Source: an uncultured Alphaproteobacteria bacterium (GTDB taxonomy: Bacteria; Pseudomonadota; Alphaproteobacteria; RF32; CAG-239). From it: 64,000 bases of DNA. Shown one piece after another: positions 1 to 64,000 of the stretch. The position numbers and the translations under genes were made by a program. Under the pieces are notes generated by a model. It saw nothing but the letters and a program-made list of their open reading frames with translations, was not told the DNA's origin and did not search any database. Each line of letters opens with the position of its first letter. The first letter of the stretch is position 1. The stretch is taken from contig CALXTD010000003.1 of the NCBI GenBank assembly GCA_944391315.1, positions 286 to 64,285 on the forward strand, read 5' to 3'.

Positions 1-612
1 CGAAGCATTTTTACCTCGGCATAACGTGTTATAATCTTTGGCAAGATAAAAAGTCAAACAACAAACCACATAGTTCAGATAATGCTTCAAACGCTTATCT
101 TTAATTTCGGGAAGGGAAGTGGAAAGCATTTCCTCAACTTCCAAAAACTCGCGAAATGTATCAGGATACATCAAATTATGAGCCTCTTTCTCAATTAACT
201 CCGGATCGGAAAGATGAAAGGGAAAACAAGAAAAAGGATTAATAAGCGCAGCATCTTTTCCATTAAGAGGATAGCGTCGCCTCAAAAGTTTTTCGGCACA
301 GGAAGAAAGAATAGCCAGTAGAGAAAGACGCCTGAGATGATCTTGGGCATCAATTTTGTGACTGTACTTTTTGTAAAAATGAAACTTTAAGAAAGCCCGC
401 AAACAAAGGTGCATTTTTTGAATATCATCTTCAAGATTTTGATTGATAGGAAAATCAGCGAGATAATCGTCAAAAGAGACTTTTATTTGGGCAATGGTCG
501 CTTCATTTTTTTTCTTTCTCTCTTCTTGTTCAAGTCGAACTTGCTCAAGAAGCTTCTTTAATTCATCAGGATAATCTTCTTCCCCGACATTAAAGACGAG
601 CTTATCATTCAT
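1..612 (-). CDS. Hypothetical protein, N-terminal part (runs off the window edge)
   Basis: Manual minus-strand translation. ATG at 612 is followed by 204 sense codons with no stop down to position 1 (MNDKLVFNVGEEDYPDELKKLLEQ...). It is absent from the ORF track because it is truncated. No motif recognised. Confidence 0.45.
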   Translation of the reverse strand, partial: MNDKLVFNVGEEDYPDELKKLLEQVRLEQEERKKKNEATIAQIKVSFDDYLADFPINQNLEDDIQKMHLCLRAFLKFHFYKKYSHKIDAQDHLRRLSLLAILSSCAEKLLRRRYPLNGKDAALINPFSCFPFHLSDPELIEKEAHNLMYPDTFREFLEVEEMLSTSLPEIKDKRLKHYLNYVVCCLTFYLAKDYNTLCRGKNAS

Positions 613-1098
613 TTTCAACAAGGAGATAAAATCCTCCCCAAAAGAGAATTTCTACCTGAATTTTTTCCCACGGCCACCGAAAAAAGGCGGCATCTTACCG
701 GAATAATACTTGTTGCTGATAAAAATCGGCAAACTCGGATCATCAACGGAACCGTCTTCAACTTTTTTGATTTTGTTAATAACAAACTTGCGTTGTTTCA
801 TAAAATTATTATCCATAAGCATAAAAATTGAGAATTAATAATAAGTAAATTAAGAGCAATCCAACACGGTAAGATAAAAATGGCAAGAAAAAACATAAGG
901 CTCTAAATCGCGTTTTAAGGCTCACAGAGAGATTCTTTATTAACTTTTTTCATGAGTAAAATTTTAAAAATCAAAAATAAGGCACTTTTTTTGCCCACAG
1001 AGAGCAAACTGCTGTTCATAAGTTGGTAAAAGTGCTGGTTAAGCAAAGTGCTTTTTGCTATATTAGCGTCAGAATTAAAGTAAAAGAAAAGGAAAACC

Positions 1099-3918
1099 AT
1101 GACAGAAGAAACAGAAAACCTGTCCGCTCCAAGCAATGCGGAAGGAATTATGCCGGTCGAAATTTCGGAAGAAATGCGCCGTTCATACTTGGATTATGCC
1201 ATGAGCGTTATTGTTGCGCGTGCCTTGCCGGATGTCCGAGACGGATTAAAGCCGGTTCACCGCCGCATTATCTACGGCATGTATGAAGCCGGTTATGATT
1301 ACAACAAACCTTATCGTAAATCAGCCCGTATCGTGGGTGATGTAATGGGTAAATATCACCCGCACGGCGACGCCGCGATTTATGATTCCATGGTTCGTAT
1401 GGCACAACCGTTTTCAATGAGATTACCTTTGGTCGACGGACAAGGAAACTTCGGCTCTATGGATGGTGACAGCGCTGCCGCCATGCGTTATACCGAGGCT
1501 CGCTTGGAAAAAGTCGCCCATGCCATGATTGAAGATATTGATAAAGACACGGTTGATTTTGTTCCAAACTATGATGAAACCTTGCAAGAACCGTCAGTCT
1601 TGCCGGCCCGTTATCCAAACCTTTTGGTAAACGGCGCCAATGGTATTGCTGTCGGTATGGCAACCAACATCCCTCCGCATAACTTGGGCGAGGTTTTGGA
1701 CGCTTGCTGCGCTTATATTGATAATCCTGACATCACGATTGATGACCTGATTAACATTGTCCCAGGGCCGGACTTCCCAACCGGAGGTTTAATTTTGGGG
1801 CAGGGCGGCGCCAAGTCAGCTTATTACACCGGCCGCGGCTCGGTCATGATGCGTGCAAAATGCACGATTGAGGAGCTGCATAAGGATAAAGAAGCAATTA
1901 TTGTCCACGAAATTCCTTATCAGGTCAATAAAGCCGCAATGATTGCCCGCATTGCCGAGTTGGTCAAAGACAAAAAAATCGAAGGCATTTCCGAAATCCG
2001 AGATGAATCAGACCGCCAAGGTGTCCGCGTTGTTATTGAAATAAAGCGTGATTTTCAGGCAAATGTTATTTTGAACCAGCTTTATAAATTCACACCGCTG
2101 CAAACCAGCTTTGGTATGAATATGCTGGCCATTAACGCCGGCCGCCCGATGATGATGAACTTAAAGGACATTATCTCGGCGTTCGTTAATTTCCGTGAGG
2201 AAGTTGTTCGTCGTCGGACGATATTTGAACTAAACAAAGCCCGCGACAGAGCTCATGTCTTGGTCGGTTTAGCAATTGCGGTTGAAAACCTTGATCCGGT
2301 AATTGAGTTGATTCGTTCTGCACCCACGCCGCAAGATGCCAAAGATGCCTTAATTTCAAGAGCTTGGCCTGCCGGAGAAGTTGAAGCCCTTGTTCAACTG
2401 ATTGATGAACCGGATAGAAAGGTTGAAAACGGCTATTATCATCTGTCAGAAGATCAAGCCAGAGCCATTTTGGACTTAAAACTTCAACGCTTGACCGGCT
2501 TGGAAAGAGACAAAATTCATGGCGAATTGAGAGACTTAGGCGAAGAAATTAAGAGATGCCTTGAAATTTTGGCATCACGCGAAAAACTCTTCAGCATCAT
2601 CCGTGATGAATTTGTCGCTATTAAGGACGAATATGCAACCCCGCGCCGCACCAAGATTGAAGATATCGAATATGATACCGATATTGAGGCCTTGATTCAG
2701 CGTGAAGAAATGGTCGTAACCGTAACCGAAGCCGGTTATATCAAGCGTGTTCCGCTTAATGCTTATAAGGCACAGCGCCGCGGCGGCAAAGGAAAATCCG
2801 GCATGACCACGAAGGAAGAAGATTTTGTAACCAGATTGTTTGTGGCCTCAACCCACACGCCGGTTCTGTTCTTCTCTTCAAAAGGCCAAGTTTATAAAAT
2901 GAAGGTTTATAAACTGCCGCTTGGCTCGCCAACGTCAAAAGGAAAGCCGTTTATTAACTTGTTGCCGTTGAGTGATGGCGAAAACATTACGACAATTATG
3001 AAGCTGCCTGAGAATGAGGCCGATTGCGAGAATATGTCAATTATGTTTGCCACGGCTCAAGGTAATGTCCGCCGCAATTCTCTGATGGACTTTGTAAATG
3101 TTCAGTCCAATGGTAAGATTGCGATGAAACTTGATGAAGGCGACAAACTGGTAAATGTTCGTATTTGTACGGAAGATGAAGATGTAATGCTTGCTACCAA
3201 GAGCGGTAAATGCATTCGCTTCCCTGTACCTGAGGTCAGAATGTTTGTCGGCCGCAATTCAACCGGTGTTCGCGGCATTAAGCTGAGCGAAGGCGATACG
3301 GTTATTTCAATGTCAATCTTAGACCATGTTCAAGCAACAATGGAAGAAAGAGATGAATATTCAAGAATTTCTTCTGCAATCAAGCGCTTGCAGTCTGAAC
3401 GTGGTGATGACAGTGAAATCAAGCTGGAAGAAACCGGCATTGAACTCAAAGACTTGACCGCCGAAAAATATGCGGAAATGAAGGAGAAAGAACAGTTTAT
3501 CTTAACCGTAACTACCACCGGTTATGGCAAGAGAACCTCTTCTTACGAATACCGCATTACCGGTCGCGGCGGACAAGGTATCGCCAATATGGAAATGTCT
3601 GCCCGCAACAAAGAAGTTGCAAGCTCTTTCCCGATTGAAGACAACCAACAGATTATGATGGTAACCGACGGCGGCAAACTGATAAGAATGGCCGTTGACG
3701 GCATCCGCATTGCCGGAAGAAAAACCCAAGGTGTCATCTTGTTCCGCATGGTTGATAACGAGAAGGTTGTCTCTGTCACCAAGCTTGAAGCCGATGAGGG
3801 CGATGATGAAGAGCTTGAGGACGAGACCGGAACCGAACCTTTGGGCGAAAGCGTTGCCGATATTGATGACGCTGCCGTTGAAGAAGTCAGTGAACCGGAG
3901 GTCGATTCCGCAGAATAA
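1099..3918 (+). CDS. gyrA: DNA gyrase subunit A
   Basis: 939-aa ORF with [22 protein letters not shown] and the catalytic-Tyr motif [12 protein letters not shown] GyrA-box ([10 protein letters not shown]) distinguishes it from ParC. Acidic C-terminal tail. Confidence 0.97.
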
Positions 3919-3934
3919 TATCTGCCAAAGCAAT

Positions 3935-3967
3935 AAAAAAGCAGCTTCAGAATGAGGCTGCTTTTTT
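3935..3967. terminator. Bidirectional rho-independent terminator between convergent gyrA and the S24 repressor gene
   Basis: AAAAAAGCAGC ... GCTGCTTTTTT. GC stem flanked by an A-run on one side and a T-run on the other, in the 61-nt convergent gap. Confidence 0.6.
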
Positions 3968-3979
3968 CGTAAAAACAAA

Positions 3980-4591
3980 TTATTGACTAGCCCAAATAAT
4001 GCGGTTTAGTAACTTAATATCACTGATATTGATTTCAGAAATGTTAGAATGTTTTGCCAGAGAACAAACGGTAATAACATTATCTGTCCGGTACAAAAAT
4101 TCTTTAATCATGATTTCACCTGATTTTAACAAAATCAAAATTCTATCTTTTTGCCGAATTTCCGAGCGCTTTTCCAAGACCAAAGTCGTTCCGAAATTAT
4201 ACAGCGGCTCATAACTGCGCGAGTCAAGGTTAACCACATAGGTATTTTCTGAAAAAGACGGAGAATCAATTTTTCCCCAAACAGAAGTATCAAAAGCATT
4301 ACAATCAGACTGACCCAGTGCCGAAAGATAAACATGGGGCAGAGTGCTTGGCTGTCGAATGGGCTTGTTTTCTGCCAAAAAATAAAAATCAGCAAAATCC
4401 ATATGGCAAGTTGAAAGAATTTTGTTCAAACTTTCTAAAGAAGGCCATCTTTTTTTGCCATCATCACGCAAGCGTTTGCTTTTATTAAAAGTTGTGGGAT
4501 CAAGACCGGATTTTTTAGCCAGAGCTGATAACGAAAGACCGTTTTGTTTTGCAAGTTTATCAATGGCGTCCCAAATTTGTTCATATTGCAT
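3980..4591 (-). CDS. XRE-family HTH / peptidase S24 (LexA/CI-like) transcriptional repressor
   Basis: 203 aa. N-terminal HTH (LSLSALAKKSGLDPTTFNKSKR). C-terminal S24-like region with DSRSYEP (compare GDSMEP) and a later Lys (EIMIKEF). Confidence 0.7.
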   Translation of the reverse strand: MQYEQIWDAIDKLAKQNGLSLSALAKKSGLDPTTFNKSKRLRDDGKKRWPSLESLNKILSTCHMDFADFYFLAENKPIRQPSTLPHVYLSALGQSDCNAFDTSVWGKIDSPSFSENTYVVNLDSRSYEPLYNFGTTLVLEKRSEIRQKDRILILLKSGEIMIKEFLYRTDNVITVCSLAKHSNISEINISDIKLLNRIIWASQ

Positions 4592-4774
4592 AATTTTATT
4601 CCAAAAAATATTATGGTTGTATTAAAAATGGTTTTTCAAAGATAAGTAGTTGTTTACAAATCAATAGCATATAAAAAATAATATATCAATTTAAAATAGC
4701 AATAGTAAAAGGAAAATTTATTTAGAATTAATTAACATTTTTTTTGTAATATCGCACGCGTGAAAGGGGTAAAA

Positions 4775-5461
4775 ATGCTCGAAATAACGGAAGAAATAGC
4801 GCATATTCAAGGAGTACCGAAAAAGCTTATCGTCTTTTTGCATGGTTATATCGACAGCGATACAGGGCTGGAAAGAGTTATCGGAAGCTTTACCTCAAAA
4901 CTCAAAGACTGCGCCTTACATATTCCTCAAGCCCCACTGGTTTGTGAGCTTCATGAGAGAAAGCGCCAGTGGTATTCAATGCATCGTTTTGACCCAAATG
5001 ATGACCGCAAAACCGTTCCGACTATGGAAGAGTGCTCTGCTTTATATAACAAAATGCAGCTGGGGTTTGCAGAGGCAGATGCTTACTTATTGCCCTATAT
5101 AGAAAATTTACTGAACGAATACCAGCTTGAAGCAAAAAATTTGTATATTTGCGGCTTTTCTCAAGGCGCAATGCTGGCTTTGTATACCTCTTTGATGATG
5201 GAAGAAAAAATCGGCGGATGTGTTAGTTTTTCTGGAATTTTGGCCGCTAGTAAATATATTGAAAAACACGTCAAAAGCCATCCAAAAACCTTGCTGATTC
5301 ATGGTGACGCAGATAATCTTGTTCGCTTTGAGGCGATGAACTTCACCAAAGAAAAGCTTAAAGCCCTGAATGTTCCGGTAAAAACTTATGTTGTCAAGGG
5401 CGGACAGCACCGCATAACCGAAGACGGGCTTGCCGCTGCGCTAAAATTTATTGAAAAATAA
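4775..5461 (+). CDS. Phospholipase/carboxylesterase-family alpha/beta hydrolase
   Basis: Nucleophile elbow GFSQGA, then HGDADNLV and GGQHRI (Ser-Asp-His order). Start moved from GTG 4760 to ATG 4775, which has AAAGGGG just upstream. Confidence 0.7.
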   Translation: MLEITEEIAHIQGVPKKLIVFLHGYIDSDTGLERVIGSFTSKLKDCALHIPQAPLVCELHERKRQWYSMHRFDPNDDRKTVPTMEECSALYNKMQLGFAEADAYLLPYIENLLNEYQLEAKNLYICGFSQGAMLALYTSLMMEEKIGGCVSFSGILAASKYIEKHVKSHPKTLLIHGDADNLVRFEAMNFTKEKLKALNVPVKTYVVKGGQHRITEDGLAAALKFIEK

Positions 5462-5466
5462 GCCTG

Positions 5467-6504
5467 TTACAGGAATGGCGCCGGATTAATTAAGCCACCG
5501 TCTTTAAGATAATTATTTTCCTCCCGCTCAAGCTTTAATGGGCTGAAACGGCCAAAGCTTCTGTCATAAATTTCGCTATAGTTTCCAACATCGGCAAGAG
5601 CTTTTTTAACCCAGTCTGGCGTCAGCCCGAAGGAAAGCCAGAGCTTAGGATCTTCGCCAAAAAGGTTTCTTTGAGATGTGTTTCTAAGACCGACTTTTAC
5701 CGCGGCATTGTGATAATTAACGCCATAAACATCAGAGAGCTGCAAGGCATTAACTACCCAGCGAGCAATCATTTGAAGCTTAAGATTTTCATTGGAAGCA
5801 TATAAATAAACAGGGACGAGGGCAACCGGCTCAGGAAGAAGCTTAATTCCGCTTTCTTCATCATCATAGTCTCCAAAATGAGTTTCTTTTACGCCGGAAA
5901 GAAAAATTCTGTTTCCGGTAAGCAACCGACAACGATTGAGCAAGAAGGATTGGAGGGCTGCATTTTTTGAAGAAAAGGTGAGTGGCTTGAGGTTGAGGCC
6001 GTATTTATTATTGTATTCTTCAAGATTATTGAGCTCAGGGGAATCAGCAACAACACAGACTGTTGCATTTTTGAAGTCTTCCATAGATTTTGTTTTTTGA
6101 GCATTGCGAGCAAGGAAAGCCTGCTGATCATAATAAAGCAATACAGCCGGAGAATAACTTGAAGTCGAGTCTGCTTTTGCTGAATTGGCTAATCCGCCAA
6201 GCATAAAGTCAATTTTTCCTGTTTTAAGTGCTTTAGAAACATTATCAGCTTTAACGTCAACCATAGAAAATCTGTCGCCACGCCCAAAAACTGCATAAGA
6301 CATTGCTCGACAAATATCAGCATCAAACCCTTTCCATTTTCCGTCTTCGGTTTTTGCGGCATAAGCCGGAGCCGATAAATCTGTTCCGCAGCGAATTTCT
6401 CCGCGACTGTTGATAAAACGCAAACCGGCATCGGCCGCGTTTGCACTAGACTGTGCGGTAATAAAAAACAGAGAATAGAGAGCGAATAAATGCTTAAATT
6501 TCAT
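5467..6504 (-). CDS. Periplasmic amino-acid ABC transporter substrate-binding protein (AapJ/BztA-like)
   Basis: Signal peptide MKFKHLFALYSLFFITAQSSANA from the internal ATG at 6504. AapJ-like blocks (KWKGFDADICRA, GNYSEIYDRSFG, GGLINPAPFL). No permease or ATPase gene adjacent. Confidence 0.75.
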   Translation of the reverse strand: MKFKHLFALYSLFFITAQSSANAADAGLRFINSRGEIRCGTDLSAPAYAAKTEDGKWKGFDADICRAMSYAVFGRGDRFSMVDVKADNVSKALKTGKIDFMLGGLANSAKADSTSSYSPAVLLYYDQQAFLARNAQKTKSMEDFKNATVCVVADSPELNNLEEYNNKYGLNLKPLTFSSKNAALQSFLLNRCRLLTGNRIFLSGVKETHFGDYDDEESGIKLLPEPVALVPVYLYASNENLKLQMIARWVVNALQLSDVYGVNYHNAAVKVGLRNTSQRNLFGEDPKLWLSFGLTPDWVKKALADVGNYSEIYDRSFGRFSPLKLEREENNYLKDGGLINPAPFL

Positions 6505-6565
6505 TTTTTTTAACCAATTCATGACTATAATTGAACAAGCTAAGAAACATAATAAGGTATTTTTT

Positions 6566-7243
6566 ATGAAAAGTAAGACTTTTTTGCAACTTATCATATA
6601 TTGTTTTTCAATTTTATTGAGCTTTTCGGTTGCAGCAATGTCTCCTCAGGAGCAAGAGATAAAAAATTGGGCCCAGTCCAGAGGCAATGAGCTCTTGGCC
6701 GCATTAAAAGAAAATGACTTGCCTAAGAAATATAAAATGCTGGATGATTTGTATGGGCAATATGTCGATTCGAATTATATAGCCCGCTTTGTTATGGGCA
6801 AATATTGGCGCAGAATGACGGATTCTGAGCAGCAGACATTTCAGGCTTTGTTTCATCGCTATGCCTTGGCGTTATATAAAACTTACCCGCTGGATTTTGG
6901 TAATAGCATTAGCTTTAATATCACAAATGTTCGCGACGAAAATGGCCGTATAAGCGTTTATGCTCAAATTCATCAGCAAAATGTGTCTCCTGAAGATGCT
7001 CTTCAAGATATACTCGTAGAATTTAATATCAGGCGCGAGGGGAGTGCGCTTTTGCTAACCGATATAAAAATAGCAGAAAGCAGCTTGAGTATTGCTTATC
7101 GCAATAAGTTTTATCAAATGATGATGGAAGACGACGAGGAAATTACATGGTTTTTAGAAGATTTTGAGGTTCTGGTTCGGTCAATCGAAACTAAAAACGA
7201 ACAAAAACTCAAATTATATCAAGATGCTGGTAATTATATGTAA
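6566..7243 (+). CDS. mlaC: MlaC/Ttg2D-family phospholipid-binding periplasmic protein
   Basis: Signal peptide from ATG 6566 (AAGG upstream). Characteristic block YVDSNYIARFVMGKYWRRMTDSEQQTFQALFHRYALALYKTY. Confidence 0.6.
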   Translation: MKSKTFLQLIIYCFSILLSFSVAAMSPQEQEIKNWAQSRGNELLAALKENDLPKKYKMLDDLYGQYVDSNYIARFVMGKYWRRMTDSEQQTFQALFHRYALALYKTYPLDFGNSISFNITNVRDENGRISVYAQIHQQNVSPEDALQDILVEFNIRREGSALLLTDIKIAESSLSIAYRNKFYQMMMEDDEEITWFLEDFEVLVRSIETKNEQKLKLYQDAGNYM

Positions 7244-7316
7244 TAAAAACCTTGAAATTATGATAGAGTAAAGCTATTATCGCGACAGATTAAAAATAAA
7301 TAACAAAGGCTTTAAA

Positions 7317-8645
7317 ATGAGTAATGAACAGATAAAAGTAAGATTTGCTCCGAGTCCGACCGGATTTATGCATATCGGAAACACCAGAACAGCATTGTTT
7401 AACTGGCTGTTAGCTAAAAAGCTCGGTGGCAAATTTATGCTGAGAATTGATGATACGGATATTTTGCGCTCTAAAAAAGAATATGAAGATGCCATAAGAG
7501 AGGCTTTGGTTTGGCTAAAACTTGATTGGTGTGAAGAGGCCAGACAATCAGCCAGAACCGAAAGATATAAAGAAGTAGCGCAAAAGCTAATGCAAGAAGG
7601 CCGCATATATGCATGCTATGAAACGCCGGAAGAGCTTGAGTTTATGAGAAAAAGACTTTTAAACAAAGGCTTGCCGCCGATTTATGATCGCTCAGGATTA
7701 AAGCTGACCCAAGCACAAAAAGAAGAATATGAAAAACAAGGCCGTCGCCCGCACTATCGTTTTAAATTAGAAGACGGTGAAATTTTTTGGAACGACTTAG
7801 TCCGCGGAGAGTGCCGCTATAGTGAAAAAAATCTGAGTGATCCGGTTATTATCAGAGAAGATGGCAGCTTCTTATACCACTTGCCGTCGGTAATTGATGA
7901 TGTTGACTTTGGAATTACGCATATTGTTCGTGGTGAAGACCATGTAACCAATACCGCCGCGCAGATACAAATGTTTGAGGCTATCGGCGGAAAAGTTCCA
8001 AGCTTTGCACATTTACCTTTATTGACCGGAAAAGAAGGAAAATTATCAAAACGTTTGGGCAGCTTGGGTGTAAGAGAATTGCGCGCCGAGGGTGTTGAGG
8101 CAATGGCAATCTGCTCGTTTTTAGCAAAACTGGGCACCTCAGAAGCCATTGAACCTTATTATAGCCTTGATGAATTGGCTCAAAGTCTTGATTTTTCAAA
8201 GATTGGGCGTTCACAACCAAAATTTGATGAAGCAGAGTTAAAGCATTTTAACACCAGATTAGTTCACAATCTGCCTTATGCAGAAGTAAAATCGCGCTAT
8301 GATATAAGCGAGAGCTTCTGGAATGCAATCAAAGGAAATATAAAAATCGCTGATGATGTCAAACTTTGGAAGTCAATTTGTCAGGATGAGTTATCGCCTA
8401 AAATTGAGGATTCGGAGCTGACTAATAAAGGGGCAGAGCTTTTACCGTTGGAACCATGGAATGAAGAGACCTTTGGCTCTTGGATTAAGGCCTTAAAAGA
8501 AGCGAGCGGAAAAAATGGTAAAGAACTTTATCATCCGGTCAGATTAGCCTTAACCGGCATGGAAGACGGTCCGGAGCTTAAAGTCTTACTGCCGCTAATC
8601 GGTTGGAATAAGGCTCAAAAAAGACTCAAAGGCATAAAAGCATAA
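7317..8645 (+). CDS. gltX: Glutamate--tRNA ligase
   Basis: 442 aa. Class I signatures HIGN (RFAPSPTGFMHIGNTRTALFNW) and KLSKR. GltX-type catalytic core. Confidence 0.93.
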   Translation: MSNEQIKVRFAPSPTGFMHIGNTRTALFNWLLAKKLGGKFMLRIDDTDILRSKKEYEDAIREALVWLKLDWCEEARQSARTERYKEVAQKLMQEGRIYACYETPEELEFMRKRLLNKGLPPIYDRSGLKLTQAQKEEYEKQGRRPHYRFKLEDGEIFWNDLVRGECRYSEKNLSDPVIIREDGSFLYHLPSVIDDVDFGITHIVRGEDHVTNTAAQIQMFEAIGGKVPSFAHLPLLTGKEGKLSKRLGSLGVRELRAEGVEAMAICSFLAKLGTSEAIEPYYSLDELAQSLDFSKIGRSQPKFDEAELKHFNTRLVHNLPYAEVKSRYDISESFWNAIKGNIKIADDVKLWKSICQDELSPKIEDSELTNKGAELLPLEPWNEETFGSWIKALKEASGKNGKELYHPVRLALTGMEDGPELKVLLPLIGWNKAQKRLKGIKA

Positions 8646-8755
8646 GTTGTAAGAAGAGAATGTTTGACAAAGTGTAATTTTCTTTTGCATTTTTGCAGAA
8701 ATGTAATATCTTAGAGCCGAATAGGAATAGAATATATTAACTTATGGAACTCTAA

Positions 8756-11212
8756 ATGTTTAAAACTCTGTCATCATTAATCAGTACAATGTTCTTTTTT
8801 GCGGTTATCGGAGTGATAGTCGCTATTACCGTGTTTTGGAAAATAACACAGGATTTGCCTGATTTTCATCAGCTCGAAAAATATGAACCGCCTGTAACCA
8901 CACGTTTGTACGCAGGTGACGGACAACTGCTGATGGAATATGCCGCACAAAAAAGATTATTTGTGCCGGAGAGTATGATTCCCGAAAAAGTAAAACAAGC
9001 TTTTATTGCGGCAGAGGATAAAAGCTTTTATAGCCATGCCGGCATAGATTTTTTCGGTATAGCACGTGCTGTTATCAGCAACTTAAAAAATCTGGGATCG
9101 GGCAGAAGACCTTCAGGCGCTTCAACCATTACTCAACAGGTTGCAAAAAACTTTTTGCTGAGTTCAGAATTGTCAATAACCAGAAAGCTAAAAGAAGCGG
9201 TTTTGGCAACCAGAATGGAGCAAACATTTAGCAAACAACATATCTTAGAGTTGTATTTGAACGAAATTTATTTAGGCAACCGCTCTTATGGTGTGGCCGC
9301 AGCGGCTCTTAATTATTTTGGAAAATCATTAAATGATTTGGAGTTGGAAGAAGTTGCCTATTTAGCCGCTTTACCCAAAGGCCCGAATAATTATAATCCA
9401 AAGACCAAATATGAAGCAGCCGTAGCTCGCCGAAATTGGGTTTTGGGCCGCATGCATGAAGATGGCTATATTACCGAAGACGAAATGATAATCGCGCAAG
9501 GTAAACCGCTCAAAACCGTAGACCGCGGTGCAGAATTTTTGCAAGACGCTGATTATTTCAGTGAAGAAGTCCGCCGCGAGGTTAAAGAGATGTTTGGCGA
9601 AGACGCTTTGTATGAAGGCGGCTTGATTGTTCGAACAACTTTGGACCCAAAACTGCAAAAAATCGCTACAGAGTCTTTTCGAAAAGAAATCGAAAATTAT
9701 GATATTCGCCATGGCTACAGAGGCCCGATAGCAGAGCTTGATATCAACAGCGATTATGCCGAAGATTTTAAGAAAATTCAAAAACCTAAAGGAGCTAAGG
9801 AAAATTGGCAAATCGCTTTGGTAACAGAGGTTTATACAGACAGAGCTGAGATAAAAATTCGCGACGGCGGAAGAGGAGAGGTTCCGTTAGCATTGATTGG
9901 ATGGGCTAGAAAAAATCTTAAAAATCAAGGAATAAGCGATGCTCCAAAATCGGTTAAAACGGTTTTAAAGCAAGGCGATGTCATCTTGGTTGAAAAAGCC
10001 ACAGATAAAGTCATAAAAGACAAGAAGGTAAGCGAAGATAGCTATGAACTGCGTCAAGTTCCCGATGTCGAGGGCGGATTAATAGCGCTAGACCCACATA
10101 CCGGTAAGGTTTTGGCCATTGTCGGTGGTTATGACTTTGATAAGTCACAATTTAACCGCGCCACCCAAGCAAGACGTCAAACCGGTTCTTCATTTAAGCC
10201 GATTGTCTATCTTGCTGCATTGGAAAACGGTTATTCTCCAACCGATTTGATTTTGGATGCGCCGTTTGTTTTGGATCAAGGTGCCGGCTTGCCGAAATGG
10301 AAACCTGTTAATTATTCCAAAAAGTTTGACGGTTTAACCACTATGCGTCAGGGCTTGGAAAAGTCTCGCAATCTGATGACCGTAAGATTAGCTCAGGATT
10401 TGGGCATGAAAGAAGTTTGTGAATACGCCAAAAAGCTTGGCGTGAATGACCACTTGCCTGAATTACTTTCTATGTCTTTGGGCGCAGGCGACACAAAACT
10501 GATTGACTTGTCAACGGCTTATGCCATGATGGTCAACGGCGGCAAAAAGATTAAACCATATTTTATTGAGCAAATTCAAGACCGTAACGGCAAAACAATT
10601 TATAAGCATGATACCCGTGTTTGCACCGATTGCAAAGCCCAAAAGTGGGAAAATCAAGATGTTCCGCAGCTTACAGATGCCAGAGAACAAGTCATTGACC
10701 CGCTATCAGCTTATCAAATGGTGAGCATGCTTGAAGGCGTTGCCACAAGAGGAACAGCAGCCAGATTGCGTTGGTTAAAAAAACATCTGGCCGGCAAAAC
10801 CGGAACATCAAATGATAGTAACGACGCTTGGTTTATGGGCTTTTCTCCGGATTTGGTTGTCGGAACTTATGTCGGGTTTGATGAACCGCGAACATTAGGC
10901 CGCCGCGAAACCGGCTCAACCGCTGCTCTTCCGATATTCTATGACTTTATGGAACAAGCCTTAAAAGGCAAACCCGATGTTCCGTTCCGTATTCCGAATG
11001 GAATAAGACTTGTCAGAATCAATTACAAAACCGGAAAGCCGGCTGTCCCGCAAGACAAGTCGGTCATAACCGAGGCTCTGAAGCCTGATTTTGATTTCAA
11101 CAATCGCCAGCGCGTTATCGGTGATGATAATGCCGAAGGCGGAACCCAATCAAGCAATGCGGTTTATAATGAACAAAGCAATGATGATTTTCAGCTTGGA
11201 ACACAATATTAA
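8756..11212 (+). CDS. mrcA: Class A penicillin-binding protein 1A (transglycosylase/transpeptidase)
   Basis: 818 aa with an N-terminal TM anchor. GT51 motifs EDKSFYSHAGID and RKLKE. Transpeptidase motifs SSFK, SRN, KTGT. Confidence 0.93.
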   Translation: MFKTLSSLISTMFFFAVIGVIVAITVFWKITQDLPDFHQLEKYEPPVTTRLYAGDGQLLMEYAAQKRLFVPESMIPEKVKQAFIAAEDKSFYSHAGIDFFGIARAVISNLKNLGSGRRPSGASTITQQVAKNFLLSSELSITRKLKEAVLATRMEQTFSKQHILELYLNEIYLGNRSYGVAAAALNYFGKSLNDLELEEVAYLAALPKGPNNYNPKTKYEAAVARRNWVLGRMHEDGYITEDEMIIAQGKPLKTVDRGAEFLQDADYFSEEVRREVKEMFGEDALYEGGLIVRTTLDPKLQKIATESFRKEIENYDIRHGYRGPIAELDINSDYAEDFKKIQKPKGAKENWQIALVTEVYTDRAEIKIRDGGRGEVPLALIGWARKNLKNQGISDAPKSVKTVLKQGDVILVEKATDKVIKDKKVSEDSYELRQVPDVEGGLIALDPHTGKVLAIVGGYDFDKSQFNRATQARRQTGSSFKPIVYLAALENGYSPTDLILDAPFVLDQGAGLPKWKPVNYSKKFDGLTTMRQGLEKSRNLMTVRLAQDLGMKEVCEYAKKLGVNDHLPELLSMSLGAGDTKLIDLSTAYAMMVNGGKKIKPYFIEQIQDRNGKTIYKHDTRVCTDCKAQKWENQDVPQLTDAREQVIDPLSAYQMVSMLEGVATRGTAARLRWLKKHLAGKTGTSNDSNDAWFMGFSPDLVVGTYVGFDEPRTLGRRETGSTAALPIFYDFMEQALKGKPDVPFRIPNGIRLVRINYKTGKPAVPQDKSVITEALKPDFDFNNRQRVIGDDNAEGGTQSSNAVYNEQSNDDFQLGTQY

Positions 11213-11232
11213 TAATAAGGAAAAATAAACAG

Positions 11233-12331
11233 ATGAAAGCCGAAACACAAGAACTTATTGATGAAATAAAACACTCGACCGAATTATTACGGAGGTCGGT
11301 TTGACTACGAAAACTCAAAAATAAGATTAGATGAGCTCACAGCTTTATCCGAAGATACAAAGCTTTGGGAAGATGCCGCACGTGCCAAAAAGCTGATGAG
11401 CGAAAAAACAGCTTTGGAAGAAAAACTTCAAAATTACGAACATCTATGCCAAAGCCTTGACGAGATGAGCGAGATGGCAGTCTTGGCAGAAGAAGATGGC
11501 GATGAGGCTCTTCAAGCAGATGTAATGGCTCAATTAGAAAGCTTGAAACAAAACGCCAAACATCAAGAGCTTGATGCCCTTTTGAGCGGAGAAGTTGACG
11601 CCAATGATACATATTTAGAGGTTCATGCCGGTAGTGGCGGAACCGAGGCACAAGACTGGGCCGAAATGCTCTTAAGAATGTATACACGTTGGGCCGAACA
11701 ACATGGCTATAAAGTTGAATATATTGAAGAAACGGAAGGCGAGGTTGCCGGTTTAAAGTCTGCAACCATAAAGATAAGTGGACATAATGCTTACGGCTGG
11801 CTCAAGTCAGAAAGCGGCGTTCACCGTCTGGTGCGTATTTCGCCGTTTGACAGCGCCGGCAGAAGACACACAAGCTTTGCCTCAATCGGAGTTTATCCGG
11901 TTGTTGATGATGATATTGAGATAAATATTAACGAGGCAGATTGCCGTGTTGATACCTATCGAGCTTCCGGTGCCGGCGGACAACATATTAATAAAACCGA
12001 TTCGGCGGTAAGAATAACCCATATTCCGACCGGAATTGTTGTCCAATGCCAAACCCAGCGCTCACAGTTCCAAAACCGCGAAAGCGCATGGAAAATGCTG
12101 AAATCACGTTTGTATGAAATGGAATTAAAAAAGCGCGAGCAAAAGGAACAAGACATGAGAGACGCTCAAGGTGATATCGGTTGGGGATATCAAATCCGCT
12201 CTTATGTACTTCAGCCTTATAAAATGGTAAAAGACTTACGAACAGAGGTTGAAACATCTGATTGCAAAGCTGTGCTTGATGGCGATATTGATATGTTTTT
12301 ATCCGCAGCTTTGGCAGCAAAGGTAGGCTAG
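11233..12331 (+). CDS. prfB: Peptide chain release factor 2, needs a programmed +1 frameshift (join 11233..11301, 11303..12331)
   Basis: Frame 0 gives [23 protein letters not shown] and then TGA at 11302-11304. The +1 frame continues [31 protein letters not shown]... into the track ORF 11396..12331, which carries SPF (RISPFDS) and GGQ (GAGGQHINK). Confidence 0.93.
11291..11305 (+). promoter_or_regulatory. prfB +1 frameshift cassette (internal SD-like GGAGG, 3-nt spacer, GTT TGA C)
   Basis: GGAGG tcg GTT TGA C read directly from the sequence. Same layout as the E. coli AGGGGG uau CUU UGA C autoregulatory site. Confidence 0.8.
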
Positions 12332-12333
12332 GT

Positions 12334-13158
12334 ATGAAAAAAATGGTTATGTTTATCGGGATTGTAATTGGATTATACATCGCTTTTTGCGCAACGGTAT
12401 ATTACTATCCGCAGTATTTCTTTTATAATCCGGATAAACAAGCCTCAGACAGCGCAATAGCGATTGAAAAATATGGATATAACATTAAGGAAGTCAAATT
12501 TCGCTCAGCCGACGGAACAGAGTTGAGTGGTTGGTATGTTCCGCAAAAAGGCAGCAAAAAGGTCATCGCCTTTATGCATGGAAATTCTTATAATGTCGGA
12601 AAATTTTACAAAAAGCTTGTGCCTTTGCTCGATGCCGGATACAGCATATTTGCCGGAGAATATAGGGGCTTTGGCGGTGTAAAAGGAAAAATAACCCAAG
12701 CCGGATTGGAGCAAGACGCCATAGCTGCGGTAGAATATCTGCATCAACAAGGCTGGAAAAATAATCAAATCATCATTTACGGAATGTCGCTTGGTTCTCA
12801 TATGGCGGTTAATACGGCAGAAAAACTGCAAAAAGACGGAAAATTTGCCGCAGTTGTACTGGAAGTTCCTTTTGACAGTCTTTTGAATGTGGTTAAAGAG
12901 GTTGTCTTTGTTCCGCTGCCGCTGGAGACAATTATTAAAGATAAATATGACAATGTCGCCGCAGTAAAAGAGATAAAAAGCCCGATTTTGATTATGGGCG
13001 GAGAAAAAGACACGGTAGTGCCGGTAACCTTGGCCAAAAGATTATATGCCGAAGCACCGGAACCCAAAGATATAATTATTTACGAAGAAGGTGGGCATAA
13101 CGATTTGTATGACCTAAAGAATTATAACGAGCTTATTGAGTGGTTAAAGAACAAATAA
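12334..13158 (+). CDS. Membrane-anchored alpha/beta hydrolase (BEM46/S33-like)
   Basis: 274 aa with an N-terminal TM helix. GMSLGS nucleophile elbow, GGEKDTVVP, GGHND. Starts 3 nt after the prfB stop. Confidence 0.7.
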   Translation: MKKMVMFIGIVIGLYIAFCATVYYYPQYFFYNPDKQASDSAIAIEKYGYNIKEVKFRSADGTELSGWYVPQKGSKKVIAFMHGNSYNVGKFYKKLVPLLDAGYSIFAGEYRGFGGVKGKITQAGLEQDAIAAVEYLHQQGWKNNQIIIYGMSLGSHMAVNTAEKLQKDGKFAAVVLEVPFDSLLNVVKEVVFVPLPLETIIKDKYDNVAAVKEIKSPILIMGGEKDTVVPVTLAKRLYAEAPEPKDIIIYEEGGHNDLYDLKNYNELIEWLKNK

Positions 13159-16100
13159 ATGGCAAAAGAAACGATAAAAAAATATAAAAAATATAAGCTG
13201 TTAGATTACTTTGGTGTAATCTTTCTCAGCTTATTTTTGTTCTTTGTCTGGCATTTGTATAAAGGACCGATAGCCGTACCGTTTTTGAAACCTTATATCA
13301 TACAGGCCTTAAACGGCAGTGAAGATTATCAGGTGTCATTGGATTCTGTTAACATAGAGCTGGTCCGCTCCATTCAGCCGATAAAAATTATTGCCAATAA
13401 CATTGTCTATAAAAAGGCCGATGACAGCTTTGTTATTAATGCGCCGCGCACTTCCGTATCCTTTAGTTTAAGAGCTTTGCTGCGCGGTATTATTGCGCCG
13501 AGTGCCATAGAAGTCGATTCTCCGAATATTTATGCCTTTACCAGTTATGGAATAGAGGCCGGAAAAACCAATGAAGCAAATAAAAAGAAAATCGAATATT
13601 ATTCCAATATGTTGGAAGATTTTTTAGAAAGATATAACTCCGGTGATAAATATTTTGTAGAAAATTATATTAATGAAATCGCCATAAAAAATGCAAGCTT
13701 CGAGTTTCATGAAGTTGACTTAGGCCGCAAGTGGACCCTTAACGATGTGAACTATCATTTTGAACGTGAAGGTGAACAAATTTATACCGAAGCCAATGCT
13801 TTGTTTACAATAAACAACAACACATCTTCCGTTGGGATAGAAGTTGCTTTTGATAACAACAAAAAGGACTTAAACCTAAAGAGCTATTTCTCCGATGTTA
13901 TTCCGTCAGATATTGTGAATAGCTTTGTTGAAGAAAAACAAAGAAAAGAACTTTATCAAATAAATTTACCGCTAAGCGGTTCTCTTGAAACAAATATTGC
14001 GCTAAAAGGAATTATTAATGAGCGCAAAAAAATATTAGATGATTTGGATAACGCGGTAAAAAAAATAAAGCTGCAGTTAGAAGGCGGGCAGGGAAACATC
14101 ATGTTTACCTCAGACGAGGCCTTCAAGTATGATATTTCGTCTTTCACGTTGGATGGCACCATAGAAGGCGGGCTAAAACAGCTCAAGGTATCAGGAGCAG
14201 AATTTGACCTTGGCGGGCAAAAGATGACTCTTGGTTTTGAGGTCAGCGGATTAAAAAATTATATTTTAGAAGATTCTCTAAAAGACATAAAAGCCGTGAT
14301 TACCGCTAACATCAAAAACCTAAAGTTTGATGACTTACCAAAATATTGGCCGAGATATATTGGCGAAAGCGCTTGGAAATGGTGCGAAGACAGTCTGTTT
14401 GTCGGCACCGCCAAAGACGGCGAGTTTCGCTTTGATTTTGGATATGATAAAAAGAAAAAGGCCGTTGTTTTCCAAGAGTTGAAAGGAAAGGTCTATGCCG
14501 AAGATTTAACAGTCAGATACATAAACACCATGCCGGTTATAACAAATGTCTATGGTGAGGCTTTATTTGATTCAAACAGCATCACGGTAAATATTGATAA
14601 GGGAAAATCAGACGGTGTGATTTTAACCGGCGGTTATGTCCGACTTTATGATTTAGATAAATATAATAACTATGCCGATATTGAGCTAAAAACAGAATCT
14701 TCCGTGACAGATGCCTTGAGGTTAATTGATAATCCGCCGCTAAATTTTGTAAAAGACATGAAAATTCCGGCAGATAGATTGAGCGGCGAGGCCTCAACCA
14801 CAGTCAAGCTTGATTTGGAGTTAAAAGAAGATTTAGCATCAGACGAGGTCAAAGCAGATGTCAAATCCACCTTGACTAACGTCACGATGAAAGACGTTAT
14901 TGACGGAAAAAATTTAACTTCTCAGGTGCTGGAATTAAGCGTAAATAATAACGAGCTTTTGCTAAGCGGTGCCGCAGAAATAGATGGCATTCCGTTAACC
15001 TTTGAGTGGAATGAAAACTTCAAACAAAAGGCTGAAAAAACAAAATATGACATCAGCTTTAAGCTAGATGATAAAGTCAAGAAAAAATTAGGTCTGGATA
15101 AAATTGAATATATAAATCCGCCTTATATTGAAGGCTATGCCGATGTTGCGGCCCAAATCAGCATATCAGATGATAAAAAAACAAAAATAGATATGAATGC
15201 CGATATAAAAAATGCCGCTATTGATTACTCGTTTTTGGGCTTTAGAAAATTATCCGGTTCTGACGGAAATATTATGGCCGAAATTGAGGTTAATGGCAAT
15301 AAACTCAGCGGAATACCGTCATTTTCGTTGTCAAAGCCGGACTTTAATTTGAGCGGAAAAATTGAACTGGATAAATCCGGAAGTGTAAAAATAATTGACA
15401 TTGATACCATAAAAGGCCCAAAAACAAACGCACGTGCAAAAATAGAATGGGCAGAAGAAAATAAAAAACCACTGATAAAAGTCAATGTATCCGGAAACAG
15501 CTATGATTTGGCCGAGTTTTTTGAACGCCGCGAAGCCGACAGCAAGAAAAAAGCCGTTCAAGACGAAAAAAAACAAGCAGAACAAGAAGAACTGGAGCTT
15601 GAGAATATTACGGACACAGATATAAATATTGCGGTTAATCGCTTGTGGACCAATAAGTTTGTCTCAATCAGCAGCTTTGCCGGTACAGCAAAAGTCAGGA
15701 AAAACATCGGCTTGCACGAGCTTCACATGATAGGAAATTATGGAAACAGTAAGGAAGTCAAACTAAAAGCCGACTATGTGCCTAAACCCAATAATGAATA
15801 TTACCTCTCAATCACAAGTAATAATGCCGGTAGCACTTTTAAGGTATTAAGAATATATGATGATATAAGCGGCGGAAACCTAAAGATTGAGGCTAAGAAA
15901 GGCGCTGATAAAAAATTTATCGGACATGCCTCAATCAGAGATTTCAACTTGCATAACACGCCGGTACTGGCAAAAGTTTTGAGTATGGCCTCTTTGACCG
16001 GTATTGTCGGAATGTTATCAGGTGAGGGAATAGCTTTTTCTCATTTGGATGCTCCCTTTGAATATAAAAACAAGATATTGAATGTCACAGACGCCCGTGC

Positions 16101-16398
16101 TTTTGGTAATGTTTTGGGGATTACAATGACCGGTGAGTATAATTGGGGCAAAGAAGAAGTCAGCGGAAAAGGCGTTATTGCACCGGCATATAGCATTAAC
16201 AGCTTTTTAGGAAGCATTCCTCTGGTCGGCAATTTGTTAGCCGGCAAAGATGGTACCGTGTTTGCGGCCAACTACTCAATTAAAGGCAAAATCGACGATG
16301 TAAAAGTCAGCATAAACCCGCTGTCTGCGTTAAGCCCAGGGTCTTTAAAAGACCTGTTCTCTTCACTATTTGGAAGCCAAGACAATGTCAAAAATTAG
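13159..16398 (+). CDS. AsmA/YhdP-family large envelope protein (tentative)
   Basis: 1079 aa with one N-terminal TM helix and a long beta-rich body. The C-terminal block (GITMTGEYNW...VIAPAYSINSFLGSIPLVGNLLAGKDGTVFAANYSIKGKIDDVKVSINPLSAL) resembles the AsmA_2/YhdP/TamB C-terminus. ATG directly abuts the upstream stop. Confidence 0.55.
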   Translation: MAKETIKKYKKYKLLDYFGVIFLSLFLFFVWHLYKGPIAVPFLKPYIIQALNGSEDYQVSLDSVNIELVRSIQPIKIIANNIVYKKADDSFVINAPRTSVSFSLRALLRGIIAPSAIEVDSPNIYAFTSYGIEAGKTNEANKKKIEYYSNMLEDFLERYNSGDKYFVENYINEIAIKNASFEFHEVDLGRKWTLNDVNYHFEREGEQIYTEANALFTINNNTSSVGIEVAFDNNKKDLNLKSYFSDVIPSDIVNSFVEEKQRKELYQINLPLSGSLETNIALKGIINERKKILDDLDNAVKKIKLQLEGGQGNIMFTSDEAFKYDISSFTLDGTIEGGLKQLKVSGAEFDLGGQKMTLGFEVSGLKNYILEDSLKDIKAVITANIKNLKFDDLPKYWPRYIGESAWKWCEDSLFVGTAKDGEFRFDFGYDKKKKAVVFQELKGKVYAEDLTVRYINTMPVITNVYGEALFDSNSITVNIDKGKSDGVILTGGYVRLYDLDKYNNYADIELKTESSVTDALRLIDNPPLNFVKDMKIPADRLSGEASTTVKLDLELKEDLASDEVKADVKSTLTNVTMKDVIDGKNLTSQVLELSVNNNELLLSGAAEIDGIPLTFEWNENFKQKAEKTKYDISFKLDDKVKKKLGLDKIEYINPPYIEGYADVAAQISISDDKKTKIDMNADIKNAAIDYSFLGFRKLSGSDGNIMAEIEVNGNKLSGIPSFSLSKPDFNLSGKIELDKSGSVKIIDIDTIKGPKTNARAKIEWAEENKKPLIKVNVSGNSYDLAEFFERREADSKKKAVQDEKKQAEQEELELENITDTDINIAVNRLWTNKFVSISSFAGTAKVRKNIGLHELHMIGNYGNSKEVKLKADYVPKPNNEYYLSITSNNAGSTFKVLRIYDDISGGNLKIEAKKGADKKFIGHASIRDFNLHNTPVLAKVLSMASLTGIVGMLSGEGIAFSHLDAPFEYKNKILNVTDARAFGNVLGITMTGEYNWGKEEVSGKGVIAPAYSINSFLGSIPLVGNLLAGKDGTVFAANYSIKGKIDDVKVSINPLSALSPGSLKDLFSSLFGSQDNVKN

Positions 16399-16855
16399 AA
16401 TTGGACTGGATTTTCATGGTGTAATTGATACAAATCCAAGTTATTTTAAGGAGTTTTGCTCAGCAGCGATATCCATCGGGTGGGAAATCTTTATCATAAC
16501 CGGCGGCCCCTATGAAAAAGTAAAAACATTACTGGAAAAGTGGCAGATTCCATATAGTGAGATTTTTGCCATATATGATTATTACGATAAATTGGGCAAA
16601 GTCAAAAAAGAGGGCGAAAAGTTTTTTGTAGATGAAGATTTGTGGAATACCATTAAGGGAAAATATTGTAAAGACAATAAGATAGATGTCCAAATTGATG
16701 ATAGCGGAATTTACGGAAACGGATTTTCAACCCCATACTGCCATTTTGATGAAAACAGCAAAAGTTGCACGCTGCAAAACGGCCTTACTTTAGACTTCAC
16801 CAAGCCGGTTGCTGAAACTCTAAATTTAATCGCGCAAAGACTTGCAAATTTTTAA
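16385..16855 (+). CDS. HAD-superfamily-like small protein (function unknown)
   Basis: MSKIRIGLDFHGVID resembles HAD motif I but has His at the second Asp position. A later IDDS is motif-IV-like. Overlaps the yhdP-like stop by 14 nt. Confidence 0.4.
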   Translation: MSKIRIGLDFHGVIDTNPSYFKEFCSAAISIGWEIFIITGGPYEKVKTLLEKWQIPYSEIFAIYDYYDKLGKVKKEGEKFFVDEDLWNTIKGKYCKDNKIDVQIDDSGIYGNGFSTPYCHFDENSKSCTLQNGLTLDFTKPVAETLNLIAQRLANF

Positions 16856-16936
16856 TAATTTGATAGATTGTTAACTCTTTATTGAATAACTGCTGTTAAA
16901 ATAAACCGAAGTTTAAATTTATTAAGGACAAAAAAC

Positions 16937-17569
16937 ATGGGATACAGAAGCGCTCTGGAAGTATATGACAATACGTTAGTGCCGATGGTTATTGAACAAA
17001 CCTCACGCGGAGAACGTTCTTTTGACATTTATTCACGCCTATTAAAAGAAAGAATCATTTTTTTGACCGGAGAGGTTAATGATGAAGTGTCTTCTTTGGT
17101 CTGCGCACAGCTTTTGTTCTTGGAATCAGAAAATCCTAAAAAAGATATTTATATGTATATTAACTCCCCCGGTGGCGTTGTTACTGCCGGATTAGCAATG
17201 TATGACACAATGCAATATATCCGTTGTGATGTAAACACATTGTGCATCGGTCAAGCTTGCTCAATGGGATCTTTGCTGTTAACTGCCGGAGAAAAAGGCA
17301 AACGTAACGCCTTGCCAAATTCGCGTATTATGATTCATCAGCCCAGCGGTGGCGCTCAGGGTAAAGCCTCTGATATTGAAATTCAGGCAAATGAGATTTT
17401 GAAAATGAAAAAATCCTTGAATAATTTATACGTAAAACATACAGGTCAAAAATTGAGCGTTATTGAAAAAGCCATGGATAGAGATAATTTTATGTCTCCG
17501 GAAGAAGCCTTGAAGTTTGGGCTTATTGACCAGATTGTAACCAGTCGTGAAGAAATAATTCAAAAATAA
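16937..17569 (+). CDS. clpP: ATP-dependent Clp protease proteolytic subunit
   Basis: 210 aa. [29 protein letters not shown], catalytic Ser context [14 protein letters not shown]. Confidence 0.97.
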
Positions 17570-17579
17570 GGAATAAAAA

Positions 17580-18869
17580 ATGAGTGATAAAAAAGATAGC
17601 AACGAAACCCTACATTGCTCGTTTTGCGGAAAAAGTCAGGACGAAGTCAAAAAGCTCGTTGCCGGCCGCGGTGTCTATATCTGCGATGAGTGTATTGAAG
17701 TTTGCATTAATATTGTTGCCGACGAACTCAGCGAGATGGAAGAAGGCGCAACCGGAACATCTTTAGACAAGTTGCCAACCCCGTCAAAAATAAAAGAGTT
17801 TTTAGATCAATATGTGATTGGGCAGGAATATGCCAAGAAAGTTCTTTCTGTTGCTGTTTATAACCACTATAAGAGATTGAACAGCAAGAAGGTCAATAAG
17901 GATATTGATATCCAAAAGTCAAACGTTATTTTGATTGGTTCAACCGGAAGCGGAAAAACCTTGTTGGCTCAAACTCTGGCAAAAATATTGGATGTGCCGT
18001 TTGCTATTTCTGACGCCACAACATTAACCGAAGCCGGTTATGTTGGTGAAGATGTTGAAAATATCATTTTGAAATTAGTACAAAACGCTAATTATGATAT
18101 TGAAAAAGCTCAAAGAGGTATCGTCTATATTGATGAAATTGATAAAATTACCCGCAAAACTGATGGCCCGTCAATCACGCGAGATGTATCAGGTGAGGGT
18201 GTTCAACAGGCCTTGCTAAAAATCATTGAAGGTACGGTTGCCAATGTTCCGCCACAAGGGGGAAGAAAACATCCTCAGCAAGAATTCTTGCATGTTGATA
18301 CAACTAATATTCTGTTTATTTGCGGCGGTGCTTTTGCCGGATTGGAAAAGATTGTCGCAAACCGCGGAAGTGAAACCTCAATCGGATTCGGAGCCAAAGT
18401 AGAAGCTCCGGAAGACAGAGGTGTCGGCGAAATTTTGAAAGATGTTCAGCCGGAAGATTTGCTCAAATATGGTTTAATACCTGAATTTGTTGGACGTCTG
18501 CCGATTATTGCAACTTTGGGCGATTTAGATGAAAAAGCTCTTGTCCGTGTCTTGACCGAGCCGAAAAACGCTTTGGTTAAGCAGTATAAAGCAATGTTTG
18601 AAATGGAAAATGTCAAGTTAACCATTACTGATGATGCTTTAACCGCTATTGCTAAAAAGGCAATTGAGCGCAAAACCGGAGCACGTGGCTTAAGAGCCAT
18701 TATGGAAGATAATCTCTTGGAATTGATGTATGAAATTCCTGATATGAAAGATGTTGTCGAGATTATCGTTGATGAAAAAGTCATCAATGACGGCGCCGAA
18801 CCGAAGCTCGTTCGCGGCAAAAGAGAAGAAAATTCGGAAGAAAAAACAGCCAAAGAACGTAGCGCATAA
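17580..18869 (+). CDS. clpX: ATP-dependent Clp protease ATP-binding subunit ClpX
   Basis: 429 aa. N-terminal zinc finger CSFCGK...CDEC, Walker A GSTGSGKT, Walker [15 protein letters not shown] sensor. Confidence 0.97.
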
Positions 18870-18888
18870 AAGCAATAAGCTAAAACTA

Positions 18889-18916
18889 AAACAGCCCGAT
18901 TTGCGCGGGCTGTTTG
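18889..18916. terminator. Hairpin terminator shared by convergent clpX and the helicase gene
   Basis: ACAGCCCG-attt gcg-CGGGCTGT stem. The T-run is stronger on the minus-strand reading (CTGTTTTAGTTTT). Confidence 0.55.
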
Positions 18917-18934
18917 CGTTGAAAAATAGATAAC

Positions 18935-21900
18935 CTATTTTGAATTAAATTTTTCTTTTAGTGCGGCTAAACCGGATAAATCTGTAATAGAAGTACTTTT
19001 TTGTCCTTTAGCCGCTTTTTTTGCTTCTTTTAAGCGCTTTTTGTTTTCCTCGGGAGAAATAAGTTCTTCTTCTTGATAACTTTTCTCATGCTCTATTCCA
19101 GCCTTTTCTTCAAGAAACTCTCGCGTGGTGTAAATCCATTCGTTTGCATCTTCGTCATAATAAGACTGATTGTTAGATTCACGTTCAATATTAATGACCT
19201 TATCCTTTACATCTAAGAACAAGAAATAAGTTTCATCGTCAACAGTTCTACTATCAGAAATTTCATATCCAAGCTTATTCATAACTTTTTTTGCTATGTT
19301 TTCATAGCCCAAATTTCGACGGTCTCTGCCAACGGCATTGAAGTAATCATATCCGTGCGTTTCTTCGTTATCAAAGAAATTTAATAGTTCTTGCGCGGTA
19401 AATTCATCTATATGAGAAAGTTTTTCTTGTCTTTCAGCTTCTTTTTCTTGTTCAGCTTTTTCATTTTGAATGGTAAGAATGTCATTATCACGAATATTTA
19501 ATCCATGAACTTTCTTCAACCGTTTTTTTATTTCCTCAATTTTTTCAGAAGTTGAAATTTCTGATCTAATGAGTTCATTATTTTCTTCCAGAGTCTTATT
19601 ATATACATCTTCTTTACGAGTTTCGACCGGCTGAATAATCAAATCAGAAAATTCATCTTCCGTAATATCACCTTTGGCAAAAGGCTTAAATTCATCCATT
19701 TGGGAAAGGGTTTTTGCAATTTCTTTATATCCCGTATTTTCCAAGTTTTCATCAGGAATATTCTGCGCAACTTTCAATCCCATTTTTTTAATAGCTTCTT
19801 TTCTTTCTTTAATTTTGATTTCGGCTTTTTTGTTATGAATAAAAGAACGAAGTTTTTCTTTGTAAGCATCAGATAAATCAGCCTCATTCACAAGATTTTC
19901 AAGAGCGGTGGCGTTTGAAAGCATTTCATCAGAAATTTGAGATGTAACATTTGCATAACTCTTTTTATCTTCTTCAGGATCCCTGTTAGATTGAAAGACC
20001 TCCCCATTTTCTGCGGAAACAAAAAGTTTTTCGCCTTTTAATGTTGTAGATTTTCCTGTGGAGACATTAAGAATCTTAGAATTATCAAAGACAAATTTCT
20101 TATCTAAATTCATATAATAAAAATCCAATTGATTAACGGAAGAATTACGAAACTTAACATCTTTGGTTTGAGAGTAATCAAGCTCAACATAACTAGTATC
20201 TACGCCATCAAATAATAAATCCTTGGATTTAGAATGTTTTGCTTTTATTTCACTGGCTTTCATATGAGACAAAGAAATTCTATCAGCAGTAACACCTTCC
20301 AGAGAAATAATATTGTTAAAATTGTCATTTTCGGAAGACAAATTAATCTCTTTTAGAGTTGATGAATCAAACATTAGGGTATTAGACGCATCGCCGCAAA
20401 TATGCATATTGACTACCAAATCAGGATTCTGAATCTCAAAATGAGTAGCAACAACAGGATTTATTTTTAAATCAAGCTTATTGTCTTTAATAAGTCCGAG
20501 TTTTAAAATATCTTTTTCATTAATGTAAACGGAACTGTTATAATTAGACCTTTCCTCGTTAAGAATTTTAAATAAATCAAAGTTCTTTTTAGGGCGAGGG
20601 GCAGAAAGTACGTCACAAATAAGATCGTCATAATGTTCTTTTTTTAAAATATCCTTCCAAAAAGGAACAGGAATATTGTTTTTCTCTGTATAGTTTCTAA
20701 ACTCATCAACCCCTTTTTCCTCAAGCAGTTTCATTGCCTCTGCGACACGTGCTTTAAAGGCATCTGTAACAAATTCTTTTAATTTGTAATTTCCGATATA
20801 AGAAGAATCCAATATATGAAAATCTTTATCATCATCAACTTTTGAAATTACATCAGGATTTTTACGAATATACGTTTTAATATCATCAGCAGACAAAGCC
20901 GTAACATTTTCATTTACGGTGAAAGAACGGCCGCCGTTTTTAGGAGTAATTACCCGAGGTTCAGCCAGATAAAACATAGATGCTCTAACAGTAGAAGAGT
21001 TAGAAACATCATAACTGTTACGGTTAAAAATATTCATACCATCAATATTAAGTTTTTCAATATGACCCGCAATGAGACATTGACGTAATTTATCATAGTC
21101 AAATTCAAGAGAGTCGGTAGAAAAGCGGACTCCCAATCTGTGTCGCAAATCACGAATAAGTTCCTTTGTTTCAAAGAAACGTTTTTTATTCATGTTATAA
21201 GTAAAAAATATTTGATTAGTTCTTGCTTCTAACTCTTTTCTCTGGATCCCAGAACGTTTAAGTTTTTTCAGTTCTTTATCAGTTGCAACAAAAGCCTTTA
21301 ATCCATCAAATAAGTCAGATGAATCATCTAAACCGTGATTTTGTCTGAAATTTTGCCGCAAGTTTCCTTGTTCGGAAATCGCAGTCATCACAATAGCTTG
21401 AGGCAAACAGTATTCGCGACTCTGGGCATATTTTAAGGTAACGGCATTTTCCACTGTAACCGGCAAATCATTAGAAAACTTTCCAAGATTTGTTAATTTT
21501 CCGTCCTCATCAATAAGTTTTAGCCTTTTTAATTTATCTTTTGCCGCCAAAAGTTGATTGTGATCAATATAAGCATCAAAATTCAAATCCTCAGCTTTCA
21601 AATCAAAGCTGGCACAATCCATGACCAAAGAAGAAAGAGGAAGTCGTGAAATTTCAGGAGTTGTTTCTTTGTCGCGATTACTCCATTTGCTGTAGGACGC
21701 TAAAACAAAGATACCATCGGTAAAACGACAAACACGACCTTTCTGTTGTTGTAAACGCCATTGAGGCAAATCTTGTTCTTTAAGAGCAATTGCTCCGCTG
21801 GAAGTAACAAAAAGGTCTTTTCCTTTACCTGAAGTAACACCTGCATCAAGCCAAGGAATATTCATACCGCTTTCGATAACATTTGTTCCGATAAGAATTT

Positions 21901-22720
21901 TTTTAAAACCATTTTGAGGTGCTTTAAGTGCTTTATCGCGCTCTTTTTTATCCATTTCACCATAGATTGAAGCCACCTCAACATTTTTAATATCTTTCGA
22001 AAGCAGCAAAGTTTCAATAGCATCTTTGGTATCTTCAATATTAGCCACACCGGATTCAAAAACAGCAACACCTTTTCTGTTTTTATTAAGGATTAAATCG
22101 ACAGCATGTTCGGCAGAAGATTTACTATTATCTTCAATAATTTCACAGTCAAAAGTTCTACCTTCTGATTCAAAAGTTTTAGGATTAAACTGTTTCCAGT
22201 ATTCTTTTTGTTTTTCAAGATTAATTGTAGCGCTCATTTCAATCAGACGCATCGGATCACCTTGAGTCTTTCTATAATGAAGCAAGGCTTTAGCAATAGA
22301 CATATCCATAGATGCTTCGTGTACTTCATCAAGAACGATATTTTTTTCATAAAATATCATACCGGAACTGATAGCATAACCATAGGTAGCAAAAATAATT
22401 TTCGAGCGCTTGCTAAAAAGAGGTTCATCACCACCTTGAGTACCAACCGCATAACCAACTTCTTCACCAAGAGACGTGTCGGAAAGCTCAGCCACGGTTT
22501 CCGCAGCATTAATAGCTAAGAATTTTCTTGGAACAAGAACAACAACTCTTTCATTATCAGGAATTTTATCGGCTAATTTGGCTGGTATTGTTAAAGTTTT
22601 ACCGCTACCGGTAGGAGAAGAGATGATTGTTACGCTTTCATCAACGGCCTGCATAACATCGTCAGAAACTTCATTAACAGGAAGATCTTTTAATGTGTTA
22701 TTATATAATTCTTCAAACAT
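18935..22720 (-). CDS. DEAH/RHA-type (HrpA/HrpB-like) helicase with a long unrecognised C-terminal extension
   Basis: Maximal ORF is 18935..22747 (1270 aa). The second ATG at 22720 has GGGAGAG 5 nt upstream and is preferred. Motifs GSGKT, DEVHE, SAT, TNVIESGMNIP, QQQKGRVCR, followed by an HA2/OB-like region. About 650 further aa carry no catalytic motif I recognise. Confidence 0.8.
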   Translation of the reverse strand: MFEELYNNTLKDLPVNEVSDDVMQAVDESVTIISSPTGSGKTLTIPAKLADKIPDNERVVVLVPRKFLAINAAETVAELSDTSLGEEVGYAVGTQGGDEPLFSKRSKIIFATYGYAISSGMIFYEKNIVLDEVHEASMDMSIAKALLHYRKTQGDPMRLIEMSATINLEKQKEYWKQFNPKTFESEGRTFDCEIIEDNSKSSAEHAVDLILNKNRKGVAVFESGVANIEDTKDAIETLLLSKDIKNVEVASIYGEMDKKERDKALKAPQNGFKKILIGTNVIESGMNIPWLDAGVTSGKGKDLFVTSSGAIALKEQDLPQWRLQQQKGRVCRFTDGIFVLASYSKWSNRDKETTPEISRLPLSSLVMDCASFDLKAEDLNFDAYIDHNQLLAAKDKLKRLKLIDEDGKLTNLGKFSNDLPVTVENAVTLKYAQSREYCLPQAIVMTAISEQGNLRQNFRQNHGLDDSSDLFDGLKAFVATDKELKKLKRSGIQRKELEARTNQIFFTYNMNKKRFFETKELIRDLRHRLGVRFSTDSLEFDYDKLRQCLIAGHIEKLNIDGMNIFNRNSYDVSNSSTVRASMFYLAEPRVITPKNGGRSFTVNENVTALSADDIKTYIRKNPDVISKVDDDKDFHILDSSYIGNYKLKEFVTDAFKARVAEAMKLLEEKGVDEFRNYTEKNNIPVPFWKDILKKEHYDDLICDVLSAPRPKKNFDLFKILNEERSNYNSSVYINEKDILKLGLIKDNKLDLKINPVVATHFEIQNPDLVVNMHICGDASNTLMFDSSTLKEINLSSENDNFNNIISLEGVTADRISLSHMKASEIKAKHSKSKDLLFDGVDTSYVELDYSQTKDVKFRNSSVNQLDFYYMNLDKKFVFDNSKILNVSTGKSTTLKGEKLFVSAENGEVFQSNRDPEEDKKSYANVTSQISDEMLSNATALENLVNEADLSDAYKEKLRSFIHNKKAEIKIKERKEAIKKMGLKVAQNIPDENLENTGYKEIAKTLSQMDEFKPFAKGDITEDEFSDLIIQPVETRKEDVYNKTLEENNELIRSEISTSEKIEEIKKRLKKVHGLNIRDNDILTIQNEKAEQEKEAERQEKLSHIDEFTAQELLNFFDNEETHGYDYFNAVGRDRRNLGYENIAKKVMNKLGYEISDSRTVDDETYFLFLDVKDKVINIERESNNQSYYDEDANEWIYTTREFLEEKAGIEHEKSYQEEELISPEENKKRLKEAKKAAKGQKSTSITDLSGLAALKEKFNSK

Positions 22721-22821
22721 AACTTCTCTCCCAAAATAATCAAACATTGATTAATATATATCATATTTTAAAACTTTTGTCTATTAAATTTTTTTGAGAT
22801 GTATTAATAAATTGATATTAA

Positions 22822-22861
22822 ACAAAAAAAATCCGCAACGGTTTTATGTGCGGATTTTTTT
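22822..22861 (-). terminator. Rho-independent terminator of ppiD
   Basis: ATCCGCA / TGCGGAT stem with an 11-nt loop, followed on the minus strand by an 8-T run. Lies 18 nt downstream of the ppiD stop. Confidence 0.65.
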
Positions 22862-22878
22862 AGGGACAAAATTATAAG

Positions 22879-24744
22879 TTAGTCAGCCAAGCCGAGGAGC
22901 TTATACTTAACCCGAACATCATAGCCCTGAGCATAACTCTGGGTTAAGGTTTCGGCAGCTTCGGCAACCAGTTCATTACGAACTTTGTTGCGGATGTCAG
23001 CCTTTTCCTGTTGAGTAAGTTTGTGAGTATCTTTAACCACCTCAGAGGTAACGGCAATAATCTTAGCTTCGCCATTATCAAAAAGGTGAGGTGTTCCGGG
23101 CTCTTCTTGGAACAATTCCGCAATCTGAGAAGACGGCATCATTTCAAAGCTTTCTGACTTCTTGATTTGTTTTGAAACATAGAGCTTCAGGCCAAGACGA
23201 GCAGCAACATCAGATATTTTCTCACCATTTTCAAGATTAGAGGTAATGTCGTTAATCATCTCTTGAGCAAGAGCATCGCGCTCATTATTTTCCCAGATTT
23301 TAACGAGTTGAGGACGAATTTCCTCAAGCGGCAAAAGATGAGATTCAACAATGTTGTTAACGGTCAAAACTGCATAACCCGTGTCTGTTTCAATAACTTG
23401 GCTGATTTCACCAACATTATAAGAAAATGCCGTGTCAACCAAATCTGTAGAAAGTTTTGAAGAGGAACCGTTATAAGAACCGTCTTCTGCCAATCCTTTT
23501 ACGGAAGTAATTTTAACTCCGAGATTTTTAGCAATCTGATCAAAACTCTGACCGGCACCGATTTTATCTTCGATAGAATTTGCAAATTCATAAGCTGTAT
23601 CATAAGCCTTTTCTTTGCGGATAGCTTCAGCTGCTTTTTTGTCAGCTTCTTTGCGATTCATTTTTTCGGCAGGAGTAACGGCAGTTACTTTGAAAATATG
23701 CCATCCGAATTCTGATTTAATCGGCCCGATAACTTTATTAAGCGGGGCAGAGAACACATCATCAGCTACATCAGCCAGAAGCATATCTTTAGAAACCGCT
23801 CCAAGCTTGGTATCTTGAGAAGTCTGCTGAGCCAAAGATTTTGCAACGGCAAAGAAATCTGTGCCGGAAGCTAACTCATTGCTGGCTTTCTGAGCCGTTT
23901 CTTCAGAATCAAATACCATCTGCAAAACATCACGCTTTTCCGATGTTTCAAACAAAGAGATATTTTGCTGATAATAGGAGTTTATTTCTTCTTGAGACGG
24001 ATTATAAGCCTCGGCAATATCTTCTGAAGAAAGCGTAAAGTAAGAAACATCGCGTTTTTCTGGAGCCATAAAGTTCTCGGCAAAATCGCTGTAATACTGT
24101 TCGACTTCGTCATCAGAAATATTGCGAGTAATGGTGAGCTTCTGCGGAACGATTTTAACATAAGAGAAAACGCGTTTTTGATTTTCGATTTTTCCGAGCC
24201 AATCAGTCAGAAAGTCCGGAACCTCAATTCTTCTGACCGGATTCTGAACCAACATTTGGCGCAAAACATCAGAGCGCAAAGCTTGAATGTATTCTTGCTC
24301 AGTCCAACCAGTTGCAGACAACATCAAATTAAAGCGGTTGCGATCAAACTGGCCTTGAGCATTCATAAATTCGTTTTGTGAATAAATAATCTTGCGAATA
24401 AGCTCATCGCCGATAACAATATTATTTTTCTGAGCAGTTGTTTGCAAAATAGCATCAGCAACTTCGCGTTGAACTATTCCAAGAAGCAAAGTGCTTTTGA
24501 TTGAGTCATTAATTTCGAGGTTGTCACCAAACATTTTGCGTGTATTGGCAAGCTCTTTTTCATACATAAAAGAAACTTCACCTTGCGAAATTTCAATATC
24601 ATCAACTTTAATAACGGTCCGATTCTGACCGGCATTGTAAATATAACCCGAAATTCCAAATAACGACATAAAGCTAAGCGCAGTAAGGATAAAAATACTT
24701 TTAGCAACCCAACTGTCTTGCATTTTTCTAATTTTGCTCATCAT
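22879..24744 (-). CDS. ppiD: Periplasmic chaperone / peptidyl-prolyl isomerase PpiD
   Basis: 621 aa. N-terminal TM anchor, SurA_N-like region, single parvulin core (SEFGWHIFKV). Confidence 0.85.
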   Translation of the reverse strand: MMSKIRKMQDSWVAKSIFILTALSFMSLFGISGYIYNAGQNRTVIKVDDIEISQGEVSFMYEKELANTRKMFGDNLEINDSIKSTLLLGIVQREVADAILQTTAQKNNIVIGDELIRKIIYSQNEFMNAQGQFDRNRFNLMLSATGWTEQEYIQALRSDVLRQMLVQNPVRRIEVPDFLTDWLGKIENQKRVFSYVKIVPQKLTITRNISDDEVEQYYSDFAENFMAPEKRDVSYFTLSSEDIAEAYNPSQEEINSYYQQNISLFETSEKRDVLQMVFDSEETAQKASNELASGTDFFAVAKSLAQQTSQDTKLGAVSKDMLLADVADDVFSAPLNKVIGPIKSEFGWHIFKVTAVTPAEKMNRKEADKKAAEAIRKEKAYDTAYEFANSIEDKIGAGQSFDQIAKNLGVKITSVKGLAEDGSYNGSSSKLSTDLVDTAFSYNVGEISQVIETDTGYAVLTVNNIVESHLLPLEEIRPQLVKIWENNERDALAQEMINDITSNLENGEKISDVAARLGLKLYVSKQIKKSESFEMMPSSQIAELFQEEPGTPHLFDNGEAKIIAVTSEVVKDTHKLTQQEKADIRNKVRNELVAEAAETLTQSYAQGYDVRVKYKLLGLAD

Positions 24745-24928
24745 GGCATTAAAATCCTATACAATAAAATAAACTGGAAAGACTCTAATATAAAAAGCAA
24801 CAATCTTCAATACAAAATAAAGAAGCGTTCACAACAAATATAGTAGAACAAACGATTTTTTTACTGGAAAATAAAAAAAAGATGTGATAGAACACACAAT
24901 CATAGATAAAAGAAGAAGGAAAAAACAC

Positions 24929-25693
24929 ATGGCTAGAAAAATGCTTATTGCCGGAAATTGGAAGATGAACGGCTTATTGGCGGATGGTGCAGCCCTTGCA
25001 AAAGGCGTTGCCGAAGAAGTAAAAAAGATGGGTAAACCTCAATGCGAATTTTTGGTCTGCCCGCCGTTTACTTTGTTAACCACGGTTAAAAAGGCTTTAA
25101 GAGGCTCAAAAGTTGCTCTTGGTGCACAAGATTGCCACATTGCAGAGAAGGGTGCTCATACCGGTGACATTAGTCCGGTAATGTTAAAAGATTGCGGATG
25201 TCAGTATGTGATTCTCGGACACTCTGAAAGAAGAGCCGATCATGGCGAAAGCAGTGAGTTGGTTAATGTTAAAGCTCAGGCTGCCTATGGACAAGGCCTG
25301 AAAGCAATCATCTGCGTTGGTGAAACTTTGGCCGAAAGAGATGCCGGAAAAGCTCTTGATGTTTGCACACGTCAAATTTTAGATTCTGTTCCCGAAAGTG
25401 CTACTTGGCAAAATACCGTTATTGCATATGAACCTGTGTGGGCAATCGGCACTGGCAAAGTTCCGACCACCAAAGACGTTGAAGAAGTTCATGCCGCAAT
25501 TCGTAAAACTCTGGCTAAAAAGTTGGGCAAAGGCAATGCTAATCGCATGAGAATTTTGTACGGCGGTTCTGTAAAACCCAATAACGCTAAGGAACTTTTG
25601 GGTCTGGAAGATGTTGACGGAGCATTAATCGGCGGCGCCAGCTTAAAAGTAGAAGATTTTATTAACATCGCCAAAAATTCTGGCGCTTGCTAA
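24929..25693 (+). CDS. tpiA: Triosephosphate isomerase
   Basis: MARKMLIAGNWKMNG from ATG 24929 (the track ORF starts at an upstream GTG). GHSERR, AYEPVWAIGTG. Confidence 0.95.
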   Translation: MARKMLIAGNWKMNGLLADGAALAKGVAEEVKKMGKPQCEFLVCPPFTLLTTVKKALRGSKVALGAQDCHIAEKGAHTGDISPVMLKDCGCQYVILGHSERRADHGESSELVNVKAQAAYGQGLKAIICVGETLAERDAGKALDVCTRQILDSVPESATWQNTVIAYEPVWAIGTGKVPTTKDVEEVHAAIRKTLAKKLGKGNANRMRILYGGSVKPNNAKELLGLEDVDGALIGGASLKVEDFINIAKNSGAC

Positions 25694-25710
25694 AATAAGG
25701 AAAAATAAAG

Positions 25711-26031
25711 ATGGAAACAGTATTACTCGTATTGCACTTGCTGACGGCAATCTTTTTGGTTTGCTTCATCTTAATGCAGCGCTCAGGCGGCGGTGCATTA
25801 GATGGCTTGGGCGGCGGTTCTGGCGCAAGCAACTTTTTAAGCGCAAGAGGAACCAGCAATTTCTTAACCAAAACAACAGCCATTTTAGCAACCATATTTT
25901 TCATCACCAGTATTTCACTGTCTTTGTATTATAAAAATGTTGAACGCAAGGCAAATTCAATTATTGATACTCCGCCGGCAGCTGCAGAGACAGCGCCTGA
26001 AGTTCCTAACGTTCCGACGGCTGAAAAATAG
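25711..26031 (+). CDS. secG: Preprotein translocase subunit SecG
   Basis: 106 aa. Two hydrophobic segments flank the Gly-rich loop MQRSGGGALDGLGGGSG. Conserved position after tpiA. Confidence 0.85.
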   Translation: METVLLVLHLLTAIFLVCFILMQRSGGGALDGLGGGSGASNFLSARGTSNFLTKTTAILATIFFITSISLSLYYKNVERKANSIIDTPPAAAETAPEVPNVPTAEK

Positions 26032-26058
26032 TAAAAGATGAAAAATCAAACAAACATA

Positions 26059-26096
26059 ACAAAGGCACCGAAAAAATAAGGTGCCTTTGTCACTTT
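26059..26096 (+). terminator. Hairpin after secG (weak T tail)
   Basis: ACAAAGGCACC-gaaaaaataa-GGTGCCTTTGT, a perfect 11-bp stem followed by CACTTT. Confidence 0.45.
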
Positions 26097-26114
26097 AAAA
26101 AACAGGAATAAGAA

Positions 26115-27782
26115 ATGACTATCAACGAAAAAATCAAAAATATTTTATCAAATAAAGCCAAGTTTATCTTTATTACCGGCGGTGTAGTTTCTTCTCTGGG
26201 AAAAGGGTTAGCCTCGGCATCTCTGGCAACTGTTTTACAGTCCAGAGGTTTTAAGGTAAGACTGCGCAAGCTGGACCCTTATCTGAATGTTGACCCCGGA
26301 ACCATGAGCCCATACCAACATGGTGAGGTTTTCGTAACCGATGACGGTACGGAAGCAGACTTAGACTTAGGTCACTATGAGCGTTTTTCTGGGGTTCCCG
26401 CCAAAAGAGCAGATAGCGTAACCACCGGCATTATTTATCAAAGAGTAATAGATAAAGAGCGTCATGGTGATTACTTAGGAGCGACCATTCAAGTAGTCCC
26501 TCATGTTACAAATGAAATCAAAGACTTTATCTTGTCAGATATTACTGACGAAGATTTTGTTTTGTGTGAAATCGGGGGAACAGTCGGTGATATCGAAGGA
26601 CAACCTTACTTGGAGGCCATAAGACAGCTTGCTTATGAATTGGGCAGAGAAAGAATTATGTTTATCCATGTCACGCTGCTACCCTATATCGGAGCTGCCG
26701 GAGAGTTAAAAACCAAGCCAACCCAGCACTCGGTTAAACAGTTGCAAGAATATGGTATCCAGCCGGATATGATTTTGTGCCGCAGCCCGATACAGATTCC
26801 CGAAAATGAAAAAAGAAAAATCGCATTATTCTGTAATGTTCGGGAAGAAAATGTAATTGCAGCTTTAGATGCAAGCAGTATCTATGAAGTGCCGATAAAT
26901 TATTCAAAAGAGGGAATGGACGATGCAGTCTGCCGTTATTTTGGCTTGAAAGATGTTCCGGCAGCAGATTTAAGCAAATGGGCACATATCGTAAATGTTT
27001 TGAAAAATCCGGAAGGAACGGTCACAATCGGCGTTGTCGGAAAATACACACAGTTGCTTGAGGCTTATAAGTCTCTGAATGAAGCGCTTGTCCATGGCGG
27101 TATTGCTAATAATTATAAAGTAAAAATCAAATGGATTGATTCCGAAAAACTCGAAGGAGAAGATGCAGAAGCCGAATTAAGTGATGTTAGCGGTATCTTG
27201 GTCCCCGGAGGGTTTGGCCAACGCGGAACGGAAGGAAAAATAAAGGCCATCAAATATGCCAGAGAAAATAAAGTTCCATTCTTAGGTATCTGCTTCGGAA
27301 TGCAAATGGCTGTTATTGAAACAATGAGAGATGTTGCCGGTATAAAAAATGCCGGAACAACAGAATTTTCGCCGGATTGCGAAGCTGTTGTCGGCTTAAT
27401 GACCGAGTGGGATAAAGATGGTGCCAAGCAAATCCGTCATAAAGACGGAGATTTAGGTGGCACCATGAGATTGGGCGCATATGAATGCGAACTTGAAAGT
27501 GGTTCAAAAGTAGCCCAAATATATGGCAGCAATAAAATTTCAGAAAGACACCGTCACCGCTATGAAGTTAATATGAAGTACGAAAGCGTATTAAACAAAA
27601 GCGGCATGAGCATAACCGGACGTTCACCGGACGGAAAACTTCCTGAAATCGTAGAAATAAAGGATCACCCATGGTTTATCGGCGTACAATTCCATCCGGA
27701 ATTAAAGTCAAGACCTTTGGCACCACATCCGTTATTTGTATCTTTCGTAAAAGCATCAATTAACAACAGCAGATTAATATAA
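26115..27782 (+). CDS. pyrG: CTP synthase
   Basis: 555 aa. [13 protein letters not shown], glutaminase Cys in GICFGMQ, HRHRYE. Confidence 0.97.
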
Positions 27783-27800
27783 TTGCTTGAAAGAAAAAAG

Positions 27801-27836
27801 AAAATGCCTATATCGAAAGATGTAGGCATTTTTCTT
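27801..27836 (+). terminator. Rho-independent terminator of pyrG
   Basis: ATGCCTA ... TAGGCAT stem followed by TTTTCTTATTT. Confidence 0.6.
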
Positions 27837-27909
27837 ATTTAGCAGTTGCTAAAGAAAAAAATATCTGATAAATAAAAACAAAAATAAGGGTATAAAAAAG
27901 AAGGTAAAG

Positions 27910-28509
27910 ATGAAAAAATCAAAATTTGCTGTTGTTTTGATGTTAATGATGTTGGGCTTTTCTCCAAAAGCTCAAGCCGAAGAAGTTGCTAAAGAAGATA
28001 CGCTAAATCCGTTCACGGAGCAAGGTAGAGAAAATCTCTGGAATAAAGCAAAATATAATGTATCCGAAACATGGCAATCAGATACCTATGACTTATATGT
28101 GCCGTTTTATGCATGGCATAACAGATTAGCTTACGATGATGAGCATATTGAAAAATATAATGAAGAAGCTTGGGGATTAGGAATAGGCAAATATCGTTAT
28201 GATAAAGACGGAGATTGGCACGGCTTATATGCCATTGCCTTTAAGGATTCCAACTCTTATCTGGAAACAATGTTTGGCTATGCTTATCAAAAAAACTGGT
28301 TTGTAAATTGCAACCGAGACTTCAGAGTAGGGCTTGGTTTTACGGTTGGCGTTACCCAGCGGCATGAATACAGCTATATTCCGGTGCCGCTGCCACTGCC
28401 GATAGCAGGCATTGAATACGGAAGATTTGCCTTACAGGCAGCCTATGTCCCGGGTGTAAAAAATGATGGAAACGTTCTGTTTTCGTGGTTTAGGTTCCGA
28501 ATAAATTAA
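27910..28509 (+). CDS. pagP: Lipid A palmitoyltransferase PagP
   Basis: 199 aa with a signal peptide. Collinear with remembered E. coli PagP: YDLYVPFYAWHNRLAYD, WHGLYAIAFKDS, GLGFTVGVT, IPVPLPLP, GNVLFSWFRF. Equivalents of catalytic His33 and Asp76-Ser77 are present. Confidence 0.88.
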   Translation: MKKSKFAVVLMLMMLGFSPKAQAEEVAKEDTLNPFTEQGRENLWNKAKYNVSETWQSDTYDLYVPFYAWHNRLAYDDEHIEKYNEEAWGLGIGKYRYDKDGDWHGLYAIAFKDSNSYLETMFGYAYQKNWFVNCNRDFRVGLGFTVGVTQRHEYSYIPVPLPLPIAGIEYGRFALQAAYVPGVKNDGNVLFSWFRFRIN

Positions 28510-28541
28510 ATTTTGCTTGATTAAAAATAAATAAAGAGCTA

Positions 28542-28580
28542 TAGACATAGTGTTTAATTATCACTATGTCTAATTATTTT
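28542..28580 (+). terminator. Hairpin terminator after pagP
   Basis: Perfect 11-bp inverted repeat TAGACATAGTG / CACTATGTCTA with a 9-nt loop, followed by ATTATTTT. Confidence 0.55.
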
Positions 28581-28591
28581 ATATTAAGATT

Positions 28592-29332
28592 ATGGAAAAA
28601 AGAACATTAGCAACAATGCTTGAACAACTAAAACACCTTTTCCCGATAGAGAAAAGATGTTACGCATCTTCAGATTATTCAGGAGATTATTTAAAGGAAC
28701 TGAATAATATCCCGCTGGAAGATGTAAAAAACAAGTTTATTCAGGTTTTGGAACAACAGCAAAGCGATCCGTCAGGAAAAATCAAAAATTACAAATACCT
28801 AATAGTCTATGGCGACGCGCTGGTCTCGGGAGTGTATGCTGTCTATGCTCAGCGTGAAATACAACGCTTGTATGGAGAAAATGCCGAAATAGTTATCGTG
28901 CAGCACCATGCTACTGAAAAAAGAAAAGACAGTCTGGCCGCCAAGCAAATGCTTGAACGATTAGGTGCAAAAGTAGCTACAATAATCGATGACGAAGAAC
29001 TCGACGAGATGGATAACAGTCGCAATTTGTTGTTTGTTCCGCAGCATCGTGTGATTCACGCTAAAGAAAACATTTCAAACTCTACCGATATTTATACGAT
29101 ACCGGAAGAAGAGGTTCGAATTTATGATTATGATTTGGCTATCTATTATGTTGATTGTGGAATGGAAATATTCCGCAGAAGGAAACAGCATCAAACAGAT
29201 GTTGCTGACTGGAAAAGCTTTTTGCGAGAACATTTCTCTCAAAATGGAGCGCAATCAATTGATGCCAGTCAGACAATAGTTTCGCAGGTTGCTAAACATT
29301 TGCCGAGGCTTAAGCTTCTGTATGAGATTTAA
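28592..29332 (+). CDS. Hypothetical protein (no recognisable family)
   Basis: 246-aa ORF filling the whole space between two terminators. No motif recognised and no obvious SD. Confidence 0.6.
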
Positions 29333-29360
29333 AAAACAGGGGGAAACCCCTGTTTTTTTT
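29331..29360 (+). terminator. Canonical rho-independent terminator
   Basis: CAGGGG-gaaa-CCCCTG followed by 8 T. Overlaps the stop of the 28592..29332 ORF. Confidence 0.8.
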
Positions 29361-29427
29361 GTTGAGAATTAAAGAAAAAAATGATATAAAAGTCAGCAAA
29401 ATATATAAATTGAATAGGAGATATGGA

Positions 29428-30276
29428 ATGGAGCAAAGGACTATTAAAATAGGTAATTTTGAAATAGGAAACAAACTTCCGATAGCATTACTTGCCGGTC
29501 CATGCCAAATAGAAAGCCGCCAGCACGCCATAGATATGGCAGGCAGCCTGATTGAAATAACTAAAGAATTAGGAATTAACTATATTTTTAAGGCCTCTTT
29601 TGATAAAGCCAACCGCAGCTCAATAAACACGGCAAGAGGAGTTGGTCTGGAAGAGGGTTTAAGAACATTTGACGAAATTAAAAAATTATATAATCATGTT
29701 CCAATAGTAACCGATATTCACGAAAAAGAACAGTGTGCAATTGTCGCACCATATGTTGATATATTGCAGATACCTGCATTTTTGTGTCGCCAAACAGACT
29801 TGGTTGTTGCCGCAGCCAAGACAGGAAAAGTTATTAATATCAAAAAAGGACAGTTTTTAGCGCCTTGGGATATGAAGAATATCGTCAAAAAGTCAGAAGA
29901 CAGCGGAAATATGAATGTCTGCGTCACCGAAAGAGGCGCTAGCTTTGGATATAATACATTGGTAACAGACTTTAGAGGATTGCCACGTATGGCAAAAGAC
30001 ACGGGCTGTCCGGTTATTTTTGATGCCACCCATTCAGTACAACAGCCCGGTGGCTTAGGCGGTACTTCCGGTGGCCAAAGAGAATACGCACCGGTTCTGG
30101 CGCGTGCAGCAGTTGCAGTCGGAGTAGCCGCCGTATTTATAGAAACACATGATAATCCGGATAAAGCCTTGTCCGATGGCCCGAATATGATTCCTCTGCA
30201 CGAAATGAAACGTGTTTTGAGTGAGTTACAGGCTTATGATAAGATAACCAAAACAATAACCAAGCTAGATTATTAA
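29428..30276 (+). CDS. kdsA: 3-deoxy-8-phosphooctulonate (KDO8P) synthase
   Basis: Start set at ATG 29428 (AGGAG 7 nt upstream); the track ORF starts at an upstream TTG inside the terminator. [29 protein letters not shown]. Confidence 0.93.
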
Positions 30277-30280
30277 ACGA

Positions 30281-30997
30281 ATGCAATTTTCTGATGAAGG
30301 ATATATCATAAAGACGCGTCGCCATGGAGAAAGCGGGTTAATATTAACCGTATTAACCCGCTCAAACGGCAAAATAAGCGGCTATGTGAAAAATGCCTTC
30401 AGCACGAAAAAAAATGGGATATATCAACTTGGTAATTGCATAAGTTTAAACGCCTACACAAGGCTGGAAGAAAATTTATATAGCTTTCATGTTGATTTAC
30501 TGAGGGCCGAGGCTGTAAATTTTATGACAGACGAAGCCAAGCTCTCTGCTTTAGGAGCTTTATGCGAGTTGTGTAACACCTGTTTGCCGGAAAAAGACAA
30601 TATAGGATTGTTTTACAATACGATAGAGAACTTTTTTAATAATATACTTGAAGATAATTGGAGAACATATTATTCTTACTTTGAATTTTCTCTTTTGGAT
30701 TATCTCGGGATAGGCTTGGACTTGAGTGAATGCGCCGTAACCGGAAGTCACGAAAACTTAAAATATGTTTCTCCAAAAAGCGGAAAAGCCGTTAGCGCCA
30801 CAGCCGGAGCGCCTTATGCCGACAGATTATTTCTTTATCCGAGCTATATTCTTGAAAAAAAAGAAAATCCCAAACCTCAAGAAATTGGAGAAGTTCTTAA
30901 GCTTACGGAGTTTTTCCTGAATAAAAATTTTTTTCAAGCACATGGCTTGAAATTTCCTGAAAACCGTGCTAATTTGCGACATATTATGCAACTTTAA
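30281..30997 (+). CDS. recO: DNA repair protein RecO
   Basis: 238 aa. The N-terminus DEGYIIKTRRHGESGLILTVLTR matches the alphaproteobacterial RecO pattern (DEGIIL..RRHGES...VLT) as I recall it. Confidence 0.85.
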   Translation: MQFSDEGYIIKTRRHGESGLILTVLTRSNGKISGYVKNAFSTKKNGIYQLGNCISLNAYTRLEENLYSFHVDLLRAEAVNFMTDEAKLSALGALCELCNTCLPEKDNIGLFYNTIENFFNNILEDNWRTYYSYFEFSLLDYLGIGLDLSECAVTGSHENLKYVSPKSGKAVSATAGAPYADRLFLYPSYILEKKENPKPQEIGEVLKLTEFFLNKNFFQAHGLKFPENRANLRHIMQL

Positions 30998-31017
30998 TTA
31001 ACGAAGCGAATATTAAG

Positions 31018-33255
31018 ATGACAGAACAACCTATTGAAACAGAAGAAAAAATAAAAAGTGTTCACTTAGCTGAAGAGTTGAGTAGCCGCTACTTGTCTTA
31101 TGCAATGTCGACAATAGTTTCGCGTTCGCTTCCTGATGTTCGTGATGGATTAAAGCCGGTTCACCGCCGTTTGCTGTTTGCCATGAGGCAGTTGCACCTC
31201 GATCCTAAATCTGGATTCAAAAAATGCGCCAGAGTAGTCGGTGATGTCATCGGTAAATATCACCCGCATGGTGACACGGCCGTTTATGGCGCAATGGTCA
31301 GATTAGCACAAGATTTTTCAGTGCGTTATCCGCTGGTTGATGGACAAGGAAACTTTGGTAATATTGATGGTGATGGTGCCGCCGCCATGCGTTATACCGA
31401 AGCCAGATTGACCGAATTTGCCATGGCCTTAATGGAAGGCCTGAACGAAAACGCCGTTGATTTCAGAGAAACTTATGACGGAGAAGAAGAAGAGCCAGTT
31501 GTTATGCCCTCAATGGTGCCAAATTTGCTCTGCAACGGTTCAACCGGTATTGCCGTTGGTATGGCAACCAATATTCCGCCGCATAATCTGAGTGAAGTCT
31601 GTGATGCATTGCTGTATTTAATCGAAAATCCAGATTGTGAAATAGAACCGCTTGTCAGACGCATCAAAGGTCCTGATTTTCCGACCGGAGGCATAATTGT
31701 CGACAAGTTTGAAACGATTTTAAATAATTACAAACAGGGAAGAGGATTTTTCCGTATCAGAGCTAAGTGGGAAACAGAAGATTTAGGCCACGGGCAATAT
31801 CAAATTGTTGTTAAAGAAATCCCTTATCAGGTTATAAAATCAAAATTAATTGAAAAAATAGCCGAACTTCTGTTTGATAAAAAAGTTCCGTTATTGTCCG
31901 ATGTCCGAGATGAATCAGCGCAAGACATCAGAATAGTCCTTGAGCCAAAGAACAGAACGGTTGATGCAAATCTGCTGATGGAGCATTTGTTCCGCCAGAC
32001 AGATTTGGAAACACGTTTTAGTATGAATATGAATGTGTTAGACCACGAAGGTGTACCGCATGTCATGGACATCAAACAGGTTTTGCGCGAGTTTTTGGAT
32101 CATAGACATATTGTTTTACAAAGACGCGTTAAATACCGCTTGGACAAGATAAATGCACGATTGGAAATTCTGTCGGGATATTTGATTGCCTATCTGAATT
32201 TGGATGAAATCATCAGAATAATCCGCGAAGAAGATGATGCCAAGGGCGTTATGATGGCTCGTTTCGGTCTGACCGAAAATCAGGCAGAAGCCATACTAAA
32301 TATGAAATTGCGTTCGCTCCGTAAGCTGGAAGAAGAAGAAATTCGTGAAGAATACAATGACTTAAGCGCCGAAAAGGAACAACTTGAAGAACTTATCGGC
32401 AGCGAGGCAAAACGCTGGGAGGCAATCGCCGGAGAAATTAAGCAGATTAAAGAAAAGTTTGGCAAAAAGACGGCTTTAGGACGCCGCCGCACAGAGTTTG
32501 CCGAAGTTTCTGAGGATGTGGAAGTTCCGCTTGAAGCAATTATTGAAAAAGAACCGATTACGATAATTCTATCACAAAAAGGTTGGATTAGATGCCTAAA
32601 AGGCTATGTCGACTTGAATGAAGACTTTAAATTCAAAGACGATGATGCTTTGCAGGTTGCAATTCACGCCCAAACGACTGATAAGATTATAATTTTTGAT
32701 ACAGCCGGAAAATTTTATACCATTGCCGCCAATGAAATCCCAAGCGGCCGCGGCTTTGGTCAGCCTTTGCGCTTAATGATAGATTTGGGCATATCGGATT
32801 CTGTCTGCGCAATGTTTGTTTTTGAACCCGGAGCCAGTTATGTGATTGCATCTAATATCGGTCGCGGCTTTGTCGTTGATGAAAATCATATATTGGCCCA
32901 GACCAAAAACGGCCGTAAGATAATGAATGTCGCAGAGGGTGAGGTTGCACGCTTCTGCCGTAAGATAACCGGCGATATGATTGCCATTATCGGCGAAAAC
33001 CGCAAGTTACTGGTCTTTAAAATTGAAGAAATTCCGACCATGGCCAGAGGACGTGGCGTTACTTTGCAAAAATACAAAGACGGCGGCTTGTCGGATTTGC
33101 AAATTTTCAAAGAGGCCGAAGGCTTTACTTATACGCGTGCCGGCGGCACCAAGACCGAAACCGACTTGCTGACCTGGCTTGGACATCGTGCTCAGATTGG
33201 AAAATTAGCACCTTTTGGCTTTCCTAAGAGCAACAAGTTTTTGAAAGAAGACTAA
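31018..33255 (+). CDS. parC: DNA topoisomerase IV subunit A
   Basis: 745 aa. [33 protein letters not shown]. No GyrA box and a shorter C-terminal domain than the gyrA in this window. Confidence 0.95.
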   Translation: MTEQPIETEEKIKSVHLAEELSSRYLSYAMSTIVSRSLPDVRDGLKPVHRRLLFAMRQLHLDPKSGFKKCARVVGDVIGKYHPHGDTAVYGAMVRLAQDFSVRYPLVDGQGNFGNIDGDGAAAMRYTEARLTEFAMALMEGLNENAVDFRETYDGEEEEPVVMPSMVPNLLCNGSTGIAVGMATNIPPHNLSEVCDALLYLIENPDCEIEPLVRRIKGPDFPTGGIIVDKFETILNNYKQGRGFFRIRAKWETEDLGHGQYQIVVKEIPYQVIKSKLIEKIAELLFDKKVPLLSDVRDESAQDIRIVLEPKNRTVDANLLMEHLFRQTDLETRFSMNMNVLDHEGVPHVMDIKQVLREFLDHRHIVLQRRVKYRLDKINARLEILSGYLIAYLNLDEIIRIIREEDDAKGVMMARFGLTENQAEAILNMKLRSLRKLEEEEIREEYNDLSAEKEQLEELIGSEAKRWEAIAGEIKQIKEKFGKKTALGRRRTEFAEVSEDVEVPLEAIIEKEPITIILSQKGWIRCLKGYVDLNEDFKFKDDDALQVAIHAQTTDKIIIFDTAGKFYTIAANEIPSGRGFGQPLRLMIDLGISDSVCAMFVFEPGASYVIASNIGRGFVVDENHILAQTKNGRKIMNVAEGEVARFCRKITGDMIAIIGENRKLLVFKIEEIPTMARGRGVTLQKYKDGGLSDLQIFKEAEGFTYTRAGGTKTETDLLTWLGHRAQIGKLAPFGFPKSNKFLKED

Positions 33256-33435
33256 ATGTCTGAGATTTTGTTTGAATATGTCCGGCAAGGAAATTTTGTA
33301 AAAGTAACGGCAATAGAGGCTGAAACACAAATTGAGGCCAGCGTTGTCGTTCCCGCCGGACTAAGTCAAGAACAAATGCAGATTCAGGCTTTAAGACGCT
33401 TAAAATATGTCATGGAAAAACAAAGCCGAGAATAA
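33256..33435 (+). CDS. Small conserved-looking protein, 59 aa (below the ORF-track cutoff)
   Basis: ATG immediately after the parC stop. MSEILFEYVRQGNFVKVTAIEAETQIEASVVVPAGLSQEQMQIQALRRLKYVMEKQSRE. Resembles a small alphaproteobacterial family of the type E..F......VKV.AID..TG.EV...GP (recollection only). Confidence 0.45.
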   Translation: MSEILFEYVRQGNFVKVTAIEAETQIEASVVVPAGLSQEQMQIQALRRLKYVMEKQSRE

Positions 33436-33545
33436 GGCTGTGAATAAGTTTGTTATAAACGCTTAAAGCACTTTAAATTCAAAAAAAATAAGATTAAAAT
33501 GCTCCCAGATTTTAAGTTAATTTGGGGAACAGGGGATTTATATTT

Positions 33546-36500
33546 ATGTCGACTAATGAATCAAATAAAAACACGACAATAACGACTACTCCGGAATTAG
33601 ATAACAAACAAACCTGGCTAAGCAATAATTTGTACCAACTGATGATTTGGACAAGTGTAGCATGGTTTGGCATTGTGCTGTTTTACATCAGCCAGTTTTT
33701 CGGTTGGTCTAACCTGTTTCTGATGATGCCGGATGAATTTGGCGGATTTTTAGCCGGTGTAACACTGCCTTTGGCGATATTGTGGGTTGTTGTGGCCTAT
33801 ATTGACCGTGGAACAAGCTTCAAGACCGAGGCCAGATTGCTGAGAAGTTATATGAACCAGCTTGTTTATCCGGAAGAGGGCGCAGCCCAAACAGCTAAGG
33901 CAATGGCAGACGGCATTCGCTCACAGGTTGTTGAATTACAAAATGCAACCAAATTGGCAACCGAGCAAAGCCAAAAGATAAAAGAGGAATTAAATGCACG
34001 GGTAGAAGATTTTGCCGGCATTATTTCAACTTTGGATAAATATTCATCACAAACGGTCGGGCAGTTGTCTGATACCTTAAAGCAGCTGACCACATCATTT
34101 GAGATGATGAATGAAAAAGCCTTGTCCCATAGTGGAAACTTAAAAAATATCGGAGCTGAGGTTTCTGGCATATTTGCGCAGATGAACAAAGAAGCAGATA
34201 TGTTTGTCAAAAATGTTTTACCGAATATCAATGAGGTAAAATATTCGGCAGAATTGCTCGAAAAAGCTACCAAAGAGAGCAATGCTCGCATGATAAAGGC
34301 AAATGAGACAATCTTAGAGTTAGCCGATAAATCTCATAACAGCATTGAAAAAGCATCAGAAATTTTGGAGTCTCAGGCTCAAAAAATTGCTTTGATATCA
34401 GAAAAGGCTGTCAGCGAATGCGACAAGATGAGACAAAATATTGATAATAGTGTCAATTCTTTGGCCGATGTTATGCAAAGCCAAAACAATACGATGAAAG
34501 GCTATGTTGAAACCTTAAACCAAAACGCAGATACTTTGGGGCAAAAATTTGCCGAGCAAGGAGACGTTGTTAAGGCTGAGATTGATAAAATTATTTCAAG
34601 AGCGGGTATGGCAGAAGAAAGCATCGCCATCCAAGTCCGCGAATTAAACAGTGTTTCAGAAGAAATCAATAATATTATGCAAGCTGTTCAGTCTGATATC
34701 AAGGAACACAGTGAACTCTTAGAAAAAACAACGGATATTGCTCAGAAAAATACTGATATTGTTATAGAAAGCCTCAAAAAAGAGGCTTCTGCCGTTGCTG
34801 AAACAGCAGATCAGTCAATCTTGAAGTTAAATTCCGTCAATGAGACTTTAAAGGGTAATCAAGCGCAAATAAAAGAAGCAGAACAAGAGACCGCAAACAG
34901 AATACAGGTTACAGCACAAGATTTACAGCAAAAATCCGCATTGTTGCAAAACACTGCCGATACAGCAGTAAAAGCCTTAGAACAAATTTCACAGACAATG
35001 AAGAAAAATGCCGAAAGCATTGGCGAAACTTCATCATTAGTTGTAACTCAGAGCAAAATAAGCGAAAACTCTTTGACCCAGCAACAGCGTATTATCAGCA
35101 CATCAGTCAACCATATTGAAGAGATGAAAGGCGAACTCAAGAGAGAAATTGAAGAGCTGAGCCGCATTTCAAATATGATGGGTGAAGATGCTAAAGATAC
35201 AATAAAGAGCTTAAAAGAACAAATAGAAGCTACTTACGCCGTATCAGAAGACATTATCGGAAAAACAAATGAACTCAAACAAGAATTCAAATCTCAAGCC
35301 GATGATATGTCAAGTCTGGTCGATATAACTTGCAATAAAATGAAGGTTGTTAACGATAATCTTGAAAGCCATTATCAAAAGATTGACAATCTGAATGACA
35401 GCATTGAAAGCAAGACAACCAACTTAACACATATGTTGTCATTGCAAACAGAGATGATAAACAAATCATCAGAAGCCTCTGAAAAAACACATAAAGACTT
35501 GCTTAACTCCTTTAGCAAGCAAAGCAACATGCTAAGCAATATGGCTGAAACAACAATTGGTTATGTGACAGACGTCATAAAAGCATTTGACGAAAAAGCT
35601 GAAATGATTAACCTATTGTTTAAACAGCAAGAAGGCGAGTTTTTCGATATTTGTGATAAAATTTCAGAGAATACAAATAATATCGGCAGCGCCATGAAAA
35701 AACAAATTTCTATCATTGAACAAAGCGCCGATAGAGTTTTCTCAAGATTAGCAATATTGGAAGAAGATGCCAGCAAGCGTTCAAACTTCATTAATAGCAG
35801 CGTAGAGCAGTCTATAGATAAATTGCTCAAGATAAACGAAGCTGTAGAAGCACAAAATGATGCTGTTGTCAGAATAATTAATGGCATGCAAGATAAAATG
35901 CAGCAAGTTACGGATGATTTTAACCAAAACATATCATCTTTTGCTGAGATTTTTGACCAGGTTAAAGAAGGCGCAGACAATGTTTCAGCCGGCATTATGG
36001 ATAATTGCCGCCGCCTTGAGGCTGCGAATGAGAGCATGGCTTCCGGCAGTAAAGACATTGCCATGATTATGGAAGGCCATATAAAGACCTTGGATGAAGC
36101 TTTAATTAAAACCCAATCTCAGGCAGAAAGTATAAAAGAAAGCCTTACCCAACAGTCTGAAAGCATAAAAGATGTCGTAAATGTTGTTTCAACCCAAACC
36201 AGACTGGGCGAGGCCTCTTTGGCACAGCAGTATAAGTACTTGTCTGAAGCGTCAACAAACGTCGCACAACAGCTTAATGAAATCAGTGAGCAGATAAAAA
36301 ATAGCGGTGAAAACATCACAGAAATTACCACCAAAGCTGGATATAATATAGATTCTCTTGGCGATAAGATGCTAAAAATCGGAGAAGATATCTCCAAAGC
36401 AACCAAAGCCTCTGTTAAAAATATTGAACAAGTTGGCTTGTCATTATCTCAAAGCTCTGAGGATTTGACAAAGACGGTAGAAGTTTCAAATCAAAAAGTC

Positions 36501-37505
36501 AGCGCCGTTATGAAGGATTATGAAAAATATTTGGCCGGCTTTAATACCGTAACCGCAGAAGCCAGCACCGGTGTTATTGAGATAAATAATCTGATATCAG
36601 AACAAAATGATAAGATGTTGAATTTGTCAGAAGGCACCAAAGAGCTGGTAACCTACTTTAATACTGTGTTAAATGATGCCTCAATGGTCTTGTCTGACAG
36701 AGCCAATCAGGCTTACGACAAGGTAAAAGGCCTTGGCGATAGTTTGAAAAAGCTGGGCATACAGCTTGATGAAATGACTAAACAAAGCGCCGGCAGCTTA
36801 GAAAATGCCGGAAATAAGCTGAGAGCATCTATTGGCGAAATTTCTTCAAATGCAGAAAGAGTTGCCAATGACATCCGCTCTTCCGGAGAAATCTTCTTAA
36901 AACAGTCAAATGTCTTGGTTGCGGCAAGTGATGATTCAATTAGTAAAGTAACTGAGGTCGTTGGCTCTTTAAGCAATGCGTCAAAAGAGTTCACTGCCCA
37001 AGGAGAAGATATTCTCCAAAAGTCAAACGGCTTTAATGCATTGTTCAAAAAACAACTTCAAATTTTAACGGATACATCATCAAAAGCTGAGCTAAAATTG
37101 AAGGATTTAGAAAAGCTTTATGAAGGCATGAGGGTAGACAGCTTCTTAAGAAACGCCTCTTATGTTCTGGAAAAACTTGAATCGGCAGCTGTTGACATTA
37201 ACCGGATATTCAACCCCGGCGTAGAAGAAGAACTCTGGAAAAAGTATTATAACGGAGATACTTCAGTGTTCGTCAGACATCTTGCCAGAACAATGAGCCG
37301 GAGCCAAATTGTCGGCATTAAGACTGAATTTGAAAAGAATGCAGAATTCAGAGACGTTGTCACCCGCTATCTGACAGATTTTGAAAGTCTGGTAGGAAAA
37401 GCCAAAGACAGCGAAAAATCAGGACTTCTGTTGTCAGTTATTTCAGGGGCTGATGTCGGTAAACTCTATTATGTATTAGCAAAAGCATTGGATAGAATTA
37501 ACTAA
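33546..37505 (+). CDS. Giant membrane-anchored coiled-coil protein (unknown function)
   Basis: ATG 33546 with AGGGGA upstream (1319 aa). Two N-terminal hydrophobic helices. More than 1000 aa are Q/S/E/K/N/A-rich with almost no Pro. The C-terminal ~130 aa is aromatic-containing (EELWKKYYNGDTSVFVRHLARTMS). Confidence 0.8.
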   Translation: MSTNESNKNTTITTTPELDNKQTWLSNNLYQLMIWTSVAWFGIVLFYISQFFGWSNLFLMMPDEFGGFLAGVTLPLAILWVVVAYIDRGTSFKTEARLLRSYMNQLVYPEEGAAQTAKAMADGIRSQVVELQNATKLATEQSQKIKEELNARVEDFAGIISTLDKYSSQTVGQLSDTLKQLTTSFEMMNEKALSHSGNLKNIGAEVSGIFAQMNKEADMFVKNVLPNINEVKYSAELLEKATKESNARMIKANETILELADKSHNSIEKASEILESQAQKIALISEKAVSECDKMRQNIDNSVNSLADVMQSQNNTMKGYVETLNQNADTLGQKFAEQGDVVKAEIDKIISRAGMAEESIAIQVRELNSVSEEINNIMQAVQSDIKEHSELLEKTTDIAQKNTDIVIESLKKEASAVAETADQSILKLNSVNETLKGNQAQIKEAEQETANRIQVTAQDLQQKSALLQNTADTAVKALEQISQTMKKNAESIGETSSLVVTQSKISENSLTQQQRIISTSVNHIEEMKGELKREIEELSRISNMMGEDAKDTIKSLKEQIEATYAVSEDIIGKTNELKQEFKSQADDMSSLVDITCNKMKVVNDNLESHYQKIDNLNDSIESKTTNLTHMLSLQTEMINKSSEASEKTHKDLLNSFSKQSNMLSNMAETTIGYVTDVIKAFDEKAEMINLLFKQQEGEFFDICDKISENTNNIGSAMKKQISIIEQSADRVFSRLAILEEDASKRSNFINSSVEQSIDKLLKINEAVEAQNDAVVRIINGMQDKMQQVTDDFNQNISSFAEIFDQVKEGADNVSAGIMDNCRRLEAANESMASGSKDIAMIMEGHIKTLDEALIKTQSQAESIKESLTQQSESIKDVVNVVSTQTRLGEASLAQQYKYLSEASTNVAQQLNEISEQIKNSGENITEITTKAGYNIDSLGDKMLKIGEDISKATKASVKNIEQVGLSLSQSSEDLTKTVEVSNQKVSAVMKDYEKYLAGFNTVTAEASTGVIEINNLISEQNDKMLNLSEGTKELVTYFNTVLNDASMVLSDRANQAYDKVKGLGDSLKKLGIQLDEMTKQSAGSLENAGNKLRASIGEISSNAERVANDIRSSGEIFLKQSNVLVAASDDSISKVTEVVGSLSNASKEFTAQGEDILQKSNGFNALFKKQLQILTDTSSKAELKLKDLEKLYEGMRVDSFLRNASYVLEKLESAAVDINRIFNPGVEEELWKKYYNGDTSVFVRHLARTMSRSQIVGIKTEFEKNAEFRDVVTRYLTDFESLVGKAKDSEKSGLLLSVISGADVGKLYYVLAKALDRIN

Positions 37506-38068
37506 TGGGAATTTCTGTAACACAAGGCTATCAGCTTGAGATTGATAAGCTTCTGCAAAGCATAGGCGCCAGCGCCGAACGCTTAAGCGGAAAGGAGAGC
37601 TTTTCTGTTGCGCAGGAGGCAAAAAATCAAGCGATTCCTGCAGAAATTTCTTTCGGACAAGCTTATTTAGAACCCAAAGCCTCGTTCACGGTACAAGAAT
37701 ATGTGTCCGATAATCCCTTGCAAGAAAGCGCTGCCGAAAAATATCGGAAAAGCTTGTATAACAAGCCAGATAAAGAAAAAAATCTTGAATCGGCAGAAAC
37801 ATCAGGGCTTGATTTTTCAGAAATATTAAACCGCCTTGGAACGGAAAATAAAGTTGAAGCCTATGATAAAGTAGCGCAAAGCTATATACAACCACAAGAA
37901 AATGCCGGACTAAATGCAAATATTATGAATATGACAAAAGAGTTTTCATATTCAACCCTTGATTATGCGGTAAATACATATAATTATGTACAAGACATAA
38001 ACCGCCAACCGCATATTCTGATTGATTTTATGCACGAATATAACCGTAATTATAATTTTGAGGCCTAA
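37505..38068 (+). CDS. Hypothetical protein, 187 aa
   Basis: ORF with TAATG overlaps at both ends (start with the coiled-coil gene stop, stop with the dusB start). No motif recognised. Confidence 0.6.
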   Translation: MGISVTQGYQLEIDKLLQSIGASAERLSGKESFSVAQEAKNQAIPAEISFGQAYLEPKASFTVQEYVSDNPLQESAAEKYRKSLYNKPDKEKNLESAETSGLDFSEILNRLGTENKVEAYDKVAQSYIQPQENAGLNANIMNMTKEFSYSTLDYAVNTYNYVQDINRQPHILIDFMHEYNRNYNFEA

Positions 38069-39039
38069 TGCAAATATTAGATTTTGATAGCAATGTTTTT
38101 ATGGCACCAATGGCCGGAATAACCGATAAGCCATTAAGAAAGCTGGTGTCGTCACTCGGAAAAGGCGTTATGGTCTCAGAGATGGTCGCTATTAATGCCA
38201 TTCAAAGAAAAAATCCTAAAACCTATCGCATAGCTGATGTGAGGGATGAGGCTTATCCTGTTGTGGTTCAACTGGTAGGCAATGATCCGCTTCTTTTTTC
38301 AGAGGCTGCAAAATTAGCAGAAGAATTAGGGGCTCATTCTCTGGATATTAATATGGGCTGCCCAGTCAAGAAGATTGTGAATAATCAGTCTGGCTCAGCT
38401 TTAATGAAAGACGTAAAACTGGCAGAGAAAATCATCAAATCAGTCGTAGACGCCACTCCGCTAAAGGTGAGTGTCAAGTTTCGCAAAGGCTGGGACGCCT
38501 CAAGCGTAAACGCCGTTGATTTTGCCAAAATGTGTGAAGCTAGCGGTGCTTCATATATAACCATACACGGGCGCACGCGCAGCGCTTTTTATTCCGGCGA
38601 GGCGGATTGGAATATTATCAGAGAGGTAAAAGAAGCCGTTAAAATACCGGTTATTGGTAACGGAGATATAAACACCCCTTATGATGCGGAAAGAATGATA
38701 AAAGAGACCGGAGTTGACGGCGTTATGATTGGCCGTGCCGGATTGGGCAACCCATGGCTGATAAGCCAAACGGATGATTATTTAAGAACTGGAACAGAAC
38801 CAAGAAAAATTCCTGTCACGGAAATAAAAGCTTTTATGCTGAAACATATTGAAGAATTAAGCAACTATTACGGACAAGAAATGGGCCTGGCCATTTCTCG
38901 AAAGTTTGTATGCTGGTACTGTAAAAACTTGCGCGATGCCAAAAGATTTCGCGAAACCTATACCAAAATAAATGACTATCAGCAGGCCATGTCTGCGATA
39001 GATGAATATTTTGACAGTTTTGGAGAAGAAGAGAGATGA
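38068..39039 (+). CDS. dusB: tRNA-dihydrouridine synthase B
   Basis: 323 aa. MAPMAGITD, INMGCPVKK, HGRTR, GNGDI. Confidence 0.92.
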   Translation: MQILDFDSNVFMAPMAGITDKPLRKLVSSLGKGVMVSEMVAINAIQRKNPKTYRIADVRDEAYPVVVQLVGNDPLLFSEAAKLAEELGAHSLDINMGCPVKKIVNNQSGSALMKDVKLAEKIIKSVVDATPLKVSVKFRKGWDASSVNAVDFAKMCEASGASYITIHGRTRSAFYSGEADWNIIREVKEAVKIPVIGNGDINTPYDAERMIKETGVDGVMIGRAGLGNPWLISQTDDYLRTGTEPRKIPVTEIKAFMLKHIEELSNYYGQEMGLAISRKFVCWYCKNLRDAKRFRETYTKINDYQQAMSAIDEYFDSFGEEER

Positions 39040-40394
39040 AAATAATTGTCTGCGGCGCCGGAAGAATAGGCAAAAACATAGTCAGCTATCTTTCGTACGG
39101 AAATAATGACGTAAGCGTTATTGATACAGACCAGCAAAAGCTGGATGAGGTTGCAAAAGAATGGGATGTCTTACCGATTTTAGGCAATGCGGCACATCCT
39201 GAAATATTAGAAAAAGCCGGTGCAGAAAATGCAGATATGATATTAGCACTGACTAATTCTGACGAAGTTAATATGATCGCCTGTCAGGTTGCTGACTATT
39301 TGTTTCATATCAGAAAAAAAATTGCCAGAATAGATGCGGAAGCTTATCAAAATCCAATTTGGTGTGATTTATATAATCCTAATCATATCAATATAGATTT
39401 AATAATTTTTCCTGATATGGCAATTGCTGATGCAATATATGGAATAATAAAAGTACCGGGAGCATCATCAGTCATGCCCTTGGGCGAGAAGAAGATTTAT
39501 ATGCTCTCCATCAAATGCAATGAAAGTTGCCCTCTGATAAAAACCAGCATAGAACATATAGGCCTTGCCGCACCGGAGATAAAATTAGCACCGGTAAGCG
39601 TTGTCAGAAATGGCAAAAACTTTATTCCGACAGGAGAGTTTTGCTTAGAAGCCGGAGATGAGCTTTTCTTTTTAGTCGCGGAAGAAGACATTGAAGAAGC
39701 ACTGCACAGTTTTGGGACCGATCATCCAAGCAACGAAAAAGTGGTGATTTTCGGCGGAAACCAAATATCATTATATCTGGCCCAAAAGTTGGAGGAAGAT
39801 GATAATATCATATCTTGTAAAATAATTGAAGAAGACAGACGTCGAGCCGCCTATCTGGCCAGAGTGTTGGAACACACATCTGTCGTCTGCGGAGAATTGC
39901 TTAGTGATATAATGCTTGAAGAAGCAGATGTCGAAGAGACCGATGTCACGATTTCAACAACTTTACGAGATAAGGACAATTTGCTAGCCTCTTTAATCGC
40001 AAAGAAAAACGGAGCTCATACGACCATATCATTAGTAAATTCAAATTCTTATAATACATTAGTAAGCAATTTGAATGACAGCATCATTGTTGACAGCGCA
40101 TCTGTCACCATATCCGAGATATTAAAAGAATTGCGCAAAGCCAAAATCAGCAAGGCTTATTCCTTAGGTCAAGGCTGCGGAGAGGTGTGGGAAATAAATA
40201 TAGATGAAACCTCGATGATAACGGATAAAAAAATAGTTGAGCTTGATTTACCAGAAAACAGTAAAGTATGCGCCATTATCAGAAACGACGAGATTATCTT
40301 TCCGGAGATATATGAGCGAATTTTAGAAGGCGATAGACTAATTGTTTATTGCGCTTCAAAAGCCATAAAAAAAGTTGAAAAAATATTTTCATAA
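39036..40394 (+). CDS. trkA: Trk potassium uptake system NAD-binding protein TrkA
   Basis: 452 aa. [15 protein letters not shown] Rossmann motif, duplicated RCK N/C modules. ATGA overlap with dusB. Confidence 0.9.
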
Positions 40395-40462
40395 AAAAAA
40401 CTTTACTAATAACAAGAAATGTACTTAAATTAAAAAGAACAAATATAATAAGGAATAAAAAA

Positions 40463-40690
40463 ATGTCACAAAACGTTCAGGAAGATTTTTTAAAAGACTT
40501 ATGCCAAAACAAGATTGCCGTTACGGTATTTTTGGTAAATGGCGTAAAGCTGCAGGGAATAATCACTTGGTTTGATGAAACCTCACTTCTGTTAAGAAGA
40601 GACGGCCACACCCAGTTGATATATAAACATGCCGTATCAACCATAATGCCGGGAACAGCCGTTAATATCGAACTTCCTGAAGTAAAATAA
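40463..40690 (+). CDS. hfq: RNA chaperone Hfq
   Basis: 75 aa. [41 protein letters not shown] is the alphaproteobacterial-type Sm1/Sm2 core. Confidence 0.95.
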
Positions 40691-40709
40691 ACACAAGGCT
40701 GACAAAGTC

Positions 40710-42011
40710 TTGAGTAATTTTCAGATAGAGGAGAAAAAGGCGGCAAAAGCCTATATTGTCTTTCCGAATATCACAAATTCGGAACAAAATCTTTCTCCCG
40801 AAGCCAGATTAGAAGAAGCCGTTGGTCTGGCGCGAGCCATAAGCTTGGATATCGCCGGTGCCGAAATTGTAAAATTGAGAGAAATTAAGTCAGGAGCTTA
40901 TTTCGGACAAGGCTATATTGATAAATTGGCAGAAAAATTCAGCCAAGAAAATATAGAACTATTGATTGTTGACGCTGGCCTAAGCCCAATACAACAAAGA
41001 AATCTTGAAAAAAAACTCAAAACAAAGGTTATTGACCGCACGGCGCTAATTCTTGAAATCTTTGGCGAAAGAGCCCAGACCAAAGAAGGAAAACTACAGG
41101 TAGAGCTGGCTCATTTAACTTATCAACGTAGCCGTCTTGTCCGAAGCTGGACCCACTTGGAGCGCCAACGCGGCGGTGCCGGATTTTTAGGCGGCCCCGG
41201 AGAAACCCAAATCGAGCTTGACCGAAGAATTATTGACGATAAAATTGTTCGCATAAAAAAAGAACTGGAAAAAGTCAAAAAGACCAGAGCCTTGCAAAGA
41301 AGCGCAAGACAAAAAGTTCCTTATCCGGTAGTAGCTTTGGTGGGGTATACCAATGCCGGAAAATCAACTTTGTTTAACAGCCTAACTCAAGCCGATGTCT
41401 TTGCCAAAGACTTGCTTTTTGCCACACTTGACACCACCATGAGAAAAATGAAGCTTCCTACCGGACAAGAGGTTATCCTCTCCGATACAGTAGGATTTAT
41501 TTCAGATTTACCTCATGAATTGATAATGGCCTTTCGCGCCACTTTAGAAGAAGTTTTAGCCGCTGATATTGTTGTTCATGTTCGCGATGTGGCTAATCCG
41601 GAAACACAAACACAAAAAAAAGATGTTTTGAATGTTTTGGAACATTTGGGACTAAAACATATTGAAACAGAAGAAAATTATATTGAGCTTTTAAATAAGG
41701 CAGATTTATTAACGCCGGAACAACAAACTTATTACAAAGAACTATCAGAAAGAAATTCTTCTTTGATTGTATGTTCGGCAGTAAGCGGGCAGGGGCTTGA
41801 TGAATTTTTGCAAACCATATCCGAAAAACTCAGCCGAGAAGAAAAAATTCTTGAAATTAACATAGCGGCAGAAAAAGGTAAGGAGATTGCATGGTTATAC
41901 GAAAATTCTGAGGTAATCAGTAGCAATCTTAAAGGAAAAAACATTTCTTTCACTTGTAAAATTTCTAACAAGAATTGCGCCCGCTTAGAAAAAATGCTGC
42001 AAAAAAATTAA
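40710..42011 (+). CDS. hflX: GTPase HflX
   Basis: 433 aa, TTG start. G1 GYTNAGKST, G3 DTVGF, G4 NKAD. Conserved hfq-hflX adjacency. Confidence 0.93.
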   Translation: MSNFQIEEKKAAKAYIVFPNITNSEQNLSPEARLEEAVGLARAISLDIAGAEIVKLREIKSGAYFGQGYIDKLAEKFSQENIELLIVDAGLSPIQQRNLEKKLKTKVIDRTALILEIFGERAQTKEGKLQVELAHLTYQRSRLVRSWTHLERQRGGAGFLGGPGETQIELDRRIIDDKIVRIKKELEKVKKTRALQRSARQKVPYPVVALVGYTNAGKSTLFNSLTQADVFAKDLLFATLDTTMRKMKLPTGQEVILSDTVGFISDLPHELIMAFRATLEEVLAADIVVHVRDVANPETQTQKKDVLNVLEHLGLKHIETEENYIELLNKADLLTPEQQTYYKELSERNSSLIVCSAVSGQGLDEFLQTISEKLSREEKILEINIAAEKGKEIAWLYENSEVISSNLKGKNISFTCKISNKNCARLEKMLQKN

Positions 42012-42093
42012 GCTCAGCCACTCCAAAAACAAATTAAACAGATTATATCAAGCTTTGCTAAATTAGAGAAATAATAATGATGGAGTAAAGCTT

Positions 42094-42978
42094 ATGCTAA
42101 AATTTGAGGCAATATCTCTTGAAAAAATGGACCAGTATTTAGACATCAAAAAAAGATGTCCCAGCAAAAACGCTGATGATTCATTTTTTTTCATGTGGGC
42201 ATGGAAAGAATTATATAATTACGAATGGGCTTTTTCCGGCAATATGTGTTGGGTCAGATATTATTACGACGGAAAAATCTATTACAAAATCCCAATAGGA
42301 ATATGGAAACAAAAAAATTGGATAAACCTCTTTGCCAGAAAGTTACCGCCTCATTCCGAATTACGCAATGTCAGCGAAGACTTTGCCTTAAGGCTGCTCC
42401 GAAAGGATAATGACCATTTCACTTTTCGTGAAGATCCGGACACAATGGAATATATCTATAAAAGACAAGATATAACAGAACTTCCGGGAAAAAAATTTCA
42501 TGTCAAAAGACAGCATGTTAATTTTTTTGAAAAAATTTATGAGTACGAACAAAAAGAAATAGAAGAAGATGATATCAAAGATATCCAAATGCTCTTCCAG
42601 TTTGAACAACGGCAAACCTTAGGAGATTATGATCCCGAATTTTCCGAAGAAGAATATATCGCTTTGAATAGAATTTTAAAAAACTGGAAAATTTTCAAAC
42701 CTCATTTGATAGGAAAAATTCTAATTGTTCAAAACCAACCGGTCAGCTTTATAATTGGCGAAAAGCAAAATAATAATAACCTACAGATTTTGTTTGAAAA
42801 ATCTTTGAGTAATATCAAAGGAGCAGGTCCAACCAATTGCAAACTTTTTGCTCAAGCTTTTCCTGAGGCAAAATATATCAACTGGGGACAAGACTTTGGA
42901 CAAGCCGAACTCAGACGACTAAGATGCAGCAATAAACCTTGCGGTTTTATAAAAAAATTTAATGCTAAAATTGCATAA
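42094..42978 (+). CDS. DUF2156-like (phosphatidylglycerol lysyltransferase C-terminal / GNAT-fold-like) protein, tentative
   Basis: 294 aa. The N-terminal pattern DDSFFFMWAWKELYNYEWAFSGNMCWV is what I remember from DUF2156 proteins. AT-rich gene. Confidence 0.45.
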   Translation: MLKFEAISLEKMDQYLDIKKRCPSKNADDSFFFMWAWKELYNYEWAFSGNMCWVRYYYDGKIYYKIPIGIWKQKNWINLFARKLPPHSELRNVSEDFALRLLRKDNDHFTFREDPDTMEYIYKRQDITELPGKKFHVKRQHVNFFEKIYEYEQKEIEEDDIKDIQMLFQFEQRQTLGDYDPEFSEEEYIALNRILKNWKIFKPHLIGKILIVQNQPVSFIIGEKQNNNNLQILFEKSLSNIKGAGPTNCKLFAQAFPEAKYINWGQDFGQAELRRLRCSNKPCGFIKKFNAKIA

Positions 42979-42980
42979 AA

Positions 42981-43940
42981 CTATTTTTCTAAAGAATACA
43001 AAGGGTTAGTGACGCGTCTAATATTTTTTAGTGCTAGGAAATCACTTTTCATCTTTTCTAAAAAGGCTTTGTTCGGATATTGTGGAGAAATTTTGTTTAC
43101 CAAATAAACCACAAATGCCTTAGAAAAATAAGGAAGAAGAGAAGTCTTACGCGTCATTTTCCAATAAGCCGAAACCGCTTTGCGATACATAAGGCGCAGA
43201 GCTGTTTCCGGCAAATTGGGATTATCAAGAATTGCATCACAATAGGCCAAGAAACGATCATGATCAAGTTGAAGCTTGTTTCCTGAAAAATTTCCAATTT
43301 CTTTTGGAACCAAAACCACATCAGCATCTATTTTAACCACGCCATGAGCATGAATGGCACAACGCAGCGGAATAGATTCGTCTTGAATAAATACGCGTTC
43401 ATCAGCGCCTTTAGCTTTTTTCAAAACCGAAGTCTTGATGAGCTGCCCCATACGGGTAAAACGTCCGTTAAGCACCCCAAGCAATGCATCTTGATTATAA
43501 GAATACGAAAATTCACCGATTGTTTCGTTGGTCAATTCTTCGGGAAGCTTTCCTGTCTTAGAAAAACAACCATAAACCATATCTGCATCAAGCTCTTTGG
43601 CAATATCTAACATCTTTCTGGTAGAATTAATCGGAAAAATATCATCAGAATCAAGCATTCGCACATATTCGCCATGGGAGAGGGCGATTCCTTGGTTAAT
43701 TCTTGGGCTAATACCGCGATTATCCTTATTTTCTACCAAAATAACATTAGGAACATCTTTGGTATATTTTTTTATGATATCTACGGAACGATCGGTTGAT
43801 AAATCATCAATAAAAATAAATTCCGGATTCTCAAGCCCATCTTGGTTTAACAAAGCCTTTAGAACCGAGGGCAGATAATATTCTTTGTTATAAACCGTCA
43901 TAACAAAGCTGACATCAATATTTTTATTATTTTGCATCAT
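42981..43940 (-). CDS. Family 2 glycosyltransferase
   Basis: 319 aa. VSFVMTVYNKEYYLPSVLKALLNQ, IFIDDLSTDRS, LDSDD. Confidence 0.8.
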   Translation of the reverse strand: MMQNNKNIDVSFVMTVYNKEYYLPSVLKALLNQDGLENPEFIFIDDLSTDRSVDIIKKYTKDVPNVILVENKDNRGISPRINQGIALSHGEYVRMLDSDDIFPINSTRKMLDIAKELDADMVYGCFSKTGKLPEELTNETIGEFSYSYNQDALLGVLNGRFTRMGQLIKTSVLKKAKGADERVFIQDESIPLRCAIHAHGVVKIDADVVLVPKEIGNFSGNKLQLDHDRFLAYCDAILDNPNLPETALRLMYRKAVSAYWKMTRKTSLLPYFSKAFVVYLVNKISPQYPNKAFLEKMKSDFLALKNIRRVTNPLYSLEK

Positions 43941-43959
43941 CGTTACCGTATATTTTTAT

Positions 43960-44979
43960 TTATTGTTGAAGAAAAGAAGGCAAAGACGGCTCTTCGCTAC
44001 CCTCAAAAGAAATTAACTGCTGAGGAACAATGTCAGATGATTCTTCGCCCGATACATTTGCGACAGGCTCAACCTGCTCAACAACCTCAGAATTAATAGC
44101 TTTTTGTAATTGATTACTAATATCTTGAGGAATAGGAGCCTCTTGTACTTCCGGTACAACCACCGGCATGTTCTGCGGCTCGGCTTGGATATCAGGAAGC
44201 GGCGCCGGAGTTTCTACGTCTGGAATAAGATTTTGCGGCCCCTCTTGCGGCATTTCATCAGGAATGTAAACATCGTCTGTTTCATAGACATTTTCTTCTA
44301 TTTTCAGCGGCAAATCTTCTTGAATAGATTTAACCTGAATTTCAGCATTATCAGCAGGAAGCTCAATCGGCTGAGCCGGAGGATTCGGCTGAGAAGTATT
44401 CGCTTCTGTAGATAAAGGAGCCGAAGCCTCTGCCGGTAAAATATTCTCTGGTTCATCATTATTCTGTTCTGCCGAAGCATCTTTCGCAGGCGCTGTTTCC
44501 TCTTTGTTAGCAGCTTCAGAGCTTGTATCTGCAACCGGAATAATCTCATCACGAGCAGCCAACTGTTCGGGGGTTAAAAGCTTTGTCTTATCAACTTCAG
44601 AATCAACACATTGTAACAACCAAACATCATAAATCGGATGTTCAATCGCATTCAGCGCCGGACTGGAAGAAATCATCCATCCCTTGAAAATATTAGAAAC
44701 AGTTCCGTCTTCTTGCTTGTCAACGACATCAACAAAAGCAAAGTTATCAGGAGCTTCCTCGGGAGGTCTTGTTTTGCAAGCACGAACAACAATAGAAAAA
44801 CTCCCGAATTGAGCTTCTCCGTTAACCGGAACATCAATAACCGAAACACGACCGGTCAGCTTATTCATGGCTTGAAGTTTAGCCGTGTTTGTTTCAATCT
44901 CGGTTGCTTGAACATTAAGAGTCGCGGCGCTCAAAGAAAGCGCCAACGCAGCAGAAAAATTAATTATTTTCTTTACCAT
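43960..44979 (-). CDS. DUF2155-domain periplasmic protein with a long Pro/Glu/Gln-rich C-terminal tail
   Basis: Signal peptide, then LNKLTGRVSVIDVPVNGEAQFGSFSIVVRACKTRPPEEAPDNFAFVDV (DUF2155-like). About 190 aa of low-complexity acidic Pro-rich sequence follow. Confidence 0.55.
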   Translation of the reverse strand: MVKKIINFSAALALSLSAATLNVQATEIETNTAKLQAMNKLTGRVSVIDVPVNGEAQFGSFSIVVRACKTRPPEEAPDNFAFVDVVDKQEDGTVSNIFKGWMISSSPALNAIEHPIYDVWLLQCVDSEVDKTKLLTPEQLAARDEIIPVADTSSEAANKEETAPAKDASAEQNNDEPENILPAEASAPLSTEANTSQPNPPAQPIELPADNAEIQVKSIQEDLPLKIEENVYETDDVYIPDEMPQEGPQNLIPDVETPAPLPDIQAEPQNMPVVVPEVQEAPIPQDISNQLQKAINSEVVEQVEPVANVSGEESSDIVPQQLISFEGSEEPSLPSFLQQ

Positions 44980-45421
44980 TGTCGGTCACCATAAAGATAA
45001 TTTCGCCAACCATATCTTCTATTGTCTTAAAGTCTTTGACATTAGTGATAACATCACCGTTTTGCAAAAACTCAGAGCTGTGTCCCGGCTCGATTTTAAT
45101 AAATTTATCACCAACCAAGCCATCACCGACGATAACAGCCGTACTGTCTTTAGGCAACTTAATGTCAGAGGCCAAACTCATAACAATCTCGGCATCATAA
45201 TTTTCGTTATCTAACTTTTGCGAAATAACCGTTCCGACCTTAATGCCGTTAATCCGCACATCAGAACCGACGGTTAAACCACCGACTTTAAGAAAACGAG
45301 CGGTAACCTCATAACCTTTAACCACTTGCAAATCAGAAACCTTATAAGCAAAGTAGAGAAAGAACGCCGCAACAAAGAGAACAACGACACCCATAATAGT
45401 TTCCATAGGTCTTTTATTCAT
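44960..45421 (-). CDS. mlaD: Outer-membrane lipid asymmetry maintenance protein MlaD (MCE domain)
   Basis: 153 aa. METIMGVVVLFVAAFFLYFAY anchor and MCE core (YEVTARFLKVGGLTVGSDVRINGIKVGTV). Confidence 0.8.
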   Translation of the reverse strand: MNKRPMETIMGVVVLFVAAFFLYFAYKVSDLQVVKGYEVTARFLKVGGLTVGSDVRINGIKVGTVISQKLDNENYDAEIVMSLASDIKLPKDSTAVIVGDGLVGDKFIKIEPGHSSEFLQNGDVITNVKDFKTIEDMVGEIIFMVTDNGKENN

Positions 45422-45439
45422 AACACAAACCTTTCAAAA

Positions 45440-45955
45440 TTACTTATTTTCTGATTTATTAGCTTTACCGATAGAGATGATGCGGTCAATGAGTTCTTCA
45501 ATAACCATAGCATCTTGAGTATAGGAGAATTCGCCCCCGGGCATAATAAAGTCAAAAGACCCACCAGGCTCGATTTCAATATATTTTTTACCCATAATAC
45601 CTGAGCTGACGATAGAGGCGCTGCTGTCATCGGGAATTTTAACATTTTCATTAATATCAAGGGTAAGAATGGCTCTAAAGTCTTTATCCAGCTGAGCATT
45701 AACCACTTTTCCGATATTAACGCCGGCCATACGCACCAAATCACCAACCAACAATCCGTCTGTTCGACCAAATCGAGCATTAACTTCATAAGATTCGCCA
45801 TTATCAAGTTCGGCCGCATCATGCCGCCCAAAAACCGTCAGCAAAACCACAACAGCAATAACCAATGCGGCATAAAGACCGGTTTTAATGGCTTTGGCTT
45901 CTTCTTTTGAATAAAATTCAGGCACCTGAAACACTCCTAAAAAACAAAAATTCAT
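45440..45955 (-). CDS. Second MlaD-like MCE-domain protein
   Basis: 171 aa. TM anchor plus MCE core (YEVNARFGRTDGLLVGDLVRMAGVNIGKV), collinear with the downstream MlaD. Confidence 0.7.
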   Translation of the reverse strand: MNFCFLGVFQVPEFYSKEEAKAIKTGLYAALVIAVVVLLTVFGRHDAAELDNGESYEVNARFGRTDGLLVGDLVRMAGVNIGKVVNAQLDKDFRAILTLDINENVKIPDDSSASIVSSGIMGKKYIEIEPGGSFDFIMPGGEFSYTQDAMVIEELIDRIISIGKANKSENK

Positions 45956-46081
45956 ATATATTGATAGAACAAAATAAAGATTTTGTCACCAACTTTTAAA
46001 GAAAATAAAAAAATTGTTAAAATTTAAAAATAAATTGGTAGAATAAGAAGGCATTAAGCGATTCATTTATTAGGGGACAAA

Positions 46082-46801
46082 ATGATAAGCATAGAAAAAA
46101 TCAGTAAAAACTTTGGAGCAGTAACCGCATTACAAGACATCAGCTTCAAAATAAATTATGGAGAAATAGTTGCCTTGCTTGGGCCAAACGGCGCCGGAAA
46201 AACCACCCTGATAAGATTAATGACAGGCTTGTTGTCCCCAGATGCCGGAAAAATAAAATATGATGAAGAAGAAATCTCCGCCGACAGAGTTAAAGTTCTG
46301 CAAAAAATAGGGTACATACCGGAGAATGCCCCATTATATAATGAAATGACTCCATATGAATTTTTAAAATTTACTTCTGATATCTGGGATATAAAAGAAC
46401 AAATTTTTTCAGACCGGCTTGAACAATTAATAAACAAGCTAGAGCTAAAAACAGTTATGAGTCGCCCGATAGGAGACCTATCCAAAGGTTATAGACATCG
46501 CGTGGCTATTGCCGGAGCACTCATTCATGGCCCCAAAATTTTAATCATGGACGAGCCGTCAGAAGGCCTTGACCCAAACCAAAAATATGGCTTGAGAAGA
46601 TTTATCAAAGATTTTTCTACCCAAGGCGCCGTAATTATATCAACACATATTATGGAAGATGTTGACGCCATTGCAGACAGAATAGTTATGATAAACAAAG
46701 GCAAGCTTGTTGCCGACACAACCCCGATGCGTCTAAAATATCAAATGCCGGAAAGAGATTTAAGCAGTGCCTTCCGCCGTATTACCGAAACCAACAAATA
46801 A
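46082..46801 (+). CDS. ABC transporter ATP-binding protein (ABC-2 / GldA-like)
   Basis: Walker A GPNGAGKTT, signature LSKGYRHR, Walker B ILIMDEPSEGLD. Confidence 0.9.
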   Translation: MISIEKISKNFGAVTALQDISFKINYGEIVALLGPNGAGKTTLIRLMTGLLSPDAGKIKYDEEEISADRVKVLQKIGYIPENAPLYNEMTPYEFLKFTSDIWDIKEQIFSDRLEQLINKLELKTVMSRPIGDLSKGYRHRVAIAGALIHGPKILIMDEPSEGLDPNQKYGLRRFIKDFSTQGAVIISTHIMEDVDAIADRIVMINKGKLVADTTPMRLKYQMPERDLSSAFRRITETNK

Positions 46802-46815
46802 AGAAAGCTAAGCAA

Positions 46816-47523
46816 ATGAACAAACAGATAAAAGCCATTTTTGCCAAAGAGTTTTATGGATATTTCAGAAGCATATCAGCTTACTTCATCATCGGGCTAT
46901 ACATCGCCTTAAGCCTTTTGAGCAGCTTTATTTTTGGTAATTTTTTCGAGATAGACAACCAAAGTATGATATCTTTTTTCAAATATCAACCGGACATTTT
47001 GGCGGTTTTAATCCCCGGAATAACTATGCACCTATGGGCAGATGAATATCGCTCGGGAACAATAGAGTTTATTTTAACACAACCAATAAAATATAAAGAT
47101 ATCGTTATCGGAAAATATCTGGCTGCAGCTTCTTTTTCGTTGCTAATGCTGTCAACCATCATACCACAAACAATAGTCGTAATGCTGTATAATGATATTA
47201 ACCTCAGCGCCGTTACGTCAGCGTTTGTCAGCTGTTTGCTGATTACTTTATCATTTTGCGCAATCGGAGAGTTAGTTTCTTCCATAAGCAACAAGCCTGT
47301 GATAGCATATCTCGGAAGCATATTTGTGATCTGGAGCATTACCATGTTTGCTCCTGATATTTTGACTGAAAGCACAGAACTTTCAGCCTTAAGCTTTCAC
47401 GAAAACTATCAAAACCTGATAAATGGAAAAATAGAGTTGTCTTCGGTAATCTATTATATAAGCATGGCCGGAGCAGGGCTCTGGGCCACCGTCGCAATAA
47501 TCAGCAATCGAAACAAAATATAA
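46816..47523 (+). CDS. ABC-2 family permease (GldF-like)
   Basis: 235 aa, multi-TM, with a DEYRSGTIEFILTQPI block typical of GldF-like ABC-2 permeases. Confidence 0.75.
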   Translation: MNKQIKAIFAKEFYGYFRSISAYFIIGLYIALSLLSSFIFGNFFEIDNQSMISFFKYQPDILAVLIPGITMHLWADEYRSGTIEFILTQPIKYKDIVIGKYLAAASFSLLMLSTIIPQTIVVMLYNDINLSAVTSAFVSCLLITLSFCAIGELVSSISNKPVIAYLGSIFVIWSITMFAPDILTESTELSALSFHENYQNLINGKIELSSVIYYISMAGAGLWATVAIISNRNKI

Positions 47524-47538
47524 ACAACCGGAGGAAAT

Positions 47539-49380
47539 ATGAAAAAGAAACTCAGTATATTTTTATTCTTTGTTCTGGTAATCGGTTGTTTTTACCTGTT
47601 TAACTATAGTATCTCTGTTTTTTTTGAAAACAAGTATATAGACCTTAGCGGCAATAATAAATATAGCCTGTCCGCTGCCTCAAAAAAAATAATTTCTGAA
47701 TTAAATGCAACCCAAAGCATAAAGATATATATTTCTCCGCAAATAGCAAAAGACTACCCTCAAACGGCTGAATATGGCAAATATATTGCAGAATTGGTCA
47801 AACAATATGAAAAAGAGAACCCAAAGAAAATAACGGCCGAGATTATTGAAATAGAACCGTTCGGCCCTCAAGAGCATGAGGCTGAACAATACGGACTAAA
47901 ATCCTTTGCCAGCAAAGACGGAAAAATAAGCCTGTACTTGGGCGGTGTTATTACTAATGAGCAAGGCCAATATATTGCCATTCCAAACTTTGTAGAATTG
48001 CGCAGTCCTTATCTTGAATATGACATAACCACTGCAATCAAACAACTTTCGCAGCCGCAAAAATTGCCAAAAATAGGCGTCATCGCGCCTGATCTAGACA
48101 CAAAAGTTAATAAAGACGGCCGCCTTGACTTGAGCAATAATCTTAATATTTTTAATCAGTTAAAAAATAAATATCAGCTTGTGCCGATATCTGATTATTC
48201 AGTGCAAATCGGAGTAGATATCAACACGGTCATTTTAATAAATCCCAATGACGGCCTTTCAAATATTGGGCAATATGCCTTGGATCAGTTTATCCTTCGT
48301 GGAGGAAATCTGATAGTGTTTGTAGATGCCATTGATGAAAAAAACAACAAAATCAATAACGAAAAAGCAATCAATAATCTGTTGAGCAACTGGGGCATTG
48401 ATTATTCATCAAAACGCACCATCGGCAGCAAGGACAAAGCCATTGAAGTTATCTCCGGTTCCAAAAGATTTTCATACATGCCTTGGATGAACTTAAGTTC
48501 AGAGAGCTTTAATCAAGAAAACGATTTAACCCAAGGCCTAAACTCAATATCTTTACGCTCACCGGCCGCAATTAATGCAAAGAAAAGCAAAGCCGAAGAA
48601 TTTTCCTTCACACCGCTGATAACCATTTCTGGAAAAACAGGAACTATAGAAAGCTCTGTCGCCAAACAAACATATAAAGAAATTTCTGCTGCCAATTTTA
48701 CGGAAACAAATAAAGATTATATTATCGCAGCCGAAGTAGAAGGAAAGTTTCGTTCTATATTTCAAGACAATATCATGAAAGGCACCAAATACGAAAATCA
48801 AATGCTGTCGTTTTTACCACAGTCAATGAAAAAAGGCAAAATTTTCATAATTGCCGATATTGATTTTCTTTATGATTCTACCTGGTCAGATAACAGCTAT
48901 AAAAACAAAAATACCACCTATGGATTTGTCCCATGGAGCGAAAATGGCCTTCTGCTTGAAAGAATATTAAATAAAATCAATGGCAATGAAGAATTAGTTG
49001 CACTAAAAATACAGTCCAACCTTCCGCAAGACAGCCTCGGAACAAAGTTTAAGCAAGAGGCAGAGAAAAACTTTCTTCAGGAAAAAGAGCAAAAACAACA
49101 AGACTTGAAAGCCAGCATCGCCAAAGCTGAAAGAATGAATTTTCAAAATTATTCAATGGGCAACATGCAGCAAATAAATCGCTTGCAAGAAGAGATAACC
49201 ACTGCTGAAAAAGCAATAAGACAGCTAGATTATCAGGCAGAACAGGCTTATAAAAAGAAAATAAATATATTTATGGGGGCCAGTGCCGGCGCAATGTTGC
49301 TTTATGCCGCAATCATAGCCTTGATTTTCAGAAGAAGACTAAAGCATCGCCGCAGTTATAAGGAGAAATCAGATGAATAG
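47539..49380 (+). CDS. GldG-like ABC transporter auxiliary component
   Basis: 613 aa. N- and C-terminal TM helices bracket a large periplasmic domain. Position and architecture match gldG family members. Confidence 0.7.
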   Translation: MKKKLSIFLFFVLVIGCFYLFNYSISVFFENKYIDLSGNNKYSLSAASKKIISELNATQSIKIYISPQIAKDYPQTAEYGKYIAELVKQYEKENPKKITAEIIEIEPFGPQEHEAEQYGLKSFASKDGKISLYLGGVITNEQGQYIAIPNFVELRSPYLEYDITTAIKQLSQPQKLPKIGVIAPDLDTKVNKDGRLDLSNNLNIFNQLKNKYQLVPISDYSVQIGVDINTVILINPNDGLSNIGQYALDQFILRGGNLIVFVDAIDEKNNKINNEKAINNLLSNWGIDYSSKRTIGSKDKAIEVISGSKRFSYMPWMNLSSESFNQENDLTQGLNSISLRSPAAINAKKSKAEEFSFTPLITISGKTGTIESSVAKQTYKEISAANFTETNKDYIIAAEVEGKFRSIFQDNIMKGTKYENQMLSFLPQSMKKGKIFIIADIDFLYDSTWSDNSYKNKNTTYGFVPWSENGLLLERILNKINGNEELVALKIQSNLPQDSLGTKFKQEAEKNFLQEKEQKQQDLKASIAKAERMNFQNYSMGNMQQINRLQEEITTAEKAIRQLDYQAEQAYKKKINIFMGASAGAMLLYAAIIALIFRRRLKHRRSYKEKSDE

Positions 49381-50320
49381 CAAAACATTAAAACAAGCCT
49401 TCTTAATGTTTTTTGCCAGCGCACTGCTGGCTCTGGTTGCCTATATTTCTCATTATGACGGGATTAATGAAAATGTTCAGGGAAAATCCTCATTCGGAAA
49501 CACAGCCGCCGAATTTGAGCGTATTTCAACCATAGAAATGAATACCCCTAAAGGCAAAATAACTTTTGACAAATCCGATGGCGTTTGGCTTCTCCGCGAG
49601 GCAGATTCTTACTATGCCGGATATCAGCTTATGAATGCCTTTGAAGGTTTTGTAAAAAATAGCAAAATACTCCGTCAAGAACAAATGAATGCCGAAGATG
49701 AGGCCAAATATTTTGGCGAAAACAGCAGAGACATAAAATTACTTTCCGCTAACGGAAAAACACTTTCTGAAATAACCATATCAATGCTGCCGGCCGGAAA
49801 TAACTTGTCTTATGCTAAAATCAAAGGATTAGATGGAATATATGTTATTGAAAATAATATGGATTTTCCTTTGGATAAAGCTTTCTGGCTCCAGCAACCG
49901 TTACTAGCTTTGCCAAACAATATGATTGAAGCAATAAAAATAAACGAAAAAATCGCCCTCAGGGATAAAAAGGACGGAACTTTTTTCACCAAAGATAACC
50001 AAGTATATAAAGCCGATGAATTGTTGAAAACATTAGAATTTTTGCTTTTTACAAAAGTTTTATCGGCTCAAAATTTTGATGAAAGCAAGTTCTCAGAACA
50101 AAAAACGATGAAGATAACAACCTTTGACGGCGTTATTGTCGATATCACGCTTTATAAAAACGGTGATGAATATTGGGTAAAACAAAAAATTTCCACATCA
50201 GCCCTACCAACAACCTCATCGAATGAATATGTAAAGAACAATGCCTTTTTATATGATTACTGGTATTTCAAATTGTCACAAATGACAGGACGTAGACTTT
50301 GGCTGGAAAATATAATGTAG
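49373..50320 (+). CDS. DUF4340-like protein (usual fourth gene of GldG-type operons)
   Basis: 315 aa with an N-terminal TM anchor. 8-nt overlap with the gldG-like stop. Assignment rests on context and architecture. Confidence 0.5.
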   Translation: MNSKTLKQAFLMFFASALLALVAYISHYDGINENVQGKSSFGNTAAEFERISTIEMNTPKGKITFDKSDGVWLLREADSYYAGYQLMNAFEGFVKNSKILRQEQMNAEDEAKYFGENSRDIKLLSANGKTLSEITISMLPAGNNLSYAKIKGLDGIYVIENNMDFPLDKAFWLQQPLLALPNNMIEAIKINEKIALRDKKDGTFFTKDNQVYKADELLKTLEFLLFTKVLSAQNFDESKFSEQKTMKITTFDGVIVDITLYKNGDEYWVKQKISTSALPTTSSNEYVKNNAFLYDYWYFKLSQMTGRRLWLENIM

Positions 50321-50332
50321 AGGAATAAATTT

Positions 50333-51055
50333 ATGGAAAAAATAAAAGAAAAATATCGCAAGATGATAAAAGACTTAAAAAATTGTGAAAAAATAAGCAA
50401 TTCAAAATCTTATTTTTTGGCACAAGCCGCTCATGATTTAAGACAGCCTTTGCAAGCAATGCATATTTTTACCTCAATGCTTTTAGAAACAGATTTAACC
50501 GAGGAGCAAGAGGATCTCGCCAAAAAAATAGAATATTCAGCCGTAAATATGAGAGACTTGCTCTCTAATTATCTTGATTTATCAAAACTTGACTATGGCG
50601 GCTTCAAATATGAGGAAAAAGAGTTTTGCATAAGACATTTAACCGATAAACTGGCAGAAGAATTTTCTTTCATCTGCCGTTTGCATGGCGTAAAACTCCA
50701 GTACATTCCTTGCAGCCTAAAGATTAAAAGCGATCCAATTCTGGTGGAAAGAATGCTTAGAAACCTACTGACTAATGCAATCAAATATACTAAAAACAAA
50801 ATTGTGTTTGGCTGCAAAAGAAAGGGAAACAAAGTCCTGATTAGCATAATAGACAACGGCTGTGGCATCCACGGCGAAGATATTCCTTACATTTTTGACG
50901 AGTTTTATCAAAGCGGCCAAAATCCGGAAAATAAACGCCATGGAGCAGGGTTAGGCTTGGCCATTGTCAAAAAAATTGCCGACTTAATAAATACCAAAAT
51001 AAGGGTAGATACATCACTCGGCAAAGGAACAAGCTTTAGCTTTAGTCTGGGGTAG
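50333..51055 (+). CDS. Histidine kinase core (HisKA + HATPase_c) with no sensor or TM domain
   Basis: 240 aa. H-box FLAQAAHDLRQPL, N-box NLLTNAIKYT, G1 DNGCGI, G2 GAGLGLAIV. Confidence 0.85.
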   Translation: MEKIKEKYRKMIKDLKNCEKISNSKSYFLAQAAHDLRQPLQAMHIFTSMLLETDLTEEQEDLAKKIEYSAVNMRDLLSNYLDLSKLDYGGFKYEEKEFCIRHLTDKLAEEFSFICRLHGVKLQYIPCSLKIKSDPILVERMLRNLLTNAIKYTKNKIVFGCKRKGNKVLISIIDNGCGIHGEDIPYIFDEFYQSGQNPENKRHGAGLGLAIVKKIADLINTKIRVDTSLGKGTSFSFSLG

Positions 51056-51515
51056 AAATTTTGTTTTGGCGAAGAACTTTAACATAATCATAATGCTTGC
51101 GAGACAAATCAAGCAGGCAGCGCTGAGTATTATATTGCTCCGAGCCCAGATACCCATCCATTGAAAAAGCATATAAAGAGCAAAAAGTATCGCGGTAGGC
51201 TTTCCAAGTTTCATAAAGAGAGCGAAGCTTGCCGCGAAACATCGTGCCGTTTTCATTCCATTCTTTAAAATTTTCATCATTCAAAATGTTTTCATACTCG
51301 GCATAAATAAGCTGTTCGATTCTCATGTTTTCTTGACGCATACAATCCGCCGAAGCATCTTCTCCCACTAAAGAGGCTTTGTTCATGCATTGCTTAAAAT
51401 CAAAATTTTGACTAGGCGCCTGCTGAGAAGCCTGAGCATAAACGATATCAGGCGAAGCAAAAGTTAAAAAAGCGGCAGAAAAAACAACAAACTTAGAAAA
51501 AGGAATACCCATCAT
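51042..51515 (-). CDS. LprI/DUF1311-family periplasmic protein
   Basis: Signal peptide plus Cys-containing helical pattern (CMRQENMRIEQLIYAEYENIL...WKAYRDTFCSLY). 14-nt convergent overlap with the kinase gene. Confidence 0.6.
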   Translation of the reverse strand: MMGIPFSKFVVFSAAFLTFASPDIVYAQASQQAPSQNFDFKQCMNKASLVGEDASADCMRQENMRIEQLIYAEYENILNDENFKEWNENGTMFRGKLRSLYETWKAYRDTFCSLYAFSMDGYLGSEQYNTQRCLLDLSRKHYDYVKVLRQNKISTPD

Positions 51516-51651
51516 AAACCCCTCATAAAAAACATATAAATTATACTAAAATGAATTACTTAAAATTAAATTAAATTTCTGAAAATAAGGGTTTATTAAC
51601 AAATAAAATATAAAATCAAATCAGAAATAAATGCAGAATGGGAAAAAAGAA

Positions 51652-51981
51652 ATGCAATGGAAAAAGTTGTTGGCCGCAATATCTCTTGTCGTTGCGACCT
51701 CTTGTACCAGAACAGAATATATAAGAACCGACACTTGGAGCTATATAGGGCTAGAGGAGGGGGAACTGGTCTTCAGACTTGGCCCGCCGGACCAAATCTA
51801 TGAGCTCGGCAAAGAAAGATATTTAACCTACATAAAGGCTGGAACAGGCTATACCAATATGGGTGGCTATGCGCCATCATTCTGCAAACTAACTTTTGTT
51901 TTGTATAAAGATAGAGTCGACAATTGGCACTACGAAGGAAACCTCTGTGATCAATATATAGAAAGCATAAATTTACAATAA
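51652..51981 (+). CDS. Small lipoprotein (unknown)
   Basis: MQWKKLLAAISLVVATSC lipobox-like signal from the internal ATG at 51652. Confidence 0.5.
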   Translation: MQWKKLLAAISLVVATSCTRTEYIRTDTWSYIGLEEGELVFRLGPPDQIYELGKERYLTYIKAGTGYTNMGGYAPSFCKLTFVLYKDRVDNWHYEGNLCDQYIESINLQ

Positions 51982-51983
51982 GA

Positions 51984-52016
51984 AAAACTCCTTGCCAAAC
52001 GGTAAGGAGTTTTTTA
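51984..52016. terminator. Bidirectional terminator between convergent genes
   Basis: AAAAACTCCTTGCC-aaac-GGTAAGGAGTTTTTT (one mismatch in a 10-bp stem), with A-run and T-run flanks. Confidence 0.55.
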
Positions 52017-52030
52017 GAAATGCGGTAAAA

Positions 52031-52801
52031 TTAATTTCCAAAGATACCTAAGCTTTTAACGCGATCTTTAACCCCGCCAACAACTTCTTCAAGGTTTTGC
52101 TGTGCAACATCTTTAAATTTGTTCAAATTTTGCTTAACAACCGTGTCAGAAGCAACTTTCAGCATTTTAGTCATAACATTAGCAATCACCTGCGGAATAG
52201 ATGTACCGGAAGATGTTTTTTCTTCTCCGATGTTTTTAAGTTCAATGGTCGGCAGAGTAACAGAAACATCTTGTTTTCCTGCGGCAACGGCCAAATTAGC
52301 TTCTGAAATGGTCAAACGTTTAATAACCACTTTTTTTGATGAAGCAGAAGCTTCTTTTTCTTCGGTGCTTTTAGCCTCATCAGCAGATGAGCCTGATTTA
52401 GACTTAGCTAAATAATTATTAATATTATTTTGAATTTCTTGGAAGTTATTTTGTGTTAATGAGAGCATTTCATAAGTAATTTGGGGTTTATTGATATCTA
52501 TGCTTTCAATGACAATTGTATCAGAAGCCAAACTTTTCAAATCAATTTTAACAGCCGCCTGTGTTAAATCAAACAGATAGGGCTCTTTATAATTTTTAGG
52601 ATTCGCAATAGTAAATTTATCAAGAGAGGCCTCTCCCTTAGTTAGACTCAAGTCAAACCCACCAAGATTAACATCTGTTCCGATAACTTCAGAGCCATAT
52701 TTATGAACAAGCTTTGTAACAATAGAACTAAGTGAAGGAGTAAAGTAATAAGCCGCAGCCGCCACCGCGACAAGCCCGATAAGAAGATTACGTTTTTTCA
52801 T
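52031..52801 (-). CDS. Membrane-anchored protein with AsmA-N-like repeats (tentative)
   Basis: 256 aa with an N-terminal TM. Pattern VIGTDVNLGGFDLSLTKGEASLDKFTIANPKNYKEPYLFDL...IVIESIDINKPQITYE resembles small AsmA-like/DUF748-type proteins. Confidence 0.4.
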   Translation of the reverse strand: MKKRNLLIGLVAVAAAAYYFTPSLSSIVTKLVHKYGSEVIGTDVNLGGFDLSLTKGEASLDKFTIANPKNYKEPYLFDLTQAAVKIDLKSLASDTIVIESIDINKPQITYEMLSLTQNNFQEIQNNINNYLAKSKSGSSADEAKSTEEKEASASSKKVVIKRLTISEANLAVAAGKQDVSVTLPTIELKNIGEEKTSSGTSIPQVIANVMTKMLKVASDTVVKQNLNKFKDVAQQNLEEVVGGVKDRVKSLGIFGN

Positions 52802-52816
52802 GAAAAATCCTTTCAG

Positions 52817-53632
52817 TTATAGAGAAGAGATAGAAGATAAAAACTGTTTTTCAACCTTCTGTGCAATAATATCATCATGAATATAGAGTGAGGTAAGTTT
52901 CCTCATGCTATTAAATGTACCATTTCTTAAGCAAAAATCAAATGAAGATTTATAGTTAAGATCATATATCCAAGAATAATAGTTCAAAAATGTGTCAGCA
53001 ACATTTGTGCGGTTAATATCTACCATTTGAGAAGAAAGATATTGAGAGAGAGCTTTTTCTGTCGGTAACATAGGCGGCAAATCATAAAAGAAAAGCCGTA
53101 ATATAGACTTGTCATTTTTTTCTAACGCTCTGTGCAGAAGATAAAAGTTTGCAATTTTATCGGCATCACGCACCAAAAATGCAATTTTTTTGACTTTATC
53201 TTGCAACGGAGAACCTGCAAGTACTTGATAATCTTCATCATCATAAAGAGCTTCAATCATATGGCCATGATGTTTAACCGGCAGCAAAATCTCAGGACGA
53301 GAATATTGCGGATAATTTTTAAGAATTTCATAGCTTAAAATAGAATGGTCATATCTTTCTGTCGGCTTGTTAAAACGCAGTTCAATTTCTTCAAAGCGCC
53401 CAATATCGTGGAACAAATAAGCCAGTTTGGCACAGCGTAAAAAATCTTCATCTTCGGACTGAAAAATCGATTCGTGCTTCATAATATAATTTCCGGCACC
53501 AACAACCTGAAAAGAATGAACTTTTTTCTCTTGCGCATACCCAACTAAAAAAGAGTCGCTTGAAACCCCATCAAGACAGTGCTGAAAATAAGACAACAGC
53601 AAGGCTTCGTCTTTATGTGTATCAATAATCAT
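52817..53632 (-). CDS. HD-domain phosphohydrolase-family protein
   Basis: 271 aa. LFHDIGRFEE, HHGH and RDADKIANF give the H..HD..D metal-ligand pattern. Very AT-rich gene. Confidence 0.7.
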   Translation of the reverse strand: MIIDTHKDEALLLSYFQHCLDGVSSDSFLVGYAQEKKVHSFQVVGAGNYIMKHESIFQSEDEDFLRCAKLAYLFHDIGRFEEIELRFNKPTERYDHSILSYEILKNYPQYSRPEILLPVKHHGHMIEALYDDEDYQVLAGSPLQDKVKKIAFLVRDADKIANFYLLHRALEKNDKSILRLFFYDLPPMLPTEKALSQYLSSQMVDINRTNVADTFLNYYSWIYDLNYKSSFDFCLRNGTFNSMRKLTSLYIHDDIIAQKVEKQFLSSISSL

Positions 53633-53730
53633 GATATTTCCTCCAAATTAAAATAAATCTATAGACAATAAATTAATTCTTATTTAAAAAAGAGAGAGCA
53701 AAATTAAAAAGAACAGTAAAAGAGGCATAA

Positions 53731-54183
53731 ATGATAAATCATGAAGAAAATTTAAGAAAAGCAATCGAGCTCAGTCGAGTCTCTGTTGAAAATGGCAGCT
53801 CTCCGTTTGGGTGCATTATTGTCAACGCCAAGGGAGAAATAATCGGCCAAGGGCATAATCGCGTTGTTTTAGATAATGATCCGACAGCGCATGGCGAGGT
53901 AACCGCTATTAGAAATGCCTGCAAAAATATCAATAGCTTTGATTTAAGTGATTGTATTTTATACACTTCTTGTGAGCCATGCCCGATGTGCCTAAATGCA
54001 GCCAAATGGGCTAATATTAAAGAAATTTATTACGCCGCCGACCGTTATGATGCCGAAAATATCGGGTTTAGAGACAGAGTCTTTTACGAAGATGACCCGA
54101 TTGAGCTTCACCGCCTTGATATCAGAGAAGCCCAAGAAGTAATGCAAATCTGGAAAAACAAGGCTGACCGCAAAGAATATTAA
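53731..54183 (+). CDS. guaD: Guanine deaminase (GuaD-type CDA-fold deaminase)
   Basis: 150 aa, collinear with remembered B. subtilis GuaD: NDPTAHGEVTAIRNACK, DCILYTSCEPCPMCL, C-terminal ...KEY. Confidence 0.82.
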   Translation: MINHEENLRKAIELSRVSVENGSSPFGCIIVNAKGEIIGQGHNRVVLDNDPTAHGEVTAIRNACKNINSFDLSDCILYTSCEPCPMCLNAAKWANIKEIYYAADRYDAENIGFRDRVFYEDDPIELHRLDIREAQEVMQIWKNKADRKEY

Positions 54184-54201
54184 AAAAAATAAAAATTTAT
54201 C

Positions 54202-54230
54202 TTGCAAAATAAAAAAACGCGGTTTATATT
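54202..54230 (+). promoter_or_regulatory. Sigma70-like promoter for tRNA-Lys
   Basis: TTGCAA (54202-54207), 17-nt spacer, TATATT (54225-54230). Lies about 22 nt upstream of the mature tRNA 5' end. Confidence 0.4.
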
Positions 54231-54252
54231 TCGTCTGTCAGGTTGACAGCAT

Positions 54253-54328
54253 GGGTGCGTAGCTCAGTTGGTAGAGCAACTGACTCTTAATCAGTGGGTC
54301 TGGGGTTCGAACCCCCACGCGCCTACCA
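54253..54328 (+). tRNA. tRNA-Lys (anticodon CTT)
   Basis: 76 nt folded by hand. Acceptor GGGTGCG/CGCGCCT, D-arm AGCTCAGTTGGTAGAGC, anticodon stem ACTGA/TCAGT with loop CT-CTT-AA, T-arm TGGGG-TTCGAAC-CCCCA, encoded CCA. Confidence 0.95.
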
Positions 54329-54330
54329 TT

Positions 54331-54369
54331 AAAAAAGGCTTTGGAAAATATCCAAGGCCTTTATTTTTT
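54331..54369. terminator. Bidirectional terminator (tRNA-Lys / dsbD-like gene)
   Basis: AAAAAA-GGCTTTGGA-aaata-TCCAAGGCC-TTTATTTTTTT, a 9-bp stem with one G-U pair. Confidence 0.65.
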
Positions 54370-55974
54370 TTACTTCAACAAGTCAATCAGCTGATTAAAT
54401 GTGAATAGTTGCGGCAAAATGTTTGGTTTTCCATTCTGATAAAACACATAGAGCGGAACACTGTTTCTCCCGAAAGAAACTAAAGCCTGTGTAATCTCAG
54501 GATTTTTATGCGTCCAATCGGCTCGATATAATTTAATTCCGTTTTTCTTAGCAAAAGAGATAAACTCATTAGTGTCTAAAACCATTTTTTCATTTGCCAA
54601 GCAGGTCAAACACCACTTTGCCGAAAAATCAATCAACACTTTATCACCGGCAGCAACTGAAGAGGCTATTTCAGATTCGTCATAAGCTTTCCAATGTTGG
54701 TTATGCAAAGAAGAAAACGAAAGTTGCGCATACAAAACCCATCCCAACCATAAACAGGTCAGTGCCATGGGAATGGCCAAAATTTTCTTGAATGTCAGCA
54801 TCCATTTCCCCGGACGCGGCAAAACCCTAGATAAAAAGGCGGGGAAAAATCCTGCCAGCGTAAAGGGCAGGGCATAGCCAAAGCCTAAACACATAAAGAC
54901 CAACAAACATACTGATAACGGCTGCATAAGGGTATAACCGATGGCCGCACCCATAAACGGCGCCGAACAAGAACTGGCGACCAAAACCGAAAATATACCG
55001 GTAAAGAAAGCCCCTTTCCAACCTTTTTGAGAAGATAACCGATTCGTCTTACTTGAAAAAACAAAATCAAATGAGACTAAATCTAAAAACATTAATGTCA
55101 AAAACAGAAAAATAATCAGAAGAAATCCAATAAACCAAGGTGATTGCAGTTGATGCCCCCATCCAATGGCTTCACCGCTTTTTCTCAATACAAACAAAAT
55201 CAGTGCCATAATCACAAAAGACACCATCACACCGGCAAAATAGGCCAAAGCTTCAAGACGTGCCTTCTTAAAATCAGTAGATGACGGAAGCAAAGAAACA
55301 ATTTTTAATGATAAAATCGGCAAAACACAAGGCATAAGATTAAGAATAAGCCCGCCAACAAAAGCCATTAACAAAATGCCCCAAAAAGAAATATCGTTCT
55401 CAGATGTCATTGCCTGAGGCTGGGGTGCTTTTTCAAAATAAGGCTTAGCCAGAGCTTGAACCTCTGCCCATTCTGCTGAGGGAAAAACATTTTCTATCGA
55501 AATGGGTAACGAAAAATTAAAACTGCTTTCTTGTTGCAAACATTCTTCGCTACAAGCTTGCCAAGAGATATCGACTGAGAAATCAGCCTTTAAGCGCTGA
55601 TTTCCTTCCGGAATAATTTCTGCTTGATAAAAAGCTTTTCCCGAAAAACCGTATTGTGGTCCAAATTCTGAAGGAAACTCTTGTTCTTGGCTCCATTTTT
55701 CATCAGATATTTTATATCCTGCCGGCAGCTTCCAAACAATTTTGGTCGGCAATCCGATATTATTTGCATCAGAAGACAAAATATGCCAAGGCTCAGCAAT
55801 GTCAAAAGCGATAAGAATACTAAGATTTTGCTGAAAATTAATGGCCGGAGTGTTTGTATAAACGGCCAATTTAACCGGAAAAGAATTATGCACGGCAACA
55901 GCCGCAAGAGCCGCTCCGTGCATAAACACGACGGTAAAGCAAAGAACAATCAGCTTTATCCATCTTTTGAGCAT
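54370..55974 (-). CDS. dsbD: DsbD/ScsB-family thiol:disulfide interchange (protein-disulfide reductase) membrane protein
   Basis: 534 aa. Signal peptide, DsbD_N-like domain (WQACSEEC), TM core with CVLPIL and CSAPF cysteines, C-terminal thioredoxin WCLTC. Confidence 0.85.
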   Translation of the reverse strand: MLKRWIKLIVLCFTVVFMHGAALAAVAVHNSFPVKLAVYTNTPAINFQQNLSILIAFDIAEPWHILSSDANNIGLPTKIVWKLPAGYKISDEKWSQEQEFPSEFGPQYGFSGKAFYQAEIIPEGNQRLKADFSVDISWQACSEECLQQESSFNFSLPISIENVFPSAEWAEVQALAKPYFEKAPQPQAMTSENDISFWGILLMAFVGGLILNLMPCVLPILSLKIVSLLPSSTDFKKARLEALAYFAGVMVSFVIMALILFVLRKSGEAIGWGHQLQSPWFIGFLLIIFLFLTLMFLDLVSFDFVFSSKTNRLSSQKGWKGAFFTGIFSVLVASSCSAPFMGAAIGYTLMQPLSVCLLVFMCLGFGYALPFTLAGFFPAFLSRVLPRPGKWMLTFKKILAIPMALTCLWLGWVLYAQLSFSSLHNQHWKAYDESEIASSVAAGDKVLIDFSAKWCLTCLANEKMVLDTNEFISFAKKNGIKLYRADWTHKNPEITQALVSFGRNSVPLYVFYQNGKPNILPQLFTFNQLIDLLK

Positions 55975-56675
55975 TACTTTTTGGCCGCCGCAATCACAAA
56001 GTTATAATAAGCGGTAATGATAATGCTGACAGCTTTAATCAAGCACAAGATACCAAACAAAATAGCCAGTTGCAAAAAACAACCGGGGATAAGGCACATC
56101 AATACGATAGCCACAAATGTTTCTGCCCCTTGAGCAAATCCGCCAAGATAGAACGGAGAGCGGTCAAATACCATGTCTGTAAGCGAACGGTCTTTATAAG
56201 CCACAATGGCATAAGCCAGCATCGCACAAGCTGAGGCCGCAAATCCAAACAACAAGAAAGAAGCTGCAACGGCATTCTCTGTCGGATTGGCCATAGCAAA
56301 ACCAAAGATAATACCGGTATAAAAGATATAGTCTAAAGCAGCGTCAAGAAAAATACCAAACTCTGTTACTTTGGAGCGACGTGCAATTCCACCATCAACC
56401 GCATCAAACAAACGATTAACCAAAATGCAGACTAACGCCCAAAAATACATTTCCAAAGATAAGAAATTAATGGCCAGCAATCCGATAGCAAATCCAATAA
56501 TGGAAGTCACATTGGCGCTCACTCCTTTTTTATAAAGAGACATCGAGCACTTATCAATGCTTTTGCGCATTTGATCGCGCAGCTTTTTTGTAGATTTATT
56601 CACATAGTCAAAAGCCGGCTTGATTTTAGCCCCATCAAGTTTATTGTGAATCTTGTCTTTAATATTTTTATCCAT
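55974..56675 (-). CDS. CDP-alcohol phosphatidyltransferase family protein (substrate class unclear)
   Basis: 233 aa. DAVDGGIARRSKVTEFGIFLDAALD matches D-x2-DG-x2-AR...G-x3-D-x3-D. Multi-TM. Confidence 0.8.
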   Translation of the reverse strand: MDKNIKDKIHNKLDGAKIKPAFDYVNKSTKKLRDQMRKSIDKCSMSLYKKGVSANVTSIIGFAIGLLAINFLSLEMYFWALVCILVNRLFDAVDGGIARRSKVTEFGIFLDAALDYIFYTGIIFGFAMANPTENAVAASFLLFGFAASACAMLAYAIVAYKDRSLTDMVFDRSPFYLGGFAQGAETFVAIVLMCLIPGCFLQLAILFGILCLIKAVSIIITAYYNFVIAAAKK

Positions 56676-56785
56676 GACACAAAGCCTTTTACGATTAAAA
56701 CAACAAAAATATAGTAAACCGAAAATGATTAAAAGTAAAATCCTGTTCCAAAGTTATCAAAACAAAAAAATGAATTGAGAATTAT

Positions 56786-57814
56786 ATGAGAGCATTAAAA
56801 TACATTTCAATAGCATTGGGAATAATCTTGTTATTTTATGTGGCAGAACAGGGGAAAAAAGAAAAATTTCTGGGGCTTCATGGCCAAACCATGGGAACCT
56901 TTTATAATATAAAAATAAGAACAGATAAAAATATAAATCAACCAGAGCTAAAACAAAAAATAGAGCAAGAGCTTGCCAAAATAAACCAGCAAATGTCTGT
57001 GTTTATTAAAGATTCTGAAATAAATAAAATAAACGCTCTACCGCCGCAAAATAAAATCTCTCTGTCGGCGGAAATGGGAACGGTGCTCCGCTCAGCTCAA
57101 AAAATATATAACCAAACACAAGGCGCGTTTGATCCGACGGTAGAACCTTTGATAGAGCTCTGGGGCTTTGGCAAAGAAAGAAATAAGCCCATTCCCTCTA
57201 ATGAGGAAATCCGCCAAGCCTTATCAAAAGTCGGCCTTAAATATATAAAAATCAATACGAACGGAACAGAGCTCATAAAGCAAAAACAAGATTTATCGCT
57301 CAACTTGTCTGCCATTGCCAAAGGTTATGGTGTTGATAGATTAGCGCAGGTATTGCAGCAAGAAGGAATAAATAATTTTATTGTCGAAATCGGCGGAGAA
57401 ATCAAGACATCAGGCACCAAAACCACCGCAGGAGAAGATTGGAACATCGCGCTTGATGTTCCGACATCAACCGAAGGAATTGTATTAAATCTTAATGGTA
57501 ATGCCGTTGCAACCTCCGGTAATTATCGCAATTTTTATAAAAATAAAGACAAAATATATGGCCACACCATTTCTCCCCAAACCGGATATCCTGCTGAAAA
57601 TCCATTAATCTCGGCAACGGTAATTTCTCCAAACTGCATGGAGGCAGACGCCTACGCCACGGCATTAATGGTCATGGGCTGGAATGAAGGAAAAAGCTTT
57701 GCCCAAACCCAAAATCTGGCAATTATTTTGCTCAAACAAGGTGAAGAAACCAAAATCGAGAGTTATATTTCTCCTAAAGCTTATAAATATATAAAAGGAC
57801 AACCGCATGACTGA
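56786..57814 (+). CDS. apbE: FAD:protein FMN transferase ApbE
   Basis: 342 aa. GAFDPTV, AIAKGYGVD, ATSGNYRNF...HTISPQTGYP. N-terminal anchor. Confidence 0.88.
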   Translation: MRALKYISIALGIILLFYVAEQGKKEKFLGLHGQTMGTFYNIKIRTDKNINQPELKQKIEQELAKINQQMSVFIKDSEINKINALPPQNKISLSAEMGTVLRSAQKIYNQTQGAFDPTVEPLIELWGFGKERNKPIPSNEEIRQALSKVGLKYIKINTNGTELIKQKQDLSLNLSAIAKGYGVDRLAQVLQQEGINNFIVEIGGEIKTSGTKTTAGEDWNIALDVPTSTEGIVLNLNGNAVATSGNYRNFYKNKDKIYGHTISPQTGYPAENPLISATVISPNCMEADAYATALMVMGWNEGKSFAQTQNLAIILLKQGEETKIESYISPKAYKYIKGQPHD

Positions 57815-58220
57815 AATTGTTCATAAAGGAAAAATCATAAAAATAGAAAAGGATAGGGCCACCGTAGCCGTCAACCGCGGAGAAATGTGCAACCATTGTC
57901 TGGCCAAAGCCAGCTGCCGCCTGTTATCTGAAAACATTCAGCTAATAACTGCAACGATTAATTCTGATGACTCTTTTGAAATTGGTGAAGAAGTCATGAT
58001 CAGTACCGCCGGCCAAACCGGCTGGAAAGCCATATTCTGGTGTTATATCTTGCCGCTTGTCATATTACTACTGGCAGTATTAGGCGGTAATATAGCAAAA
58101 TTAAGTGAAAACAAAACCGCCGTTATCAGCATCTTGGCGGTATTAATCTATTTTCTCGGATTATGGAAATTCAGCAAAAAAATAGAACAAAAGGTGATAT
58201 TTGAAATAGAAAAAATCTAA
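57807..58220 (+). CDS. RseC/MucC-family (SoxR-reducing system) membrane protein
   Basis: 137 aa. N-terminal beta domain with Cys motif (CNHCLAKASC) followed by two TM helices. Overlaps the apbE stop by 8 nt. Confidence 0.7.
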   Translation: MTEIVHKGKIIKIEKDRATVAVNRGEMCNHCLAKASCRLLSENIQLITATINSDDSFEIGEEVMISTAGQTGWKAIFWCYILPLVILLLAVLGGNIAKLSENKTAVISILAVLIYFLGLWKFSKKIEQKVIFEIEKI

Positions 58221-58304
58221 AAACTGGGTGTAATCACAAAAAAATACTTTCGACCCACCGGAATTATTGGTAACGTAATAAAAATTATTTTATAGGAAAA
58301 GAAG

Positions 58305-59144
58305 ATGGATATAATTACATCAAGCATAATCATGTTAGGCGGCATAGCTCTGGCCTCAGGTGTTGTCTTATACTTTGTGTCCAAAAAGTTTTATGTAAAA
58401 GAAGATGCCAAAATATCTGAGGTTGAAAAGCTTCTTCCGGGCGTAAATTGCGGCGCTTGCGGAAAAGCCGGCTGTCATGATTTTGCTAAGGCTTGCAGCA
58501 AAGCTAATGCCGAAGGGTTTAAGCAGTTATATTGCACGGTTGGCGGCAATAAAGTTATGCAAAAGGTTGCAGAGGCCTTAGGCTATCGTCAGGAAGAAAA
58601 AGAAGAAACCGTCGCAGTCCTTCGTTGCCAAGGTACATGCCAAAATGCGCCGTCAAAGTTTGAATACACCGGCTTAAAGAGTTGCCGCTTGGTAGCACAA
58701 ATCTCCACCTCACAAAGCGAATGCCCCTATGGCTGTGTCCGCTTAGGTGACTGCGTTAGTGTGTGTAAATTCGGTGCTTTAAAAATTGACAAAGAACTGG
58801 GCATTCCTGTAGTCGATGAAAACAAATGTGTTTCTTGCGGTGCCTGCGTTGAAATTTGCCCTAAAAAATTATTTGAAATCAGGCCCAAAGGCAAAGACGG
58901 CAAAAGAGTTTATGTTGCTTGCCGTAATCAGCAAAAAGGAGCCATCGCCCGCAAAAATTGCTCAGCCGCATGTATCGGATGCATGAAGTGCACAAAGATT
59001 AATCCGGAAATCAAAGTCGAAAACAACTTGTCATACATTCCAACCTCGGTTGATGCTGAAACTTATGGACAAGAACTGGCCGACAATTGCCCGACCGGTG
59101 CAATTGTTTATACCGGCAGAAAGGAGAAAAAACATGGAGCTTAA
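58305..59144 (+). CDS. rnfB: Rnf complex subunit B (Fe-S)
   Basis: 279 aa. N-terminal TM, CGACGKAGC cluster, several ferredoxin-type CxxCxxCxxxCP motifs. Confidence 0.9.
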   Translation: MDIITSSIIMLGGIALASGVVLYFVSKKFYVKEDAKISEVEKLLPGVNCGACGKAGCHDFAKACSKANAEGFKQLYCTVGGNKVMQKVAEALGYRQEEKEETVAVLRCQGTCQNAPSKFEYTGLKSCRLVAQISTSQSECPYGCVRLGDCVSVCKFGALKIDKELGIPVVDENKCVSCGACVEICPKKLFEIRPKGKDGKRVYVACRNQQKGAIARKNCSAACIGCMKCTKINPEIKVENNLSYIPTSVDAETYGQELADNCPTGAIVYTGRKEKKHGA

Positions 59145-60459
59145 AACCTTTCCCATGGGCGGAATTCATCTCGACAAACATAAAATCACTTCTGACAAGC
59201 CTATCAAAGAGGCCGGCCTGCCGGAAATCGTATATATTCCGATAAAACAACATATCGGTGCTCCGTCAAAAATAAAAGTACAAAAAGGAGATAAAGTTAA
59301 GGTCGGAACCTTGTTGGCCGATGCTGATGGCATTGTCTCGGCAGATGTTCACTCTTCCGTATCCGGAGAAGTCATTAAAATTGAGGATATTGTCGATGCC
59401 GACGCCTATCTTTCAACCATGGTAGTAATCAAGGTAGAAGGCGATGTGTTCGAACCGACAATAGACCAAGGCCCTGAAATCAAAAAAGAAATTACGCTCA
59501 GCGCCGAAGAAATTGTAAAAAAAATCAGAGAATCAGGAATTGTCGGCATGGGCGGCGCCGGTTACCCAACCCCGATAAAGGCCACCATTCCGGAAGGAAA
59601 AAGGGTTAATACGCTGATAGTAAACGGCATTGAATGCGAGGCCTTTTTAACTGCAGATGATAGGTTAATGGTTGAAAGAGCTGAAGAAATTGTCATCGGA
59701 GCCAAAATCTTAAACAAAGCCTTAGGCATTCAAAACGCCATCATCGCAATTGATGAAAACAAGCCCCGCGCCATTGAAATTATGAAAAAAATCACCAGAA
59801 AATACGTCGGCGTTAATGTTCGCGTGTGCGAAAGCAAATATCCCCAAGGCGCAGAAAAACAACTCATAAAAGCCATAACGGGGAGGGAAGTCCCCTCAGG
59901 AAAACTGCCGATTGATGTTCATTGCATTGTTCAAAACGTGGGCACCGTCCATGCGATTTATGAGGCTGTTCAAAAAAATAAACCGCTTTTTGAACGAATT
60001 ATCACGGTAACGGGAGATAATGCGGCAGAAAATCCGCAAAATTTCAGAGCCAGAATAGGAACACCAGCCTCTTTCTTGATTAAACAAGTGACCACACATC
60101 CTGAAAACATCGGAAAAGTCATCTTCGGAGGTGGCATGATGGGCGTTTCTGCTGTTAATATGGATGCACCGGTAACCAAACTAACCTCCGGAATTTTACT
60201 GCTGAATGACGAAGACGCCACCAAACCGCCTGAAACAGCTTGCATTCGTTGCGCCCGCTGTGCAGATTCTTGCCCGATGGGGCTTCGTCCTTTTGCCATT
60301 GCAACAGCAATCCGAAATCACGATAACAAAGAGCTAAAACAGCTTCATATTATGGACTGCATAGAATGTGGCACTTGCTCCTTTATCTGTCCGGCGCGCA
60401 TTCCCTTGCTCGATTATTGCAAATTAGGAAAAATGGAAATCAGAAAACAAAAGAAATAA
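59134..60459 (+). CDS. rnfC: Rnf complex subunit C
   Basis: Start at ATG 59134 (AAGGAG upstream). GMGGAGYPT NADH/FMN-site motif and two 4Fe-4S motifs (CIRCARCADSCP, CIECGTCSFICP). Confidence 0.92.
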   Translation: MELKTFPMGGIHLDKHKITSDKPIKEAGLPEIVYIPIKQHIGAPSKIKVQKGDKVKVGTLLADADGIVSADVHSSVSGEVIKIEDIVDADAYLSTMVVIKVEGDVFEPTIDQGPEIKKEITLSAEEIVKKIRESGIVGMGGAGYPTPIKATIPEGKRVNTLIVNGIECEAFLTADDRLMVERAEEIVIGAKILNKALGIQNAIIAIDENKPRAIEIMKKITRKYVGVNVRVCESKYPQGAEKQLIKAITGREVPSGKLPIDVHCIVQNVGTVHAIYEAVQKNKPLFERIITVTGDNAAENPQNFRARIGTPASFLIKQVTTHPENIGKVIFGGGMMGVSAVNMDAPVTKLTSGILLLNDEDATKPPETACIRCARCADSCPMGLRPFAIATAIRNHDNKELKQLHIMDCIECGTCSFICPARIPLLDYCKLGKMEIRKQKK

Positions 60460-60467
60460 GGTGAAAA

Positions 60468-61445
60468 ATGCTAAAATTATCAACAGCACCCCATCTAAAC
60501 ACCCCAACAACCACCAGAGGCATCATGCTTGACGTGATTATCGCCTTAATGCCGGCTTTGATTGTTGGCCTTTTAGTCTTTGGAATGGGCGCTCTCCAAG
60601 TTGTGATAACCTCAGTGGCCGGTTGCGTGTTGTTTGAATACATAATCTGTCGTTACTTTTTGAAATCAAACCCGACTACCGGAGACTTATCGGCCATTGT
60701 AACCGGATTATTGCTGGCTTTTAATCTTCCGTCCGGCTTTCCGATAAGCTTAACCCTCATCGGTTGCTTTGTTGCCATAGTTATTGCCAAGATGGCATTT
60801 GGCGGAATTGGAAAGAACATTTTCAATCCGGCATTAGTCGGCCGTGTTTTCTTGTTCATCTCTTTTCCGGTGCAAATGACAACCTGGCCCAAGCCCCAAG
60901 CCTTTAACTTTATGAATACGGATATGGAAACCGGTGCCACAACCCTCGGAATTCTAAAACACTTAAAAACAGATGAAACCGCTCAAATGCCTGAACTTCC
61001 AAGCTATTTGAATATGTTTATCGGAAACATCGGCGGCTGTATCGGAGAAGTTTCCGCCTTAGCCATCTTACTTGGTTTTGTTTATATGTTATATCGCCGC
61101 ATTATCAGCTGGCATATACCGGTTTATTATGTCGCAACTTTTATGTTACTGAGTTCAATACACTGGTTACTGACCGGAGAAATCCGTCATGAGCCGTTAA
61201 TTCACTTGCTTTCCGGCGGTCTTATGCTTGGCGCCGTATTTATGGCAACGGATTATACCACCAGTCCAATGTCCAAAAATGGCAGAATAGCATACGCCAT
61301 CGGCTGCGGAATTTTAACTTATGTGATTCGTTTCTATGGCATCTATCCGGAAGGCGTATCCTTTGCTATATTAATAATGAATGCTTTTGTTCCGTTAATA
61401 GACAGCACCTTTATTCCGCGCGTCTTTGGTACAAGGAGAAAATAA
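60468..61445 (+). CDS. rnfD: Rnf complex subunit D
   Basis: 325 aa polytopic NqrB/RnfD-like protein (SAPHL..., GGIGKNIFNPALVGR, TGAT). Confidence 0.92.
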   Translation: MLKLSTAPHLNTPTTTRGIMLDVIIALMPALIVGLLVFGMGALQVVITSVAGCVLFEYIICRYFLKSNPTTGDLSAIVTGLLLAFNLPSGFPISLTLIGCFVAIVIAKMAFGGIGKNIFNPALVGRVFLFISFPVQMTTWPKPQAFNFMNTDMETGATTLGILKHLKTDETAQMPELPSYLNMFIGNIGGCIGEVSALAILLGFVYMLYRRIISWHIPVYYVATFMLLSSIHWLLTGEIRHEPLIHLLSGGLMLGAVFMATDYTTSPMSKNGRIAYAIGCGILTYVIRFYGIYPEGVSFAILIMNAFVPLIDSTFIPRVFGTRRK

Positions 61446-61446
61446 C

Positions 61447-62061
61447 ATGGCAAAAAAAATCAAACAAAAAACAGAAAGCCTGTTTCGACTAACCAGCAGC
61501 TTGGTTATAGTATCCTGCTTATCGGCACTATTGCTGTCTTATGTTTATACCATAACCAAGGCCCCGATAGAACAGTCTAAAAACCAAGCGGAACTCAAAG
61601 CCATAGAAAGCGTTATCGGAAACGACTTTGATAACAATCCATATGAAGACCGCAGAGAAATCACCACTGCTGACGGACAAGCAAAGCTGACCTTCTTCCC
61701 AGGAAAAAAACAAGGAAAGATTAAAAGATTTGCCATAAAAACTTATTCTGACGAAGCCTTTGGCGGCCGCCTTGAAATAATCGTCGGTTTTACGATAAAC
61801 GGAAGAATAATCAATTATGAAGTTTTATCATCAAAAGAAACGCCTGGGTTAGGCACCAAAGTTGCAGAAAACGAGTTTAAAGACCAATTTCAGGGATTAT
61901 CACCAAAGTCAGAAAGCTTTAAAACCAATAAAGACGGTGGCGAGATAGATGCCGTTACTGCGGCCACAATAAGCTCTCGCGCCGTCATAGATGCCATCAA
62001 CCGCGCCTATAACGCTTATGACAAATTAAGCACCGGAGGAAAAAATGGAAAAGACGACTAA
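61447..62061 (+). CDS. rnfG: Rnf complex subunit G (FMN-binding)
   Basis: Start ATG 61447, directly after the rnfD stop. N-terminal anchor. Flavinylation-type motif DAVTAATISS. Confidence 0.88.
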   Translation: MAKKIKQKTESLFRLTSSLVIVSCLSALLLSYVYTITKAPIEQSKNQAELKAIESVIGNDFDNNPYEDRREITTADGQAKLTFFPGKKQGKIKRFAIKTYSDEAFGGRLEIIVGFTINGRIINYEVLSSKETPGLGTKVAENEFKDQFQGLSPKSESFKTNKDGGEIDAVTAATISSRAVIDAINRAYNAYDKLSTGGKNGKDD

Positions 62062-62641
62062 AGAAAACCTAACACGCGGAATTTTCAAAGAAAATCCGAC
62101 TTTAGTTATGTTGCTGGGAATGTGCCCGACCTTAGGTGTCTCAACCTCTGCCATAAATGGCTTAGGCATGGGCATGGCCACATTGTTTGTGCTGATATTA
62201 TCAAACATCGCAATATCAAGTATCAAAAATTTAATTCCAAATGGTGTCAGAATACCTTGCTACATTGTTGTTATTGCATCGTTTGTCAGTGTAATAGATT
62301 TAAGCATGTCAGCTTGGCTGCCAAGTCTGCACGCCGCTTTGGGAATCTATATTCCACTGATTGTTGTAAACTGCATTATTTTAGGCAGAGCAGAGGCTTT
62401 TGCTTCAAAAAACAATGTGTTTCAGTCTATATGTGACGCTATCGGCATGGGAATAGGATTTACCATGTCATTAACTATCCTTGGGGCAATCAGAGAAATA
62501 TTGGGTGCCGGCACAATATTCGGATATCCGATTTTGGGGCTGGATGCAAATCCGATATTGCTGTTTATCATGCCACCGGGAGCCTTTATTGCATTGGCCT
62601 TTATGATTGTCGTATTCAACAAATTACGGGAGGCAAAATAA
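62045..62641 (+). CDS. rnfE: Rnf complex subunit E
   Basis: 198 aa. NPTLVMLLGMCPTLGVSTS, NCIILGRAEAFA (NqrD/RnfE family). Confidence 0.93.
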   Translation: MEKTTKENLTRGIFKENPTLVMLLGMCPTLGVSTSAINGLGMGMATLFVLILSNIAISSIKNLIPNGVRIPCYIVVIASFVSVIDLSMSAWLPSLHAALGIYIPLIVVNCIILGRAEAFASKNNVFQSICDAIGMGIGFTMSLTILGAIREILGAGTIFGYPILGLDANPILLFIMPPGAFIALAFMIVVFNKLREAK

Positions 62642-63216
62642 TGAGTTATATCGGAATATTTATTACCGCAATTTTTGTTAACAACATTATATTGTCACAG
62701 TTTTTGGGAATATGCCCGTTTCTCGGTGTGTCAAAAAAGAAAGAAACTGCCATTGGCATGGGCATTGCTGTCATGTTTGTAATGACCTTAGCCTCAGCTG
62801 TTACGTATTTGATTTATCATAATTTAATTGTTCCGTATCAGTTGGAGTTCATGACCACGGTCGTCTTTATTTTAGTCATTGCTGCATTGGTTCAAATGGT
62901 TGAAATTATTATCAAAAAGACCTCTCCGCTGCTTTATCAGGCTTTGGGAATATTCCTACCGCTGATTACAACGAACTGCGCCGTTCTGGGAATTGCATTG
63001 CTAACAGTTCAAAAAAACATGAACTTTACCGAAACCGTGCTTTATTCTCTGGCAAATGCAATGGGCTTCACCTTAGCGATAGTCTTGTTCTCCGGCATGA
63101 GAGAAAGGCTGTCAAAAGTCAAATTGCCGCAAGCCATACAAGGAGCCCCGATTGCCTTGATTACGGCAGGACTGTTGTCAATGGCCTTTATGGGCTTCAG
63201 CGGAGTAGGGAACTAA
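62641..63216 (+). CDS. rnfA: Rnf complex subunit A
   Basis: 191 aa. NNIILSQFLGICPFLGVS, TTNCAVLGIAL (NqrE/RnfA family). TAATG overlap with rnfE. Confidence 0.93.
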   Translation: MSYIGIFITAIFVNNIILSQFLGICPFLGVSKKKETAIGMGIAVMFVMTLASAVTYLIYHNLIVPYQLEFMTTVVFILVIAALVQMVEIIIKKTSPLLYQALGIFLPLITTNCAVLGIALLTVQKNMNFTETVLYSLANAMGFTLAIVLFSGMRERLSKVKLPQAIQGAPIALITAGLLSMAFMGFSGVGN

Positions 63217-63224
63217 TATCAAAA

Positions 63225-63860
63225 TCAGAGTAATGATTTGATTTTTCTTATAATATCCTCAAACATAGCATAAGTCAAAACGCCGGTATTAATATTATAA
63301 CGAGAGGTATGATAAGAATCCACCAATAAGAGATTATGCTTATCAAGCTTATGAACAGCGCCATGCTTAAACGGAAATGGCGCTTTTTTGTAGCCTAGAA
63401 TTGAAAGAACAGCACCATGAGAAATACTGCCGAGAGAAAGAATTATTTTCAAATTCGGCATATCTCCAATCTCATCAATCAAAAATTTTCCGCAGGTTTT
63501 AACTTCTGCCGGCAGAGGCTTATTTTGTGGCGGAACACAACGTACTGAGTTTGTTACACGGAAGTTAATTAACTCAAAACCATCATCTTTTCGTTTCTGA
63601 TAATCACCACGAGCAAAACCAAATTTTTTCAAAATGGGGTAGAGAACATCACCGGCATAATCATTAGTAAAGGGGCGGGCGGTTTGATTCGCGCCATTAA
63701 GCCCCGGAGCCAGGCCAACAATTAAAACCTCAGCATTAAGGTCACCAAACGGTGGAACCGGACCATTATAATAATGAGGGAATTTCAATCTATTAGCTGC
63801 ACGAAATTCACACAGGCGAGGGCATAAAGGACAATCTCTGTCAGGGCAATTAAAAGTCAT
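63225..63860 (-). CDS. Uracil-DNA glycosylase superfamily protein, Fe-S family 4/5-like
   Basis: 211 aa. N-terminal Cys cluster (CPDRDCPLCPRLC), motif A-like GLAPGLNGANQTARPFT, motif B-like SYHTSRYN. Confidence 0.82.
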   Translation of the reverse strand: MTFNCPDRDCPLCPRLCEFRAANRLKFPHYYNGPVPPFGDLNAEVLIVGLAPGLNGANQTARPFTNDYAGDVLYPILKKFGFARGDYQKRKDDGFELINFRVTNSVRCVPPQNKPLPAEVKTCGKFLIDEIGDMPNLKIILSLGSISHGAVLSILGYKKAPFPFKHGAVHKLDKHNLLLVDSYHTSRYNINTGVLTYAMFEDIIRKIKSLL

Positions 63861-64000
63861 GATACATTCTCCAAATAAATTTTCTTTAATTTATTACAAA
63901 AAAAATCAAATTGCACCCTTTAATTTCAAAATAAACATATTAAATCAAGTGCGGTTAAATAAAAAATATGGAGCTAAAATATGAAAAAATTTTTTCTGTT

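Follow-up and report, generated by a model that had tools for sequence, protein, structure and literature searches.

The window, by which is meant the whole 64,000-nucleotide stretch that was analysed, is plain core genome in which no defence-island context was found. Among its genes, a yhdP-like gene, clpP, clpX, ppiD, tpiA, secG and pyrG are neighbours of an uninterrupted minus-strand ORF coding for a helicase (Table 1). The true start of this gene is probably the ATG at 22720 (residue M10), resulting in a protein of 1,261 aa. It was placed there because this codon is preceded by a GGGAGAG Shine-Dalgarno sequence (22726-22732), the homologue alignments all begin at residue 10 of the 1,270-codon frame and the length annotated in one public contig is 1,261 aa. 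As stated in the preliminary description, the gene is monocistronic with terminator-like hairpins on either side (z -4.2 and -4.8). The hairpin it shares with the convergent clpX is present in strains with and without the helicase alike, and a sequence variant of the ppiD hairpin is restricted to helicase-carrying strains.

Table 1. Features of the helicase locus (window coordinates; a dot denotes no strand).
Feature	Position	Strand	Basis or remark
Strain-variable cassette, clpX stop to ppiD stop	18870..22878	.	Conspecific contig comparison
Longest ORF of the helicase gene	18935..22747	-	1,270 codons plus stop
RecA1 and RecA2 motor domains (aa ~10-360)	21668..22720	-	Pfam DEAD and Helicase_C; 76-sequence alignment; AF2 model
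Predicted winged-helix, helical-bundle (ratchet/HA2-like) and OB-like domains (aa ~361-650; boundaries approximate)	20798..21667	-	AF2 pLDDT >90; Foldseek
Predicted connector helices (aa ~651-740)	20528..20797	-	AF2; clade comparison
Predicted beta-solenoid, pentapeptide-like beta-helix (aa ~741-920)	19988..20527	-	AF2; weak Pentapeptide_4 match
Helical cassette (aa ~921-1225)	19073..19987	-	Relatives search, AF2, alignments
Acidic linker, Lys-rich stretch (KKRLKEAKKAAKGQK) and conserved terminal helix (L.GLAALK.KF) (aa ~1226-1270)	18938..19072	-	
G+C-rich hairpin between convergent clpX and helicase genes	18889..18915	.	Terminator-like on both strands
ppiD terminator-like hairpin, 13-bp A/U-flanked stem, upstream of helicase	22825..22861	-	
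Promoter-like site TTAATA-16-TATGAT ahead of helicase	22760..22787	-	Consensus match only

The gene had been noted as AT-rich, and with 33.7% G+C and the lowest GC3 of the 51 window ORFs (0.242 against a mean of 0.371, sd 0.046) it is indeed so; however, clpX and ppiD have 40.9% and 39.8% G+C, not the approximately 45% given earlier. The deviation lies at third codon positions, is uniform along the gene and persists in three full-length genes. At least four independent contigs carry the 3.8-kb frame, with its 34% G+C, in intact form. Purifying selection acts on the gene, which shows 16 synonymous and eight non-synonymous differences to a conspecific copy (pN/pS ~0.13).

The principal new finding concerns strain variation: as a cassette, the entire gene is either present in or absent from the clpX-ppiD slot within a single species. 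Five conspecific contigs have empty sites with clpX directly beside ppiD, the cassette being replaced by ~114 bp containing just the two hairpins. Three contigs (the window, L051 and L054) have the helicase between the two genes, and there are two further carriers with less context, namely L046, where it lies beside clpX but in a chimeric contig, and L043, which has the gene alone. The flanking genes of the empty-site contigs and of L046 and L051 are 97-99.7% identical to those of the window, while the PpiD encoded by L054 is identical. About half of the sampled strains of the species are thus carriers, and the gene is therefore optional, being neither a housekeeping gene nor a proven defence system. 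Diversity within the cassette is ~8-fold lower than in the flanks (nine SNPs in 3.8 kb versus 5-13 per 500 bp). The stretch of reduced diversity extends from about 18870 to 22960, reaching into the last ~80-100 bp of ppiD, the 3′ end of which has diverged between carrier and empty alleles. No integrase, IS, repeats or target duplication were identified at the cassette junctions.

The motor half of the protein possesses the DEAD and Helicase_C domains of Pfam, with the motifs GSGKT (I), PRK (Ia), TYGY (Ib), DEVH (II), SAT (III), TNVIESG (V) and QQQKGRVCR (VI), of which the key residues are invariant across 76 aligned clade members. All strings quoted in the preliminary description occur in the translation, including VGYAVG, DEVHE, TNVIESGMNIP and TPEISRLPLSSLVMDC, as well as HGYDYFNAVGRDRRNLGYENIAKKVMNKLGYEI, WIYTTREFLEE and KKRLKEAKKAAKGQK further along. 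Its two deviating motifs are also present, but they differ in standing. TYG, atypical compared to the usual TDG, is clade-wide (T112 invariant, YGY in at least 90% of sequences), whereas PRK is a departure of a sub-clade from the clade consensus PRR. The Pfam profiles HA2 and OB_NTP_bind did not detect the proposed HA2-like and OB-like segments; these are nevertheless borne out by the AF2 model of the engine (pLDDT 94.4, pTM 0.86), which Foldseek superposes on whole chains of Prp22, Prp43 and HrpA (E~1e-30) over 650-720 columns with TM up to 0.84. In PDB sequence searches the engine matches Prp43, Prp2, Prp22, HrpA and HrpB (E 1e-22 to 1e-28). A complete RecA1-RecA2-WH-ratchet-OB engine, built as in Prp22, Prp43 and HrpA, is therefore confidently predicted, and the motor motifs together with the modelled WH/ratchet/OB module place the protein in the DEAH/RHA family (SF2).

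The helicase half is no orphan but groups with more than 100 proteins (~109) from alphaproteobacterial MAGs, all scoring at least 274 bits. The next matches score at most 125 bits; a gap of at least 150 bits separates this clade from HrpB-like matches. To count as a member, a protein had to score ~270 bits or more against the query core, have a core of ~700 aa whose end follows the OB domain plus connector helices, and carry TYGY as motif Ib; the window protein shows all three. By these sequence comparisons, the clade is a bacterial branch within the DEAH/RHA family that has no name of its own and is separate from both HrpA and HrpB. Those members with names come from MAGs labelled Rickettsiales, Alphaproteobacteria or Proteobacteria, and the genomic context of most is housekeeping; one distant member is adjoined by a CBASS-like CD-NTase/patatin pair. 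The core is conserved from aa 10 to ~690, while the C-terminal extensions are hypervariable, giving total lengths of 700-2,097 aa.

In a sister species, an orthologue with 79% amino-acid identity sits in the same clpX-ppiD slot with native composition and GC3, its identity falling inside the range of the flanking genes (55-95%). The window gene is therefore not a simple one-off import. The earlier idea that it does not belong to the ordinary core genome is nonetheless upheld by the empty and occupied slots, the reduced diversity and the anomalous GC3. The sister-species alleles include full-length, deleted, frameshifted and internally deleted forms, with a truncated allele stopping within the beta-helix at about aa 830.

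With HrpA of E. coli the protein shares the engine architecture (Foldseek E~4e-30), and HrpA, a long protein with a large targeting C-terminal region, is its best functional analogy. However, sequence identity is ~20% and the similarity is restricted to the engine. The N-terminal APHB/S1-like domain of HrpA is absent according to Pfam, DUF3418 gives no match at E <= 1, the beta-helix and helical cassette of the C-terminus differ in predicted fold, and the window gene is strain-variable where HrpA is core. The HrpA NCBIfam model was not among the profile matches either and, with neither DUF3418 nor an HrpA equivalog match, identity with HrpA was rejected. HrpB has the same motor motifs and is the best-scoring curated bacterial profile. 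Nevertheless, TIGR01970 gives 164 bits over aa 22-465 (equivalog cut-off 546) and NF008662 159.5 bits (cut-off 1053), the match covers profile positions 1-450 only and the HrpB C-terminal domain PF08482 (HrpB_C) is absent by Pfam; on account of these low scores and this absence, identity with HrpB was likewise rejected.

The top PDB sequence and structure matches are the eukaryotic Prp43/DHX15, Prp22/DHX8, Prp2 and DHX37, with Prp22 superposing on the model over its whole 626-aa chain (TM 0.83). The window protein is bacterial, however, has ~20% identity to these and lacks both their G-patch partner logic and their N-terminal extensions. HrpA and HrpB follow too closely behind for a special relationship to eukaryotic helicases to be inferred. 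The third named bacterial DEAH/RHA group, the Z5898-like helicases of E. coli O157 island OI-172, is accessory, island-type and strain-variable like the window gene. The six large OI-172 ORFs of E. coli O157:H7 EDL933, compared as a set that includes all DEAD/DEAH helicases of the island without singling out Z5898, gave no clade-profile match at E <= 10 and a best BLASTP match of E 0.07, and this identity was also rejected.

For the C-terminal ~570 aa, no fold relatives are known from the models and databases searched, and the claim that they are unlike HrpA or HrpB and match nothing known is upheld. No significant match was obtained with Pfam or in fold searches of PDB and BFVD, and just 13 relatives were found in a search of 1.84 billion representative proteins. 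The AF2 model has a pLDDT of 85 and the region is therefore folded rather than disordered, its predicted order being connector helices, beta-helix, helical cassette and Lys-rich tail. Conservation across the clade core reaches into the connector helices to about aa 690-700, and the beta-helix is confined to the longer helicase relatives. The five-residue periodicity reported for this part is weak, with a Pentapeptide_4 match of 23 bits (cut-off 38) and hydrophobic period-5 power of p~0.08 versus shuffles; AF2 does, however, predict a right-handed beta-solenoid with ~20-residue coils at aa ~820-900. Its Foldseek matches to SV2, AlbG and CAP beta-helices are weak and non-significant. The predicted solenoid and the weak Pfam and Foldseek matches may point to a likeness to Qnr, MfpA, AlbG and the SV2 luminal domain; the predicted helix has irregular repeats and sits within a helicase, in contrast to the free-standing pentapeptide-repeat proteins.

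The helical cassette contains a conserved module, FF(E/D)N..HG..YF..VG.DRRN.GY, and also ends proteins that are not helicases. The last ~340 aa of the helicase recur on the RNA-binding KH-domain proteins P0129 and P0130 and on others without assigned function, including the ~1,200-aa P0123, P0124 and P0127, while P0128 is a stand-alone copy of 157 aa. The extreme C-terminus is conserved.

Taken together, we consider there to be about an even chance that the protein works as an NTP-driven RNA translocase/helicase of the DEAH/RHA family, accessory and strain-variable, with a targeting C-terminus; of the roles suggested in the preliminary description, RNA remodelling is the best fit. By analogy with other DEAH/RHA enzymes, its engine would thread single-stranded RNA 3′ to 5′ through a tunnel with the RecA domains on one side and the WH/ratchet/OB module on the other, pulling it from duplexes or ribonucleoprotein complexes. 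The lineage-specific beta-helix, helical cassette and Lys-rich tail with its terminal amphipathic helix would contribute no chemistry and may instead dock the motor onto its target or site, with foreign RNA and the ribosomes or mRNPs of the cell itself all being possible targets. There is precedent for such targeting in the extensions of HrpA and HrpB, the latter working on structured RNA (PMC8325345, PMC7237152), and the C-terminal region of HrpA targets collided ribosomes (PMC11419001). Spread and loss of the cassette probably take place by homologous recombination in the conserved clpX and ppiD flanks. Since the gene decays in the sister species, the cassette is dispensable and probably imposes a cost. 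Some observations go against this RNA-translocase reading. HrpB, the best-scoring bacterial profile, has no helicase activity alone (PMC8325345), RNA rather than DNA as substrate follows from family membership only, and TYGY replaces TDG in motif Ib. Carriage by only about half of the strains is a poor fit to a strictly RNA-housekeeping role, and the low GC3 of the three full-length genes versus the native GC3 of the sister orthologue is left unexplained.

A new single-gene conflict system, in which the helicase senses or strips foreign nucleic acid and the variable C-terminus is sensor or effector, with the beta-helix possibly mimicking nucleic acid, is a less likely reading to which we give something under one chance in five. 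It would account for presence/absence within the species with low cassette diversity and deviant GC3, for the repeated inactivation in the sister species expected of a costly gene and for the hypervariable extensions across the clade, and the CBASS-like pair also speaks for it. The anti-phage or anti-plasmid role proposed earlier found little or no support, however. PADLOC-DB v2 matched no defence family, giving just weak similarity to the Cas3 helicase core (E 2e-4 to 2e-3), Pfam and Foldseek detected no nuclease, TIR, protease or other effector domain, no plasmid or phage relatives were found, and neither defence nor mobility genes were found beside the helicase. The core-genome setting, the housekeeping contexts of most clade members and a cassette in common with KH-domain RNA-binding proteins also disagree with it, and a defence role is unproven. 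Two findings had been named as speaking against such novelty; a native-composition orthologue at the locus was found in the sister species, whereas DUF3418 or another housekeeping domain was not. In its wider form, a single-gene conflict/fitness module on a DEAH/RHA motor with the ~340-aa C-terminus as a lineage-specific docking (or export) domain, the idea is similarly doubtful. If true, this domain would gather the helicase, KH-domain proteins and other large proteins onto one cellular target, as a private RNA-surveillance or effector machinery exchanged from strain to strain by homologous recombination in an abundant uncultured alphaproteobacterial clade.

Substrates of alphaproteobacterial type IV secretion carry a BID domain plus a basic tail, and the shared C-terminal cassette with its positively charged tail, which we presume to be comparable to BID-type signals, could be a bipartite export signal. 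This would explain its occurrence on several unrelated large proteins, as the same ~170-340-aa module and Lys-rich tail are found on helicases, KH-domain proteins, ~1,200-aa proteins and the stand-alone copy, with the extreme C-terminus conserved. A secreted or translocated effector, suggested earlier from the basic tail, is nonetheless improbable, given that no secretion-system genes were found in the window or beside P0123, that Foldseek retrieved neither BID nor another secretion-signal fold and that both recognisable cargo types are RNA-binding, which a shared intracellular docking site suits equally. Slightly less probable still is a passenger gene, neutral or in decay, that currently serves no function in this species. 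Absence from half of the strains and the deleted, frameshifted and internally deleted sister alleles agree with it, and low GC3 could stem from relaxed codon selection, but the long A+T-rich frame is intact, pN/pS is low, the catalytic residues are all conserved and the C-terminus is confidently folded in the AF2 model. Pentapeptide proteins such as Qnr, MfpA and AlbG are DNA mimics that bind gyrase, and a DNA-acting helicase tied to topoisomerase or replication biology through its beta-helix is the reading to which we attach very little probability. The Pentapeptide_4 match, the beta-solenoid model and the Foldseek match to AlbG (E 8.8) point in this direction, and some DEAH/RHA enzymes work on DNA structures, HrpA for example binding DNA and i-motifs (PMC11014265). 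However, the pentapeptide signal is below threshold, the fold matches are non-significant and the commonest allele of the sister species can do without the beta-helix. The gyrA and parC genes of the window lie at least 15 kb away, and their presence is therefore probably coincidental.

The DEAH/RHA helicase gene lying between clpX and ppiD is a flexible gene, probably exchanged horizontally, whose product carries an uncharted C-terminus. All peptide strings quoted in the preliminary description were found in the translation of the ORF. Its true start is probably the ATG at 22720 (residue M10), as this codon is preceded by GGGAGAG at 22726-22732, all homologue alignments begin at query residue 10 and the gene is called at 1,261 aa on one conspecific public contig; it is preferred over the ATG at 22747 because the latter lies only ~13 nt past a promoter-like -10 box. 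The gene is monocistronic, as had been proposed, since terminator-like hairpins are present at both ends, each far more stable than shuffled sequence (z -4.2 to -4.8). Its predicted transcript would run from a promoter at ~22760-22787 to the terminator at 18889-18915. Its G+C content of 33.7% agrees with the description of an AT-rich gene, but the ~45% put forward for its neighbours is too high (clpX 40.9%, ppiD 39.8%). The deviation is a third-codon-position effect: the gene has a GC3 of 0.242, the lowest among 51 ORFs, where the window averages 0.371 (sd 0.046), and the effect is even along the gene (core 0.243, beta-helix 0.243, tail 0.237).

Rather than a lone gene without a family, the helicase is a member of a sizeable unnamed DEAH/RHA clade of ~109 proteins scoring at 274-2784 bits, the next proteins being HrpA-/HrpB-like at 125 bits or less. 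Members are mostly 700-780 aa with a conserved core corresponding to query residues 10 to ~690, and the longer ones (up to 2,097 aa) have unrelated extensions. Reviews recognise only three bacterial DEAH/RHA groups, namely HrpA, HrpB and Z5898-like (PMC8325345). The clade is neither HrpA nor HrpB, as judged by the curated profiles of these two and by the C-terminal domains that mark them. Z5898-like membership was rejected, as none of the large ORFs on the E. coli O157 island OI-172, which houses Z5898, shows similarity. By these comparisons the clade lies outside all three named groups, and the locus adds a further clade restricted to uncultured Alphaproteobacteria: the named members come from MAGs only, labelled Rickettsiales, Alphaproteobacteria or Proteobacteria, and the nearest genome match is an uncultured alphaproteobacterium.

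Pfam matches in the window protein are limited to DEAD and Helicase_C, while the HrpB equivalog profile scores 164 bits at profile positions 1-450 (cut-off 546 bits) and phmmer against PDB sequences retrieves Prp43, Prp2, Prp22, HrpA and HrpB at 1e-22 to 1e-28. An AlphaFold2 (AF2) model of aa 10-860, built from a 76-sequence alignment (pLDDT 94.4, pTM 0.86), superposes in Foldseek on entire DEAH/RHA helicases (E~1e-30, 650-720 columns aligned, TM 0.83-0.84 normalised to Prp22). Winged-helix, ratchet and OB-like domains are therefore predicted, which supports the HA2-like and OB-like segments noticed earlier, despite the lack of any match to the Pfam HA2 and OB profiles in this protein. In the same alignment the residues of the NTP-binding and hydrolysis motifs are invariant clade-wide. 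Of the deviant motif positions remarked upon before, TYGY for TDG is common to the whole clade and only PRK for PRR is specific to the sub-clade. The DEAH/RHA engine is intact.

For aa 690-1270, AF2 gave a well-folded model (pLDDT 85) from 19 sequences, in which connector helices are followed by a beta-solenoid, an all-helical region and a Lys-rich tail. Foldseek against PDB and BFVD gave nothing significant (none under E 0.1), the weak echoes being beta-helix proteins (SV2 luminal domain, CAP C-terminal domain, AlbG), and the Pfam family Pentapeptide_4 was sub-threshold (23 vs 38 bits). As for the 5-residue periodicity reported previously, period-5 hydrophobicity is marginal (p~0.08), although a beta-solenoid is predicted by AF2. 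An exhaustive HMMER scan with this region returned 13 relatives among 1.84 billion representative proteins, which together with the absence of a fold match upholds the novelty claimed for the extension; a profile search of a 5.8-billion-protein set with the C-terminal module found two short proteins only. One sub-lineage of the clade possesses a confidently folded ~570-aa C-terminus without structure-database relatives, lineage-specific and non-catalytic in appearance.

Long helicases of the same sub-clade are among these relatives (P0003, P0007), with further ones recovered by other searches (P0002, P0005, P0136). Several proteins have only the last ~170-340 query residues in common, these being three of ~1,200 aa with no Pfam domain (P0123, P0124, P0127) and two with a KH RNA-binding domain (P0129, P0130), and there is also a stand-alone module of 157 aa (P0128). 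The conserved signature is FF(E/D)N..HG..YF..VG.DRRN.GY, then ...K.AKKA.K..., then L.GLAALKDKF at the extreme C-terminus. Because of this recurrence the C-terminus is modular, with a helicase-specific beta-helix followed by a cassette which these organisms attach to several proteins. The recognisable types of protein bearing the cassette are two, both RNA-binding; that KH-domain proteins carry it too suggests a docking module, so far undescribed, for proteins that bind RNA. P0129 and P0130 also bear repeated degenerate Hjc-like segments, and P0123 is a solitary gene amid sugar-metabolism and envelope genes.

Presence of the gene varies within the species. Conspecific contigs were defined by a ClpP identical to that of the window, with one added on the basis of an identical PpiD; DNA identity to the window over yhdP, clpP, clpX, ppiD, tpiA and pyrG is 95.6-99.7%, nearly all at least 97% (L044-L053). 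In five contigs (L044, L045, L048, L049, L052) clpX is directly followed by ppiD, the empty slot being ~114 bp with only the two hairpins within, while the helicase occupies it in the window, L051 and L054, and L043 is a short contig with the helicase gene alone. L046 was rejected as an 895-aa slot-filling variant as it is chimeric; its helicase, adjoining clpX, is 99.8% identical to that of the window and switches abruptly inside the gene, at window ~21730, to 50% G+C DNA that encodes the C-terminal end of an unrelated protein, presumably an outer-membrane beta-barrel. In their flanks, carriers are no nearer to the window than non-carriers are. Two carriers that were compared differ by 9 SNPs over the 3.8-kb insert, while their flanks show 5-13 per 500 bp; the low-diversity tract has sharp edges at ~18870 and ~22960. 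Over the final ~100 bp of ppiD, carriers are distinguished from empties at 6-14 positions and from each other at only one. No integrase, IS or target duplication was found at the junctions. The simplest reading is of an insert that recently arrived in the species, or returned to it, and that homologous recombination between conserved flanks either transfers or removes. This sub-lineage behaves as an optional, recombination-borne cassette. Natural strains with and without the gene, all of one species, offer a comparison in which the function of the helicase is directly testable.

Its deeper history is longer than a simple recent horizontal transfer, which was rejected as the whole story. Gene order is conserved in the sister species (L001), where ppiD-helicase-clpX likewise lie between pyrG and the PBP1A gene, and its helicase has 79% aa identity (flanking orthologues span 55-95%) and a native GC3 of 0.384. 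Given this synteny and a divergence within the flanking-gene range, the slot was already occupied by this gene before the two species split. The horizontal acquisition suggested earlier therefore stands only in part: the gene has the lowest GC3, is strain-variable and has probably been exchanged among related lineages, but its sister-species orthologue is syntenic and of native composition. Full-length relatives at 58-61% identity are found in other chromosomal contexts, likewise with a GC3 under most neighbours (0.33 vs 0.24-0.52, mostly ~0.4; 0.26 vs 0.31-0.46). The commonest sister-species allele, of 824 aa, has a clean C-terminal deletion, ending inside the beta-helix and abutting the terminator. 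The same 90% cluster (P0004, P0131, P0136 and P0138 listed) contains the full-length 1,259-aa P0136, a frameshifted 585-aa form and N-terminal truncations, and the coexistence of such alleles in one population shows ongoing decay; P0121 (371 aa, internally deleted) appears to derive from this gene as well. The helicase gene is dispensable and repeatedly lost or broken.

The mechanisms of bacterial DEAH/RHA helicases are only now emerging, an example being the splitting of collided ribosomes by HrpA. In the window protein the engine would, like its relatives, translocate 3'->5' on single-stranded RNA through a RecA/WH-ratchet-OB tunnel, and the lineage-specific C-terminus would target it; the Lys-rich stretch and terminal amphipathic helix could, as a conjecture, form a docking peptide or membrane-targeting sequence. 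In HrpA the C-terminal region performs such targeting, on collided ribosomes (PMC11419001); HrpB and DHX37 are directed to their own substrates by their extensions (PMC8325345, PMC7237152).

The main rival to such a targeted RNA translocase is a role in defence, for which the strain variability of the gene, its decay, the variable C-termini and one clade relative adjoining CBASS-like genes can be cited. As PADLOC gives no match, the protein has no effector domain, and the gene is neither associated with mobile elements nor set in an island, the single-gene anti-phage or anti-plasmid system put forward in the preliminary description is not sustained. A plasmid or phage origin was likewise rejected, tblastn of plasmid and phage records giving distant HrpA and HrpB only and no close relatives. 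A secreted effector is a further candidate, while a pseudogene is contradicted by 16 synonymous and 8 non-synonymous changes between the window and L043 (pN/pS ~0.13), which show purifying selection.

A conserved ~90-aa ORF lies directly 3' of the helicase gene in six loci, with clade members of 703-1,617 aa, and abuts or overlaps the helicase gene end at some of them. It has the pattern ...IRFIRA...KPCWFYLKL...YGxILESGWG..PP.DV..F...Y.F.TP, belongs to no Pfam family and could represent a clade partner; the window lacks it, and the C-terminal aromatic module of the window protein was rejected as a fused form of it (hhalign probability 0.05, BLASTP non-significant). A conserved-neighbour search over 38 loci gave no other partner in at least five. 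At L005 (and L006) a 1,615-aa clade member stands beside a CBASS-like pair made up of a DncV-like nucleotidyltransferase and a patatin, together with an LRR protein and part of an SMC/AAA ATPase; among about 30 loci this is the sole defence-like neighbourhood.

Coordinates of features in the window, in its helicase and in the loci compared
Feature	Sequence	Coordinates	Strand	Remarks
Helicase gene	window	18935-22747	-	1,270 codons; ORF search and translation
Terminator-like hairpin	window	18889-18915		G+C-rich, common to helicase gene and convergent clpX; folding vs shuffles
Terminator-like hairpin	window	22825-22861		A/U-flanked 13-bp stem after ppiD; folding vs shuffles
Beta-solenoid	window protein	~aa 740-920		central coils ~20 residues; AF2 model
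All-helical region	window protein	~aa 924-1219		AF2 model
Lys-rich tail	window protein	C-terminal end		low confidence, short helix at end; AF2 model
Locus listed for cassette-bearing non-helicase proteins	L040	8001-11549		
Chimeric public contig	L046	14760-15383		
Sister-species helicase locus	L001	10001-12490		
Defence-like neighbourhood	L005	1-11128		
~90-aa ORF	L004	8116-8385		
~90-aa ORF	L007	8124-8396		
~90-aa ORF	L015	7154-7420		
~90-aa ORF	L005	10811-11128 and 12128-12382		
~90-aa ORF	L013	5627-6004		
~90-aa ORF	L010	6144-6332		
Core-gene stretches	window	1099-3918, 31018-33255, 58305-63216		
tRNA	window	54253-54325		the only one
prfB (RF2)	window	11234-12331	+	frameshift site ~11291-11306
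1,327-aa ORF	window	33522-37505	+	TTG start

The remainder of the window is plain core chromosome, with gyrA, gltX, the PBP1A gene, prfB, a yhdP-like gene, clpPX, ppiD, tpiA, pyrG, parC, dus, trkA, hflX, apbE and Rnf-complex genes, and no Rfam family besides tRNA was detected in it. A large protein of unknown function is encoded amid this core genome by the 1,327-aa ORF, for which Pfam matches are weak, sub-threshold and of coiled-coil type only (ATG17-like, DUF4156). The prfB gene is split by a programmed +1 frameshift, the canonical codon before TGA at such sites being CTT. Its slippery context here is GGAGG TCG GTT TGA C, with GTT before the in-frame TGA, and the sister MAG L001 has an identical site.

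Follow-up and report, generated by a model that had tools for sequence, protein, structure and literature searches.

The gene and its neighbourhood

The 64-kb stretch of DNA analysed here (hereafter, the window) comes from a chicken-gut alphaproteobacterium, placed outside Rhizobiales by database labels. Among its genes is a giant one, and we asked to which family its product belongs and what it may do in the cell. The open reading frame occupies positions 33546..37505 of the + strand (stop codon included), and the ORF list and the translation give 1319 amino acid residues between the ATG at 33546 and the TAA ending at 37505. An alternative in-frame TTG start at 33522 would give 1327 residues, and the ATG itself is preceded, at a distance of about 10 nt, by the sequence GGGGA. 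The G+C content of the gene is 38.8%, against 39.2% for the window, so that both the frame and the native-like composition given in the original prediction were confirmed. The protein is rich in Ser, Glu, Leu, Lys, Ala, Ile and Asn, and Pro accounts for six of its 1319 residues (positions 16, 62, 75, 109, 226 and 1224). More than 120 full-length homologues share 38-58% identity with the protein, which implies purifying selection.

Between parC and the giant gene lies a DUF6898-type ORF of 59 residues (33256..33435, + strand), which is part of a conserved gene order; the family PF21839 is precomputed on the orthologous 59-residue ORFs of the closer relatives L082-L084 (74-79% identity by tblastn). 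Downstream, the giant gene is translationally coupled to orf187 (37505..38068, + strand), a conserved and fast-evolving ORF, which is found at the same position in L082-L084 with 30-39% identity, is missing from the P0056 relative (L001) and has no Pfam, NCBIfam or PADLOC family above the threshold. The genes dusB and trkA (38068..40394, + strand; Pfam and NCBIfam) finish this chain of overlapping stop and start codons, the junctions of which are TAATG (giant/orf187), TAATG (orf187/dusB) and ATGA (dusB/trkA); a coupled chain ending in dusB-trkA had been described in the original prediction. Promoter and terminator scans remained at the chance level. The window also holds genes for PBP1a and a YhdP-like protein, together with gyrA and parC. 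A survey of the position between parC and dusB showed that it is conserved within the gut clade but not in the Micavibrio loci, and because the synteny is confined in this manner, the gene order gives no clue to the function.

The C-terminal module and its counterpart in GPR/RgsE

Few organisers of polar growth are known in Rhizobiales, the group that includes Brucella and Agrobacterium, and GPR/RgsE is one of them. The sequence of the growth-pole-ring protein GPR (Atu1348) of Agrobacterium tumefaciens was machine-read from FIG S3 of PMC8262873 (2099 of 2115 residues), and for this reason long periods in GPR can be given only approximately. A search with the C-terminal module of this sequence retrieved proteins of Agrobacterium fabrum (95% identity), Rhizobium, Sinorhizobium and Mesorhizobium, showing that the figure-read sequence is genuine and that proteins of Rhizobiales generally carry the module.

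The last part of the window protein is an all-helical globular module of about 135 residues (37098..37502, + strand), which HMM, BLASTP and AlphaFold2 (AF2) analyses delimited and which is common to the extreme C-terminus of GPR/RgsE. A narrow HMM, built from the gut family only, matched residues 1984-2098 of GPR with 59 bits, and a broad HMM (42 sequences) matched residues 1973-2098, at the extreme C-terminus, with 100.6 bits. By BLASTP, residues 1202-1319 of the window protein were 36% identical to residues 1983-2099 of GPR (E = 1.9e-16). The original prediction had found no sequence motif tying the protein to a described family, a view that these matches overturn, since a confident match of the C-terminal module to a characterised family was among the outcomes that the prediction itself had named as refuting it.

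The distinct C-terminal module that had been noticed is real, and in conservation it ranks second among the parts of the protein. AF2 predicted a compact domain of seven helices (pLDDT 91), and the module was always C-terminal in 1678 database hits. A PDB sequence search with the protein and the module profile gave nothing significant (best E = 0.05, over 35 residues), and a Foldseek search of the module model against the PDB gave no relative (best E = 0.88, TM at most 0.49); the module has no solved structural relative in the PDB, by sequence or by fold. When Micavibrio-type C-terminal modules were used to scan the genome collection, only Micavibrio-like genomes and no Rhizobiales were retrieved.

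The membrane hairpin and the juxtamembrane segment

Hydropathy located the two hydrophobic helices previously seen near the N-terminus at residues 29-52 (TM1) and 66-86 (TM2), which form an N-terminal membrane hairpin (33630..33803, + strand). At a hydropathy cut-off of 1.5, most full-length relatives have two adjacent segments; under the strict Kyte-Doolittle cut-off, only TM2 passes in the window protein. Between TM1 and TM2 runs a short acidic loop, FFGWSNLFLMMPDEFGG, which is invariant, and a basic stretch follows TM2. The predicted topology is N-in/C-in with both ends cytoplasmic, and in RgsE the arrangement of two TM helices and a cytoplasmic rod has been verified experimentally (PMC7327166). 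Conservation within the family is highest in the hairpin (3.8-4.1 of 4.3 bits per column), and its superfamily-wide motif, W..Y..G..P.E..G...P..W..R, is common to the window protein and GPR. The juxtamembrane segment that follows (residues 87-175; 33804..34070, + strand) carries the motif LR.....L(V/A)(Y/E)PE, which is nearly invariant in the family.

The narrow HMM of the hairpin and juxtamembrane region gave only 7 bits against GPR. When the profile was broadened with distant relatives, GPR was matched with 31.5 bits (E = 1e-9, 190-sequence set) in jackhmmer round 2, before GPR had entered the model, and the juxtamembrane alignment with residues 160-262 of GPR was co-linear. The profile scores thus support homology in this region, less strongly than in the C-terminal module.

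The rod and its 25-residue register

Residues from about 76 to 1175 (33771..37070, + strand) form a cytoplasmic alpha-helical rod, as indicated by Fourier power, autocorrelation, a register table and a constant phase. The rod consists of about 44 uninterrupted in-register units of 25 residues, each divided as 7+7+11, corresponding to 25/7 = 3.571 residues per turn. The Fourier power at 25/7 was 1374, compared with 59±14 in shuffled sequences (shuffle maximum, 134), and the power at 11/3 was 13.9. At 3.5 residues per turn the power was 2.4, and consequently the earlier description of the rod as heptad-like was only partly right, although a helical stretch of more than 1000 essentially proline-free residues was indeed present (two Pro in the roughly 1100 residues of the rod). 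Autocorrelation peaks occurred at each multiple of 25 up to 375, and the phase stayed within roughly ±35° over residues 76-1175 with no stutter. The core positions are those at which the residue number modulo 25 is 3, 6, 10, 13, 17, 21 or 24; these form a narrow hydrophobic seam of 7 of 25 positions, five of them strongly hydrophobic and two mostly Ala, Ser or Thr. More than 70 full-length relatives, all of them distant, also had a periodicity of 3.555-3.58, and a search of the literature turned up no coiled coil described with a 25/7 (3.57) register.

The narrow seam and the unbroken register argue for a homo-oligomeric coiled coil that is in register and nearly straight, and against a hairpin bundle or a lipid-binding amphipathic helix. 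We infer the oligomeric state and the geometry from the periodicity, and the rod would be about 160 nm long if fully extended. The AF2 model of residues 990-1194 was all-helical at low confidence (pLDDT about 60) with a break at residues 1082-1088, and the run on residues 990-1319, with a pLDDT of 63, was too low for rod geometry. A 25-residue period of the charges, which would have pointed to a ruler in step with a periodic partner, was looked for and not found (power 0.01, with only the trivial 3.57 term).

Relationship to GPR/RgsE and distribution of the family

From the match of the C-terminal module, together with the weaker match of the hairpin region, we consider that the window protein probably belongs to the GPR/RgsE family as a distant and shorter relative, with a 25/7 rod that would be a coiled coil and a likely function as a membrane scaffold. 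The homology detected by sequence comparison lies in the two terminal modules, namely the C-terminal module and the TM2/juxtamembrane region, which make up about 20% of the protein, and the rods are not meaningfully alignable. A continuous alpha-helix of more than 1000 residues, a trait of GPR/RgsE, is shared by the window protein. In other respects the two differ. The window protein has 1319 residues, whereas GPR has 2115, making it about 800 residues shorter; its N-terminal cytoplasmic tail has 28 residues, compared with about 100 in GPR; and it does not have the proline-rich linker that precedes the C-terminal module in GPR. In the GPR rod, periods of 11 and 22 residues prevail and 22-mer repeats are obvious (3.61-3.70 residues per turn for the most part and autocorrelation peaks at 11, 22 and 44, all approximate because of the figure-read sequence), whereas the rod of the window protein is strictly 25-periodic. 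GPR also has multiple apolipoprotein A1/A4/E (PF01442) domains, and the window protein has no PF01442 match at E<=0.01. Since PF01442 and the 11/22 period describe the Rhizobiales branch, the window protein would represent a divergent branch rather than an orthologue-like copy, in a host that, unlike that of GPR, is a gut alphaproteobacterium outside Rhizobiales. RgsE of Sinorhizobium meliloti (SMc00190) and the homologue in Brucella abortus belong to the GPR family and are 42% identical to GPR.

More than 1000 protein clusters have the same architecture, among them those of Micavibrio, Novispirillum and Kiloniella. Krol et al. (PMC7327166) had already noted distant homologues of RgsE, proteins of the present kind, in Rhodospirillales and Emcibacterales. 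No Pfam or NCBIfam model covers the architecture, and present annotations call the members hypothetical or mistake them for MCP, tape-measure or MlaD proteins. When ten shorter, distant relatives were scanned against NCBIfam, neither a TipN model nor any other named family was matched. Sub-threshold matches of the coil in Pfam, NCBIfam and PADLOC (ATG17_like, DUF4156, SMC, ZorA tails, LmuB and JetC) were rejected as compositional or periodic resemblance.

Possible role and alternative explanations

In Rhizobiales, the hallmarks of GPR/RgsE are localisation at the growth (new) pole, a ring or hexamer and a requirement for rod shape. In Caulobacter crescentus, TipN also marks the new pole; it has two TM helices near its N-terminus and a large coiled-coil region in its C-terminal part. 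In a comparison of layout, TipN is like the window protein, and its association with the new pole is like that of GPR/RgsE; an NCBIfam scan of the window protein matched no curated TipN model. Scy/FilP of Streptomyces are cytoskeletal coiled coils of polar growth with a non-heptad 51-residue repeat. They resemble the rod of the window protein as long bacterial coiled coils in which heptads and hendecads are regularly mixed, and they are linked to polar growth, but their sequences are unrelated, they have no membrane anchor and their 51-residue repeat corresponds to about 3.64 rather than 3.571 residues per turn.

In A. tumefaciens, GPR assembles into a ring at the pole, and polar growth cannot proceed without it (PMC8262873); RgsE in Brucella is essential and located at the new pole (PMC9938171). 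The two-helix hairpin is predicted to anchor the window protein in the inner membrane, and a single helical rod of about 1100 residues runs from the end of TM2 into the cytoplasm and ends in the seven-helix domain. By analogy with GPR/RgsE, the protein would form a membrane-attached scaffold at a defined site of the cell, most likely a pole, where it would organise envelope growth or cell shape. The hairpin may dock to inner-membrane partners, as RgsE binds TolQ in a two-hybrid assay and also binds RgsA and RgsS (PMC7327166). The C-terminal domain would be the function-specific contact, because deletion of the C-terminus of GPR abolishes all of its function (PMC8262873). This polar or morphogenetic role is inferred from homology, and the same homology to GPR/RgsE supports the intuition of a polar or landmark scaffold in the original prediction.

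A different possibility, which we regard as unlikely but worth serious attention, is that the protein is a family-specific membrane-anchored coiled coil that has only its ancestry in common with GPR/RgsE and performs a job other than polar growth, for example as a TipN-like landmark of pole identity or the division site, a Tol-Pal-associated tether, or a spacer or ruler. The distribution of the family well beyond the polar-growing Rhizobiales (Micavibrio, Novispirillum, Kiloniella and gut MAGs) is in keeping with this possibility, as are the differences from GPR in rod register (25 versus 11/22) and rod length. RgsE acts within the Rgs/Tol-Pal network of Rhizobiales, whose partners were not found outside that group, and Krol et al. 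suggested a different role for RgsE-like proteins in non-Rhizobiales, in which they found no other Rgs proteins (PMC7327166). Polar growth of the Rhizobiales type goes with the presence of these other Rgs proteins and the absence of MreB; MreB was not among the ten largest other ORFs of the 64-kb window. Against another job, both terminal modules, the likeliest parts to make specific contacts, are conserved with GPR, the C-terminus is the part that determines the function of GPR, and positive evidence for any other particular role was not found.

The rod would be very unlikely to be a lipid-binding amphipathic helix of an apolipoprotein-like lipid organiser instead of a coiled coil: GPR has been classed in PF01442 and proposed to act on lipids (PMC8262873), and some relatives have faint precomputed matches to PF01442 or PF06103, but PF01442 is not matched by the window protein at the above threshold, the period is 25/7 and not the 11/3 of apolipoproteins, and a seam as narrow as 7 of 25 positions is what one typically sees in a coiled-coil core, a lipid-binding face being broad. 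Hardly any weight can be given to a helical bundle of the sensor or motor-tail type, that is, an MCP-like chemoreceptor, a ZorA-like tail of a defence stator or an SMC-like protein. Relatives are labelled 'methyl-accepting chemotaxis protein' in some sources, and yet the Pfam search found no MCPsignal (PF00015), HAMP or ligand-binding domain, and the register of the rod is continuous, non-heptad and without a hairpin turn. The SMC_prok_B model (TIGR02168) scored 40.7 bits against a cut-off of 567 bits, on the coil only, with neither ATPase heads nor a hinge. The tail of ZorA, of the Zorya anti-phage system, is like the window protein in being a long cytoplasmic helical tail on a membrane domain, and ZorA3 was the best sub-threshold PADLOC match (49 bits; other ZorA models, 23-36 bits). 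However, the PADLOC and NCBIfam matches covered only the tails of the profiles and not the MotA/ExbB/TolQ membrane domain, two TM helices are not a stator topology, and, in place of a zorB-like neighbour (the ZorB partner) or a defence context, the gene lies among the housekeeping genes parC, dusB and trkA. Domain searches thus effectively refute the MCP, ZorA-tail and SMC readings. Of the earlier interpretation as a whole, the architecture of anchor, rod and C-terminal module and the idea of a polar scaffold have stood, whereas the statement that no described family was involved and the alternative of an MCP-like bundle, for which no signalling domain was found, have not.

Evolutionary considerations

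The analysis shows a GPR/RgsE family that is defined by two conserved end modules with a rod of variable length and register between them, and that is widespread in alphaproteobacteria not known for polar growth. The non-Rhizobiales branch, with its perfectly regular 25-residue register, may offer a cleaner model for structural studies of the rod and the C-terminal domain, a basis for a proper family model and a route to asking about the ancestral function of the scaffold. One speculative proposal, to which we give a rather low probability, is that the 25/7 rod, the invariant hairpin and the seven-helix end represent an ancestral, alphaproteobacteria-wide scaffold of about 100-200 nm that has been expanded to GPR and has another role in non-Rhizobiales. 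GPR would then be a Rhizobiales expansion of the rod by 22-mer repeats. Outside Rhizobiales, the protein may serve, for example, as a rigid spacer or ruler with its hairpin at a TolQ-type inner-membrane complex and its C-terminal domain at a cytoplasmic or polar target, an arrangement that would resemble a split version of the stator-plus-tail design of ZorA.

Occurrence in metagenomes and metatranscriptomes

The giant gene was also found at 100% identity on a 13.9-kb contig from a chicken-gut metagenome run. In metatranscriptome data, three small contigs lie inside the giant gene or orf187, and these transcript fragments hint that the giant gene is expressed.

Homology of the giant protein to GPR and RgsE

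According to the ORF listing and translation, the gene runs from an ATG at 33546 to a TAA at 37505 on the forward strand and encodes 1319 amino acid residues, as originally predicted. An in-frame TTG at 33522, upstream of the ATG, would add eight residues if it were used as the start. The G+C content of the gene is 38.8%, versus 39.2% for the window. Both proposed N-terminal hydrophobic helices were found, at residues 29-52 (TM1) and 66-86 (TM2); because the 13-residue loop between them is acidic and TM2 is followed by basic residues, an N-in/C-in topology is predicted for this hairpin. The six prolines of the protein are at positions 16, 62, 75, 109, 226 and 1224. The whole region was recovered with 100% identity on a single contig of a chicken-gut metagenome DNA run, and three short contigs of a gut metatranscriptome fall within the giant gene or within orf187, the 187-codon ORF directly downstream. 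The latter are weak evidence of transcription, since DNA carry-over could also account for them.

The growth pole ring protein of Agrobacterium tumefaciens (GPR, Atu1348; 2115 aa) and its Sinorhizobium counterpart RgsE (SMc00190) have the same layout as the giant protein, with a giant cytoplasmic helix behind two N-terminal transmembrane helices. FIG S3 of PMC8262873 gives GPR in full, and its machine-read text (2099 of the 2115 residues) provided the sequence for the comparisons. An HMM of the C-terminal helical domain of about 135 residues (C-module), built from the gut family alone, matched the last 115 residues of GPR with 59 bits, and a broad HMM from 42 sequences matched GPR 1973-2098 with 100.6 bits (E 3e-33, one target). 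BLASTP aligned residues 1202-1319 of the window protein to 1983-2099 of GPR (36% identity, E 1.9e-16). At the other end, the narrow-family N-terminal profile scored an insignificant 7 bits against GPR. When broadened by one round with distant relatives, it matched TM2 and the juxtamembrane region of GPR co-linearly with 31.5 bits, a score taken before GPR entered the model. A Trp in TM1, G...P in TM2 and L..PE about 20 residues past TM2 are among the motif residues common to the giant family and GPR. A search with the GPR C-module returned 834 proteins, the first of which were from Agrobacterium fabrum (95% identity, with reading errors in the GPR text making up the shortfall from 100%), Rhizobium, Sinorhizobium and Mesorhizobium, indicating that the figure-read sequence is authentic and that the C-module is general in Rhizobiales.

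The original prediction had seen no tie to a described family. Both terminal modules match GPR/RgsE, so the giant protein is not an orphan; judged from this homology together with the architecture, it is a new and divergent member of the GPR/RgsE family, a group that is known but whose mechanism is obscure. For Rhodospirillales and Emcibacterales, Krol et al. (PMC7327166) had already reported 'more distant homologs' of RgsE, and thus the existence of distant relatives is not new. Relative to the literature found, three points are new: the rod has a strict 25/7 register, the C-module has an apparently novel fold, and the family is broad and lacks annotation.

Conservation and breadth of the family

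The gene is real and conserved. A search of a 5.8-billion-protein collection gave more than 120 full-length homologues (1307-1458 aa, 38-58% identity), all unnamed or 'hypothetical' and most from MAGs labelled Alphaproteobacteria. Among them, residues 24-175, which take in the hairpin and some 90 residues after it, are almost invariant, residues 180-480 are variable, conserved patches of the rod lie at 500-540, 685-740, 870-900 and 990-1135, and the C-module (1200-1319) is again strongly conserved. Such an uneven pattern would not be expected of a generic coiled coil.

A profile of residues 990-1319, searched against 1.84 billion cluster representatives, matched 1678 proteins at E<=1e-3, of which 1162 reached E<=1e-10. 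In the full-length matches (700-1519 aa), the C-module is always at the extreme C-terminus (E values for the C-module alone, 1e-24 to 1e-67), most have the N-terminal hairpin, and the rods show the same 3.555-3.58 periodicity. This superfamily includes proteins of Novispirillum itersonii (WP_184263344.1) and Kiloniella antarctica (WP_380253059.1) and is found in many Micavibrio genomes, in which tblastn placed the N- and C-modules co-linearly about 3 kb apart. The members are labelled 'hypothetical', or MCP, tape-measure protein or MlaD, and the latter three labels are clearly wrong. No model in Pfam or NCBIfam covers the hairpin module or the C-module.

With the 42-sequence alignment, AF2 modelled the C-module confidently as seven helices (pLDDT 91, pTM 0.83). 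Foldseek found no match for this model in the PDB (best E 0.88, TM at most 0.49), nor did the C-module profile match any PDB sequence; the modelled fold is apparently novel. In GPR this end of the protein is sensitive to change: fusions at the C-terminus disturb it, and removal of the last 221 residues abolishes both its function and its polar foci (PMC8262873).

The 25-residue register of the rod

The rod had been described as heptad-like, a reading that Fourier analysis of the hydropathy of the giant protein (a single sequence, residues 76-1175) does not bear out: the power was 2.4 at 3.5 residues per turn (heptad) and 13.9 at 11/3 (hendecad), versus 1374 at 25/7 (3.571 residues per turn). 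In 300 shuffles of the rod, the maximum power was 59 ± 14 (highest, 134). The autocorrelation of the family-averaged hydropathy peaked at each multiple of 25, up to 375. The core occupies seven positions per 25 residues with a spacing of 3-4-3-4-4-3-4, that is, two heptads and one hendecad; at five of the seven, Leu, Ile, Val or Phe predominate, and at the other two Ala, Ser, Thr or Val. Over the whole stretch between TM2 and residue ~1175, the 25/7 wave keeps its phase within roughly ±35°, so that about 44 consecutive 25-residue units follow one another with no stutter. Weak register-specific preferences at non-core positions make the rod a degenerate tandem repeat of 25 residues. No 25-residue periodicity of charge was found in it.

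A nearly straight coiled coil with its chains in register, expected to be left-handed, agrees with the narrow seam and unbroken register; with about 0.148 nm per residue, its length would be ~160 nm. Stacked helical hairpins agree less well with these features, and so does a lipid-binding helix with a broad face. AF2 of residues 990-1319 gave an all-helical model of low confidence (pLDDT 63). Several PADLOC ZorA profiles also scored up to 49 bits against the rod, above the SMC score, through the ZorA tail regions only.

The perfect register is not universal in the gut family. In a subgroup of 1393-aa homologues (P0062 and 47 others), 62 extra residues near residues 292-324 of the window protein, aligned as 11+33+18 and not a multiple of 25, move the register by about 150° in the region of residues 300-375; one discontinuity of the rod is therefore tolerated at this site.

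The GPR rod differs: most of it has 3.61-3.70 residues per turn, with peaks of the autocorrelation at 11, 22, 44 and 66, and 22-mer repeats are obvious, all values being approximate owing to errors in the machine-read text. Only over the final ~350 residues of the rod, ahead of the proline-rich linker, does this text show 3.57-3.59 residues per turn, like the window family. This change of register along GPR suggests that the Rhizobiales rod derives from a 25/7-type rod by expansion. The window protein is 800 residues shorter than GPR and has no counterpart of the proline-rich linker found before the C-module there; a Pfam search found no PF01442 in it.

Possible role of the giant protein

To what is established for the giant protein (its architecture and register, the GPR/RgsE homology of its two ends, and family-wide conservation), a proposed mechanism can be added. 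The rod would form an extended homo-oligomeric coiled coil, the hairpin would make specific intramembrane contacts and the C-terminal domain a function-specific contact, and the whole would be a scaffold attached to the membrane at a pole, where it organises envelope growth or cell shape. Polar scaffolds of this family have precedents in GPR of Agrobacterium (PMC8262873) and RgsE of Sinorhizobium (PMC7327166); RgsE interacts with TolQ, RgsA and RgsS (PMC7327166), and Brucella RgsE is essential and is found at the new pole (PMC9938171). These precedents are from Rhizobiales. The host of the giant protein lies outside this order, and the main alternative is therefore a landmark with a role related to, but different from, that of GPR/RgsE.

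Gene neighbourhood and other features of the window

The originally predicted translationally coupled chain ending in dusB-trkA was confirmed by stop/start overlaps between the giant gene and orf187 (TAATG), orf187 and dusB (TAATG), and dusB and trkA (ATGA). The gut clade keeps the order recO-parC-DUF6898-[giant]-orf~185-dusB-trkA-hfq-hflX, which is not kept at the Micavibrio loci. These neighbours are housekeeping genes, from which no function of the giant protein can be read.

The position of orf187 (37505-38068, forward strand) is conserved in the closer relatives but its sequence diverges fast (30-39% identity), and one relative lacks it. Its product has no transmembrane segment, matched no family in Pfam, NCBIfam or PADLOC, and is a possible clade-specific partner for the giant protein. 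A DUF6898-type ORF of 59 aa (33256-33435, forward strand), starting one base past the parC stop, is kept between parC and the giant gene in the gut clade. In the relative at locus L084, a 679-aa ORF (5850-7889), with nothing matched in Pfam, is inserted between the DUF6898-type ORF and the giant gene. In many alphaproteobacteria ntrBC-ntrYX lies between dusB (nifR3) and trkA. It is missing there in the window, where dusB is followed directly by trkA in the order dusB-trkA-hfq-hflX (38068-42011, forward strand); the 75-codon hfq, at about 40463-40690, was not among the ORFs of the 80-aa list.

In a second very large ORF (18935-22747, reverse strand; 1270 aa), an N-terminal DEAD/ResIII helicase core occupies residues ~36-340, and about 900 further residues have no Pfam match at E<=1e-5. 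The ordinary chromosomal context includes gyrA (1099-3918), a class A PBP (8756-11212), a YhdP-like protein (13159-16398), one tRNA (54253-54325) and RnfC (59050-60459), the last of which suggests an anaerobic lifestyle of the host, consistent with its chicken-gut origin.
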